Shown here: one piece after another, positions 1 through 37,364 of the stretch | Numbering within the stretch: the first letter of the stretch is position 1 | How the letters are laid out: every line of letters starts with the position of its first letter | Source of the DNA: Hadesarchaea archaeon | GTDB lineage: Archaea > Hadarchaeota > Hadarchaeia > Hadarchaeales > Hadarchaeaceae | DNA: 37,364 nucleotides | NCBI GenBank assembly: GCA_029259175.1 | Contig: JAPDJH010000010.1 | Span: forward strand, 1 to 37,364 | Direction of reading: 5' to 3' | Position numbers and translations under genes: made by a program | The notes under the pieces: model-generated | What the model saw: only the letters and a program-made list of their open reading frames with translations | What the model was told of the DNA's origin: nothing | The model's database searches: none

Positions 1-126
1 GCGCTTCTGCTGGGCCTTCGTCTTCTTCTACAACCGCTGCAGGTGGCATCAAACACTGAAGGGGCCTCCATCCGGGGGCGATGGTGGGTTAAAGAAGTGG
101 CTGGAGGTGGTTATTTGAACAGCATC
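1..126 (+). mobile_element. 3' end of an IS6-like DDE transposase gene (partial, stop 116-118) and probable right end of the element
   Basis: Frame 2 reads RFCWAFVFFYNRCRWHQTLKGPP...EVVI*, the YN-x2-R-x-H-x2-L C-terminal motif of IS6/integrase-core transposases. The stop overlaps TTGAACAGCATC, which resembles archaeal IS6 ends. Confidence 0.6.
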
Positions 127-380
127 TTTTCACCCACAAAAAAGTTTATAAGAGAGAGGTCGTTAATTTCACACTCCTTAATGCCTCTAAAATTAGCTAT
201 CTTGATTTGTCTTAGCATCCCCATCACTCGAGTGTGTGATGTTGATCAAACGATATAAAATTTACCTTCTCGTCACGGCTTGATCGGAACGCTGAATACC
301 TGCTTTAGTCACTTCCCCAGACCAACGAATGAAAGAAGCGATGAAACATGCGCGTATCGGACCGAAAGTGCATAAGCGAA

Positions 381-466
381 TCTGCCAGAGTTATGATCGA
401 GGCGACGCGCCACTGGCAATCCATCTACGACCTTGCGGGATCACCAAGCTCGAGGTCTACTTGGCT
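381..466 (+). pseudogene. possible relic of an IS110-family transposase N-terminal (DEDD) domain
   Basis: ARVMIEATRHWQSIYDL, then in another frame LEVYLA, resembles the IS110 V-x-x-E-A-T-G-x-W...l-e-V-x-L-a segment. Short and frameshifted. Confidence 0.3.
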
Positions 467-652
467 GAGTTCAAAACCGTCTTTTTTGGAATCCCGAGCT
501 CCTCGACGTTTCAAATATCAGAAGAGAATATCATCTCGTCGATTAAAAAATCGTAAGAAATTCAGAGGGGTAGCACATATGATAGAGAAAACACACTTTA
601 TGCTCAGCAGATCATCATTTGCTTGTCACATAGATTTTATAGCGATAAAATT

Positions 653-1138
653 TTACCAGCTAAACTTTCTAGCGAGAAAACTAAACAGCTGGCTCAACCA
701 AGATCTTAACTCATCGCGCTGTTTTACCAATCTAGACTTATAAGGAGGACACTCACTAAACTTAGGAAACTGAGCATCAAATTTCTCTCCTAGCCCATAC
801 GTTTGTCTTATGTCATCATGAATACTATTGTAAATTTGAGACCATTTGTTTACTACTTCTTTTAGTTGGAGATAAATTGCGTGTTCTTCCGGAAGTCTGT
901 CGCTGTACAACTTATTAAACACATTATCATATGCGTTTATCTCATTCAATAAAGTCGTGATTCTCAACATAATGGAAAGAGTATCCGAGAATTTTCTTTT
1001 TCTTTCTATCTCTTCAATCAATCCATGGGCTAATTTTTCACGAGCGACTCTCAAGCTTCTTTCGAACTCTTCACTGATGCTTTTATCCATCTCATATTTT
1101 GTTTTTTCTTTTTTCGAGCTTAAATTTCTTGGGGTCAT
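653..1138 (-). CDS. hypothetical alpha-helical protein (AT-rich orphan)
   Basis: 161-aa ORF from ATG 1138 (MTPRNLSS...) with charged helical composition. The upstream extension to 1270 runs into repeat DNA. Confidence 0.6.
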   Translation of the reverse strand: MTPRNLSSKKEKTKYEMDKSISEEFERSLRVAREKLAHGLIEEIERKRKFSDTLSIMLRITTLLNEINAYDNVFNKLYSDRLPEEHAIYLQLKEVVNKWSQIYNSIHDDIRQTYGLGEKFDAQFPKFSECPPYKSRLVKQRDELRSWLSQLFSFLARKFSW

Positions 1139-1303
1139 GGTGTAGATAGTAACTGAACATGGTTTCGAACCAATGTAAATGTAATTCTGAGATTTTACAC
1201 CGATAAAATACCTGCACGGGCCTTTAGCAGGGTCTGCAAATCCTTTGAAACCCTCAAAACGATTGAACATACCGAACGCGGAAGTTACATCTCGGCGTGA
1301 TGA

Positions 1304-1332
1304 GGTACCCAGGGGGAGGGGGGCCAGACCCC
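1304..1332 (-). repeat. C/G-rich motif copy E (inverted, degenerate)
   Basis: Minus strand reads GGGGTCTGGCCCCCCTCCCCCTGGGTACC, similar to the copies at 2145, 2640, 3219 and 5685. Confidence 0.55.
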
Positions 1333-1460
1333 GTTCCGAGGATAATCAATATCCTTTATCAGCCACAGTTGCGCTCTTTCGCCGCGAATTCCTCCGAGAG
1401 CAAGAGGGCATTGCCTTCAGAATCACTAGTGGTCTTAAGTAACTGGTTACCTGCCGCTGG

Positions 1461-1543
1461 TTAAGGTGTTTTGAGGGCGAAATGAGGGTGTTTTGAGGGT
1501 GTTATGAGGAAATCCGTTTAAGGAATTTGAGGAGATTTTGGGG
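1461..1543 (+). repeat. 11-bp-phased TGAGG array
   Basis: TGAGG at 1472, 1483, 1494, 1505 and 1528, with variants TAAGG 1462/1519 and TGGGG 1539. Confidence 0.75.
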
Positions 1544-1822
1544 AAAAATCCACAGCCCACACACGATTTGGGTTCACAACATTCTCCCAACGCTCGAGCT
1601 TGGGTTCACCGGGTGTTTGCCTTCTTTACAACCATCGCGGATGGCACCTGACAGCGGAGAAACCTACGGACTTGATCAAAAGGAGTCCATTTGAACACTG
1701 ACAAAGAAAAAGGGGACTGGAAGTAACCCCTTCGTGCGGTGCTTCAAAGAACGTGATACATCCATACTGCTGGCTAATTTCGAATAAAAAAGCGCTGTCT
1801 TCCCAACAAAGAAGAATGGGCT

Positions 1823-2165
1823 CCCCAACGGGCTTTGATGGGCCAAAATCGGTGACGCGATAGGCCGCTGAGGTTCCCCGATGGGTCCTTCGAACCGCCC
1901 TGTATGGTTCCGTGGATGGGTCCATGCAAATTTTTCAACGGCAGTTATGGGCGATTTTGTGGGAATTTATCGGGAGTTAAATCGTCCGTGTATCGGTCGA
2001 TGCATCCGGATGCCCAAGGAAAACGGCATAACCCTTGGTAATCTGGATTTATGGCTCCTTGATTTTGGCGTGATGGCGGTCAATGCGGTTGGAACCAGGA
2101 CGCACTCCTATTGGGAGTTCAAACCGCGTATTCGGGTGGGCCATCCCCCTCCCCCCGGGGGTCCC
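1823..2165 (+). repeat. diverged direct-repeat unit 1, ending in C/G-rich motif copy A
   Basis: Shares CCCCAACGG, GGTCCTTCGAA, TTTTTCAACGGCA, TGCCCAAGG and GGAGT-CAAACCGCGT-TTCGGG-GGGCC blocks with 2322-2660 at about 500-bp offset. Confidence 0.8.
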
Positions 2166-2321
2166 AGAGTCTGAAAAAGGCAAAATCGGCTCACCAGCCA
2201 CACCCATCCGTAGCTTGCGGAATTTTTGTTTGAGTTTTATGACCTGTGATTTTAGGCGGTTGTACATTTCGCAAAGATTCCCGAGCTCTCGCTCGTTTTA
2301 TCCGTCTTATTATAGCAAGTC

Positions 2322-2660
2322 CCCCAACGGTCTTCGATGGGTCAAAAATCGGCGGTTGCAACGGACCGTTGAAGACCCGTCGATCGGTCCTTCGAAGGGG
2401 CCTTGCATGGCTCCATGAACGGGGCCTTGGGCTGTTTTTCAACGGCAATCAAGGCGATTTTCAACGGAAATCGATCGCCCCATGCATCGGTCGTTGCATC
2501 GACCTTGCCCAAGGTAAAACGGTATAACCATTGGAAGGCCCCTTCAAGGGCCCGTTAGCCTAGCGTAACGGCGACCGATACGGCGAGGGCTAGGGTGAAC
2601 CCCGGTATCGGAGTCCAAACCGCGTGTTCGGGCGGGCCGCCCCCTCCCCGGGGGGTTCGG
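2322..2660 (+). repeat. diverged direct-repeat unit 2 with 12-bp-phased CCnTnnAnGG palindromes, ending in motif copy B
   Basis: Words start at 2366, 2377, 2389, 2401, 2413 and 2425 (e.g. CCTTCGAAGG, CCTTGCATGG, CCATGAACGG). Colinear with unit 1. Confidence 0.8.
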
Positions 2661-2729
2661 GTTACCCGTAAAAACCCGATAGCGCAAAGCCCTTTGCCGA
2701 TTGGAGCGGGGGCCTCGTGCTCAGAGCAA

Positions 2730-2922
2730 GCCAAGATTATGGGTTTAGGCCCCTAATCTGGGCCTAATCCCGCGAGGTTAGGGGCCTAACGGCTTTCGAG
2801 ACCCGCCTAAACCGATCCCTAAACATGCCAAGATCACGAGTTTAGGCCCCTAAACCAGACCTAATCCTGTGAGATTAGGGGCCTAATGATTTTCGTGACC
2901 TGCCTAAACCACCCCTAAAGTC
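2730..2922 (+). repeat. tandem 97-bp duplication rich in TTAGG-N2-CCTAA palindromes
   Basis: GCCAAGAT starts at 2730 and 2827. The copies keep every TTAGG/CCTAA word and differ mostly by transitions. Confidence 0.9.
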
Positions 2923-3143
2923 CACCTAAAGTATCCTAAACTGGCCCTTATCTGATAAGGCTAAAATTTAAGGTAAAATTAGGCGCGTTTAGGAGCGAAT
3001 TGCGGATGTTTTAGGAAAATTTGTGGTTCAGCGCAGAAATGTTTAGGCCAAGTTTAGGTCCTGAACGAGATATTTTAGGTCGCGGCGCTGGGGCGTTTAG
3101 GCCCAAGTTTAGGATTGACCGTTCTCGGTTTAGGTTCGCTAGG
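2923..3143. repeat. CCTAAA / TTTAGG word array flanking the palindrome CCTTATC-T-GATAAGG (2946-2960)
   Basis: CCTAAA words lie left of the palindrome. TTTAGG occurs at 2988, 3010, 3042, 3053, 3074, 3096, 3108 and 3129 on the right. Confidence 0.8.
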
Positions 3144-3201
3144 TCAGAAAGGCTGGGGTATTTGAATCTCCTGCCGGAAAACAACGGCGAGCTGCTGGCG
3201 T

Positions 3202-3240
3202 CGTGTTCGGGCGGGCCTCCCCCCTCCCCCCGGGGGTCTG
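3202..3240 (+). repeat. C/G-rich motif copy C
   Basis: CGTGTTCGGGCGGGCCTCCCCCCTCCCCCCGGGGGTCTG, nearly identical to copies A and B. Confidence 0.85.
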
Positions 3241-3376
3241 GGGCCCTTTTACGCCCGAAAACGACTGAAAATGTTCGCCGGCGGATCCCAAGCACCCTCC
3301 GTGCTCAAGCTCTAAAACACGAATGACGTGCTTTGAAAACACAAAGTAATATAGGGCGAATTTTCACTTTGTGTTC

Positions 3377-3421
3377 GCTTAAGTGTTTACTTAAGTGCTC
3401 ACTTAAGTCCTTCACTTAAGT
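3377..3421. repeat. four phased (A)CTTAAGT palindromes
   Basis: CTTAAG at 3378, 3390, 3402 and 3415 (12, 12, 13 bp spacing). Confidence 0.85.
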
Positions 3422-3599
3422 AGTTTGTTACCTTCTCCGTTTTTCGAGTTTCGCACGTGAAATCATGTGATTTTTTGTGTTGTCTAATAGAATCCCGTGG
3501 GAGATCATTGCGGTTTTATGCGTGTAAAATTAGGATTTAAGCTCCAAATTTTATTTCTAACGTTTGAGCATTATTGTTACTTGGGTTGTGGAATCATCT

Positions 3600-5480
3600 T
3601 CATCCCGAGGAGAAAAAGTACACTTTTCCATTTGAACCACTTGCTACAAAATACTTTCCATCTGCTGAGATAGCCACCGATTGAAAGCTAACCATGGACA
3701 ACATGCCGCTCTTTTCTTCATATTTCCAGATAGGAGAATTGCTAGATCTGGTAAAGAGCTTCACACCCTCTTGATCAGCTACCACAATATGCCTCCCATC
3801 GGCCGAAATCGCGACGGAGGGCACCGAACCCACAGACGCATTCCATATGGGCAAGTTGCTGGAACTAGAAAGCAAAAAGAGCTTGCTACCCGCTACCACG
3901 GCGATATAATCCCCATTTTCTGAAATGGCGATATCCCAAGTTGCCAATCCGGGATCAAATGTCCACAGTAGTGATTTGTTATCTATCGAAAATAGACAGA
4001 CTTCGGTAGTAAAGTTTCTTGCAGCGACGAGATACTTACCATCAGATGAGATTTCCACATCTCTCCAGCCCCAATCACCACCTGAATATTCGTAAATTAT
4101 GCTTCCGTCTTGAGCAAACACCCGAAGCTTGTCTCCCCACGGCTCACCTGTTGCGATACGTGATCCGTCTGCGGATATAGTCACGTCACCGTTTGTTGGG
4201 TAGGTCCACAAAGGTTGGTTGCTCGATGGAGACAAAATAGCGAGGTTGTTCTGTACTACCGCAATAACACTACCATCTTGAGACATCGCTATGCTCGAAG
4301 CTCCCTCTTCAAAGGTCCACAAAGGAGCAGGATTATCCTTACTAAACAGCAATACAGCCTGACCATAGTCCACCGCTGCCGCCAAGTAATGTCCATCTGA
4401 GGAAAGCACGATATCATTGGCTGGTCCTGAGGCATGGTATTCCCACCTCAGACTACCATCGGCAGAAAGTGAGTAAATCTCATATCCGCCCACGGCTACA
4501 ACCACATTGCCGTCAGCGGAAATGGCTACCTTGGTGGGGCATACTATGCCCCCCTCTGTTTGGTAAGTCCAAAGAAGCTTTGGTCCTTCTCCTCCGGTCA
4601 TTTGCTCTAGAATTGTGGGGCCCCAGTGGATTGCACCATATAACAGCACTACCACAACGACCGCCAGTGTTAGAAGTTTCGCCGAGTTCCCTAACTGAAC
4701 ACTCCCACCAATCGCTGATCCGAACCACCCACCAAAAGCAAAAGCGAGCAAAGCAACAAACCCATTTAGTGCAATGATTTGAATTACAGTTTCTTCCCCC
4801 GCTATGCTCATTATATAGCTCAGCTCTTCTCCGCTTAGAATGTAGAAAACAGCCCAGCCCAATCCAAAAGTGATCAGGAATGGGACGAGAATTCTTTTCC
4901 ATATCGCCCCTGCCACAAAGCCGCTGACTATCCACGCTAGCCACGAAATCATCGAACTGAAAGGCGAGAGAAATGCAACAGTCAAAAGGAGCAAGGTGTT
5001 TTCAGTCCCCACCATATTTGCGAATTGTGCCATGCCCGGAACTAGAAGATACATGAAAGCCAAGCCAGCCAGAAACGGCATAATGGCACCAATCATCAGT
5101 ATGAAGATTGAAGAGAGGCTTCCTCCGAAATTTTTCAAGATTTTAAATGCTTGAGACCTAGAGACCTTTTTTGACTTCGGAGGAACCCAACTTTGTGTTA
5201 TAAGATGGGGCTTTCTTTTAGATTTTTTCTCTGCTTCTATTGGGGAGACTTTTGGGCTGATTTTCGGAGGTGGAAAAACAGTTTTTCCTTTTCTTATCTG
5301 CTCTTGTTGATAGACTCCCCAATCTTTCTTAGACAGTTTTGGACAATTGTGGTTCTCGGGTAGATAATGATCTGAGCAAAATCTGTTGCCACAGTAATTA
5401 CACCGAAAAGGTAGCTCTGTAAAGGGTTTTCCGCAGAAAAAACACTTATTGGGAGGAACGTTGCCCTTAGACAACACCAT
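3600..5480 (-). CDS. AN1-type zinc finger + multi-pass membrane region + C-terminal WD40/PQQ-like beta-propeller protein
   Basis: N-terminal CFFCGK...PFRCNYCGNRFCSDHYLPENHNC, then about 6 hydrophobic segments, then repeated (V/I)AISADG..(I/V)..W blades. Confidence 0.85.
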   Translation of the reverse strand: MVLSKGNVPPNKCFFCGKPFTELPFRCNYCGNRFCSDHYLPENHNCPKLSKKDWGVYQQEQIRKGKTVFPPPKISPKVSPIEAEKKSKRKPHLITQSWVPPKSKKVSRSQAFKILKNFGGSLSSIFILMIGAIMPFLAGLAFMYLLVPGMAQFANMVGTENTLLLLTVAFLSPFSSMISWLAWIVSGFVAGAIWKRILVPFLITFGLGWAVFYILSGEELSYIMSIAGEETVIQIIALNGFVALLAFAFGGWFGSAIGGSVQLGNSAKLLTLAVVVVVLLYGAIHWGPTILEQMTGGEGPKLLWTYQTEGGIVCPTKVAISADGNVVVAVGGYEIYSLSADGSLRWEYHASGPANDIVLSSDGHYLAAAVDYGQAVLLFSKDNPAPLWTFEEGASSIAMSQDGSVIAVVQNNLAILSPSSNQPLWTYPTNGDVTISADGSRIATGEPWGDKLRVFAQDGSIIYEYSGGDWGWRDVEISSDGKYLVAARNFTTEVCLFSIDNKSLLWTFDPGLATWDIAISENGDYIAVVAGSKLFLLSSSSNLPIWNASVGSVPSVAISADGRHIVVADQEGVKLFTRSSNSPIWKYEEKSGMLSMVSFQSVAISADGKYFVASGSNGKVYFFSSG

Positions 5481-5641
5481 CGCCTCTTATTTCCTCTAAG
5501 CCTAAAAATAGGTCGATTGCCGTCCATTAAATTTTTTTGTGGATGTAATTTTATCGACGTAAACTTGGAGCTATCGCTTACCTAAGCCATAGATTCTAAG
5601 CTGGACAACCGAAGTTTAGAATCGGTTGTTCCAATGGGTTC

Positions 5642-5846
5642 TGCTAGCAAAAGGTCGGAACTTCGGCAAAATGCTCTCTCGGGACCCCCCTCCCCCCGGG
5701 GGTCCGGCTCCCTGCCTAGCTCAGCAAGCAGGGCGTGACCCGCATATTTCCCCCTATTTTAGCAGAGCCTGCTAGCACGTTGCTAGCAAATGCTGCCCAA
5801 ACGCAAGCAAAACCCAGAAAATTCTAGCATCCGTGCTAGCAAATGC
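5642..5846. repeat. C/G-rich motif copy D (5682-5705) embedded in a TGCTAGCA palindrome array
   Basis: GGACCCCCCTCCCCCCGGGGGTCC. TGCTAGCA at 5642, 5770, 5781 and 5834, with variants TTCTAGCA 5822 and GCAAGCA. Confidence 0.8.
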
Positions 5847-5966
5847 CGGTGGATTCCTTCATTTAGGGACCGGATAAGGTGCCTTTGGATCACCCAATGG
5901 TTTTCTGAGGCGAACGAGAAAGGGCACCTCAGACCTGGGTTCTGATAAACACACAAGTGGAGAAAC

Positions 5967-6656
5967 TCACTCTAGATACAGCGCTCTTCGAAGGAAGGAC
6001 TGAAGCGGTGCGATCTTGCGCTTGAACAGGAGCCCCTTGTCCGGGGCCTTCTCCTGTTCGCGCTTCTCTGGTTCCTCTTCCCACTCTATCTTGAATCCAC
6101 ACCTCTGGAGGTCCCAGACAATGTCTGGGAAGTGGCGGCGCACCGAGGGGGAGAGGGTTATCGTCTTCACCTCCGGCTGTTTGGGTGCGTTCTCCCCGCT
6201 CTCCGTGCCGGGCACAGCTTTCACCCGCTCGAGTTCGTTTTTCAGAGCCTCCACTTCCTTCGCCCTCTCCTCGGACTCCCGCTTGAACTTCTCCTCGAGC
6301 TGTGCGAAGCGCTCCTCAACATACCTCTTGAAATCCTGCTCCCTCTTCTCCATCGCCGTGAGCCGCTGATCCAGAGAGGTGCGCAGGTTCTCCAGCCCGT
6401 TTCTCAGCATGTCCACTATTTCCACCCCCATTCTCCTGACCTGCTCTGCGACCTCTGCTTGGGAGCTGCATGGTGGCGGTGTTTCCCTAGTTTGTTGAGA
6501 GGGCACGGGCAGAGCACCGGGAGGCTGTTCTCGGCGTGGTATGAGGCTGGGAGTCTGCGCGTGCCTCCGTTTGCATCCTTTCGTGTGACCTCCCAACGCC
6601 TGAGGGGACGGGAACGGCCCCGCTCCGCAAATCTTGCAGCGCAGTATTTTCACCAT
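5967..6656 (-). CDS. zinc-finger (C2HC/C2H2-like) + coiled-coil protein, putative DNA-binding
   Basis: CKICGAGPFPSPQALGGHTKGC, a Pro/Gln linker and a long heptad E/K/R-rich segment. Confidence 0.75.
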   Translation of the reverse strand: MVKILRCKICGAGPFPSPQALGGHTKGCKRRHAQTPSLIPRREQPPGALPVPSQQTRETPPPCSSQAEVAEQVRRMGVEIVDMLRNGLENLRTSLDQRLTAMEKREQDFKRYVEERFAQLEEKFKRESEERAKEVEALKNELERVKAVPGTESGENAPKQPEVKTITLSPSVRRHFPDIVWDLQRCGFKIEWEEEPEKREQEKAPDKGLLFKRKIAPLQSFLRRALYLE

Positions 6657-7065
6657 TCAAATCCATGACCAGCTGGACAAATGCAGTATTTAACTCTAAT
6701 TTTTGTAAACTTTTATTCTTGGATGTTTTCGGACCCGAACCCTTATTTTTGGCAGGCCCCTCCGGGCCCACTTCTTTCTGGGGAACTTTCTTGCTGAGCA
6801 AGCGGTGGGCCTCCAGCTGTTGAGCTCCGCTCCTTTTCTTTTTGCATTTCCATACTTAGCTGGGAACTTTCGTTTGATGTCCTAACACTCTCCCACCCGG
6901 AGGCATAACTGCAAGCGTGCTCCAGCATACGCCTGAACATCTCCTGTCGCGGCGTCTATCCGGGCCCTAACCGGAGTTTGTCGTCCCTTCTCCGGTTCCT
7001 TTGGGATGCAGTTTATTTTGCATACGTATGTATTTATAAGGTCATTATGAGAAGCCATAGAGGGT

Positions 7066-7416
7066 ATGAAAATGACGAAAAAGATTAACAACTTGATTGC
7101 CGAAATTTCGAACATTTTGGGCATAAGTGCTACGGGTAGGATGATTTTGAACTCTTTGGTAAAAACCAAGAAGAAACTGTCTGTATCTGAAATTACTGCA
7201 AAAATCGAGAGATCCGAAAGGTCTGTAAGGGCGCAGTTAAAAAACCTTACAGGGTTAGGACTTGTTAAAAGAGAAATAATAATCACAAAAAAGGGCAGGC
7301 TCGCTTATCAATACTTTGTGCCTCGGGTAGAGGGGTTGGTTAAGTCAGTAAAGAAAGAAATGGCCAGGCGATTGCGCACTCTGGAAACGGATATGAAGGG
7401 GCTGAGGGAAAGATGA
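7066..7416 (+). CDS. winged-HTH transcriptional regulator (ArsR/TrmB-like)
   Basis: LSVSEI...RSERSVRAQLKNL..LGLVKRE wHTH signature. TTTATAA box at about 7033. Confidence 0.85.
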   Translation: MKMTKKINNLIAEISNILGISATGRMILNSLVKTKKKLSVSEITAKIERSERSVRAQLKNLTGLGLVKREIIITKKGRLAYQYFVPRVEGLVKSVKKEMARRLRTLETDMKGLRER

Positions 7417-7558
7417 ACCCTTATGTAATCGGTTTAAATTTGCGTGACGGTTGTTATTGTTACAAAAAGGCGTCGAAAATCCCCTCGTGGTCAGAGGATG
7501 GTGCACAAATTAATAAGGAAGCACACGTGGGAAGTAAGGATCCACTAGTGGGGGGGTT

Positions 7559-8422
7559 GTGATACGATTAAACAATTTATTTCAACAAATGAGGTGGCAT
7601 TGCCAAAATTTTAGAGTTAGAGATTGGAGAGCTTATTTCGGCATAGGTCTTTTAGGGTTTATTATAGGATTGGAAGAACCGACACAATTTGATTACAGAG
7701 TTTTTTTATTGTTTGTAATCACATCTTCCTTGTACCTCGCATTTTCGTTTTCCATCAACAACTGTTTCGACATTAAAAATGATATTATAAAGGAACACAA
7801 AATGAACAAAAATCCCGTTGCCTCTGGCTTGATTGGGTTTAAGGAGAGCGTCTTTGTTTCTGTTCTAACAGCTTCGATTGGCACGCTTATAGCATGCCTG
7901 TGCCTGAATTTCCTATCCCTTTGTATCTATGCGGTATTGCTACTGCTGAGTCTAAGTTACTCCACGCCTCCCTTGAGATTGAAAAGCGTTCCTGTAGCTG
8001 ACTTGGTATCGCATGGATTATTCTTTGGCTCACTACTCTTTCTTTATGGCGCTTCAGTAGCGGGAAATTTAAATCAATATGTGGTCGCGCTCGCCTTTTC
8101 TTTGTTCATTCACTCTGTTGCCCTCAATTTAAGAAATCATCTCGATGATTTCAATGAAGATATGCTATCCAAAACTAAAACCACCGCTTGCTGGCTTGGG
8201 AGACATAACTCAGTAAAGATTCTAAATAAACTGCTCGTCATACACTGGGCCGTATTGAGTATAATCACGCTATGCGTCAACCCACTGTTTGGCATCTTGG
8301 TAAATAGTGTTGCCCCATTGATCTTTTTTGGTTTGAAGAAGTATACTTCTCTAGTTAGAGCAACCGATGTTTGTGTTTCATTGGTTTACACGTCAACAAT
8401 CGGATATTTGGTGGTATTATGA
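7559..8422 (+). CDS. UbiA-family prenyltransferase
   Basis: Multi-TM with Asp-rich motifs NNCFDIKND and NHLDDFNED, plus YSTPPLRLK. True start may be ATG 7589. Confidence 0.85.
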   Translation: MIRLNNLFQQMRWHCQNFRVRDWRAYFGIGLLGFIIGLEEPTQFDYRVFLLFVITSSLYLAFSFSINNCFDIKNDIIKEHKMNKNPVASGLIGFKESVFVSVLTASIGTLIACLCLNFLSLCIYAVLLLLSLSYSTPPLRLKSVPVADLVSHGLFFGSLLFLYGASVAGNLNQYVVALAFSLFIHSVALNLRNHLDDFNEDMLSKTKTTACWLGRHNSVKILNKLLVIHWAVLSIITLCVNPLFGILVNSVAPLIFFGLKKYTSLVRATDVCVSLVYTSTIGYLVVL

Positions 8423-9540
8423 AGATTGCACTATGCAGCGATTGGTATCCCAGAATAGGTGGAGTGACTTCTCACATGGTGTGTCTTGCAAAGGAGCTGC
8501 AGAAACTAGGACACGAAGTCACGATAATATCAAAAAATGGTCATGAGGGAGCGATGCATGAAATTTCATTGAATGTAAAGGAGACGAATGTTCAGTTTCT
8601 TCCGGACAGCGTTTTAACCCCACCAAACCTGAGGAAACTCGGAAAGATTTTAAAGAAGGGAAAGTTCGACGTTGTTCACGGGCATCACGCGTTCGTGCCG
8701 ACTTCTCTTTTCTCGATATCGTTAGCGAAGAGGTTAGGTACGCCCACCGTTTTGACGAATCACTCAATACCATTCGGGCATAGTAGTTGTGTTTGGGCGC
8801 TTATTGGTTATAGTCTCCTTTTTCCCTATAGAAGATACATAAACAAGGCGGACAAAATAATAGCGGTCAGTAATGCGGCAGCTGATTTTATCAAGCATTT
8901 TGCCGATGAAAGAAAAGTTTTGGTAATACCAAATCCGGTGGATGACACGTTTTTCAATGATGGTTTCAATAATAAAATTTCGAATGAAAACAAGAGTCCA
9001 ACAATACTCTACGTGGGCAGGCTCTCCCATAGAAAGGGGTTGCATGTGCTTGTGCTTGCCATGAAACGTGTTGTCAAAAAAATTCCAGACGCCCGATTAC
9101 TCGTTGTTGGGGAGGGGCACACAAAGGAGTTTGTTAAACTACTAGTTAAGGCGCTGGGTTTAGAAAAAAATGTCAAATTGTTAGGTTTGGTTCGTCTACA
9201 ACAGCTCCTGTTGTTGTATAAAATGTCCAATGTGTTTGTTCTTCCCTCGATATATGGAGAGTCTTTCGGCATCGTTTTGTTGGAAGCCATGGCTTCTGGA
9301 GTGCCCGTTGTGGCCACAGATGTTGGTGGAATAAACGAGGTCATTACCCCTAACTATACAGGTCTTTTGGTCGAGCCGGGTAACAGCAAGGAGTTGGCCA
9401 ACGCCATACTGAAAGTTTTGAACGATTCAAGCCTCTCTAAAAAGTTGGCTAAAAACGCAAGGAAAGAAGCTATGAAATACAGACCGCGCATTATCGCTAA
9501 AAAAATTGAAGGTGTTTATGAAGAATTAACGCTTAATTGA
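8419..9540 (+). CDS. glycosyltransferase family 4 (GT-B)
   Basis: MKIAL...YPRIGG, VGRLSHRKG and ESFGIVLLEAMASGVPVVATDVGG. ATGA overlap with the UbiA stop. Confidence 0.92.
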   Translation: MKIALCSDWYPRIGGVTSHMVCLAKELQKLGHEVTIISKNGHEGAMHEISLNVKETNVQFLPDSVLTPPNLRKLGKILKKGKFDVVHGHHAFVPTSLFSISLAKRLGTPTVLTNHSIPFGHSSCVWALIGYSLLFPYRRYINKADKIIAVSNAAADFIKHFADERKVLVIPNPVDDTFFNDGFNNKISNENKSPTILYVGRLSHRKGLHVLVLAMKRVVKKIPDARLLVVGEGHTKEFVKLLVKALGLEKNVKLLGLVRLQQLLLLYKMSNVFVLPSIYGESFGIVLLEAMASGVPVVATDVGGINEVITPNYTGLLVEPGNSKELANAILKVLNDSSLSKKLAKNARKEAMKYRPRIIAKKIEGVYEELTLN

Positions 9541-9571
9541 CAGCAGTTATTCAAATTTTGTATAATTTCAC

Positions 9572-11812
9572 TCATTTGCGTTTGATTTTTCGCCCCACCA
9601 GCACGAGCATCGCGGGCAGGGCCAGCAGAACAGCCACGTAGGAGTAACCAATCACTAAGGCCGTGAGCTGCCCGAAGCGCGCCATCGCTGGCATCCGCGA
9701 GAGTGAGAGCACCGCGAAAACCCCAATGGTCGTAGCGGCCCCAACAGTGATCGGCACTCCGACACTGCTGAGCGTTTGCCGCAGCATCTGCTCCGGATCC
9801 TTTCTTTGCTCCTCCCTGAACCGGTGGATGAGGTGGACAGCGTAGTCGATCCCCAGACCGATTATCAGCGCCGAAATCCCCATTGAGAGCACGTCCAGCG
9901 ACCACCCGAGCGCCCACATTGTCCCGAACTCCCACGTCAGCACTATGAGCAAGGGTGTGATGGCGGCGGCCCCCAGGATCGGCGAGCGGAATAGGAGAAT
10001 CAGAACCGCGAAGCACAGGATAACGGTAATAGTGGTCGAATTTCTCATCCCGCGCATCACCATGTCCATAATATCCGCCAAAATAGGTGGCAGTCCCGTG
10101 ACTGCCGGATCTCCGTCAACCCGCATGTTCAGCACTCCCTCGTAACCCCCCACGTGCTCTCTCACCACGCGGGTGGCCTGTTTCATCTGCTCGTCCGTCC
10201 GCGCGTCGACCATGATGTGGATGACAGCGGTTCCGTCCGCGCTCAGGAGCATAGCCTTCCGCGAGTTTTCGATGTTTTCCAGAGTTGCGGCCACGGCCTG
10301 CTGGTCGGACGGGATCGTGCCGTCAGTGTGGTATGCAACCAAGTCGGCGATGCTCAGGGCTCCCGTGATCAATCCCGCTCCGCTTGGATCCGACAGGATT
10401 TCGTTTTCCACCGCCAGCATGTCCTGGAGCCCCTCAGGAGTGAGGGTCGCTCCCTGCACGAGGACTATGATCGAAGTCTGCCCCCCGAAGAGGTCCTCAA
10501 CCCGGTGCAGGGTGGCGACTGATTCTATTTGGGAAGGCAAGAAGGTCTCGAAGGACATCGTGCTCGAGATTCGCGGGGTGACGATCGCGCACGGGATGGT
10601 GACTAGGAGGACGGCCGCCAGAATAGGCTTCCAGTGGCGCTCAGCCCCCACTGCCAGCCGAGCGAGCCCCCTGCGCAGCCTTTCGCCCCTCATCCTCATG
10701 GCTCTCCTCGTCCGGTTCCGATCCCGAAGGGCTACCGCGGCAGGCAACAGGCTCGCACTGAGCACGAACATCAGACCTATACCAATGGCCAAGAATTCTC
10801 CGAGGGTCTGAACAGGAGGCAGATCTGACATGAGGAAGGATCCGAACCCAATGATTGTGGTCACCGCTGCGATGGCGATGGCCCGCCCCACGGTCCCGAC
10901 CGCGATCGTTGCTGCTTCTGTGGCTTTTATCCCTCGCTTGCACTCCTCATAGTACCGGTTCAGATAGTGAACCGCGTAGTCGATTCCCAGTCCGAGGAGC
11001 AACGGAACTACTGCTACGTGCAGAGTGGTGAACTCGATCCCCAGATGGCCCATCAGCCCCACCGTCCACAAGGTTCCCACCCCCACTACCAGGAGAGCCA
11101 TGGGGATGTCCGAGAGCCGTCTGAAGATCACGAAGATTATCGCGGCGACCAGCACGATGGCTGTGGGGATGAGAATCCGATTGTCTTGATCCATCATGCT
11201 GTGCATGTCGCGGTAGAGCGCGACATCCCCAGTGACCCTGACCGCGAAGTTCTCATCGGCGACCGAATCCGCGTACTCTCTCACCCGGTCCACAATCTGG
11301 TTTTTTGTCTCCTCCGGAGCGTCTGCCGAAATCGAAACGGTCAGCAGGGCTGCTTTTTGGTCAGCGGTTATGTATTTCCCCACCACCATCCCCGCGACCT
11401 CTGGACGGGTCAACACCTGTTGGACGGCGATCTCCAGCTGCACACCTTGGGGCAACATGCCTCCGGTGTTTTCGAGAATCAGCGGGAGCACATAGGTGAG
11501 GTAGGAGGTCTTCTGGAGCAGGACTGTTTGAATCACCGCATCCTGTTGGATGAGGTTTTCCAGCAGGAGGATGCGCTCTATCGCGTCAGCCCTCGCAACG
11601 TTTTCGCTTTCTATCAGGAGCATGATTTGGGAGGCACTCGGAAACCGTTCTTGGTATTCCTTGAGTGTCTTCACGGACGGGTAGTGCTCGGGAAGAAACT
11701 GTTCGTACTGAACCTTGGTGGTGAGTTTGGTTGTCCCATAACCCATCGCTGCGCTGATCGCGATGGATATCAGCACGATCGCCGCGATCGTTCTGCGCGA
11801 AAATTTCAACAC
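9572..11812 (-). CDS. MMPL/RND-superfamily (HAE3-type) transporter
   Basis: Two internal repeats each with GLGIDYAVH, about 12 TMs and two extracytoplasmic loops. Confidence 0.92.
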   Translation of the reverse strand: MLKFSRRTIAAIVLISIAISAAMGYGTTKLTTKVQYEQFLPEHYPSVKTLKEYQERFPSASQIMLLIESENVARADAIERILLLENLIQQDAVIQTVLLQKTSYLTYVLPLILENTGGMLPQGVQLEIAVQQVLTRPEVAGMVVGKYITADQKAALLTVSISADAPEETKNQIVDRVREYADSVADENFAVRVTGDVALYRDMHSMMDQDNRILIPTAIVLVAAIIFVIFRRLSDIPMALLVVGVGTLWTVGLMGHLGIEFTTLHVAVVPLLLGLGIDYAVHYLNRYYEECKRGIKATEAATIAVGTVGRAIAIAAVTTIIGFGSFLMSDLPPVQTLGEFLAIGIGLMFVLSASLLPAAVALRDRNRTRRAMRMRGERLRRGLARLAVGAERHWKPILAAVLLVTIPCAIVTPRISSTMSFETFLPSQIESVATLHRVEDLFGGQTSIIVLVQGATLTPEGLQDMLAVENEILSDPSGAGLITGALSIADLVAYHTDGTIPSDQQAVAATLENIENSRKAMLLSADGTAVIHIMVDARTDEQMKQATRVVREHVGGYEGVLNMRVDGDPAVTGLPPILADIMDMVMRGMRNSTTITVILCFAVLILLFRSPILGAAAITPLLIVLTWEFGTMWALGWSLDVLSMGISALIIGLGIDYAVHLIHRFREEQRKDPEQMLRQTLSSVGVPITVGAATTIGVFAVLSLSRMPAMARFGQLTALVIGYSYVAVLLALPAMLVLVGRKIKRK

Positions 11813-11815
11813 GCC

Positions 11816-12154
11816 TCATCCCGCCATTCGCTTCAGCCGGGCCAATCTGCGGTGGATCTCGGCTTCGACCGATCTCAGAAACTCTTCTTTGGATGGAAAG
11901 CTGTACCGGTGGGCGCGCCTCCGGTTCGGTGTGATGAAGGTCTCCCTCTTCACGAGCTTGAGCCGAAACAGTCTCTGCAGGTGCCATTTGATAGCCCGCT
12001 CCGACCGCTTGGTTTTCTCGATGATTTCTTTGACCGAGAGACCCCGCCTCCGGTGCTGGTGGAGCAGGGTCAGGATTTCCCTCCCGGTGGCCCCCAGGTT
12101 GAGGACTCCAGCGCTTTCCCTGATGAGCCTTTTCATCCCTGTCCCCGCCAACAT
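11816..12154 (-). CDS. winged-HTH transcriptional regulator, paralog of 7066-7416
   Basis: ATGREIL...LSVKEI...RSERAIKWHL..L..LKLVKRE. Start may be ATG 12136. Confidence 0.85.
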   Translation of the reverse strand: MLAGTGMKRLIRESAGVLNLGATGREILTLLHQHRRRGLSVKEIIEKTKRSERAIKWHLQRLFRLKLVKRETFITPNRRRAHRYSFPSKEEFLRSVEAEIHRRLARLKRMAG

Positions 12155-12272
12155 TAGGAGGACGGCTATTTAAGCCTACAGCGGCTCAGGTGCAAAATAA
12201 AATGCACCAGAATAGGAAGATTTAAAGGCAGTGAGTTGGTATGTAAAAATAAAATACACGGGAGGCTGAATC

Positions 12273-13808
12273 ATGAGTCCTGAAGTAGTTTTGACAGCTG
12301 ACCGCACCCTGATGTCAGAGTACGGCGGCTCCCTCTTCATGGGTTTTGCTGCGTGTGCTCCCAAGCTGATTCCAGACTTCTTCTACCGCCTTTTCCTGTG
12401 CTCTCCTGTCAAGGCGGCGCGCGGCGTGGCGGTGGCTGCCCCTGATGGGACTAGAAAGATGGAGGCTGCTTTGCTGGAGGCCGGGATAGATGTTCGGGTG
12501 GCGCATCCCGACCACTTGGAGGAAGTGATCGATGAGCACACCAAAGTGGTAGGCATAACCACTAATGATCCCCGTGGTCTGGGCCCTGCATCGTCCACTT
12601 TCAGCACTTTGGTGGGGAAGAAAACCTATTCGGCCCTTTTCTTCGAGCGGACGGTACGAGAGGTCAGGAAGGTTTTGGATTCGAATGGTGGCGGGAAGGT
12701 GGTGGTGGGGGGACCGGGTGCATGGCAGCTCGAAGACGAGCAAGTTCTCGACGAATACGGAATAGACCACTTGATCGTGGGAGAGGGAGAAATCACAGGT
12801 GTCGAGGTTATACGGCGTGTTCTCAGGGGGGAGTCAGCACCCCGGGTGGTTCACGGGGAAGCCGTGCCTCTTGAGCGAATTCCTAACATTAGGCACCGGA
12901 CCATCGGAGGTCTGGTGGAAATTGCTAGGGGTTGCGGGCGAGGGTGCAAGTTTTGCCAGCCGAACCTGCGTTTTCTTAGAGCGCGTCCTCTCTCGGAGAT
13001 CCTCCAAGAGGTGAAGGTGAACCTAAGGGAAGGTGCAAAGAGTGTGTGTCTTCACTCAGAAGACGTTTGGCGATACGGCGCGAAGGGGCCCATCCCCGAT
13101 GAAGACAAAGTGATCACTCTTTTCGAGCGGGTGCTGGAACTCACACCTCACGTTGGGGTTTCTCACGCCGCATTCGCATCGGTGGCTTGCAAACCCGGAC
13201 TCGTGAAGCGCGTCACCGAGCTTTTAGACAGTCACGGGGGCGGAGCCCCGTGGTATTCCGCTCAGATGGGGATTGAAACGGCCTCTCCCGAACTGGTGCG
13301 CCGCTACATGCCGGGAAAGCCCCTTCCATGGAAACCGGAGGAATGGGCCGACGTGGTTCTCCGTGCCCACGAAATCCTAGCCGAGAACCACTGGGTCCCC
13401 TGCTCCACCTTGATTTCAGGTTTGCCGGGCGAGACCGCGCGCGATGTTGAGCTCACGATCGAACTCGTGGAGCGGTTGCGCGAGTTCAAGTCCCTGATCG
13501 TTCCCCTCTTCTTTGTGCCGATCGGGATGCTGAAGGGCGGGAAATTCTTCCTCAAAGAAGACATGTTGCCGGAGCATTGGAAGCTGCTCGCGATCTGCAT
13601 GGAGCACAACTTCCATTGGGTGGACGAACTGGCGCAGGAGCACCTGCAAAACCGCCTTCAGCGAGCGTTCGTGAGGAAAGTGGTCTTACGAATGTTCAGG
13701 CAGAAGCTTAGAGAGCCTTTGAAGCTAATGAAGGAGGGCATAGATCCAACGAAAGGAGAAGCCCCGATCCGCGCGCAGACCCCAACACCGGTGGCGGCGG
13801 AGTCCTAA
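12273..13808 (+). CDS. B12-binding radical SAM protein of the archaeal tetraether-lipid-modifying (Grs/Gms/Gmm-like) family
   Basis: CGRGCKFC radical SAM motif and VVVGGPGAWQ B12-binding region. The N-terminal VVLTADRTLMSEY...AP.G.RK.EA.L...DP.GLGP.S pattern is typical of this family as recalled. Confidence 0.75.
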   Translation: MSPEVVLTADRTLMSEYGGSLFMGFAACAPKLIPDFFYRLFLCSPVKAARGVAVAAPDGTRKMEAALLEAGIDVRVAHPDHLEEVIDEHTKVVGITTNDPRGLGPASSTFSTLVGKKTYSALFFERTVREVRKVLDSNGGGKVVVGGPGAWQLEDEQVLDEYGIDHLIVGEGEITGVEVIRRVLRGESAPRVVHGEAVPLERIPNIRHRTIGGLVEIARGCGRGCKFCQPNLRFLRARPLSEILQEVKVNLREGAKSVCLHSEDVWRYGAKGPIPDEDKVITLFERVLELTPHVGVSHAAFASVACKPGLVKRVTELLDSHGGGAPWYSAQMGIETASPELVRRYMPGKPLPWKPEEWADVVLRAHEILAENHWVPCSTLISGLPGETARDVELTIELVERLREFKSLIVPLFFVPIGMLKGGKFFLKEDMLPEHWKLLAICMEHNFHWVDELAQEHLQNRLQRAFVRKVVLRMFRQKLREPLKLMKEGIDPTKGEAPIRAQTPTPVAAES

Positions 13809-14857
13809 CACGTGTCAATCACAGGGGTTTTCCCGAGGTACTCGGCGGCCGTCAGCGCCTTCACCCCCTCGCGCTCGGCGGTTTTCCACACGGATTCCGT
13901 GCGTTTCCGGTACAGCTTTTCCCGCAGGAGGTGGTGGTCGTAGATCAGGAGTTTCAAATTGCTTGATTCACGGATCACTCTGCACGTGTTCTCCACGCAT
14001 CGTCTAAGGTTGGTCTTGATGAGCATGAAGCCCATGTAGGTGGGCGGGCCGTCGAGCACGAGCACGTGAGGGTTTTCCCTGATGATGAGGTCGGCGTAGT
14101 CCTCGATGTAGATGCCGCTCAGATCGGAGGAGTGCATGAATCGCATCCGGCCGCGCTGCACCGTAGTTGCGAACACCCACCCGACGCGCGAGAACTCGAT
14201 TCCGTGGAAGAGCGGCGGGGTGAACCGGAGGTGTGTTCGTCCAAAACGCAGTTCCTTTCCTTCCGGGAACCGCACACGATTTTTTCCGAAGTCGAGTTCC
14301 GGGATTTGCGGAGCTCGGTTCCACCGGCGCACACGGTTGTGGAACCATTTTAGGCCGAGCCTGAGCAGCTCTTTTCGCCTGCGGTTGTAATCCCCGAAGT
14401 CCTTGTTTGCCGCCTGCGGGATCTCTTCCAGCGGATTTGGATACTCCTTGGGCGAGGGCTCTCCAAGCACATCTGCGAGTTCGCACTTGCCGAATGCTTT
14501 GCAGTAGTTTGCGAAGAAGCTCTCAGCCCGACCCCGCTGGGAGTCGTTGATGTACTCGTTGGGGTTTTTTGCCAGCAGGAGCTTGCCCTCGTAGAGCCCC
14601 CGGTCGAAATCCGTGAAGTGGTCGTAGTGGTAGTGGGAGATCACCACCACGTCGGCTCTGCTCGCAGCGCGCTTGATCGCGAGCCTCCCCCGGGCCTCCC
14701 AGTAGAGCTTTTTTGCCAATGGTGCTGGGAAGCTTGGTTGCATCACCGCGATTCCTGGATCAATGAGGACCGAAACGTCGGGGGTGCGGACCAAGGTGCA
14801 ACTGCTCTTGGCACCCAGAGAGTCGAACCACACCGGTTCAAAGGTGATCTCCGCCAT
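13805..14857 (-). CDS. MBL-fold metallo-hydrolase (archaeal UPF0282-like)
   Basis: WFDSLGAKS, LIDPG, ISHYHYDH, HSSD and DHHLLR motifs. Confidence 0.88.
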   Translation of the reverse strand: MAEITFEPVWFDSLGAKSSCTLVRTPDVSVLIDPGIAVMQPSFPAPLAKKLYWEARGRLAIKRAASRADVVVISHYHYDHFTDFDRGLYEGKLLLAKNPNEYINDSQRGRAESFFANYCKAFGKCELADVLGEPSPKEYPNPLEEIPQAANKDFGDYNRRRKELLRLGLKWFHNRVRRWNRAPQIPELDFGKNRVRFPEGKELRFGRTHLRFTPPLFHGIEFSRVGWVFATTVQRGRMRFMHSSDLSGIYIEDYADLIIRENPHVLVLDGPPTYMGFMLIKTNLRRCVENTCRVIRESSNLKLLIYDHHLLREKLYRKRTESVWKTAEREGVKALTAAEYLGKTPVIDTC

Positions 14858-14902
14858 CCGACTCAAGTCCCCGCGTCTTGAACTCCGAATCCGTTATAGA
14901 TT

Positions 14903-15166
14903 TCAAAAGCTCCTCCCCAAAATAAAATTCTCTTTTGCTGGCTTCGGGGCTAAGCCGAGCAGCATACTGAACCCCCTTACAGTATCTAAATTTGTGTTCG
15001 CCAAGTTATATTCCTCAAACTCAAGTTCTCCCGATGGGATGCTGGACTGCACCACCGCTGTGTCTAGGTCGATGAGCGTCCTAGCGCCCAGCGCACCACC
15101 AAAGGGGCATGACGATCTCGTCCCGAGCGAGTCAAACCACGCGTGCTCAAACTCGATTCCGCGCAT
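14903..15166 (-). pseudogene. degenerate duplicate of the 5' end of the adjacent MBL hydrolase gene
   Basis: MRGIEFEHAWFDSLGTRSSC...LIDLDTAVVQSSIP is colinear with MAEITFEPVWFDSLGAKSSC...LIDPGIAVMQPSFP. Similarity stops after about 44 codons. Confidence 0.75.
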
Positions 15167-16211
15167 CACCAAGACCCTCCACATCGCGCATCACTTCGAC
15201 GTATCTCAACACCCTCTTGATTTTTCTCACGGTTTCAGAGAAGTAACTCTTCCACCTGTATCTGCACCACACGAACTCTCTCCGTTTTTCGAAGGCATCC
15301 AAACTTCGTTTGACGATGGAGAGGTTCTCGGCGAGCTTTCTTCGCAGGAGCAGGGGAGAAGGCAACTTCCTAGACACATACATGCGGTGGTATATTTCTG
15401 TCAGGGTCTCCTCCCCAAGCTCGAGCCGCAGGAGCTGTCCGAGATCGTAAAAATCGCACAGCAAATCGCGCGTTCCGATCTCTTCCACTCCTTTTGACAA
15501 TCTCGAAAGCTTCTCCAGCACGCAGAGCTCCGGTGGGCACACTCGGGCCACAACCTTTCGCCTAGGTGGAAGGACAGGATCAAGCAGAGAGGGAATTCTC
15601 CGCTTGGTCTTGAAGATCTGAGTTCGCAACGAGACGGTCGCTCTCACGGCATCGACCGACGGCAGACACCCGATTCGCTGCTTTAGCTGCAGGAGTTCTC
15701 GTCGAAGCGCACGCGTGTTCCAGCCCAGTCCCCTGAGATAGGTGGGAAGCGGAGCTCCTAGGCTCCAAGTAAGCATATCCCGCTTGAGCGAGAGCAGGTC
15801 CTCAAACACGTCTTTCTCTACATCTCTCTTGACCTCTCCGAGCTTTATCCGCTGGGTGCCCAGTCGGAGCTCGGCGACACGCCCCGCGGCGACCATTCGC
15901 CTCTTCATGGCTTTCAGGTCGTATTCCGGCTTCGCCTGCAGGGGCGCGGAGAAGTCGATGTCCCAACTAAATCTTGGCTGCTCGGAATACAGCCTGGAAA
16001 TGAGAGTCCCACCTTTGAGCATTACCAGGGAGGGGGTGTATGTGCACATCGCTTCCAGCGTGTCGTAAAAAATTATCTCGCGCTCGACCAGCGAGATTGG
16101 CAACTTGAGCGAGGCGCTCACCTCCCTGAGCCTCTCCCGGGCGAGTTCTCCTTCTCGCCAGCATTTAACTCCTAAGAACACGTTGCACCGCCTCCTCCAC
16201 TTGCGCTTCAT
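15147..16211 (-). CDS. AbiEii/AbiGii-family nucleotidyltransferase toxin (start uncertain, possibly frameshifted near the 5' end)
   Basis: LKGGTLI..LY...RFSWDIDFS and C-terminal EKL...RD...DFYDL motifs. Confidence 0.82.
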   Translation of the reverse strand: MKRKWRRRCNVFLGVKCWREGELARERLREVSASLKLPISLVEREIIFYDTLEAMCTYTPSLVMLKGGTLISRLYSEQPRFSWDIDFSAPLQAKPEYDLKAMKRRMVAAGRVAELRLGTQRIKLGEVKRDVEKDVFEDLLSLKRDMLTWSLGAPLPTYLRGLGWNTRALRRELLQLKQRIGCLPSVDAVRATVSLRTQIFKTKRRIPSLLDPVLPPRRKVVARVCPPELCVLEKLSRLSKGVEEIGTRDLLCDFYDLGQLLRLELGEETLTEIYHRMYVSRKLPSPLLLRRKLAENLSIVKRSLDAFEKRREFVWCRYRWKSYFSETVRKIKRVLRYVEVMRDVEGLGDARNRV

Positions 16212-16986
16212 ATCCTTTCTCGACGGCTCCCCTCCTCAAATCACTCACATGGAGGGTTCGCCCGGTGGCGCGTGCCGAGAGCTCGAGAGCCCGTCTTACC
16301 AGCCGCTCGACCGCTGGGCCCCTTTCCTTGGTGTAGCGCTTTAAGAGTTCAAGATCGAGCGGAACCTCGAGCAGACAGTAAATCGCATAGGGAAAGTGCT
16401 TTCCCTCCCACTTCCACTTCCAGATGGCGTCCGCGACCGCTTTTTCGACCACCGCGAGGTAGGTTTTTTGTGTTCTCCCCTCAATCCACACTTCGTTCTC
16501 GGTGAAGTCAGCCGGCCGGATTTTGTCCTCTACCAGTAGCACTCTGTAGCGCGGATAGGCATTTGTCAGGAATCCACGGAGCTTCGATATCTTTCTGTCA
16601 CAGATGATCAGGAGGGAGTCTGGTTCTGTCGTGAAGTCCCTAGCGAGTCCCCTCAGAATTATGGCCGCGGTTCCTGAGATATAGTAGGCCCCGAGTCCTG
16701 AAAGCTGGTCGATGAGCCCCAGTTTGCGCGTAGCGAGAGTTTCAGTTTCGATGTCAAAGAGCTCGCGCAGGGTTTTGGTGAACCTCATCTTTCTTACCCT
16801 GTACTTTCCGGTCAGCGGATCCCGCCACACCACCGTCTGCAAGTCCTTTATCTCTTTGAAGACCGTGGAAGGCGACAGGCCCGCAGCTTTGGAGAGCTCG
16901 TTGATCGAAAAGTCTCTGTCCCAGTTTCGGAGCATGACCCGCAGTATGGCGATTTTGGCGGTTGTTCCCAAGATTTTTTCCATCAT
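16165..16986 (-). CDS. HTH-containing putative AbiEi-type antitoxin
   Basis: N-terminal FSINELSKAAGLSPSTVFKEI HTH, YYISG and EKAVADAI (AbiEi-like C-domain). Lies directly upstream of the toxin. Confidence 0.7.
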   Translation of the reverse strand: MMEKILGTTAKIAILRVMLRNWDRDFSINELSKAAGLSPSTVFKEIKDLQTVVWRDPLTGKYRVRKMRFTKTLRELFDIETETLATRKLGLIDQLSGLGAYYISGTAAIILRGLARDFTTEPDSLLIICDRKISKLRGFLTNAYPRYRVLLVEDKIRPADFTENEVWIEGRTQKTYLAVVEKAVADAIWKWKWEGKHFPYAIYCLLEVPLDLELLKRYTKERGPAVERLVRRALELSARATGRTLHVSDLRRGAVEKGYEAQVEEAVQRVLRS

Positions 16987-16995
16987 CGATTGACC

Positions 16996-17034
16996 ATTCG
17001 TTTTTGCGAATATAAGTATTTGCTTTTTCGAATA
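16996..17034. promoter_or_regulatory. tandem palindromic operator upstream of the AbiE pair
   Basis: ATTCG-TTTTTG-CGAATA (16996) and ATTTG-CTTTTT-CGAATA (17018) start 22 bp apart and bracket a TTATAT box on the minus strand. Confidence 0.6.
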
Positions 17035-17044
17035 ACTAACCAAA

Positions 17045-18199
17045 TCACCGCGTGTAGTACTTCGCGTTCTGCGTAAACTGGGGGTTCTCTACGTGGCCGT
17101 TAAACGCTTCCACCTTTATGCGCTCGTTGTCGAGCATTTGGACGAGCAGGGTTGCCATTATGTGTTCCTCCCCCGCCTCGGCTCCGCGGAGCCAGTAGAT
17201 GACCGCCCCGTTTTCGACCGAGATGCTGGCCGGATCCGGTGCGTTCCCTTCCACACTATACACGGTTGCGGGGATATCAAGTGTCGATATGGATTCACCC
17301 CAGTCTCCGGCCACCGCTATCCGGATCTGTGTGGGATCCCACATGTCGTAGACGAACGCTAAGTGGTATGCGGGATTCCACTCTTCGGTGCCCTCCAGAA
17401 ACCAGTTCCCCGATAGCCTGCCAGGAATGTCGAAGTCGGCTTTCCCCCAAAGCGGTTCTGCCTCTCTGCGTTTGCCAGTGAAGGGATCGTACAATTTCTC
17501 CAACAGCCATACTTTGAGATTTTCTTCACAATATGGGATGAAGTGAACCGCATGAGCCGAATCACCATAGCGCTCCGGCCGGATGTAGCTCAGGGTGACA
17601 TTCTCGTCGACCACGCCCCAGTCAATGCCAGCTACAATTCCGAGCCGTCCACCCGTTTTTCCTATGCGATCCCCCGCTTTCACCGGGATCTTCACCCGAT
17701 TGAACTCGTCCGGCTTTAGCTCTCCAGCCCGCTCAACGATCCAGTTATCCAGCTCCATGACGTGATCGATCACGCTACGAAACGTGTTGGTGTGGGCGAT
17801 CGTGATCTTGTAATCGTTGTAGTGCCCCCAGCGTCCGGTCCATTCCGGCCACTCCCGGACGCGCCAGTATATCTCAGTTATGATTCCGTCAGCGGGAGAC
17901 CTTACCTCGTATGGGGGCGGATCGGTTTCCGCATCAACGAAATAGAATCCGCCGTGATCGCTGGGGAAGACGTGTCCCCCACTCGGGTTCAGATTGCCGA
18001 GCGGTTCCACCGCCAGAATCGCGTTCTCTTCCAGCGGACAAACGGTGAAGACCACCGGGCCTTCACCAAGTTCGGGGAGATACTCCTCTTTTCCCCCTTC
18101 CTCCCAGAAATCCTCCAGAACTCCGGATGGTCTCCCTAAAACTATAAGAACCGCGAAAAGCGCTATGACGACCGCTGCCACAGCCACTACTGTGCGCAA
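17045..18199 (-). CDS. membrane-anchored exported protein with peptidase M23-like (hybrid-motif) domain
   Basis: N-terminal hydrophobic anchor, HVFPSDHG, VRSPADGII and VKAGDRIGKTG. Confidence 0.65.
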   Translation of the reverse strand: MRTVVAVAAVVIALFAVLIVLGRPSGVLEDFWEEGGKEEYLPELGEGPVVFTVCPLEENAILAVEPLGNLNPSGGHVFPSDHGGFYFVDAETDPPPYEVRSPADGIITEIYWRVREWPEWTGRWGHYNDYKITIAHTNTFRSVIDHVMELDNWIVERAGELKPDEFNRVKIPVKAGDRIGKTGGRLGIVAGIDWGVVDENVTLSYIRPERYGDSAHAVHFIPYCEENLKVWLLEKLYDPFTGKRREAEPLWGKADFDIPGRLSGNWFLEGTEEWNPAYHLAFVYDMWDPTQIRIAVAGDWGESISTLDIPATVYSVEGNAPDPASISVENGAVIYWLRGAEAGEEHIMATLLVQMLDNERIKVEAFNGHVENPQFTQNAKYYTR

Positions 18200-18837
18200 G
18201 GACTCTCCCTGCCGCGCGCACCCAGCTTGAATTTGTTTTCAAGCTCTGAGATTATTCGCTTCACTTCTTGTTCGAGCTTGGCAGTGTCATCAGTGTCATT
18301 TTTTACAACTAGAACCGGAACTGGCACGTGTTTTGGCAACTCTTCGTGGTCATCTCGTGCGTAGGTCTTTTCCATTTCTTCTCGGGAGACCAGATGGGAG
18401 TCCAGACCCATCTCCCGCTCCCGCTCGACCCTTCGCACATTGCGTTCCCAGCACACATCGAACGGGGCATCGATATAGATAATTACAGAATTTTGAAGCA
18501 CTTCAGGGCTGAACCGCTTGAACGCGCGCCGGTAGTCATTGCGCGAGAACTCAATAAACAACAGCCGGTTCTCGTTTTGGAGTTCGAGTGCCTGTTTGTT
18601 CAAGCCGTCTATCAGCTCGTCCCACACCGTATCGTCGGTGATCTTCACCCCTCCGCCCGGGGCTGGCCGGTGGCGCTTGTATTCTTTGTCCGTGTCAAAG
18701 ATGTGTTTCAGAAGAGGGAAATCGTCTATCCTTTGAATATCTCCCTTGAACCCCCGGGCGCGCATTTCTCGCTCTATGAGTCTGTACACAGCTGATTTGC
18801 CGCATCCCGGCCGCCCAATCAGGAAGATGTTGGGCAT
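18187..18837 (-). CDS. P-loop kinase-like NTPase
   Basis: IFLIGRPGCGKS Walker A and IIYIDAPFDVCWERNVRR lid motif of NMP/small-molecule kinases. Confidence 0.8.
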   Translation of the reverse strand: MPNIFLIGRPGCGKSAVYRLIEREMRARGFKGDIQRIDDFPLLKHIFDTDKEYKRHRPAPGGGVKITDDTVWDELIDGLNKQALELQNENRLLFIEFSRNDYRRAFKRFSPEVLQNSVIIYIDAPFDVCWERNVRRVEREREMGLDSHLVSREEMEKTYARDDHEELPKHVPVPVLVVKNDTDDTAKLEQEVKRIISELENKFKLGARGRESPCAQ

Positions 18838-18848
18838 GAGCTCACGCC

Positions 18849-19880
18849 CTACATCCCGAAGATTTCTCTGATGAAGGCGTTCTCGGCTTCGATGATTTTA
18901 TCCCGATTCAACACCTGATCGGTCGTTTTGATCGCCGTCTCGAGCACGATCAGCTCTGCGCCTTTCCGCTTTACTATTTCGGCATACCGAATCAGGTTTT
19001 CACGCTTGAGCGGACCCAGCTGTTCGTGGAGCGGTGGGTGGAACAATCGCTTTCCCGGCACGTAATCGTTCAGATGCAGTTCCTTGAAGAGTCCGTCCGG
19101 GATCTCCTCCATGATCTGTTCTGGCGGGTCGGGTAGGGGTTTTCCCACATCGGCCCGCGTAAACCAGTGCCCGATATCGAAATTGAAGTAAACGTCCACC
19201 CCCTGATTTCTCACCTCCTCGACCACACTGCACAGTTCCTCCGGTTCGAAAAAGCACCCATCAAACGCCGTGTTGTTTTCGAGTAACAGAGTCACGTTTC
19301 TTTCCTTGGCGTACTCTCCCAACTCCAGCAAAGTCCGAACCAGACTTGATCTTATGAGATCGAAGTACTTCCCTACCGCGTGATAGAAGGGCACGACCCC
19401 TGGGTGCATGTTGCAGTAGATGCATCCGATCTCAGAGGCAAAGTCTATGTACTGTTTCATGAGCTCCGCAGCCGCACGCCTATCGGTCTCGTGTGGGGCG
19501 CATGTGCTCCCCCCAACGTAGGTGTATGGGAGGTGCAACGAAAGCGTTATGCCGGCTTTCTGCGCAGCCTCGCGAGCTCTGCGCTTTTCCTCCGCATCCA
19601 TGGAAAGATACGGATTGGGCACCGCGCCGTCCAGCTCCACGTGGTCGAGCCCGTATCTCTTCGCCGCCGCTATCTGTCCTGGGATGTCCCCCTTCGCTTT
19701 GACCTGGACCAAGGCATCCATATCGGGCACTCCGATTTCCCCAGCCTTTAACCGCTCCAGGTCTTCCTTGCTCAGATAATCACGGTAAAGCAAATTGGTG
19801 AAGTCCCTGCCGAGCTTCATTTGAATACCGAAATCTCTGGTCACAACGCTTTTTAAACTCCACGCAACTTTGTCAATCAC
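18849..19880 (-). CDS. xylose-isomerase-like / AP endonuclease 2 TIM-barrel protein
   Basis: SLHLPY, NMHPG, LLLENN, FDIGHW, ELHLND, HPPL and IVLET metal-binding pattern. Confidence 0.82.
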   Translation of the reverse strand: MIDKVAWSLKSVVTRDFGIQMKLGRDFTNLLYRDYLSKEDLERLKAGEIGVPDMDALVQVKAKGDIPGQIAAAKRYGLDHVELDGAVPNPYLSMDAEEKRRAREAAQKAGITLSLHLPYTYVGGSTCAPHETDRRAAAELMKQYIDFASEIGCIYCNMHPGVVPFYHAVGKYFDLIRSSLVRTLLELGEYAKERNVTLLLENNTAFDGCFFEPEELCSVVEEVRNQGVDVYFNFDIGHWFTRADVGKPLPDPPEQIMEEIPDGLFKELHLNDYVPGKRLFHPPLHEQLGPLKRENLIRYAEIVKRKGAELIVLETAIKTTDQVLNRDKIIEAENAFIREIFGM

Positions 19881-19917
19881 CTATTTATGGTCGGTTCGGC
19901 ATCAATTAGTGGAGAAA

Positions 19918-21105
19918 ATGAAAGTTGCACTGGCGTACAGCGGCGGACTTGATACAAGCGTGGCGGTTCGTCTCCTCCAAGAGCGTTGGAATGCAGAGGT
20001 GATCACGGTCTCCGTGGATGTGGGACAGAACCCGCGTGAGTTGAAGCAAATCGCCGAGAAAGCTGAGAAACTCGGGGCACTCAAGCACGTTCACGTGGAC
20101 GCCAAACGGGAATTTGTCGAACACTATGTGTTTAGAAGCATCAAGGCCAACGGGTCCTACGAGGGCTATCCGCTCTCCACTGCCTTGGCCCGCTATCCCA
20201 TCGCCGCAAAGCTCGTTGAAGTGGCCCGCCGAGAGGGTGCCGATGCCGTTGCCCACGGGTGCACGGGAAAAGGAAACGACCAGTTCCGCTTCGACATAAC
20301 CATTTCCACTCTCGCTCCCGAGCTCCGGATCATCGCCCCCATCCGCGAGCTGAATCTGGACCGCAAAACCGAAATCACGTACGCACGCAAACATGGAATC
20401 CCCGTTCCTGTGAAGCGCAGCAAGCCCTACAGCATCGATGAGAATCTCTGGGGACGCTCCATCGAGGGTGGCCGCTTGGAGAACCCCGCGGCCATTCCGC
20501 CCGAGGAGATCTACGCTTGGACCCTCTCCCCAGAGCGCACCCCTCGCAAGCCGCGAATCATCAAGATCGGCTTCAGGCGGGGGGTTCCTGTATCGCTTGA
20601 CGGCCGCCGAATGAGCGGGGTTAAACTAATCCAAACTCTCAACCGGATTGCTGGAAAGTACGGCGTCGGAAGAATCGAGCTGATCGAGGACCGAATCCTC
20701 GGCCTGAAGGCCCGCGAGAACTACGAGGCCCCCGCCGCTACGGTCCTGCTTGACGCCCACCGCGGTCTCGAACAGCTGGTCTTGACCAAACAAGAGCTGT
20801 ACTTCAAACAGCTCATCGACACCACGTGGGCTGATCTCGTTTACAGCGGTCTCTGGTTCGACCCCCTTCGCTCTGATCTTGACGCTTTCATTGACGCTAC
20901 CCAAGAACGCGTGACGGGAGAGGTGCTTGTGGAACTCAACCGTGGGAGGTGTCGAGTTGTGGGCCGCTCTTCCCCTCACTCCCTTTACGATGAGGAGCTT
21001 GTTTCCTTCGACAAGTACGGATTCGATCAGCGTGATTCGGAGCGCGTCATCCGGTTCCAGACCATGAGAGCTCGAATCCTGAGCAAGCGGTGGTCGAGAA
21101 CATGA
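19918..21105 (+). CDS. argG: argininosuccinate synthase
   Basis: LAYSGGLDTS, AHGCTGKGNDQFRF and YSIDENLWGRSIEGG. Confidence 0.97.
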   Translation: MKVALAYSGGLDTSVAVRLLQERWNAEVITVSVDVGQNPRELKQIAEKAEKLGALKHVHVDAKREFVEHYVFRSIKANGSYEGYPLSTALARYPIAAKLVEVARREGADAVAHGCTGKGNDQFRFDITISTLAPELRIIAPIRELNLDRKTEITYARKHGIPVPVKRSKPYSIDENLWGRSIEGGRLENPAAIPPEEIYAWTLSPERTPRKPRIIKIGFRRGVPVSLDGRRMSGVKLIQTLNRIAGKYGVGRIELIEDRILGLKARENYEAPAATVLLDAHRGLEQLVLTKQELYFKQLIDTTWADLVYSGLWFDPLRSDLDAFIDATQERVTGEVLVELNRGRCRVVGRSSPHSLYDEELVSFDKYGFDQRDSERVIRFQTMRARILSKRWSRT

Positions 21106-22583
21106 TTTTGCGGGAGAGGCGTTTTGAAAAACAAATGGATCCGAGGGCTGCCCGCTTCATCTCTTCTCTGGAGGCAGACCTGCGAATCTATAAAGAGACG
21201 GTTCTAGTCAACATGGCTCACGTGCTGATGCTCTACCGCTGCCGGCTGCTGAAGAGACGCGAAGCAGCCACTTTGTTGTCGGCTCTTCGCAAACTGTATC
21301 GCAAGGATCCGCGACGACTTGCCCTGCGCCCAGAGCTGGAAGACATCCACGTGTTGATAGAGGAAGAAATCATCAAAGCCGCCGGTCCGGATTTGGGAGG
21401 CAAACTGCATACTGCCAAGAGCCGAAACGACCAGGTGGTGGCCGCCATCCGGATGCGCGCCAAGCGAGACGTGCTCCAAGCCGAGCGCGCTGTGCTTCAG
21501 CTCGTGTTTTCGCTCGTCAACAAAGCGGCTGAACACCTCACAACCCTGATGCCCGGGTACACCCATCTCCAAGTGGCCGAACCAACCACCTTTGCCCATT
21601 ACCTGGGAGCATACGCTCAAGCCTTTCTCCGCGATGCCATCCGTCTGGAGAACACCTATCATATGCTGGACTCTAGTCCCATGGGCGCGTGCGCTCTTTC
21701 CGGTACGAGCTTCCCCATCAATCGCAAAATGGTTGCAGATTTGTTGGGATTCGTCCGGGTGGACACGAACACCATGGACGCAGTAGGATCACGCGACTGG
21801 CTGATCGAGCCCATGAGCGCCCTTGCCATTACAATGGTGGATCTCAGCAGGCTGGCAGAGGATTTCATACTGATGAGTTCCGGAGAGTTCGGCTTTCTGG
21901 ATCTGCCCGAGGAACTTAGCTCGACCAGCAGCATAATGCCTCAGAAGAAAAACCAAGTAGTCGCCGAGCTCGTGCGCTCCAAAGCCGCGCTAGTAATTGG
22001 AAACCTCACAGCCGCTCTTTCTTTAGTTAGAGGTGTTCCACAGTCCTACAACTTAGACTTTCAGGATCTCACACCTCTGCTGTGGTCCTCCGTGGACGCA
22101 ACCGAACAGTCGCTTGTTCTCATGGCGGAACTGGTGCGAAAGGTCAAACCAAATGAAAAGCGCATGCGAGCTGCGATCGATCGCGGATTCGCAATCGCCA
22201 CCGAGCTTGCCAATGTGCTGGCGAGAAAACACGGAGTCCCCTTCCGCAAGGCCTATCAGGTCGTCGCTTATCTCACCCGGAAGGCGTTGGAGAGTGGAAA
22301 GACCATTCACCAGATTTCCCTGCTGGATCTCAAGCGTGCTGCCGAGGAAGTGCTCCAGAAACCGATCCCGATTAGCCAGCAGGAGTTTAACGTGGCTGTA
22401 GATCCTCTTAAAACCGTGCAAAACCGAAGAGTGCCCGGTGGGCCGTCTCCTCCGTCGATGCGTTCTCAATTGGCCGAACTCCGAGCCCGCGCGAAAAAAC
22501 ACGAACGCTTCATCGCAACAGCTGAAAAAGCACAGGAGCGGACAGAACAGCGATTACTGAATCAAGTAAGGAGGCTGACCTGA
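21102..22583 (+). CDS. argH: argininosuccinate lyase
   Basis: HTAKSRNDQV, MPGYTHLQ and STSSIMPQKKN. Confidence 0.97.
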   Translation: MILRERRFEKQMDPRAARFISSLEADLRIYKETVLVNMAHVLMLYRCRLLKRREAATLLSALRKLYRKDPRRLALRPELEDIHVLIEEEIIKAAGPDLGGKLHTAKSRNDQVVAAIRMRAKRDVLQAERAVLQLVFSLVNKAAEHLTTLMPGYTHLQVAEPTTFAHYLGAYAQAFLRDAIRLENTYHMLDSSPMGACALSGTSFPINRKMVADLLGFVRVDTNTMDAVGSRDWLIEPMSALAITMVDLSRLAEDFILMSSGEFGFLDLPEELSSTSSIMPQKKNQVVAELVRSKAALVIGNLTAALSLVRGVPQSYNLDFQDLTPLLWSSVDATEQSLVLMAELVRKVKPNEKRMRAAIDRGFAIATELANVLARKHGVPFRKAYQVVAYLTRKALESGKTIHQISLLDLKRAAEEVLQKPIPISQQEFNVAVDPLKTVQNRRVPGGPSPPSMRSQLAELRARAKKHERFIATAEKAQERTEQRLLNQVRRLT

Positions 22584-23608
22584 TGATTCGTGCGGCAATC
22601 GTTGGAGCATCCGGCTACACGGCGGCGGAACTCATCCGAATTCTGCTCGGTCACCCCGAAGTGGAACTGGCGGGTCTTTACGCTTTTACCAAAGCCGGGC
22701 AGGAACTCACGAGAGTCCACCCGCAGTTCAAAGATCTCCTAGACCGAACACTAGAAAAACCCGATTATGAAATCATCGGAAAAAGCGCTGATATCGTTTT
22801 TTTTGCGACTCCGCATAAAGTCGCCATGAATCACGTTCCAACTGTTCTCCGTGGCAAAGCCCGTGTCATAGATCTGAGCGCCGACTATCGCTTCGATGAT
22901 CCTCGAGTGTACGAGCAGTACTATACCAAGCACGCTAGCCCGGATGTGAAGGCCGTCTATGGCTTGCCTGAACTCTACCGGGAGCAAATAAAACAAGCGC
23001 GAGTGGTGGCCAATCCCGGGTGTTATCCAACGGCTGTGATTCTCTCGCTCGCTCCGCTGATCAAGCACGATTTGATCGAACTCGACCACGTGGTTGTGGA
23101 TGCCAAAAGCGGGACGTCTGGCGCCGGAGCGTCCCCCTCTGAGCGCACCCACCACCCGCTCGCGGGAACCAATATCGCCCCTTATGCCGCTATTTCTCAC
23201 CGCCACCGGCCCGAGATGGAGCAGGAGCTAAGCAAACTTGCCGGCCGCCGAGTCGTGGTTCACTTTACCCCTCACCTCATCCCTGCGGTGAGAGGTATTC
23301 TTTCCACCGCTCACGTTTTCCTGAAAAAGGCGAAAACACAAGCCGAGCTATTGGACCTTTATCGGGAGTTCTATTCCCGGGAGCCCTTTGTGCGAATAAG
23401 AGATGAACTTCCGCAAACCAATCAAGTCCTTGGATCCAATTACTGCGATATTGGGCTGGAAGTCGATTTCGAGAGCGGGCGCGCGGTGGTTGTTGCGGCC
23501 ATAGACAATCTCACCAAGGGGGCTTCAGGTCAGGCGGTTCAGAACATGAACTTGATGTTTGACCTAGACGAGACCACCGGTCTGCACCTGCCGCCTCTGC
23601 GCCCCTGA
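22583..23608 (+). CDS. argC: N-acetyl-gamma-glutamyl-phosphate reductase
   Basis: GASGYT, DLSADYR, VANPGCYPT and IDNLTKGASGQAVQNMN. Confidence 0.96.
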   Translation: MIRAAIVGASGYTAAELIRILLGHPEVELAGLYAFTKAGQELTRVHPQFKDLLDRTLEKPDYEIIGKSADIVFFATPHKVAMNHVPTVLRGKARVIDLSADYRFDDPRVYEQYYTKHASPDVKAVYGLPELYREQIKQARVVANPGCYPTAVILSLAPLIKHDLIELDHVVVDAKSGTSGAGASPSERTHHPLAGTNIAPYAAISHRHRPEMEQELSKLAGRRVVVHFTPHLIPAVRGILSTAHVFLKKAKTQAELLDLYREFYSREPFVRIRDELPQTNQVLGSNYCDIGLEVDFESGRAVVVAAIDNLTKGASGQAVQNMNLMFDLDETTGLHLPPLRP

Positions 23609-23654
23609 GAGCTGCCGACAGATTTAAGCCTCTTCGGTCTTCTCAATTGTTGGT

Positions 23655-24893
23655 GTGGGAGTGATCACTCTCTTCGATGGAGGAATCACCTCGGTCCCTG
23701 GTTTTCGCGCTGCCGGGGTGCGAGCAGGCATAAAGCGACGTGGTCTGGATCTCATGTTGATTCATTCGGTGGATGGCGCAGTCCCAGCTGCCGGCGCTTT
23801 CACCACCAATCGTGTGAAGGGGGCGCCAGTGATTCTCACTCAGCGACATCTCAAGGACGGAAAGTTGGGAGCGATTGTGGCCAACTCGGGCAATGCAAAT
23901 GTGTTCACGGGAAAGCGCGGACTGCGAGACGCTCGGCGCATGGCTAGCCTCACCGCAAAATTGCTTGGATTACGAGTGAGCGATGTCGCTGTGGCCTCAA
24001 CGGGTGTGATAGGACGTTATCTCCCTATGCGAGCAGTTGAGCGCGGAATTCGAATGGCGGTAGAGGAGCTATCCGATTCACGCGAGGCGGGTTTAGATGC
24101 GGCTCGCGCCATAATGACAACCGACACCGTGCCCAAAGAGGTCGCCGTAAAAGTTGAGCTCGCAGACGGAAAGATCGCCACTATAGCCGGAATCGCGAAG
24201 GGCTCTGGAATGGTGAACCCTCAGATGCGCACTGCCACTACTCTGACTTTTTTGACTACGGATGCTGCTATCACCGCTCGAGCGCTCAAACGCGCCCTGT
24301 CGCTGACTGTCGATAAAAGTCTCAACATGCTGAACATCGACAACGAAACCAGTACGAGCGACATGGTGCTCATCATGGCCAACGGACGTGCTCGCAACCG
24401 AAAGATCACTCTACAGAGCTACGACCCCAACTTCCAGGAAGGATTGGAGTGCGTGCTCACTCATCTGGCGTGGACGCTCGCGCAAGACGGAGAGGGCGCC
24501 TCTAAGCTCCTAGAGGTTCACATCAGGGGAGCGAAGACTCGAGACGAGGCGAGGATAGCTGCGAAGACCATTGTGGGATCTAATCTCGTGAAGTCAGCGA
24601 TCTTCGGCCGTGATCCCAACTGGGGCCGGGTGGTTGCGGCTTTGGGGTACTCGGGCGCACGTTTTGATCCGAGACGAGTCCGAGTGGGCATTGCCAGTGA
24701 GCGTGGAAGTGTATTGTTGGTTAAGGGTGAGCGGCCTCCCACCCGACGTCAGCTTCAGAGAGCGCGAGATATCCTTCGAAGCCGAGAGGTCGAAATTCAT
24801 GTAGATCTGGGAGTGGGAAAACAGCAGGCGGTTGCGTGGGGGTGTGATCTCACCTATGATTACGTCCGTATAAACTCCAAGTACACGACATGA
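23655..24893 (+). CDS. argJ: ornithine acetyltransferase / bifunctional ArgJ
   Basis: NSGNAN, STGVIG, IMTTDT, AKGSGM, TSTSD (autocleavage region), DGEGA and DPNWGR. Confidence 0.95.
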   Translation: MGVITLFDGGITSVPGFRAAGVRAGIKRRGLDLMLIHSVDGAVPAAGAFTTNRVKGAPVILTQRHLKDGKLGAIVANSGNANVFTGKRGLRDARRMASLTAKLLGLRVSDVAVASTGVIGRYLPMRAVERGIRMAVEELSDSREAGLDAARAIMTTDTVPKEVAVKVELADGKIATIAGIAKGSGMVNPQMRTATTLTFLTTDAAITARALKRALSLTVDKSLNMLNIDNETSTSDMVLIMANGRARNRKITLQSYDPNFQEGLECVLTHLAWTLAQDGEGASKLLEVHIRGAKTRDEARIAAKTIVGSNLVKSAIFGRDPNWGRVVAALGYSGARFDPRRVRVGIASERGSVLLVKGERPPTRRQLQRARDILRSREVEIHVDLGVGKQQAVAWGCDLTYDYVRINSKYTT

Positions 24894-24933
24894 TTTTTCT
24901 AGAAATCGCATAGATTTCGCGGGCAATGAGAGG

Positions 24934-24954
24934 TTAATATTGTGGAGCCTCACT
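24934..24954 (+). promoter_or_regulatory. TATA-like box plus TGTG-N6-CACT site upstream of the DUF134 gene
   Basis: TTAATA-T-TGTGGAGCCTCACT, matching the TGTG-N6-CACA palindrome at 28937. Confidence 0.4.
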
Positions 24955-24972
24955 AAGTTAGATGGGGAGCAG

Positions 24973-25338
24973 ATGTATCAATGGCGTCGGGGGAGGTACA
25001 GAGGACCGGGCAGACCCATGAAGCCTCGGTGGTTGGGGATTCGGCCTACCCCCCTGACCTTCATGCCTTTCGCCGGTCCCGGTGGCCCGCCCATTCCTGC
25101 CCGTGAGCCTGTTTATATGACGTATGATGAGTACGAGGCTTTTCGTTTGATCTACCACGAGGGGCTGAGTCAGGAGGAGGCAGCGCAGCGCATGCGGGTC
25201 TCGCGGGGCACCGTTTGGAGATGCTTGGAGAGCGCGAGGAACAAGATCGCATGCGCTTTGGTCGAGCGTCGTCCACTGGTTATTGCTCCCACTCCGCCTG
25301 CAGGTGAGAAGAACGAGACTGCGGGTAGCTTACGATAA
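24973..25338 (+). CDS. DUF134 (UPF0251) predicted DNA-binding protein
   Basis: GRP.KPR..., DEYEAFRLIYHEGLSQEEAAQRMRVSRGTVWRCLESARNKIACALV. GGGGAG RBS before ATG 24973. Confidence 0.9.
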   Translation: MYQWRRGRYRGPGRPMKPRWLGIRPTPLTFMPFAGPGGPPIPAREPVYMTYDEYEAFRLIYHEGLSQEEAAQRMRVSRGTVWRCLESARNKIACALVERRPLVIAPTPPAGEKNETAGSLR

Positions 25339-25401
25339 CGAGGCTCTGCCAGGATTTTGAGTGAGGCGTGGAAAATTTTGGGAGCCACACGGTTTCAACG
25401 A

Positions 25402-25863
25402 TTATGTGGCCTCTCCCGAGTTTTCGTGCCTGCCGGTCCTAACGAAGTGTTTGTAGCGTTCGATCCACTTTAACCCGGCTGGATTTTTTTGAACGAATTC
25501 CACAAACTTCCTTAATCGATTCATGGTTCTTCGGGTGACCACGTGCTCAATTCTGCACGCATCGATTTCGGCGGTTCTCCAATCCACGCCCAACAGCCTG
25601 AGGAAATCTATCAATGTTTTATGCCTCGTGCTGACTTCCTCGGCAACCCGGATTCCAGCGGCGGTAAGTGAGATATCTCCATACTTTCTATGCTTTACCA
25701 GCCCTTTTCTCTGCAATTTCCCGAGCATCTCCGTGACGCTAGGGGGGCGATGACCCAGAAAGGTAGCTATGTCCGATGTTCTGACTCGCCCCTTCTCCTT
25801 TGTGATAAAGTATATGGCCTCCACATAATCCTCCACACTCGTGCTGAACTTCTTTCTCATCAT
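25402..25863 (-). CDS. DtxR/MntR-family metal-dependent repressor
   Basis: SVEDYVEAIY, PPSVTEML and AEIDACRIEH. Confidence 0.93.
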   Translation of the reverse strand: MMRKKFSTSVEDYVEAIYFITKEKGRVRTSDIATFLGHRPPSVTEMLGKLQRKGLVKHRKYGDISLTAAGIRVAEEVSTRHKTLIDFLRLLGVDWRTAEIDACRIEHVVTRRTMNRLRKFVEFVQKNPAGLKWIERYKHFVRTGRHENSGEAT

Positions 25864-26123
25864 GGGAATCTCCTCCCGATCGGCTTCACGATTACCTTCC
25901 GCGCCATCCCACGACCCATAGCAATCTGCAGTCCATTGCTTTCCACAACCAGTGGACCGCTAGAGGAGGACACCACGCGCAAATAGCACCCTTCTTTGAT
26001 TCCCCGAAGCGCCAGTTTTTGTCTTAAACCCTGTCCTCCTACGATCTGGATTATGACCCCGCCTTCTCCGGGTTTCAGGTCGCTCAGGAGCATCTTCTCA
26101 CGTTTGATTTGTTCTTCTTTCAT
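25860..26123 (-). CDS. feoA: ferrous iron transport protein A
   Basis: LSDLKPGE...LRQKLALRGIKEG...GPLVV...IAMGRGMARKVIV. Confidence 0.9.
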   Translation of the reverse strand: MKEEQIKREKMLLSDLKPGEGGVIIQIVGGQGLRQKLALRGIKEGCYLRVVSSSSGPLVVESNGLQIAMGRGMARKVIVKPIGRRFP

Positions 26124-26131
26124 AAAAAATG

Positions 26132-26184
26132 TTAGGCGCACCGAAAATTTTAAAAACCATGCTTGCAAAATTAGGCATGCCTAA
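26132..26184. promoter_or_regulatory. two DtxR-type operator boxes in the divergent feoA/feoA promoter
   Basis: Perfect palindrome TTAGGCATGCCTAA (26171-26184) and degenerate TTAGGCGCACCGAA (26132-26145) flank an AT-rich TTTTAAAAA. Confidence 0.75.
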
Positions 26185-26196
26185 AGGTGAAAAACG

Positions 26197-26424
26197 ATGA
26201 GAAAAAAACTGTCGGAATTGAAGCCGGGAGAAAGCGCCCGGATAGTCCAGATCGACCCTTCTGTCAAGAGCAGGATTGCAGGGATGGGTATAAGGGCGGG
26301 TGAAAAGGTGAAGCTGGCTTCCAGACAGCCTTTCCGAGGTCCTTTAGTGGTGGTGGTAAAAGGGAGGGAGACTTCGCTGGGAAAATCGCTTGCCAGTCTG
26401 ATCGTGGTAGAGGTGAAGGAATGA
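26197..26424 (+). CDS. feoA: ferrous iron transport protein A
   Basis: LSELKPGE...RIAGMGIRAGEKV...QPFRGPLVV. Confidence 0.9.
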   Translation: MRKKLSELKPGESARIVQIDPSVKSRIAGMGIRAGEKVKLASRQPFRGPLVVVVKGRETSLGKSLASLIVVEVKE

Positions 26425-26960
26425 AAAAGATTCTGCTAGTGGGCAATCCAAACGTGGGCAAATCCGTTATGTTTAGCAGACTCTCCGGCGCGCGAGTCGT
26501 GGTTTCCAATTATCCCGGCACAACAGTGGATTACACGAAGAGCCGCATGCGAGTGGAAGGAAAGGAATATGAGATAGTGGATCTTCCGGGAACTTTCTCC
26601 CTTGAACCGAAAGACAAGGCCGAAGAGGTCGCATGCAAAATGCTGGAGGAAGCGAAGCCTCACACCGCCGCTGTTATCGATGTGATCGACGCAACAGCGG
26701 TAGAGCGGGGCCTGTATCTGACGCTGGAACTGATTGAGAGGGGTTATCCGGTTGTGGTTGCGCTCAACATGTCCGATGCGGCAAGAGACAGGAAAATCAA
26801 GATAGACGTGAAAAAACTGGAGCGAATATTGGGCGTCCCAGTAGTAGAAACCATCGCGACCACTGGGGCGGGACTCAAAGAACTCGTTTCCAAGATCGGC
26901 AAAGCAAAGCCGACGGATATCGAGGCCGTGAAGAGGAGACTTAGGAGGGAGAAAAAGTGA
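26421..26960 (+). CDS. feoB: FeoB N-terminal GTPase domain (stand-alone)
   Basis: GNPNVGKS, NYPGTTVD, DLPG and LNMSD G-motifs. Confidence 0.92.
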   Translation: MKKILLVGNPNVGKSVMFSRLSGARVVVSNYPGTTVDYTKSRMRVEGKEYEIVDLPGTFSLEPKDKAEEVACKMLEEAKPHTAAVIDVIDATAVERGLYLTLELIERGYPVVVALNMSDAARDRKIKIDVKKLERILGVPVVETIATTGAGLKELVSKIGKAKPTDIEAVKRRLRREKK

Positions 26961-28210
26961 AGGCGAAAGCAAGATTGAGCGTGGACGAGCGCTGGGAGCT
27001 TGTCGATGAGATCTCCAAACGGGTTGTTCTGCGGGGAAAATACAAGCACACCCTCAAGGACGTTCTCTCCGACCTGAGCGTCCGTCCGGCCACTGGAATT
27101 CCCTTTATGATTGCCGTTCTGTACGGATTCTGGATGTTCTTTGGCGCCTTTGCCGGATTCTTCACAGACGGGTTGGCCGTGCCGTTTTTCGACGACCACT
27201 ACCTGCCGGCTCTCCAGGGGGCTTTTCCGGGAGCGGGGCCCACCATGGCGGAAAGCAGCCCTCTGTACATGATTTTGGTAGGGGACCCCAATGCGACCAA
27301 TTGTTTCGAAGCCTTCGGCGTTCTGACTTCGGCACTCTTTGTGGCGTTCGGTGTAGTTTTGCCGGCGATAGTCGCGTTCTACCTCATTCTCACCATTCTA
27401 GAGGACTGTGGTTATCTTCCTAGGCTGGCCACTTTGGCGGACACTGTTCTCCACAAGATAGGTCTCCACGGATTCGCGATAGTGCCCACCATTCTGTCTC
27501 TAGGATGTAACGTTCCGGCAGTCTACGGGTGCAGGGTTCTGGAAACTAAAAAGCAACGGTTTATGATGATGACCCTCCTCGGCGTTTTCATTCCGTGTGC
27601 AGCTCAAATCGGCATCATGAGAGAGCTCATTCCCCAGTACACTGGTCTCATACTCATCTACCTTTTCTTTGGGTTTTTTGCGATGGGTGCTCTTCTAAAT
27701 AAACTGATTCCCGGGCGATCTCCAGAAATCCTCATCGATGTCCCTCCCTATCGCTCACCCCAGCGGAGCAACGTGTTGAGGAAACTAGGGTTGCGCGTGA
27801 GACACTTCCTCAAAACAGCGGTTCCCTTCGTGATTCTCGGCGTTGTGGTGGTGAACCTGTTGTACTGGACAGGGGTGATAGATTGGCTGAGCCGAGTGAC
27901 CGAGCCCCTGTTCGTTGTTTGGTTCGGTGTTCCGGCGGCAACAGTGGGGGCGCTGGTGATGGCGTTCATGCGAAAGGACATGGCGGTTGGCATGCTGGGC
28001 GGACTGGCAAGCGCGGGGGTGTTGAGCACCGGTCAGCTGATCACCTCCGTGGTTCTCGTCTCCATATACTTTCCCTGCTTGGCCACCTTCATAATGATCT
28101 GGAAGGAAGGGGGAACGCGAGACCTGCTGAAATCGCTGGGAGTCTTGGCAACATCCTTCTTCGTATTTGGAGGACTCATGCACGCAATAGTGACGCTGGC
28201 GGGGGTTTGA
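26957..28210 (+). CDS. feoB: FeoB membrane domain (stand-alone)
   Basis: LEDCGYLPRLA, LGCNVPA, IPCAAQ, PPYRSP and YFPCLAT gate motifs. Confidence 0.92.
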   Translation: MKAKARLSVDERWELVDEISKRVVLRGKYKHTLKDVLSDLSVRPATGIPFMIAVLYGFWMFFGAFAGFFTDGLAVPFFDDHYLPALQGAFPGAGPTMAESSPLYMILVGDPNATNCFEAFGVLTSALFVAFGVVLPAIVAFYLILTILEDCGYLPRLATLADTVLHKIGLHGFAIVPTILSLGCNVPAVYGCRVLETKKQRFMMMTLLGVFIPCAAQIGIMRELIPQYTGLILIYLFFGFFAMGALLNKLIPGRSPEILIDVPPYRSPQRSNVLRKLGLRVRHFLKTAVPFVILGVVVVNLLYWTGVIDWLSRVTEPLFVVWFGVPAATVGALVMAFMRKDMAVGMLGGLASAGVLSTGQLITSVVLVSIYFPCLATFIMIWKEGGTRDLLKSLGVLATSFFVFGGLMHAIVTLAGV

Positions 28211-28211
28211 G

Positions 28212-28634
28212 ATGAGCGGGTACGCGTTTGCCAAAGTGTATTTTGGAGTGCTTGGCGCGACAATTCTGCTTTTTGGAATTCTCCAGTTCTCCACAGGCCT
28301 TTTCGGGCCTGAACTCTCAGCCGGAATTCTCACAGTCCCCCAAGACGTGTGGAGCGGGCTCATCCTGTTTTTTGCTGGTCTCTTCGTAATCGACGGGGCC
28401 CTCAAGCTCCACGACATTCATGGGCTTGGAAAAGCAGTAATGGGGTCGATTATGCTGTGGATCGTCGCCGGGTGTGATATCTTCGCTAGAATAATGACTC
28501 CGATCTTCGGCGAGGAGGGATGGGTGAACGCGCCAAATGGCTTTCTGAGCGTGTTCGAGCCCCCCTATGCCCCGGCGTTGTTTTTGCTTCCCTTTTCGCT
28601 GCTCATAGTGCACTTCATGAGAAAGTCCGGGTGA
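28212..28634 (+). CDS. hypothetical 4-TM membrane protein in the feo operon
   Basis: Four hydrophobic segments and tight coupling to feoB. Confidence 0.75.
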   Translation: MSGYAFAKVYFGVLGATILLFGILQFSTGLFGPELSAGILTVPQDVWSGLILFFAGLFVIDGALKLHDIHGLGKAVMGSIMLWIVAGCDIFARIMTPIFGEEGWVNAPNGFLSVFEPPYAPALFLLPFSLLIVHFMRKSG

Positions 28635-28641
28635 GAAGGCG

Positions 28642-28899
28642 ATGATAAAGAAAGTTTTGCGCAGGATCAGGGAAGGGGGTGAGATGAGCACGGTGGCGCG
28701 GGATCTCGGTCTTGAGCGAGGCACCCTTCAAGCAATTCTTGAGATGGCAGTGAAGGAAGGGTATGTGGAGAAAGTGGAGCCCGCGTTGGGATGCGCTAAT
28801 TGTTCTTTCTGGAAGACGTGCGTGCAGCGAGGCGAGCAAGCTGAGAAAGCGAGGATGCATGTTTTGACACCCAAAGGGGAGGAATTCGCAAACACTTGA
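28642..28899 (+). CDS. FeoC-like winged-helix protein
   Basis: wHTH (VARDLGL...LEMAVKEGYVEK) with CANC...C in the wing. Last gene of the feo operon. Confidence 0.75.
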   Translation: MIKKVLRRIREGGEMSTVARDLGLERGTLQAILEMAVKEGYVEKVEPALGCANCSFWKTCVQRGEQAEKARMHVLTPKGEEFANT

Positions 28900-28923
28900 A
28901 ACGGCAAAAGCAAACCGAAAGTC

Positions 28924-28950
28924 TTTTATAGGATTATGTGCAATAGCACA
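28924..28950 (+). promoter_or_regulatory. TATA box plus palindromic operator TGTGC-AATA-GCACA
   Basis: TTTTATA at 28924-28930 and palindrome at 28937-28950, just before the Trp-rich gene. Confidence 0.6.
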
Positions 28951-28968
28951 AATTGAAGGTGGTCCAGC

Positions 28969-29232
28969 ATGTGGTGGCCTTGGTATGGTTGGGGCAGAGG
29001 CTGGGGCGGACGCGGATGGTTCGGTCCCTGGCCAGGCAGAGGTCCTTTCAGCTACCTGCCTCCGTGGCTGAGACCAGGATGGCTATTCGGCAGAGGCGCC
29101 TGCTGGTGGCTCTTCGGTCCATGGGCGACCTGGTGGGGATACCCGTTGACGTACAGCTACTGGTACCCCTGGGCGTACAGTTACTGGTACCCGTGGATTT
29201 ATAGCTACGGCGTACCCTATCTCTACTGGTGA
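28969..29232 (+). CDS. Trp/Tyr/Gly/Pro-rich small protein (DUF5320-associated type)
   Basis: RBS-like AAGGTGG and a promoter upstream. GRGPFSYLPPWLRPGWLFGRGACWW segment and 24-bp repeats encoding YSYWYPW. Confidence 0.75.
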   Translation: MWWPWYGWGRGWGGRGWFGPWPGRGPFSYLPPWLRPGWLFGRGACWWLFGPWATWWGYPLTYSYWYPWAYSYWYPWIYSYGVPYLYW

Positions 29233-29242
29233 GGTGACAGCG

Positions 29243-29545
29243 ATGTGGTGGTGGCCACGGGGATGGCGCTGGATGTGGTTCATGAACCCGTACGCGATGT
29301 ACCCGGTATATCCACAAACCCAGCAGCCCACACAGACGGCCCAGCAACCGGCTCAACAGACTCCGGTCGCACCCTACTATCCTCCAGCTCCAGTGTTCTT
29401 TCCTCCACCGCCTCCACCCGAGCAGGAACTTGAAATGTTGGAGGCCTACAAAGCTGAGCTGGAAGAGGAGCTCAAAGGGATCGAGGCGCGGATAAAGGAG
29501 CTGAAAGATCAGCTGGGGAAGAGTTCGTCCTCTAGCGGGACGTGA
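29243..29545 (+). CDS. DUF5320-like protein (low-complexity N-terminus, C-terminal coiled coil)
   Basis: GAGGTG RBS and EQELEMLEAYKAELEEELKGIEARIKELK. Confidence 0.8.
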   Translation: MWWWPRGWRWMWFMNPYAMYPVYPQTQQPTQTAQQPAQQTPVAPYYPPAPVFFPPPPPPEQELEMLEAYKAELEEELKGIEARIKELKDQLGKSSSSSGT

Positions 29546-29549
29546 TCCG

Positions 29550-29900
29550 GTGAAGCTGAAGATAGCGGTGGCAAGCCGGGGCACCCAGGGGTTAGCAGAT
29601 GAAGTTCCGGAGGTATTCGGAAGAGCCAAGATGTTCACAATCATCGAGGTGGAAGACGGAAAAATCAAGCGAGTAGAGAGCGTGGAGAATCCAGCCGCGA
29701 CTTACGAGTACGGTGCGGGCCCCATTGCCATCAAGTTCCTGGCGGACCTGGGCGTCGGGGTGGCGGTGGGCGCCGAATTCGGAGTGGGTGTTTCCACTCT
29801 GTTGGCTGACAAGAACATCAGGACCGTGAGGGCGCCTCCAGGGACAAAAGTTGGAGATGTCGTAGACAAGATTATAAGAGAGGCGGTTCAAGAGGGATAG
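29550..29900 (+). CDS. NifB/NifX-family (FeMo-cofactor-binding fold) protein
   Basis: KIAVAS...VFGRAKMFTIIEVE...VENPA...GAG. Confidence 0.9.
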   Translation: MKLKIAVASRGTQGLADEVPEVFGRAKMFTIIEVEDGKIKRVESVENPAATYEYGAGPIAIKFLADLGVGVAVGAEFGVGVSTLLADKNIRTVRAPPGTKVGDVVDKIIREAVQEG

Positions 29901-29906
29901 AGCCTT

Positions 29907-30761
29907 ATGAGAATAGCGATCCCTTCCAACAGGCCTGGAGGACTAGAGGCGACGGTTTCTCCACATTTCGGTCGATGCGAGGTGTTCACCTTGGTGGAAA
30001 TCAAGGACGGGAAAATCGCGAAAGTCGAAGTGATGGAGAACCAAGGAGTCCATTCTGGTTACGGACAGACACCTGCCGAGATTCTGGCATCTCGGGGGGT
30101 CGATGCAATTCTGGCGCAAGGGATGGGTCCCAAAGCCATGCAGCTTTTTGCCCAGCGCGGGATAGCGGTTTACATGACTTCAGCCAAGACTGTGGACGAG
30201 GCAGTGAAGGAGATCTTGGAAGACAGGGCAAAACTAGCATCGCTGGAGGACGCCTGTCGAGAAGCTCATGGTTTTGAGCCGCCAGCACCTGCTTTCCCCC
30301 CCATGACGGGGTTCGGGATGGGACGAGGAATGGGCAGAGGGATGGGGAGAGGGCTCGGTCCCTTTGGCTTCCCGCCCATGCCCCCTTACCCGCCAGCCCG
30401 ACCGCCGTCTCCTCCTTCCGGGAGATTCAAGGTCGCTGTAGCCAGCCAAGGGCGGGGAGGATTGGACGATCTCGTTTCCCCCATGTTCGGGAGGGCGCCG
30501 AGTTTCACTCTGGTGGAAGTGGAAGGAAACGAAATCAAGGGAGTACGTGTTTTGCCCAACCAGATGATCTCGGCCCCCAGCGGGGTTGGAATCGCAATTA
30601 CTCAGATGTTGGCCAACGAGGGTGCGAGCTATCTGGTTGCCGGGAGGTTTGGCCCCAACGCCACAGCTGTGGCCGCCCAGTTCGGTATCCAGACCGTCAT
30701 GGTTCCCCCGGGGATCAAGGTGAGAGACGCTGTTTTGCAGTACGTGCTGAAATCCCGCTGA
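29907..30761 (+). CDS. tandem two-domain NifB/NifX-family protein with Gly-Met-Gly-Arg/Pro linker
   Basis: HFGRCEVF and MFGRAPSF domains joined by GFGMGRGMGRGMGRGLG. Confidence 0.9.
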   Translation: MRIAIPSNRPGGLEATVSPHFGRCEVFTLVEIKDGKIAKVEVMENQGVHSGYGQTPAEILASRGVDAILAQGMGPKAMQLFAQRGIAVYMTSAKTVDEAVKEILEDRAKLASLEDACREAHGFEPPAPAFPPMTGFGMGRGMGRGMGRGLGPFGFPPMPPYPPARPPSPPSGRFKVAVASQGRGGLDDLVSPMFGRAPSFTLVEVEGNEIKGVRVLPNQMISAPSGVGIAITQMLANEGASYLVAGRFGPNATAVAAQFGIQTVMVPPGIKVRDAVLQYVLKSR

Positions 30762-30770
30762 GGTGAACCC

Positions 30771-31670
30771 TTGAAAGAAATCGTGGTGGCTAGCGGAAAG
30801 GGGGGAGTGGGTAAGACTACGGTGGCCTCCTCGCTCGCCGTGTACTTGGCCAAGAACGGAAAGCGTGTTTATACAGCGGACGTTGACGTCGACGCACCCG
30901 ATTTGCTCTTGGCGTTGGGCGGCGGGAAGGAGACTCTCTTTTCTATGGAAGTGCAGGCCTCGAAGAAAGCCAAGGTGGACCAAGAGAAGTGTGTGGGGTG
31001 CTGGAGATGCGTGGAGATCTGTCCGTTCGGGGCGATGCTGAAATCCCCCAGCGGAAAGGCGGCTGTTGCCACTCTCATGTGCGAGGGATGTGGGGTCTGC
31101 AAACTTGTTTGCCCGGCGGACGCGATCACGGTGGAAAAAGCAGAGACCGGGAGAATAACGATTGAAAGAACGAAATACGGTTTTGAGTGTGTGACCGGAA
31201 AGCTGAAGCTTGGCGAGCACAACTCGGGCCTTTTGGTTTCTCACATCAGAAACCTGGCTCGAAGGAAGGCTCAGGATGCGGGGTGCAAAGCCGTAATCGT
31301 GGATGCGGCCCCAGGAATAGGGTGCCCAGTGATAGCTTCGGTCACGGGCGCGGATTACGTCATCGCGGTGACCGAGCCCACCCCGGCTGCCAAGAGGAAT
31401 TTTGAAAGGCTCTCAAGAGTGGTAAAGCACTTCCAGGTGCCGGCGGGTGTCGTGATAAACATGGCGGGGTACTCCAAGGATTTTGAGAGTGCTCTCAGGA
31501 AGTGGGCGGTGGGCGAGCTGGGTTTCCAGTTTCTCGGCGAGGTTCCGGTGGATCGCGAGGTCGTCAAAGCGTTGGTCCAGATGAAGCCGATCATCGACTT
31601 CAATCCCGAAGCCGAGGCATCCAAGGCTTTGCTGGAAATTGCCAAACGGGTGGAGAGTGAAGTCCTGTGA
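30771..31670 (+). CDS. MinD-superfamily P-loop ATPase with inserted 2x[4Fe-4S] ferredoxin (COG1149-type)
   Basis: SGKGGVGKT, DVDVD, CVGCWRCVEICP, CEGCGVCKLVCP, PGIGCP and VTEPT. Confidence 0.92.
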   Translation: MKEIVVASGKGGVGKTTVASSLAVYLAKNGKRVYTADVDVDAPDLLLALGGGKETLFSMEVQASKKAKVDQEKCVGCWRCVEICPFGAMLKSPSGKAAVATLMCEGCGVCKLVCPADAITVEKAETGRITIERTKYGFECVTGKLKLGEHNSGLLVSHIRNLARRKAQDAGCKAVIVDAAPGIGCPVIASVTGADYVIAVTEPTPAAKRNFERLSRVVKHFQVPAGVVINMAGYSKDFESALRKWAVGELGFQFLGEVPVDREVVKALVQMKPIIDFNPEAEASKALLEIAKRVESEVL

Positions 31671-32593
31671 AGGAGCTGAGGAAAAAACCGGTCGAGACTC
31701 CCATAATCGCCGTGACCGGAGGGAAGGGCGGGACCGGAAAGAGCACTGTGGCGGTGAATCTGGCAGCGGGGTTGAGCGCCAGGGGGCTGAAGGTAATGCT
31801 TGTGGATGTGGATGTGGACGGGCCCAGCTGTGCAACGCTGCTCGGGGTGCGGCTCGAAGGGGGTGAGGAGGTCAAGACGTTTGTCCCCAAGATTGAAGCC
31901 TCCAAATGCACGGGGTGCAGAAGGTGTGTGGAGATTTGTCCCGAACACGCGTTGGTGGGGCTCCAGGGACAGGTTCCCAAACTTTTCGAAGAATTGTGTT
32001 CTGGGTGTAAGGCCTGCCAGCTGGTCTGCGAGCCGAAAGCGATTGAAAATGGGTGGAAAAAAATTGGAAACATCTACACCCACAGGACAAATGGTTTGGG
32101 GTTGATCGTCGGCGAGCTGAGACCCACTGAGCCGAGATCCCCTGTGATGGCTCGCGCCACAGTGATGAAAGCCCTCGAAGAGCTGAAAACCCATAAGTAT
32201 GATGTGGCAATCCTCGACACCGCTCCCGGGGTTCACAACGCCGTGGCCCAGCCGCTCTGGGTCGCCGATCTGGCTCTGGCGGTGACCGAGCCTACGCCGC
32301 TGGGCACGCATGATCTGAACTTTATCCTAGACCTCGCTCGAGAACTGGGCTTACCGGCCGAAGTAGTTCTGAACAAGGCCGATATCCCGGGCGGGTTGAG
32401 GGAGGAGGCTCTGAGACTTGCGCGTGAGCGGGGAGTGGAGGTGGTGGCTGAGATTCCTTTGGACACCGAACTCTTGCGTTCTTACATGGCAGGCGAGCCT
32501 CTCGTAAAAGTCAATCCGGCTTCACCTGCTGGGAGAGCCCTAGGGGCTTTGATCCAGAAGATCGAAAGTAGATTGAAGGGAGGTGAGGTGTAG
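31667..32593 (+). CDS. second MinD-superfamily ATPase with inserted ferredoxin (COG1149-type)
   Basis: GGKGGTGKS, CTGCRRCVEICP, CSGCKACQLVC and VTEPTPLG.HDL. Confidence 0.92.
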   Translation: MKELRKKPVETPIIAVTGGKGGTGKSTVAVNLAAGLSARGLKVMLVDVDVDGPSCATLLGVRLEGGEEVKTFVPKIEASKCTGCRRCVEICPEHALVGLQGQVPKLFEELCSGCKACQLVCEPKAIENGWKKIGNIYTHRTNGLGLIVGELRPTEPRSPVMARATVMKALEELKTHKYDVAILDTAPGVHNAVAQPLWVADLALAVTEPTPLGTHDLNFILDLARELGLPAEVVLNKADIPGGLREEALRLARERGVEVVAEIPLDTELLRSYMAGEPLVKVNPASPAGRALGALIQKIESRLKGGEV

Positions 32594-32787
32594 TGGCTCA
32601 ACTGTCCGGAAGACCGCCTGTTAAAAGGTTCAGATGCTTCGCGTGCGGAAATGTTGTCGAAGTGCCTCAGGGGGTTCCCAAACCGCCCGCCTGCCCTCGG
32701 TGTGGCGCTCCGGCGGCAATGATTCACAGAATCGATAAGGGGCCGCCCGGTGGAAGGCGAGGTGGAGGGCCACGCTGGACGCGGTGA
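32593..32787 (+). CDS. small zinc-ribbon/rubredoxin-like protein with Gly-Arg tail
   Basis: CFACG...CPRCG, GAGGTG RBS and coupled overlaps with both neighbours. Confidence 0.75.
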   Translation: MAQLSGRPPVKRFRCFACGNVVEVPQGVPKPPACPRCGAPAAMIHRIDKGPPGGRRGGGPRWTR

Positions 32788-33101
32788 GTGAGATGGCGGA
32801 TGCGGAAAAGATTCGGTTGGAGCTGGCATCGATTCGTCATCCAGAGATAAACGCTTCTTTCAAAGAACTGGGGATGATCGCAGACGTGAGGGTAAAAAAG
32901 AGCACCGCCGTGGTCACGTTGAAATTACCCTTCAAAGAGGTCCCCATACGGGATCTCCTAGTTAAAAAAGTGAAAGATGCCATAAAGCGGATAGACGAAA
33001 ATTTGAAAGTGATGATGAATTTTGAGGAAATGAATGAGAAGGAGAGAAAAAATTTCTTCGGAATAGCCCGAGAACGCTGGACCGGTCTGAGGAAAGAGTG
33101 A
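32784..33101 (+). CDS. DUF59 (FeS assembly P / SufT-like) protein lacking the usual Cys
   Basis: LASIRHPEINASFKELGMI.DV.V N-terminal DUF59 signature. Confidence 0.78.
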   Translation: MSEMADAEKIRLELASIRHPEINASFKELGMIADVRVKKSTAVVTLKLPFKEVPIRDLLVKKVKDAIKRIDENLKVMMNFEEMNEKERKNFFGIARERWTGLRKE

Positions 33102-33105
33102 TGGG

Positions 33106-33957
33106 ATGAAAATCTATCTTGAATGTATCCCGTGCTTTTTAAGGCAAGCTTTGGAAGCGAGCAAAATGGCTACCCGCGATCCAGCTAGGCGGGAACTGGC
33201 GGTTAGGGAAGTCTTGCGTCGACTGGGAAAAATTTCTTTCAGGGATAAGACTCCGCCAGAGATAGGCTACGTGGTACACCGGGTTGTGAGAAAGGTCACA
33301 GGCAACCCAGATCCGTACAAGAAAGTGAAAGATGAATTTAATCGCAAAGCCCAGCGGATGTATCCAAGTCTAAAAGATAAGGTGGAGAAGTCGCGGCACC
33401 GGTTGCTTACGGCCACCAAGATCGCGATTGCTGGGAATATCATTGATTTCGGGCCAACTTCGAAGTTTGACCTCGAGTCCACGATTCGAGAGGTTCTCTC
33501 AAGCGGATTTACCATAGATCACTTCAAGCTCTTTGAGAAAGCCTTGGAAAAGGCGGAAACGGTGGCGTATTTGGGGGACAATGCCGGGGAGATCGTTTTT
33601 GACCGAGTACTTTTAGAAGAGCTGGAGGGGAAACAAATTACATTTGTTGTCAAAGGCGGGCCGCACATCAATGACGCAACTGTTGCGGATGCAAAATTTG
33701 CAGGGATTCACGAGATTGCCGAAATAAAGACGGTGAGCAACGGGGAGCCGGGAACGGGGCCGAGGAGAAATTCTAAACGCTTCATTAGCTGGTTAAAAAC
33801 GCGAGATGTTGTGATAAGCAAGGGGCAGGGGAACTACGAGTCCTTGAGTGAAGCGGATGCCAATATCTTCTTTCTGCTGAGGGTGAAGTGCCCCATGATA
33901 GCCCGCGATATCGGTGCCCCTGTGGGGAGCACCGTTGTCAAGAGCGTGAAAAGATGA
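33106..33957 (+). CDS. DUF89 / ARMT1-like damage-control metal-dependent phosphatase
   Basis: ECIPC, DPY, AGNIIDFG, DNAGEIVFD, INDAT, SKGQGNYESL and VKC. Confidence 0.93.
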   Translation: MKIYLECIPCFLRQALEASKMATRDPARRELAVREVLRRLGKISFRDKTPPEIGYVVHRVVRKVTGNPDPYKKVKDEFNRKAQRMYPSLKDKVEKSRHRLLTATKIAIAGNIIDFGPTSKFDLESTIREVLSSGFTIDHFKLFEKALEKAETVAYLGDNAGEIVFDRVLLEELEGKQITFVVKGGPHINDATVADAKFAGIHEIAEIKTVSNGEPGTGPRRNSKRFISWLKTRDVVISKGQGNYESLSEADANIFFLLRVKCPMIARDIGAPVGSTVVKSVKR

Positions 33958-33982
33958 ACGAGTAACAGTGAGGTGCATCTCT

Positions 33983-34522
33983 ATGAGGATTGTGTATGTT
34001 TCAGGAAGTCCGAGAAAAAACAGCAATACAGATTACCTTTTAAAGTCCGTATTATCGGTAGCTAGTGGGCGATTTGTAAAGCTTTCAGATTACCGAATAG
34101 AGCCTTGCAATTCCTGCAGGACATGCCAAAAGCTAGGTAAGTGTGTAATTGACGATGACATGAGCAACGTTATTCTACCAATGCTCCTGAAGGCCGATGC
34201 GATTGTTTTGGGCAGTCCGGTTTATTTCAATAACGTGTCCGCTCAAACTAAAGCTTTTATGGACCGTACATGGTGTGTTAGGGGACAACTTAGGAACAAG
34301 ATTGGTGGTGCGGTCGTTGTTGGTCGAAGATATGGAATAGAAAGCGCTATCACCGCTATTAATTCATTTTTTCTTAAACATGAAATGATTCCAGCAAACA
34401 GGGGGGTTTGTGGAATAGCCTTTGAAGAAGGGGAAATAATAAAAGATAGAGAAGCCATTGAAGCGGCCAAAAAACTTGGTGAGCGTATAAAGGAACTTGG
34501 AAAAATGAAAGGCACAAAATAA
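33983..34522 (+). CDS. iron-sulfur flavoprotein / flavodoxin-like NADPH-dependent FMN reductase
   Basis: SGSPRKNSNT, CNSCRTC-x5-C, GSPVYF and KAFMDR. Confidence 0.9.
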   Translation: MRIVYVSGSPRKNSNTDYLLKSVLSVASGRFVKLSDYRIEPCNSCRTCQKLGKCVIDDDMSNVILPMLLKADAIVLGSPVYFNNVSAQTKAFMDRTWCVRGQLRNKIGGAVVVGRRYGIESAITAINSFFLKHEMIPANRGVCGIAFEEGEIIKDREAIEAAKKLGERIKELGKMKGTK

Positions 34523-34655
34523 CAAGGGCTGTTTTTTGAGTGAGATAGTTTCGCTCTTTTTTAATCTGGTTGATTTTATCAGAAGAAACAAACTTTATCT
34601 TTTGTGTCATTGCTATAAATAGAGGTGTAAAGAATGAAAATTTTCTGATTTTCGG

Positions 34656-36219
34656 CCTATTTAGGCACTACACAGCCAAACTTCTTGAATATCTTCCTCT
34701 GCTCTTTGCTCACCCCCACGACCACGGAGGTTGTATCGTAGAGCTTCTTTTTCACTATCCTAAGCATGAGGAAAGCTTCGGCGAGTGACATCGACAGCTT
34801 CACTTGCTTCAGCTGCAGGAGGAGGCAGAGCGAGATGAACATCAGGAGCACGTAGGCCCAAACCCCGTCCTCTCGGTGGACCCTCGCAGGGAGGAGCTCG
34901 AGGTCCGTCTTGAGGTATCTGAAGTGCTTCTCGATTGTGTCCCTCGAGTAGTAGAGGTCGAGAGCCTCCGCGCAACTCATTCGCTTCGTCGAGAGGAGAA
35001 CCATCGTCTCCTTTCTTCTCAGCTCCTTCATCCTGACCTTCCGGTGCTTGAACTCCACGAACCTGCCCCCCGACCCTTCACTTTCGCCTCCTGCCTCTGA
35101 GGTACGCGGCCCTCTCCAGGATCTCCGAGGACAGCTTCTTTTCCTCTCTCGCCTTCCGCTCCGGGTTGAGCATCACATAAGCATAGAGTGGGATTCCCCC
35201 AACTCTCACTCTCTCCACGACGCCGAAGTGAGGGGTGCCATTGAACATGAACGCGTTCGAGGGGGTCTGGATCCGCGGGACGGTTTTCTCGATCAGCGCT
35301 TCGAACAGCGCGGTCATGGCGGGGAGCCCGATGATGAACCCTGTCCTTCTATCCCTCATCCTTTCTAGGTTTTCGGCCGAAAAGAAGCCCCTGTCGAGCA
35401 CTAGGAAAGGGTTTGGAGATTTTGTACGCCGCTATCTCACGGAGGGTTCCGTCGAGCACCACGACGTTCGTCGCATTCCCTAGCACGAGCTTGAAGAACA
35501 GGGGGAAGCGGGTGTTTCTGTCCGAAACCAGGAACAGTCCAATCTTGTGCTCGATGCCGCTGTCCGCATAGCTCCAGGGTGTGAGCATGGAAGAAATCAG
35601 GGTCGGCATCGCTGTGAGGTCCATCAGAAGAGTGGACGCGGCCGACGCGTACTTTTTCAGGTACGACTGGAGAAGCCCCTCCACGCTTTCGGGTTTCCCG
35701 ATCTCGGCGAGCGTGTCTGTGATGTTCTGAGAGGTAAGCTGCGAGAGGTCTCCCTCCTCCCTCAGCGCGCTAGTGGACACCCAGTAGTAGAGGAACTTCA
35801 GCGGCAGTGGTTGGATAATCCGGTTGAAAACGAATGTCTTCACGAAGAAGGAATGCCGTGGGAAGGACGACTTGACCAGCTCTTCCAAGCCGGAACTTCG
35901 GTACAGGTGGGAAAAAGGAGGTGGACGTCCCCGAGGTCCAGGATCGCCTTCTCCTCGTTCTTCCGGTACAGAACCTTCTCGAATTTCCCCCGCTCCTTAT
36001 CGATGACCTTCCGGAGATACTTCGATTTCTGAACCGCCTTTCCGGTTTTGGGATCCCGGTAGGTCCTAGCCTGATAGACGTAGAGGTTCCGGCCACCCGT
36101 TTGAACCTGATGTACCTTATTTGGTAGTGCTAATTACCACTACATAAGCTTTTTTGGTTTTCAAAAAATGCGTTATTTGACCTAGGAAACGTGAAATTTG
36201 ACGTAGTGCCTAAGTCAGG
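34656..36219 (-). mobile_element. IS1634-family insertion sequence with multiply frameshifted transposase
   Basis: Fragments YIRFKR / YVYQARTYRDPKTGKAVQKSKYL, LLMDLT, DRGFFSAEN and YYSRDTIEKHFRYLK lie in different frames. Inverted ends TTAGGCACTAC (34661-34671) / GTAGTGCCTAA (36203-36213). Confidence 0.85.
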
Positions 36220-36238
36220 CGGAAATCAGGAAGTTGGG

Positions 36239-36676
36239 TCATATTAAAATTGGATACAAAAGTGTGAGTAAAGCATAAATGTAAAGAATAAAAGTAGCCC
36301 AATTTAACATTTTTTTCCATCGCTCTTTGTGAATAGAAAATTGTGTTAACAATAATACCAAGCTTAAAGTGAATGCTTGCGCCGATAAATGCCAAATCTT
36401 TCCCCTCATACTTCATTGTGTTGATTGATTGGCGTATTGGATTGTAAGGTCTAGATATTTTTCAGACTGTTCTTTTACAGCTTCGTTTTCTCGGTTTTCC
36501 AAAGATAATTGATAATGAGCAAGCCAAAGAGTTCTATAAAGTTCACCTTTTGTTTGGAAATCACTTGCCATAGTGTTAGCCACCATACCACAACATAGTG
36601 CAAAGAAGGCTGATACTGCGATAGTAAATGCCATGCCTCCCGTGAAGAATTTTTCTAGTTTTAACTCAAATCTCAT
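36239..36676 (-). pseudogene. 3-TM membrane protein gene interrupted by one in-frame TGA (36413-36415)
   Basis: Reading through the stop in the same frame gives SMRGKIWHLSAQAFTLSLVLLLTQF...WATFILYIYALLTLLYPILI*, i.e. two more TM helices. Confidence 0.6.
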
Positions 36677-36886
36677 CTACTACTTATTTTCAAATTTTGA
36701 ACTAAAACTTTACGAACATATCAAAAAGAGCGTGATAATGCTGATATACACAAAAAGGTGAAGAAAGAGAATTCATTCGATGGGGTGAATGATGAATTTC
36801 TTTTAAAATATAGATAATAAAGATTGCACCCTCCGGCTTTGTTTCAAACTCGGGAGATAATTTTAGCCGAGAACTCTTGAAGTAAG

Positions 36887-37200
36887 TTGGAGGTTGGACC
36901 CGAGGCGATAGTCAAGGAGGGGAAATCCACGACCAAGCCCCGGTGCCGATTCTGCAAATCGGCAGATGTAGTTAAGGCGGGCAAGCGGTATAACCGTTTC
37001 GGTGAAAAGCAGCATTGGCTGTGCAAAGCCTGTAACAGGCGCTTCACCCCCGATGACGGCTTCTTAAGCCTATGGTACAGCAAGCACACGGTGGTCGAGG
37101 CCATAGACCTCCACTACGAGGGGCTCTCAACGCACTAGGTCGAGAGGCACTTCAAGCGATACCACAGGGCACACTCGCGCTGGACGACCATGTGGCGCTG
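36887..37200 (+). pseudogene. IS6/IS1-like transposase N-terminal fragment (zinc ribbon + HTH) with premature stop
   Basis: CRFCKSADVVKAG...QHWLCKACNRRF...EAIDLHYEGLS, TAG at 37136-37138, then VERHF...SRWTTMWR before homology is lost. Confidence 0.8.
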
Positions 37201-37237
37201 CCCGGTCCTTTACCGCTCCAACTCGATTTAGCACCCA

Positions 37238-37364
37238 TCACACCACCTTCACGTAGAGGGTGTTCGAATAGGTGCCGGGCGGGACGGACGGGATGGTCAG
37301 GAACCAGTAAACATACTTTTGAACACCCTCACCCCACTCCACGTTTGAGTAGAGGGGTTGCCCG
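37238..37364 (-). CDS. 3' end of a probable surface/exported beta-rich protein (partial)
   Basis: Minus strand reads GQPLYSNVEWGEGVQKYVYWFLTIPSVPPGTYSNTLYVKVV*, a typical terminal L.IP...PGTY..T strand pattern. Confidence 0.55.
   Translation of the reverse strand, partial: GQPLYSNVEWGEGVQKYVYWFLTIPSVPPGTYSNTLYVKVV

What the first reader, a model, noticed from the sequence alone, without database searches (positions are those of the whole stretch)
1250..5846. Modular non-coding array: one conserved C/G-rich anchor motif, each copy paired with a different phased-word array
Seen: five copies of an anchor (core CCCCCTCCCCCCGGGGGT; 1304 inverted, about 2145, 2640, 3219 and 5685). Copies A, B and C are spaced about 500-580 bp apart. 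The DNA beside each anchor is built from a different short, mostly palindromic word repeated at about 11-12 bp: TGAGG, CCnTnnAnGG, CCTAA/TTAGG, ACTTAAGT and TGCTAGCA. No credible ORFs lie in 1300-3600. Inference: this looks like a stacked collection of homologous cis-acting sites (replication origins, partition sites or viral packaging/terminal sites), each with a common processing site but a different protein-specificity code. One possibility is a satellite or decoy locus that has accumulated addresses for several different mobile elements. I know of no named feature with this grammar.
Basis: partly seen in the sequence, partly recalled or inferred. Interest (0 to 1): 0.85.

Follow-up and report, generated by a model that had tools for sequence, protein, structure and literature searches.

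The report
Stacked repeat arrays sharing one hairpin
A strain-specific, mostly non-coding stretch of an uncultured vent archaeon holds five different arrays of short phased DNA words, each beside a copy of one GC-rich hairpin motif; they look like leftover protein-docking sites of mobile DNA, and their function is unproven.

Summary
The anchor (core CCCCCTCCCCCCGGGGGT) occurs five times in 1307-5704: four direct copies and one inverted, diverged copy. It was found nowhere else in the 1.3-Mb genome or in the 66 genomes of the phylum. Each word array is 30- to 1000-fold enriched and mostly phased at 11-12 bp.

New facts:
- Units A and B are 68%-identical 340-bp paralogs. Copies C, D and E share only the 25-45-nt anchor, and similarity always stops right after GGGGGTC.
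- The locus lies in a strain-specific, ORFan-rich region of about 9.4 kb that starts at an IS copy.
- It is neither coding nor an Rfam RNA, tRNA-att, Orc1-type origin (the canonical oriC is on another contig), integron attC array or assembly artefact.
- The TGAGG array sits upstream of a roughly 160-aa helical ORFan. The only homolog in the phylum also follows a stack of phased word arrays.

Best reading (about 0.4): decayed cis-acting, iteron- or centromere-like protein-binding modules of small mobile replicons, joined at a shared recombination or processing site.

No initiator, partition or recombinase gene, and no outside homolog of the anchor, was found. The mechanism is therefore inferred, not shown.

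The parts
1..127 (+). 3' end of a multicopy IS (tail of a DDE transposase gene). The contig breaks here.
   Evidence: The stretch is 99-100% identical to C12:1-127, C7:67275-67401, C11:379-504 and C2:101267-101388.
662..1138 (-). Gene for a helical protein of about 160 aa from an unnamed family. The listed ORF 653-1270 is 205 aa, but the true start is probably M45 at 1138.
   Evidence: 24 distant homologs of 108-186 aa align from residue 45-62 onward. None of the 10 homologs scanned, nor the ORF itself, has a Pfam family above the curated cut-off; two homologs gave only weak sub-threshold hits. AF2 with the alignment gives pLDDT 83 and a helical bundle with no informative PDB match. The only homolog in the phylum is at G049:C3:19826-20293.
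1307..1340 (-). Anchor E, the inverted and most diverged copy.
   Evidence: Model R1 scores it 25.9 bits at 1301-1338, minus strand.
1337..1357 (.). Inverted pair of the E-module word (GAGGAT...ATCCTT).
   Evidence: (I16 arm) and inspection.
1462..1552 (+). E-module array: 7 direct WWTRAGG words found by the script at 1462, 1472, 1483, 1494, 1505, 1519 and 1528, plus a degenerate eighth (TTTTGGGG) read by eye at about 1540. Spacing is 9-14 bp. Two 22-bp units are 86% alike.
   Evidence: (D15).
1823..2163 (+). Unit A: a 340-bp non-coding paralog of unit B. It holds CCnTnnAnGG words at 1898 and 1910 and ends in anchor A (2131-2163).
   Evidence: (68% identity over 353 columns), and 83 (38.8 bits).
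2322..2658 (+). Unit B: paralog of unit A. It holds 12-bp phased words at 2389, 2401 and 2413 and ends in anchor B (2627-2657).
   Evidence: and 83 (28.5 bits).
2727..3135 (.). C-module TTAGG array with 25 words. The left half is a 97-bp unit repeated twice, with 16-bp palindromes (GTTTAGG-CC-CCTAAAC type) and half-sites mostly in minus orientation. A short AT-rich centre lies at about 2940-2975. The right half has 9 direct TTTAGG words at multiples of 10-12 bp.
   Evidence: (D1, D5, I17, I18).
3206..3238 (+). Anchor C, set in a long imperfect hairpin (3185-3280).
   Evidence: I2. The RNA fold has z = -4.39. Model R1 scores it 37.7 bits.
3377..3423 (.). ACTTAAGT array: 4 palindromic words at 12-13 bp spacing, flanked by AT-rich DNA.
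3600..5480 (-). 626-aa gene lying between anchors C and D. It encodes an AN1 zinc finger, a hydrophobic stretch that looks like membrane segments (by eye, not tested), and a beta-propeller.
   Evidence: Pfam hits to zf-AN1, PQQ_2 and WD40-like families.
5642..5649 (.). Single TGCTAGCA word upstream of anchor D.
5679..5704 (+). Anchor D. Only the core is shared; its 20 nt are identical to anchor C.
   Evidence: Model R1 scores it 32.3 bits.
5770..5841 (.). TGCTAGCA array: three full palindromes (5770, 5781, 5834) and one half-site (5824).
5967..6656 (-). ORFan gene. The 229-aa ORF has a weak C2H2-like finger and a helix-rich, charged middle (by eye). A 154-aa version was the only database hit.

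Best explanation
Window 1300-5850 is a mosaic of at least five separate cis-acting, protein-binding repeat modules of the iteron, centromere or operator type. It lies inside a strain-specific island.

Each module is an array of one short word. The words are mostly palindromic or arranged as direct-plus-inverted sets, and they are phased at about 11-12 bp or about 22 bp. Dimers or monomers of one cognate DNA-binding protein would therefore line up on one face of the helix.

The modules are joined by copies of one GC-rich element of about 25-45 bp. It consists of (G)TTCGGGYGGGCC followed by a C5-6 T C4-6 G5-6 T(C) hairpin. Its 3' edge is sharp and its core is identical between otherwise unrelated flanks.

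I read the anchor as a shared site of recombination or strand processing. Small mobile replicons, or their control regions, would have been stacked at this site one after another (tandem accretion). They then decayed, leaving arrays without their initiator, partition or recombinase genes.

Shown: the anatomy, the statistics, the uniqueness of the anchor, the island context, and the exclusion of coding sequence, known RNAs, tRNA-att sites, ORBs and attC sites.

Inferred: that proteins bind the arrays, that the anchor is a recombination or processing site, and the mobile origin.
For: 1. Anchor signature.
- A 17-20-nt core is identical in A, C and D although their flanks show no similarity. Smith-Waterman z-scores run from -1.2 to 3.3 for every pair except A-B, which scores 41.6.
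- Four of the 5 copies have the same orientation.
- Similarity ends right after GGGGGTC in all copies, while the left edge varies.
- All 5 strong model hits lie within 4.4 kb. None was found elsewhere in the own genome or in 65 other genomes of the phylum.

2. Arrays.
- Enrichment is 30- to 1000-fold with helical phasing.
- Words are palindromic (ACTTAAGT, TGCTAGCA, GTTTAGG-CC-CCTAAAC).
- The E module combines 7-8 direct words, as 22-bp units, with an inverted pair of the same word nearer the gene. This is the layout I recall for iteron plasmids.
- The C module has two opposed half-arrays around a short AT-rich centre.

3. Foreign or accessory context.
- Bases 128 to about 9540 have no DNA match in 20 relatives, whereas the MMPL gene onward does.
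- Same-genus G002 has housekeeping genes directly next to MMPL.
- The island begins at an IS copy.
- Local genes are ORFans.
- None of the island words is clustered elsewhere in the genome.

4. Not the host origin. Canonical ORBs cluster at C4:113636-114033 and there are none in the window. The orc1/cdc6 genes are on C4.

5. Link between array and gene. The homolog of the roughly 160-aa gene in G049 is the only other copy among 66 genomes. It also follows an 837-bp non-coding leader with stacked word arrays: TAGG 15 times in about 200 bp against about 1.3 expected, plus ACTTGG, GTGGA and others. These lie 227-428 bp upstream of the start. In the window the TGAGG array lies 324-412 bp upstream.

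6. The locus is real. It is held by 11 runs of 6 studies; 5 runs hold at least half of the sampled words. A run of another study carries units A, B and the left part of C at 94-97% identity.

7. Analogy only. The same ACTTAAGT word phased at about 11 bp occurs in 4 unrelated viral contigs. In one it lies in the intergenic region upstream of a primase/helicase gene.
Against: - No Rep, Orc1, MCM, ParA/ParB-type, terminase or integrase gene lies in or beside the region. Ten and ten ORFs were scanned against Pfam and PHROGs. The three tyrosine-recombinase hits of the genome are on C1 and C2.
- The one gene tied to an array is a generic helical bundle, not a winged-helix Rep or a ribbon-helix-helix protein.
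- The 'elements' between anchors are only 480-830 bp. That is too small for any known autonomous element.
- A and B look like a local duplication (68% identity) rather than two independent arrivals.
- Copy E is inverted, which simple tandem integration does not produce.
- The anchor varies by homopolymer length between copies and between strains, so it is not a strictly conserved crossover core.
- No homolog of the anchor plus flank was found in IMG/VR, JGI metagenome contigs, plasmids, phages or the phylum. There is thus no donor element.
- In the second strain, 2 of the 7 listed differences in the C array fall inside words. Words make up about 29% of those positions, so they show no sign of protection (my count).
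- The host genome itself uses multi-copy palindrome arrays in ordinary regulatory intergenic regions. Such arrays need not be foreign.
Confidence: 0.4

Rival explanations
1. Host or island regulatory DNA. The arrays would be operator or enhancer-like binding sites, or a factor 'sponge', for transcription factors that control the island's own ORFan genes: the roughly 160-aa gene, the 626-aa membrane propeller and the 229-aa gene. The anchor would be a structural or insulating hairpin between regulatory blocks.
For: - The same genome carries arrays of 4-6 copies of 16-18-bp palindromes in ordinary intergenic regions. Examples are CTACGATAAATCGTAG between shikimate-pathway operons at C1:41350, and other words upstream of a ribonucleotide reductase gene, tRNA genes and an HTH-IscS operon.
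- The left half of the C array holds palindromes of the same 16-bp format.
- The array-plus-gene pairing recurs in G049.
- A winged-helix-like regulator ORF lies at 7066-7416. This rests on weak PHROG hits only.
Against: - The island arrays lie 100-400 bp from the nearest start codons, or face the 3' ends of genes. ACTTAAGT and the main TGCTAGCA block both do so, which is not an operator position.
- About 2.3 kb (1300-3600) has no gene to regulate.
- Spacing is 11-12 bp, against 40-100 bp in the host arrays.
- None of the host arrays has the anchor.
- None of the island words forms a cluster elsewhere.
Confidence: 0.2
2. Units A and B, and perhaps shorter RNAs at C and D, are genes for structured non-coding RNAs of about 340 nt. 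Each would start just after a TATA-like box and end in the anchor hairpin.
For: - A/T-rich TATA-like boxes lie about 27-35 nt upstream of the point where A/B homology begins (1783-1791 and 2293-2313; sequence, alignment).
- RNAalifold closes the 5' end onto the TTCGGGYGGGCC half of the anchor and finds 10 two-sided changes in 77 pairs.
- Anchor C folds far better than shuffles (z = -4.39).
- Contigs of an RNA library cover 1174-2002. DNA carry-over cannot be excluded.
Against: - No Rfam match, even at E up to 10, apart from one chance-level hit of 18 bits against a gathering score of 45.
- The opposite strand gives the same alifold statistics: 10 two-sided changes in 70 pairs.
- Anchors A, B, D and E do not fold better than shuffles (z from -1.3 to +0.4).
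- Of 15 variant sites in a second strain, 7 fall in predicted pairs. Five of these break the pair and 2 keep it.
- Variants are not depleted on A/B-conserved columns (7 of 15 against 62% expected, p = 0.18).
- Palindromic words phased at the DNA helical repeat point to double-stranded DNA recognition.
Confidence: 0.1
3. An integron-like cassette array without its integrase (CALIN). The anchors would be attC-type folded recombination sites and the arrays the cassette cargo.
For: - Four same-orientation sites lie less than 4 kb apart (495, 580 and 2466 bp). This meets the spacing criterion quoted by Ghaly et al. 2022 (PMC9668308; passages and section 7 read).
- That paper reports archaeal integrons, mostly CALINs, in nine phyla.
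- Anchor C is an imperfect palindrome of about 95 bp.
Against: - By inspection the anchors read 5'-GTTCGGG...CCCGAAC-3'. The GTT triplet is on the 5' side and AAC on the 3' side. This is the reverse of the attC layout as I recall it (R'' RYYYAAC ... R' GTTRRRY), and the first R position is C.
- Three of the four 'cassettes' have no ORF at all. The fourth carries its gene in the opposite orientation.
- No integrase gene is in the window.
- The attC covariance model of IntegronFinder could not be run here.
Confidence: 0.05
4. Integrated fragments of the ends of linear viruses or plasmids. These would be terminal repeats with telomere-like short words and a terminal GC-rich hairpin or resolution site.
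For: - The TTTAGG word of the C array is also the repeated word in the 21-nt motif said to be common to the termini of all rudivirus genomes (passage of PMC7156643).
- The anchor core contains a 10-bp perfect palindrome.
- Copies E and A are inverted relative to each other.
Against: - Sharing one 6-mer among five words is weak evidence.
- BLAST of 1280-3600 against 50,697 phage and archaeal-virus records found nothing.
- Scans of viral contigs with the extended anchor found 0 matches.
- No viral hallmark gene was found in the 10 island ORFs scanned.
- None of the 18 CRISPR spacers of the genome matches the island.
Confidence: 0.07
5. Assembly artefact or chimeric contig end.
For: The region lies within 6 kb of a contig end that breaks in an IS. 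All contig ends overlap by 127 nt, the assembler's word size.
Against: - Contigs assembled independently from runs of several studies cover the region at 94-100% identity. They include pieces that bridge anchors A and B: 2073-2449 and 2461-2760 in X5, and 2340-2667 in X7.
- No joints or indels were reported.
Confidence: 0.02

Closest known systems
Iteron-controlled plasmid origins (pPS10, pSC101, R6K, RK2). Named from my own knowledge, not from a call.
   Same: - Direct repeats in units of about 22 bp, phased on one face of the helix (E module).
- An inverted copy of the same word closer to the adjacent gene.
- Arrays next to AT-rich DNA.
- Word sets that differ between replicons, giving specificity.
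   Different: - No Rep initiator gene. The adjacent gene encodes a helical bundle of unknown family.
- No DnaA- or Orc-type boxes.
- Five different arrays are stacked in 4.5 kb.
- A shared GC-rich hairpin between them has no counterpart.
- The host is an archaeon.
Plasmid partition centromeres made of phased short repeats (parC of R1 and pB171, omega/ParG-type heptad arrays). Recalled, not from a call.
   Same: - Many copies of a 5-11-bp word in direct and inverted orientation at about one helical turn.
- Two blocks flanking a central region (C module).
- Cooperative coating by small dimeric proteins is the expected mechanism.
   Different: - No ParA/ParM-type NTPase gene and no ribbon-helix-helix gene nearby.
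- Several unrelated arrays lie side by side.
Archaeal Orc1/Cdc6 origins with ORB elements and haloarchaeal G-strings (Wu et al. 2014, PMC4010727; passages read)
   Same: - Repeats flank an AT-rich stretch.
- Replicator-initiator pairs enter chromosomes through integration of extrachromosomal elements.
- A G-run lies beside the repeats.
   Different: - The island words do not match the ORB pattern: 0 hits in the window, against a cluster of 4 at the genome's own oriC on contig C4.
- No orc1/cdc6 gene is adjacent.
Clusters of attC sites lacking an integrase (CALINs) in archaeal integrons (Ghaly et al. 2022, PMC9668308)
   Same: - Same-orientation, imperfectly palindromic sites less than 4 kb apart separate unrelated segments.
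- The sites are more alike within one genome than between genomes.
   Different: - The R-box layout is reversed.
- The cassettes are non-coding.
- No IntI gene.
Tandem accretion of integrative elements and cis-mobilisable remnants (CIME-type arrays in streptococci). Recalled, not from a call.
   Same: - Direct repeats of one short core separate unrelated blocks.
- Blocks may have lost their recombination genes.
   Different: - Blocks are only 0.5-2.5 kb.
- No tRNA or other gene serves as the target.
- No integrase at either end.
- One copy is inverted.

Membership tests
Iteron-type plasmid replication origin | Three or more direct repeats of about 17-22 bp phased at one or two helical turns | tested here: met
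   E module has 7 words found by the script, plus a degenerate eighth read by eye, at 9-14 bp spacing. Two 22-bp units are 86% alike. The right half of the C module has 9 direct words at multiples of 10-12 bp.
Iteron-type plasmid replication origin | Adjacent gene for the cognate initiator (Rep) | tested here: not met
   No Rep family in Pfam or PHROGs for the ORFs of 1-7400. The gene next to the E array is a helical bundle without a named family.
Iteron-type plasmid replication origin | AT-rich unwinding element next to the iterons | tested here: inconclusive
   There is a short AT-rich centre at about 2940-2975, and AT-rich DNA around 3340-3600. No melting calculation or functional test was done.
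Iteron-type plasmid replication origin | Supports autonomous replication | not testable with these tools
   This needs a replication assay or marker-frequency data.
Archaeal Orc1/Cdc6 origin (ORB) | ORB or mini-ORB consensus repeats | tested here: not met
   The pattern TCCAnnnGAAA gives 0 hits in the window. A cluster of 4 with G-rich tails lies at C4:113636-114033.
Archaeal Orc1/Cdc6 origin (ORB) | Adjacent orc1/cdc6 gene | tested here: not met
   Both Cdc6_C hits are on contig C4.
Integron cassette array / CALIN | Two or more sites less than 4 kb apart in one orientation | tested here: met
   Four direct anchors at spacings of 495, 580 and 2466 bp.
Integron cassette array / CALIN | attC architecture: 5' RYYYAAC ... 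GTTRRRY 3' boxes at the base of the fold | tested here: not met
   By inspection the anchors read GTTCGGG ... CCCGAAC, which is the reverse order. The consensus is recalled. The IntegronFinder model was not run.
Integron cassette array / CALIN | Cassettes carry short ORFs, mostly in one orientation | tested here: not met
   Three of the four inter-anchor segments have no supported ORF. The fourth holds a 626-aa gene on the opposite strand.
Tandemly integrated elements with att repeats | Identical core repeated directly between unrelated blocks | tested here: met
   A 17-20-nt core is identical in A, C and D, and the flanks are unrelated.
Tandemly integrated elements with att repeats | Recombinase gene at one end; target usually a tRNA gene | tested here: not met
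   No Phage_integrase hit on the contig and 0 tRNA genes in the window. The left side is cut by an IS and the contig end, so a lost integrase cannot be excluded.
Partition centromere (parC/parS-like) | Adjacent partition NTPase gene and centromere-binding-protein gene | tested here: not met
   No such family among the ORFs scanned.
Structured non-coding RNA | Match to a described family, or covariation that supports one strand's fold | tested here: not met
   Rfam gave 0 hits at gathering score and one chance-level hit at E up to 10. Both strands give equal alifold statistics. Strain variants break 5 of the 7 predicted pairs they touch.
REP/MITE-type dispersed palindromic element | Many copies dispersed over the genome | tested here: not met
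   All 5 copies lie in 4.4 kb and none lies elsewhere.

The most novel reading that the evidence does not exclude
The locus is a functional 'address stack'. It would be a chromosomal island that collects the initiator- or partition-protein binding arrays of several different plasmids or viruses, each captured at one common hairpin recombination site.

It could act in either of two ways:
- As a titration or handcuffing decoy that blocks replication or segregation of those invaders. That would be a defence based purely on non-coding DNA.
- As a gene-less satellite that can be excised at the anchors and ride on whichever helper is present.
Probability: 0.08. Interest if true: 0.85.

Novelty: new variant of a known kind. 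Interest (0 to 1): 0.5.

Why it matters
If the arrays really are docking sites of several replicons joined at a common site, this would be the first sign of how small archaea of this little-known vent lineage carry, stack or disarm mobile replicons. No plasmid or virus of this lineage turned up in any collection I searched.

It would also be an example of modular capture of purely non-coding cargo. Finally, it ties an unnamed family of roughly 160-aa helical proteins to long leaders full of phased word arrays. That gives a concrete DNA-binding hypothesis to test.

If the locus is only decayed junk, it is still a clean natural set of five different phased binding arrays. Such a set would be useful for finding the cognate proteins.

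Tried and rejected
Restriction-site decoy. The words contain CTTAAG, GCTAGC, GGCC and CCCGGG. However, none of the 64 palindromic hexamers is avoided genome-wide; observed/expected ratios run from 0.78 to 1.24. Rejected.

tRNA or stable-RNA att fragments. There are 0 tRNAs and no BLAST similarity of 1-7000 to the rest of the genome except the IS tail. Rejected.

Coding remnants. Frames are not conserved between A and B. The two ORFs tested (1245-1442 and 1881-2174) gave no family hit.

CRISPR link. 18 spacers were extracted from C1:214.3-215.7 kb. The only matches elsewhere in the genome are chance-level (13-18 nt), and none lies on the window's contig.

Short BLAST hits of the region in relatives are chance-level and are not in CRISPR arrays. 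They are 23 nt in G005 and 36 nt in G018.

Second conserved motif after the anchors. CCTCGTGCTCA-like strings follow anchors B, C and D, and a 12-mer is shared with G049. The downstream flanks are not significantly similar, and shared 10-mers with G049 are at control level: 7 against 5.1 +/- 2.7, with 84 of 300 controls at least as high. I treat this as chance.

MITE reading of the E...A pair. No target-site duplication is visible (inspection).

Synteny. The insertion point could not be defined because gene order differs between G000 and same-genus G002.

Integrase neighbourhoods. No anchor-like direct repeats lie around the three tyrosine-recombinase hits.

Reads.
- Read laying used contigs only. 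No joints or excised forms were listed.
- The RNA-library contigs leave 2006-3570 uncovered.
- Neither result is evidence for or against excision or transcription.

Searches for the 160-aa family.
- 0 of 38 genomes in one other archaeal phylum had a match.
- 1 weak hit in 329 genomes of another phylum.
- Scans of viral contigs with the 205-aa and the 229-aa proteins found no relative.

Fold searches of the 160-aa protein gave only generic helical bundles. Foldseek's best E was 0.17. VIA's best Z was 9.8, below the level that is meaningful for helical bundles.

The plain 18-mer scans of viral and genome collections returned only unrelated contexts.

Full report
**What the window is.** The window is the whole of contig C10 of a 1.306-Mb, 23-contig archaeal genome bin that is 90.9% complete. 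The bin carries two orc1/cdc6 genes on contig C4. It has a canonical origin there, with four ORB-type repeats at C4:113636-114033. Runs that hold the locus are labelled hydrothermal-vent and marine-sediment metagenomes. The phylum, as held here, has only 66 species genomes of about 0.6-2.2 Mb. I could not name it with the tools at hand.

**Check of the observation: the anchor.**
- The 18-mer core is present exactly at 2145, 3220 and 5686, and with three mismatches at 2640. Shuffles expect 0.04 matches.
- An inverted, more diverged copy lies at 1308-1323.
- Aligned, the element is about 25-45 nt long: (G)TTCGGGYGGGCC, 0-2 nt, then C5-6 T C4-6 G5-6 T(C).
- A sequence-only model of the five copies scores them 25.9-38.8 bits. 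The next best hit in the own genome and 65 other genomes of the phylum scores 19.6 bits, in a genus that gives dozens of low-complexity hits.
- The core alone is not diagnostic. It turned up 133 times in fetched loci of high-GC bacteria and viral contigs, with unrelated flanks.
- The extended pattern found nothing in IMG/VR. In the JGI metagenome contigs it found one low-complexity chance match.

**Check of the observation: the word arrays.** The arrays are real.
- TTAGG: 25 occurrences in 400 bp against 0.25 expected.
- TGAGG: 5 against 0.15 expected, at spacings of 11, 11, 11 and 23 bp.
- CTTAAG: 4 at spacings of 12, 12 and 13 bp.
- TGCTAGCA: 4 occurrences.
Seven of the 15 window matches lie in units A and B, with 12-bp runs at 2389/2401/2413 and 1898/1910.

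- Units A (1823-2163) and B (2322-2658) are 68% identical over about 340 bp and end in their anchors.
- No other pair of flanks, upstream or downstream, is more alike than shuffled controls.
- In all copies, similarity stops immediately after GGGGGTC, whereas the left boundary differs from copy to copy.
- The E module consists of seven direct WWTRAGG words found by the script, plus a degenerate eighth read by eye. Two of its 22-bp units are 86% alike. An inverted pair of the same word lies nearer the neighbouring gene.
- The C module has a left half built from a duplicated 97-bp unit with 16-bp palindromes, a short AT-rich centre, and a right half of nine direct TTTAGG words.
- ACTTAAGT and TGCTAGCA are themselves palindromes, spaced one helical turn apart.

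This is the grammar of double-stranded DNA recognised by dimeric or cooperatively binding proteins.

**Context.**
- Bases 1-127 are the tail of a multicopy IS whose copies break several contigs.
- From 128 to about 9540 there is no DNA match in 20 relatives, while the MMPL gene and what follows are conserved.
- In same-genus G002, MMPL abuts housekeeping genes.
- The island's genes are a roughly 160-aa helical protein, a 626-aa AN1-finger/beta-propeller protein, an ORFan of 154-229 aa, a small winged-helix-like ORF, a UbiA prenyltransferase and a GT4 glycosyltransferase.
- No replication, partition, packaging or recombination gene was found among them.

**What it is not.**
- Not coding. A and B differ by indels that are not multiples of three, and they do not share frames.
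- Not a described RNA and not a tRNA fragment.
- Probably not a structured RNA. The consensus fold is no better on one strand than on the other. Four of five anchors fold no better than shuffles. Variants in a second strain break five of the seven predicted pairs they touch.
- Not Orc1-type ORBs.
- Not attC sites by box layout or cargo.
- Not a dispersed REP or MITE.
- Not restriction-site decoys.
- Not a CRISPR target.
- Not an assembly artefact. Contigs assembled independently from other runs bridge anchors A and B. A run of another study holds A, B and the left part of C at 94-97% identity, while two pieces of the neighbouring gene are identical.

**A new link.** HMMER against 1.84 billion representatives found 24 distant homologs of the ORF at 653-1270. 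All are 108-186 aa long and align from residue 45-62 onward, so the gene probably starts at 1138. None of the 10 homologs scanned, nor the ORF itself, reaches a Pfam family's cut-off. The protein folds as a helical bundle without an informative structural match.

Within the phylum it occurs in only one other genome, G049, which belongs to another family of the same order. There it is again preceded by an 837-bp non-coding leader packed with different phased words: TAGG 15 times in about 200 bp, plus ACTTGG, AACCCT and GTGGA runs. These lie at the same distance from the start codon as the TGAGG array in the window.

Nothing else is shared between the two islands, and their non-coding parts share no more k-mers than controls. 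So 'array stack plus this gene' behaves as a small, patchily distributed unit. The protein is a candidate for the factor that binds its own upstream array. That is inference from two cases.

**Host background.** The same genome uses arrays of 4-6 copies of 16-18-bp palindromes, spaced 40-100 bp apart, in ordinary intergenic regions. Examples lie between shikimate-pathway operons, upstream of a ribonucleotide reductase gene, upstream of tRNA genes, and next to an HTH-IscS operon. Multi-site arrays are thus part of this lineage's regulatory style, which keeps the regulatory rival alive. Even so, those arrays lack the anchor, differ in spacing, and sit where operators should. The island arrays lie far from promoters or face the 3' ends of genes.

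**Most likely mechanism (confidence about 0.4).** Each array is the docking site of one specific DNA-binding protein, of the initiator, centromere-binding or repressor type. The anchor is a shared site at which DNA segments were joined. Three features point to this: an identical core in unrelated flanks, one sharp edge, and copies confined to this locus. This is the footprint of site-specific recombination or hairpin-directed nicking rather than of selection on a dispersed motif. The modules would be remnants of small mobile replicons or their control regions, now without their genes.

Against this reading:
- No enzyme or donor element was found.
- The blocks are tiny.
- A and B look like a local duplication.
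- One copy is inverted.
- The second strain gives no sign that the words are protected from mutation.

Analogies recalled from the literature are iteron plasmids, parC-type centromeres and PICI origins. These describe how the locus may work; they are not membership claims. The one observed analogy is an ACTTAAGT array upstream of a phage primase/helicase gene.

**Verdict.** This is a real and statistically robust non-coding feature, so far unique, with a clear grammar but no demonstrated function. I rate it a new variant of a known kind (phased protein-binding repeat arrays of accessory DNA) and of moderate interest. It is a single-lineage occurrence, and its most exciting readings (decoy or gene-less satellite) remain speculative.

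Noticed in passing
window 1-127; also G000 C12:1-127, C7:67275-67401, C11:1-504, C2:101267-101388: A multicopy IS whose transposase tail and end are 99-100% identical between copies. It causes several contig breaks. C2 holds only a 122-nt remnant. Weaker copies (77-82% identity) exist in relatives G005 and G006.
   Followed up: partly
G000 C1:41350-41575, C14:4040-4335, C7:6740-6885: Arrays of 4-6 copies of the 16-bp palindrome CTACGATAAATCGTAG in intergenic regions. They lie next to shikimate-pathway (aroA side), aldehyde-oxidoreductase and carbamoyltransferase-like genes. This looks like one amino-acid-metabolism regulon with unusually many operator copies.
   Followed up: partly
G000 C16:6080-6945, C2:168900-169160, C2:187630-187790: 14-15 copies of the palindrome TGTCCCATATGGGACA. 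Two arrays lie directly upstream of what look like tRNA genes (read by eye, not confirmed with a tRNA scan). One lies next to an HTH regulator, cysteine desulfurase and NifU-like operon.
   Followed up: no
G000 C2:15120-15600, C2:26870-27305, C3:183130-183880, C9:43120-43489 / C5:1-100: Further arrays of different 16-18-bp palindromes: ACTACGAACCTTCGTAGT, TGACAAAGGTTTGTCA, CTACACA..TGTGTAG upstream of a ribonucleotide reductase gene, and TCTAGACACGTGTCTAGA at two contig ends that are reverse complements of each other.
   Followed up: no
G000 C4:113636-114033: Four canonical ORB-type repeats (TCCAGTGGAAAC followed by a G-rich tail). This is probably the chromosomal oriC, about 10 kb from the nearer orc1/cdc6 gene.
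   Followed up: partly
G000 C1:214320-215700: A CRISPR array with a 37-nt repeat and 18 extracted spacers. None matches the genome itself beyond chance.
   Followed up: yes
G000 C1:8229-15628: A 2.9-kb segment repeated in tandem at 98.8% identity, apparently inside a very large repetitive surface-type protein gene.
   Followed up: no
loci L050, L061, L071, L093, L097, L118, L120, L121 (Acidobacteriota genomes): The same C-rich hairpin 18-mer sits in a conserved context (...cgata-[18-mer]-ctaatggaatcatcg) in several Acidobacteriota genomes. In others it is extended to a GGTACCCCC...GGGGGTACC stem. This may be an undescribed bacterial hairpin motif, unrelated to the archaeal locus.
   Followed up: no
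L162:3769-3798; L159:11816-11845 (= L161); L160:160-195: Unrelated viral contigs carry arrays of 3-6 ACTTAAGT words phased at about 11-12 bp. In L162 the array lies beside a second iteron set, in the 830-bp region upstream of a primase/helicase gene.
   Followed up: partly
window 3600-5480 (-): A 626-aa protein with an N-terminal AN1-type zinc finger, a long hydrophobic stretch that looks like several membrane segments (read by eye from the translation, not tested), and a C-terminal beta-propeller. This is an unusual combination. Pieces of the gene are identical in a run of another study, whereas the non-coding units beside it differ by 3-6%.
   Followed up: no
L180 (G049:C3) 8990-9826: An 837-bp non-coding leader upstream of the homolog of the 160-aa gene. 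It contains stacked runs of ACTTGG, TAGGRA, AACCCT, GTGCACAAG and GTGGA words, and a hairpin with a G7AGG loop at 9030-9050.
   Followed up: partly
window 632-683, 1190-1211, 3514-3530, 5547-5563: Four to five copies of an AT-rich near-palindrome (ATTTTATAGCGATAAAAT type) lie at gene boundaries of the island. They may be promoter or terminator elements.
   Followed up: no

Follow-up and report, generated by a model that had tools for sequence, protein, structure and literature searches.

Genetic organization of the locus

The window, by which we mean the whole 37,364-nucleotide stretch of DNA analyzed, comes from a 1.3-Mb Hadarchaeota MAG that is ~91% (90.9%) complete, and was compared with 40 related loci (28 diverse and 12 order-level, denoted by L numbers), giving a survey set of 41 sources in which neighbors were counted within 6 kb of the ferredoxin-ATPases. 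Pfam searches and open reading frame coordinates place in the window the gene content that a first-pass annotation had described, together with several candidate control elements:

24940..25338, plus strand: DUF134 (UPF0251) helix-turn-helix protein, candidate operon regulator (Pfam DUF134, 64.2 bits)
25402..25863, minus strand: DtxR-family iron-dependent repressor (Pfam Fe_dep_repress, 67.8 bits; Fe_dep_repr_C, 64.4 bits)
25860..26168, minus strand: FeoA-domain protein co-oriented with dtxR (FeoA, 52.9 bits)
26171..26184, unstranded: perfect palindrome TTAGGCATGCCTAA, candidate DtxR operator, 12 nt upstream of the feoA ATG
26197..26424, plus strand: FeoA (FeoA, 69.7 bits)
26421..26960, plus strand: FeoB GTPase domain as a separate polypeptide (FeoB_N, 183.9 bits)
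26957..28210, plus strand: FeoB membrane part (Gate, 94.5 bits; FeoB_C, 28.8 bits)
28212..28634, plus strand: 140-aa hydrophobic protein after feoB (homologue after feoB in L106 only)
28642..28899, plus strand: 85-aa winged-helix-like protein with three Cys in a FeoC-like position (sub-threshold helix-turn-helix matches)
28924..28951, unstranded: TATA-like box (28924-28930) and palindrome ATGTGCAATAGCACA (28936-28950), predicted own promoter/operator of the NifX/ATPase operon
28969..29232, plus strand: Trp/Gly/Arg-rich 87-aa protein, the N-terminal module of a DUF5320 subfamily as its own gene (composition, homologue search)
29234..29545, plus strand: DUF5320-type protein with Trp-rich N-terminus, Pro-rich middle and C-terminal coiled coil (Pfam, 27.0 bits)
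29550..29900, plus strand: NifX1, single-domain NifX/IPR003731-type protein, MTH1175-like (Nitro_FeMo-Co, 49.3 bits)
29907..30761, plus strand: protein of two NifX domains joined by a Pro-rich linker with GMGRG repeats (Nitro_FeMo-Co twice, 137.3 bits)
30771..31670, plus strand: MinD-like ATPase 1 with an inserted 2x[4Fe-4S] ferredoxin domain, Orp3/Orp4 type (ParA/MinD-type and two Fer4 stretches)
31667..32593, plus strand: MinD-like ATPase 2 with a ferredoxin insert (ParA/MinD-type and two Fer4 stretches)
32593..32787, plus strand: 64-aa Cys4 protein (CxxC...CxxC) resembling a zinc ribbon or rubredoxin, with an Arg/Gly tail; its place in the operon corresponds to that of Orp5
32784..33101, plus strand: DUF59 (FeS_assembly_P) protein (29.0 bits against a cut-off of 23.5)
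33106..33957, plus strand: DUF89/ARMT1-like damage-control phosphatase (ARMT1-like, 228.2 bits)
33968..34522, plus strand: iron-sulfur-flavoprotein-like FMN reductase (FMN_red, 85.2 bits)
34538..34556, plus strand: hairpin and T-run right 3' of the last gene, likely operon end (consensus scan only)

From position 26197 (feoA) through 34522 (flavoprotein stop), every gene lies on the plus strand, and intergenic gaps of -4 to +10 nt bear out the tight coupling claimed for this run, the exception being 69 nt upstream of the Trp-rich gene. The TTG start codon of the DUF134 protein, which also has sigma-70 region-4-like helix-turn-helix matches, is uncertain, and the likelier start of the minus-strand FeoA protein is the ATG at 26123 (26121-26123), its FeoA match beginning at residue 26 of the longest reading frame.

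The Feo unit and the NifX/ATPase operon have separate control sites

Genome-wide, FeoB_N matches strongly just once, at 26421..26960, marking a single true FeoB, and the division of FeoB into two polypeptides (179 aa and 414 aa) is also present in L106. The hydrophobic protein that follows matched no Pfam or NCBIfam family. The next gene had been read as feoC, an assignment that the profile search does not sustain (13.6 bits against a cut-off of 21, E = 0.078); other helix-turn-helix families match it as weakly, and no homologue was found in the 40 loci.

The TTAGGCATGCCTAA site is the single occurrence of a perfect TTAGG-N4-CCTAA in the 1.3-Mb genome, and the same box precedes feoA or dtxR in L106, L107 and L108, with similar boxes in L051 and L026. 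This palindrome supports DtxR control of the feo genes, but the control that the first-pass annotation had extended to the whole region does not reach the NifX/ATPase operon. Because the latter is preceded by a TATA box of its own and by a conserved palindrome of another sequence, it adjoins the Feo unit and is not merged with it in regulatory terms and, given the separate promoter, the two need not be co-regulated. The second palindrome, TGTGC-N4-GCACA, is likewise found once in the genome. Palindromes of the ATGTGCAATAGCACA type are kept 17-41 nt upstream of the Trp-rich gene in all seven sources with sequence there (the window, L105-L109 and L041) and stand upstream of the first genes in L029, L030, L032 and L049, while a second locus of the Hadarchaeota genome carries the same promoter with a half-palindrome. 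A DUF134 gene accompanies the ferredoxin-ATPases in 7/28 diverse and 8/12 order-level loci, and the ATGTGC-N4-GCACA palindrome, recurring before DUF134-linked operons in other phyla, probably serves as the operator of DUF134. DUF134 is proposed as the protein binding it only because the two co-occur; in L032 the palindrome is present and DUF134 was undetected in the locus.

Iron-uptake genes do recur near the cluster, with Feo or DtxR genes in a minority of loci (4/28 diverse, 4/12 order-level). The adjacency is seen in one genome each from Clostridia, Methanobacterium and Thermoprotei, in a Saccharibacteria-labelled MAG and in three further Hadarchaeota-order genomes, the last with differing gene orders. 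The two units might adjoin by chance or local rearrangement without any functional tie, as their separate promoters and operators would allow; no Feo genes flank the cluster in 24 of the 28 diverse loci or in L105 and L109, and gene order around the cluster varies between the window, L106 and L107/L108. The recurrence of the adjacency in these lineages nevertheless speaks against coincidence, as does the joint rise of FeoAB, DtxR and two IssA homologues reported for Methanococcus voltae on pyrite (PMC8516115), and we regard this explanation as very unlikely.

A conserved core of ferredoxin-ATPases and NifX-type proteins

Tandem ferredoxin-ATPases are present in 26/28 diverse and 12/12 order-level loci, and NifX-type genes accompany them in the same numbers (26/28 and 12/12), confirming that the set recurs in anaerobic archaea and bacteria. 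Its distribution is patchy, with tandem ATPases in 13 of 41 related genomes and in none of three from the same genus, so that the cluster is dispensable. Homologues of the Cys4 protein are found in 11/28 diverse and 4/12 order-level loci; in the window its zinc-ribbon match falls below the cut-off (26.2 against 34.4 bits), and its rubredoxin-like matches are also sub-threshold.

The two ATPases share 34% identity. Invariant residues of ATPase 1 include the deviant Walker A, the eight ferredoxin cysteines and D178...C185, with Cys185 lying in a PGIGCPV motif seven residues past the Walker B Asp178, whereas ATPase 2 has a Cys-less GVHNAV in place of GIGCPV. We take the Asp178-Cys185 spacing to be that of Asp125-Cys132 in NifH. 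The nearest folds to the AlphaFold2 model of ATPase 1 (pLDDT 90.4) are FlhG/FleN/MinD, followed by NifH.

The set had been described as having no established function; as worded this is not supported, for the set does have a name and is already in print as the ORP complex of Desulfovibrio vulgaris, comprising the Orp3/Orp4 ferredoxin-ATPases, the NifX-type Orp8, Orp5 and MrpORP (PMC6345978). NifX-type proteins that bear Trp/Gly/Arg tails are IssA, the Pyrococcus thioferrate store (PMC5524996). In the Desulfovibrio account, His-tagged Orp3 pulled down Orp4 and Orp8, and MrpORP gave Fe-S to Orp3 (PMC6345978); the physiological role of ORP/IssA-type proteins is still termed unclear (PMC8359166). 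The Desulfovibrio orange protein is described as binding a Mo-Cu sulfide cluster, with cell morphology/division as the sole orp phenotype given (PMC6345978, PMC8359166). The operon could be an ORP complex in the Desulfovibrio sense, its NifX-type proteins holding a heterometallic Mo/W-Cu-sulfide cluster or other non-iron metal-sulfide for a redox-dependent process such as cell division, and iron serving only to mature its own Fe-S subunits. The architecture common to orp3-orp4-orp5 and orp8, the match of NifX1 to the orange protein (2wfb, E = 0.0066), the published phenotype and 'cell division' label (PMC6345978, PMC8359166) and a MoeA gene beside the cluster in L040 are consistent with this. 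Among solved relatives, however, NifX1 is far nearer to MTH1175 (1eo1, E = 5.7e-12), which is treated as an IssA-type protein in PMC5524996. Genes for Mo/W or Cu transport or cofactors are missing from the operon, whereas those for iron turn up repeatedly next to the cluster, and the cell-division role is a hypothesis in the words of its own papers (PMC8359166). We consider this reading unlikely.

A second alternative is a biosynthetic pathway, resembling NifB/NifH/NifX, for a complex metallocofactor of a new kind, in which a cluster built by radical-SAM enzymes would be carried by NifX-type proteins and reduced or inserted by the NifH-like ATPases. The NifH-like element of the ATPase fold and the invariant Cys185 seven residues after Asp178 fit such a scheme, and a neighbor-family survey, covering 93 of 223 candidate ORFs around the related loci, found radical SAM (6 loci), MBL fold (13), DUF364/DUF4213 (6) and DUF1847 (2) genes. 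Such genes also lie behind the same operator type in the second locus of the Hadarchaeota genome, which encodes an MBL-fold protein, two DUF5320 proteins, a B12-radical SAM protein, an Mrp/NUBPL protein (323 bits), DUF1847 and a radical SAM protein. On the other hand, the radical-SAM genes lie outside the operon, and no candidate cofactor-dependent enzyme is linked to it. The absence of nif structural genes noted for the window extends to the whole 90.9%-complete genome, where no NifD/K family member (PF00148) was found, and the genome search likewise turned up neither a scaffold of NifEN/NifDK type nor a target enzyme; the genome's three NifX domains are all at the ORP/IssA-like locus. This pathway seems improbable.

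Chemistry of the IssA tail in separate proteins and a linker

In PMC5524996, IssA of Pyrococcus is described as an IPR003731 domain followed by a tail that is first Pro-rich and then cationic, with Trp/Gly/Arg; it keeps Fe and S in the form of thioferrate and restores the clusters of ferredoxin. The NifX domains of the window align with those of five tailed Thermococci IssA-like proteins at 33-47% identity (NifX1, 33-40%; the double-NifX domains, 35-47%; E = 1e-14 to 1e-31), as close as the latter are to each other. None of the window proteins carries a C-terminal IssA-type tail on a NifX domain. The Trp-rich reading frame, which matches no Pfam family above cut-off, is nevertheless a genuine, conserved gene: homologues occur in 9 of 41 sources, and a search gave 44 representative clusters at E <= 0.001. 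It encodes 19 W, 15 G, 5 R/K, no D/E and 1 Cys (pI 9.5). A C-terminal coiled coil gives 12 of 16 family members scanned a DUF5320 match at E <= 1, above the cut-off in three of them. The adjacent DUF5320 match stands exactly at its cut-off (27.0 against 27) and covers only profile positions 62-99; homologues are found near the ferredoxin-ATPases in 11/12 order-level and 8/28 diverse loci, and the canonical DUF5320 proteins of L026, L036 and L046 combine GRGWGRG-type repeats with a coiled coil. The 65-aa linker of the double-NifX protein contains 16 P, 12 G and 6 R/K (pI 9.3).

By composition, the Trp-rich protein, DUF5320 and the linker share the Trp/Gly/Arg chemistry of the IssA tail. Thermococci IssA-like tails contain 5-12 W, 12-20 G, 9-13 R+K, 0-2 D+E and 1 Cys, and the tail-like parts of the window are less cationic (pI 9.3-9.5 against 11.2-11.6). 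BLASTP between the two returned nothing significant (E = 5.2 and 8.7), and the DUF5320 profile, run on five IssA-like proteins, gave E = 0.18 and 0.49 in two and no match in three. Because sequence similarity is insignificant, the likeness is one of chemistry rather than of demonstrable homology.

Accessory genes and proposed function

Among the neighbor ORFs scanned (93/223), DUF59 adjoins the cluster in the window, L036 and L046 alone, and the Isf-like gene in the window alone. The flavoprotein carries a visible CNSCRTCQKLGKC motif (CxxCxxCx5C), presumably the Isf motif. DUF89, which also matches NCBIfam damage_ctl_Phtase (193.6 bits, under the equivalog cut-off of 440), adjoins the cluster in L026, L028, L043, L107 and L108 as well. 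Such genes invite a reading as Fe-S repair or iron-sulfide detoxification, with stray iron sulfide sequestered and oxidized clusters repaired under redox stress, rather than iron being kept for later use. Rubrerythrin, thioredoxin and CoA-disulfide-reductase-like genes beside related loci (93/223 ORFs scanned) point the same way. So do reports that Pyrococcus forms thioferrate-like iron without IssA too, for which a detoxifying rather than a storage role was proposed (PMC8219758), and that rising redox potential switches orp genes off (PMC8359166). Given the narrow distribution of the Isf-like and DUF59 genes, we find this quite unlikely; it differs from the explanation we prefer mainly in purpose, not in mechanism.

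The explanation we prefer, with moderate confidence, is that the locus is a Hadarchaeota version of the anaerobe ORP/IssA-type module, set behind the organism's only Feo importer, for ATP- and electron-gated storage or delivery of iron sulfide. The first-pass annotation had proposed an uncharacterised iron-fed machine for metallocluster assembly, storage or repair; iron-sulfur storage or delivery is retained as the best reading, but the gene set is already partly studied, and most likely the ten-gene operon holds iron sulfide and hands it on rather than forming a wholly unknown machine. DtxR would repress Feo at the TTAGGCATGCCTAA box, and Feo would import Fe(II). The operon would have a promoter to itself, controlled by a dedicated regulator, most likely DUF134, through the ATGTGC-N4-GCACA site. 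Segments rich in Trp/Gly/Arg and Pro and free of acidic residues may wrap or nucleate anionic material, with the double-NifX linker providing them in cis and the Trp-rich protein, DUF5320 and the Cys4-protein tail doing so in trans; the DUF5320 coiled coil would add multivalency. The two MinD-type ATPases, each with two [4Fe-4S] clusters, would form a nucleotide-switched dimer like Orp3-Orp4, and could load Fe-S units, or release them reductively, at the expense of ATP and low-potential electrons. Their suggested role as a heterodimeric scaffold draws on their paralogy and the co-purification of Orp3, Orp4 and Orp8 published in PMC6345978. Fe-S units would pass to carriers, namely DUF59 here and the Mrp/NUBPL-type ATPase of the second locus, and the flavoprotein and DUF89 would be accessory, in redox and damage control.

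Comparison with known systems

The Feo unit resembles DtxR/IdeR-controlled FeoAB uptake in having a DtxR-family gene divergent from feoA-feoB and a palindromic box over the promoter, but FeoB is split into GTPase and membrane polypeptides, followed by two small family-less proteins. With NifX/NafY/NifB-NifH maturation the operon shares a NifX fold, which there carries inorganic Fe-S species, and a NifH-like P-loop ATPase partner, although the Hadarchaeota genome lacks the NifDK/NifEN family and NifB. Like Mrp/NBP35/Cfd1/ApbC, the ATPases belong to the SIMIBI dimer class, with its deviant Walker A (GKGGxGK[ST]), and are linked to Fe-S delivery; the Nbp35-Cfd1 paralogue heterodimer is the textbook precedent. 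The ATPases of the window differ in carrying an inserted 2x[4Fe-4S] ferredoxin domain in place of the CXXC bridging motif, and a single invariant Cys follows Walker B in ATPase 1 only.

The Desulfovibrio ORP system, as described in PMC6345978 and PMC8359166, shares tandem paralogous MinD-like ATPases, each with two [4Fe-4S] ferredoxin motifs, NifX/Di-Nase single-domain protein(s), a small Cys-rich protein after the ATPases and a restriction to anaerobes, for which an archaeal origin was suggested earlier. The window differs in lacking an Mrp-NifX fusion (MrpORP model, 31-88 bits against a cut-off of 450), with a stand-alone Mrp at another locus, and in having DUF134 and a palindromic operator instead of sigma-54/OrpR control. 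It also has a double NifX with an RG linker, and adds the Trp-rich/DUF5320, DUF59, DUF89 and Isf-like genes and the adjacent Feo unit.

Compared with IssA (PF2025, P. furiosus), the tail chemistry of the window resides in an interdomain linker and separate small proteins and not in a C-terminal fusion. Both nonetheless combine an IPR003731/NifX domain having few or no Cys with associated Pro-rich and Trp/Gly/Arg-rich, acid-free, single-Cys segments (PMC5524996). Moreover, the Thermococci IssA-like genes sit near the same type of ATPase pair and DUF134: in two of three regions examined, the tailed genes have a tandem ferredoxin-ATPase pair at a distance of ~5 kb and DUF134 no more than 12 kb away.

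Gene content of the NifX/ATPase locus

The window comprises an entire 37,364-bp contig of a 1.31 Mb genome (23 contigs, 90.9% complete). Pfam searches and inspection of open reading frames recovered in it every gene listed by the first-pass annotation, in the following order:

24940-25338, DUF134 protein
divergent dtxR-feoA pair
feoA
26421-28210, feoB GTPase part and feoB membrane part
140-aa membrane protein
85-aa winged-helix-like protein
Trp-rich 87-aa ORF
29234-29545, DUF5320 protein
29550-29900, single-domain NifX protein (NifX1)
29907-30761, double NifX-domain protein
30771-31670, ATPase 1, MinD-like with two 4Fe-4S motifs
31667-32593, ATPase 2, MinD-like with two 4Fe-4S motifs
64-aa Cys4 protein
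DUF59 protein
DUF89 protein
FMN-reductase with CxxCxxCx5C

From feoA to the last stop codon, intergenic gaps range from -4 to +10 nt, with the exception of 69 nt located 5' of the Trp-rich gene, and a terminator-like site lies just after the last operon gene. The argG-argH-argC-argJ genes lie upstream, and the nearest named homologues of the ATPase come from Candidatus Hadarchaeum and Hadesarchaea MAGs. FeoA and both the GTPase and membrane domains of FeoB were matched by Pfam, as expected of the Feo system that had been annotated, and the DUF5320 assignment also stands, with a score (27.0 bits) exactly at the PF17253 cut-off of 27 and a match on the C-terminal coiled coil only. The name FeoC for the 85-aa protein could not be retained (13.6 bits vs a cut-off of 21, E = 0.078), other HTH families scoring as well. 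The protein encoded by the last operon gene matches FMN_red (Pfam, 85.2 bits) and contains CxxCxxCx5C, fitting the compact N-terminal four-cysteine motif on an FMN-reductase fold that we take to be the hallmark of iron-sulfur flavoproteins (Isf).

The description of the locus as nitrogenase-free was upheld for the 90.9%-complete genome, in which PF00148 (NifDK family) had no match, while 3/14 control genomes, the expected ones, were matched. The genome's only NifX domains are the three at this locus and, the genome search for PF00148 being empty, the co-occurrence with nifDK/nifEN/nifB that characterizes NifX/NafY proteins of nitrogenase maturation was not found. A NifH family search of the genome returned MinD-like genes only, and was uninformative in that all 14 control genomes were matched as well.

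Elsewhere in the window, GC content falls to 0.40-0.48 at 7000-9000 and 34570-37364, against about 0.55-0.58 in the operon, and the ORFs tested at 34570-37362 matched no Pfam family. A 626-aa protein encoded at 3600-5480 combines an N-terminal AN1-type zinc finger with a PQQ/WD40-like beta-propeller. An AbiEii-type nucleotidyltransferase toxin domain is encoded at 15147-16211 (minus strand), followed by two ORFs without assignable family (16165-17043 and 17045-18199, minus strand); this region (15147-18199), located between a gene for a metallo-beta-lactamase (MBL)-fold protein and the arg genes, might represent an island devoted to defence or to a toxin-antitoxin system.

Recurrence of the gene set across Archaea and Bacteria

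The tandem ATPase pair was present in 13 of the 41 genomes of the order (the present one and 40 more) and in none of the three genomes of the same genus (0/3), so close relatives can dispense with the cluster. A scan using one genome per species yielded 80 loci, 28 of which (L024-L051) encode full-length ferredoxin-ATPases; the other 52 (L052-L103) correspond to P-loop-only matches or other MinD/Mrp genes and were excluded from every synteny count. The 28 diverse loci derive from Archaea (Methanomethylicota, Thermoprotei, Bathyarchaeia, Thermoplasmatota, Methanosarcinales, Methanobacterium and Thermococci) and Bacteria (Clostridia, Bacillota, Dehalococcoidia, Anaerolineae, Bacteroidota, Spirochaetes, Zixibacteria and Desulfobacterota-type MAGs), among others. 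Loci were annotated with our own ORF caller and iterated HMMs.

Genes found within 6 kb of the ferredoxin-ATPases (diverse loci; order-level loci)
Tandem ferredoxin-ATPase pair: 26/28 (remaining two cut by contig ends); 12/12
NifX: 26/28; 12/12
Mrp-type ATPase: 14/28; 6/12
Cys4 protein: 11/28; 4/12
DUF5320: 8/28; 11/12
DUF134: 7/28; 8/12
Feo/DtxR: 4/28; 4/12
DUF89: 3/28; 2/12
Trp-rich ORF: 2/28; 6/12

The synteny survey hence agrees with the earlier proposal of a recurring anaerobe gene set, the ATPase pair and NifX being its most constant members. Pfam analysis of 93 hand-picked ORFs, out of 223 chained unassigned ORFs, identified MBL-fold proteins (13 loci), DUF364/DUF4213 (6) and radical SAM proteins (6) as recurrent neighbours, followed by DUF59, NifU_N and DUF1847 (2 loci each).

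The genome carries an IscU gene flanked by two cysteine desulfurases (C2:182994-187157), and the SufB/SufD core (PF01458) was not found in its 90.9%-complete assembly. A role for the cluster as a substitute for missing SUF was discarded, since SufB/D is present in 30/41 related genomes, including most carriers of the cluster.

Several of the recurrent neighbours map to a second, ORP-associated locus on another contig of the genome (C3:29580-35074; L161:580-6074). Here, genes for two DUF5320 proteins (27.2 and 25.2 bits), DUF1847 and an MBL-fold protein accompany those for two radical SAM enzymes, one of them B12-binding, and for an Mrp/NUBPL ATPase (323 bits). Upstream of the first DUF5320 gene of this locus are a TATA box and ATTATGTGCATATGC. 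In relatives of family f4, the second-locus genes and the cluster are fused; the module is therefore bipartite in this genome and probably constitutes one regulon. Within the window, a radical SAM gene (12273-13808, plus strand) converges on a gene for a 353-aa MBL-fold protein (13805-14866, minus strand) with 43% identity to the product of the MBL gene directly adjoining DUF134 in the order-level locus L106; the window gene may have been displaced from the DUF134/ATPase neighbourhood.

Association with the Feo system and regulatory sites

The genome encodes one true FeoB, at the window locus, as two polypeptides whose genes overlap by 4 nt: a GTPase part of 179 aa and a membrane part of about 415 aa. 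A relative (G034, L106:4786-6566) shows this split as well, so it is not an assembly error. Four further loci of the Hadarchaeota order (L106, L107, L108 and L112) have Feo or DtxR genes beside the cluster, in differing gene orders, and such genes also adjoin it in Clostridia, Methanobacterium, Thermoprotei and a Saccharibacteria-labelled MAG. The link between Feo and the cluster is real and a minority feature. One Clostridia MAG (L026:4328-11805) presents, on one strand, the order DtxR-FeoA-FeoB-Fur-DUF5320-NifX-NifX-ATPase-ATPase-DUF89, a near-identical logic in a bacterium in which the Fur gene sits between feoB and DUF5320. In a study of Methanococcus voltae grown on pyrite, FeoAB, DtxR and two IssA homologues increase together (PMC8516115).

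A perfect palindrome, TTAGGCATGCCTAA, unique in the genome, is located 12 nt 5' of the feoA ATG. It is conserved upstream of the feo genes in L106-L108, and similar boxes are found in Methanobacterium and the Clostridia MAG, so that its sequence and position fit a candidate DtxR operator. The 69-nt gap 5' of the Trp-rich gene contains a TATA-like box and another genome-unique palindrome, ATGTGCAATAGCACA, and this arrangement precedes the Trp-rich gene in the window and in six loci, among them a Thermoprotei MAG, which are all seven sources whose sequence covers this position. The first-pass annotation had described the operon as physically merged with a Feo system under DtxR control; Feo adjacency and a DtxR-type box at feoA are indeed present, but the NifX/ATPase operon has its own, different operator, and the two are therefore adjacent units. 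Read-through from the Feo unit into the NifX/ATPase operon may occur.

We searched 615,364 bp of loci for a strict 16-nt form of the second operator, ATGnnC-N4-GnnCAT with complementary arms. The search returned five occurrences (shuffle mean 0.48, maximum 3), from Zixibacteria, Bacteroidota, Thermoprotei and a deltaproteobacterial MAG; each lies 8-90 nt before the gene that opens the operon (DUF134, NifX or the Trp-rich gene). A relaxed palindrome scan was noisy (30 matches vs a shuffle mean of 17.2), and the statistics rest on the strict pattern only. Because DUF134 is the sole DNA-binding protein travelling with the set, it is likely to bind the palindrome of the NifX/ATPase operon.

Metatranscriptome contigs (four runs from one sample of one study) cover patches of 24800-34800 at a depth of 2-4.5, and two of them span the junction between the Feo unit and the Trp-rich gene (28472-29018 in X1 and 28866-29064 in X2). 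Co-transcription was set aside as a conclusion from these bridging contigs, which cannot show a single transcript and may reflect DNA carry-over. A sigma-70 promoter scan was discarded as not meaningful for an archaeon.

The Trp-rich ORF and DUF5320 proteins

The Trp-rich ORF has no Pfam DUF5320 match itself. A search of 1.84 billion proteins identified 44 representative relatives (E ≤ 0.001), most of them 70-150 aa long, in which the N-terminal motif of the Trp-rich ORF is followed by a Pro-rich central segment and, at the C terminus, a coiled coil; 12 of the 16 relatives scanned match DUF5320 at E ≤ 1, three of them over the cut-off. We therefore conclude that the window encodes a DUF5320-type N-module as a gene of its own, which is followed by a second DUF5320-type gene. 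This split recurs with differing spacing in all related loci and so is not a frameshift, and family f4 presents an analogous split. Canonical DUF5320 proteins contain GRGWGRG-type repeats.

Comparison with known systems

The first-pass annotation had considered the gene set to be of no established function. It is already in print as the ORP complex of Desulfovibrio (PMC6345978). In that complex, Orp3 and Orp4 belong to the MinD-like proteins and each contain two [4Fe-4S] ferredoxin motifs; Orp8 is of the NifX/Di-Nase type, Orp9/MrpORP combines Mrp and Di-Nase in one fusion protein and Orp5 is cited as a small [2Fe-2S] protein; His-Orp3 brings down Orp4 and Orp8, to which MrpORP hands Fe-S. The window pair similarly consists of two paralogous MinD-like ATPases (34% identity), both with a deviant Walker A and two CxxCxxCxxxC motifs, and NifX1 (Nitro_FeMo-Co, 49.3 bits) corresponds to the single-domain Orp8. 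The 64-aa Cys4 protein comes after ATPase 2, where the ORP cluster has Orp5, and is by its position a candidate counterpart of Orp5. Unlike in the ORP cluster, Mrp is not fused to Di-Nase, a stand-alone Mrp/NUBPL being encoded at the second locus instead, and all window proteins score 31-88 bits against the MrpORP model NF041136 (NCBIfam), whose cut-off is 450. In place of Sigma-54/OrpR/IHF control, this archaeal genome presents a TATA box and palindrome, and the window contains no EBP gene. Physical association of ATPase and NifX-type proteins has been demonstrated in Desulfovibrio only.

No solved structure covering the ferredoxin-ATPase architecture was found. In an AlphaFold2 model of ATPase 1 (pLDDT 90.4), the nearest folds are FlhG/FleN/MinD, followed by NifH, and prediction of a complex of ATPase 1, ATPase 2 and NifX1 (own alignments A1-A3, NifX1 as partner) gave a score of 0.01 and a mark of 0.32, values that count neither for nor against such a complex. 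ATPase 2 has lost the Cys of GxxCPV in Hadarchaeota family f1 (VHNAVA/IHNVVA), whereas the partner ATPase of most bacteria retains it (TSCPVI), a sequence difference that suggests an asymmetric ATPase dimer in the f1 lineage. Literature searches returned nothing for COG1149, no relevant paper for DUF5320 and no apparently functional study of DUF134/UPF0251/PF02001. To our knowledge, no function has been assigned to the ORP complex since 2011, and a single genus accounts for all that is known of IssA.

Pyrococcus furiosus IssA consists of an IPR003731 domain and a tail that is Pro-rich and then cationic with Trp/Gly/Arg, and stores Fe and S in the form of thioferrate nanoparticles (PMC5524996); an IssA homologue has already been scored in 1/2 Hadesarchaeota genomes (PMC8351635). 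The main text of the IssA paper (PMC5524996) uses none of the words operon, adjacent, ATPase, Mrp or gene cluster. Eight distinct Thermococci proteins with a NifX domain plus tail were found; their tails start with a Pro-rich stretch, contain GWGRG repeats and one Cys, and finish in a Trp-rich stretch. The three window domains have 33-47% identity to the NifX domains of five of these IssA-like proteins, being as near to them as to one another, and among solved structures NifX1 is closest to MTH1175 (E = 5.7e-12), with a weaker match to the orange protein 2wfb (E = 0.0066). In 2/3 Thermococci regions examined (L158 and L159, from genomes G045 and G081), about 5 kb separate the NifX genes with IssA-like tails from a tandem ferredoxin-ATPase pair, and DUF134 is found within 12 kb.

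IssA differs in carrying its C-terminal tail on the NifX polypeptide, which none of the three window domains does (0/3); similar chemistry sits instead in an internal linker and separate ORFs. Like the IssA-like tails, the Trp-rich ORF and the double NifX linker are acid-free, rich in Gly, Arg, aromatic residues and Pro, and contain a single Cys, but they are less cationic. Homology of the tails to DUF5320 or the Trp-rich ORF was rejected (composition-corrected BLASTP, E = 8.7 and 5.2; Pfam DUF5320 on five IssA-like proteins, E = 0.18, 0.49 and three without match), and we therefore claim shared chemistry and not homology.

Together, these results confirm the original observation and support its interpretation, an iron-fed metallocluster machine, in part only. 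The reading we put forward, to which we give an even chance, is an ORP/IssA-type system. In it, the NifX domains would bind inorganic iron-sulfide, assisted by modules rich in Trp/Gly/Arg; the ferredoxin-ATPase pair would act as the gate for loading or release, Feo as the iron supplier, and a dedicated regulator would control the NifX/ATPase operon. Caution is advised, as the orange protein binds Mo-Cu, the sole orp phenotype is morphological, IssA may detoxify iron sulfide rather than store it (PMC8219758) and the cluster is absent from same-genus genomes. A more far-reaching version, which we regard as rather unlikely, is that DUF5320 and its Trp-rich offshoots act in trans as equivalents of the IssA tail and, with tail-less NifX proteins and the ATPase pair, assemble and dissolve an iron-sulfide store inside the cell (particle or condensate) on demand, an ATP/electron-gated, widespread anaerobe counterpart of ferritin with DUF134 as sole dedicated regulator in Bacteria and Archaea via ATGnnC-N4-GnnCAT. 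If true, it would unite the ORP, IssA, DUF5320 and DUF134 puzzles in one system. The matter bears on the storage and routing of iron and sulfide in strict anaerobes, with their very large complement of Fe-S proteins, and the conserved operator gives DUF134 a testable job. Next to the cell's iron importer, one stretch of DNA unites ATPases of the ORP type, NifX domains resembling those of IssA-like proteins, and small proteins whose chemistry is like that of the IssA tail.
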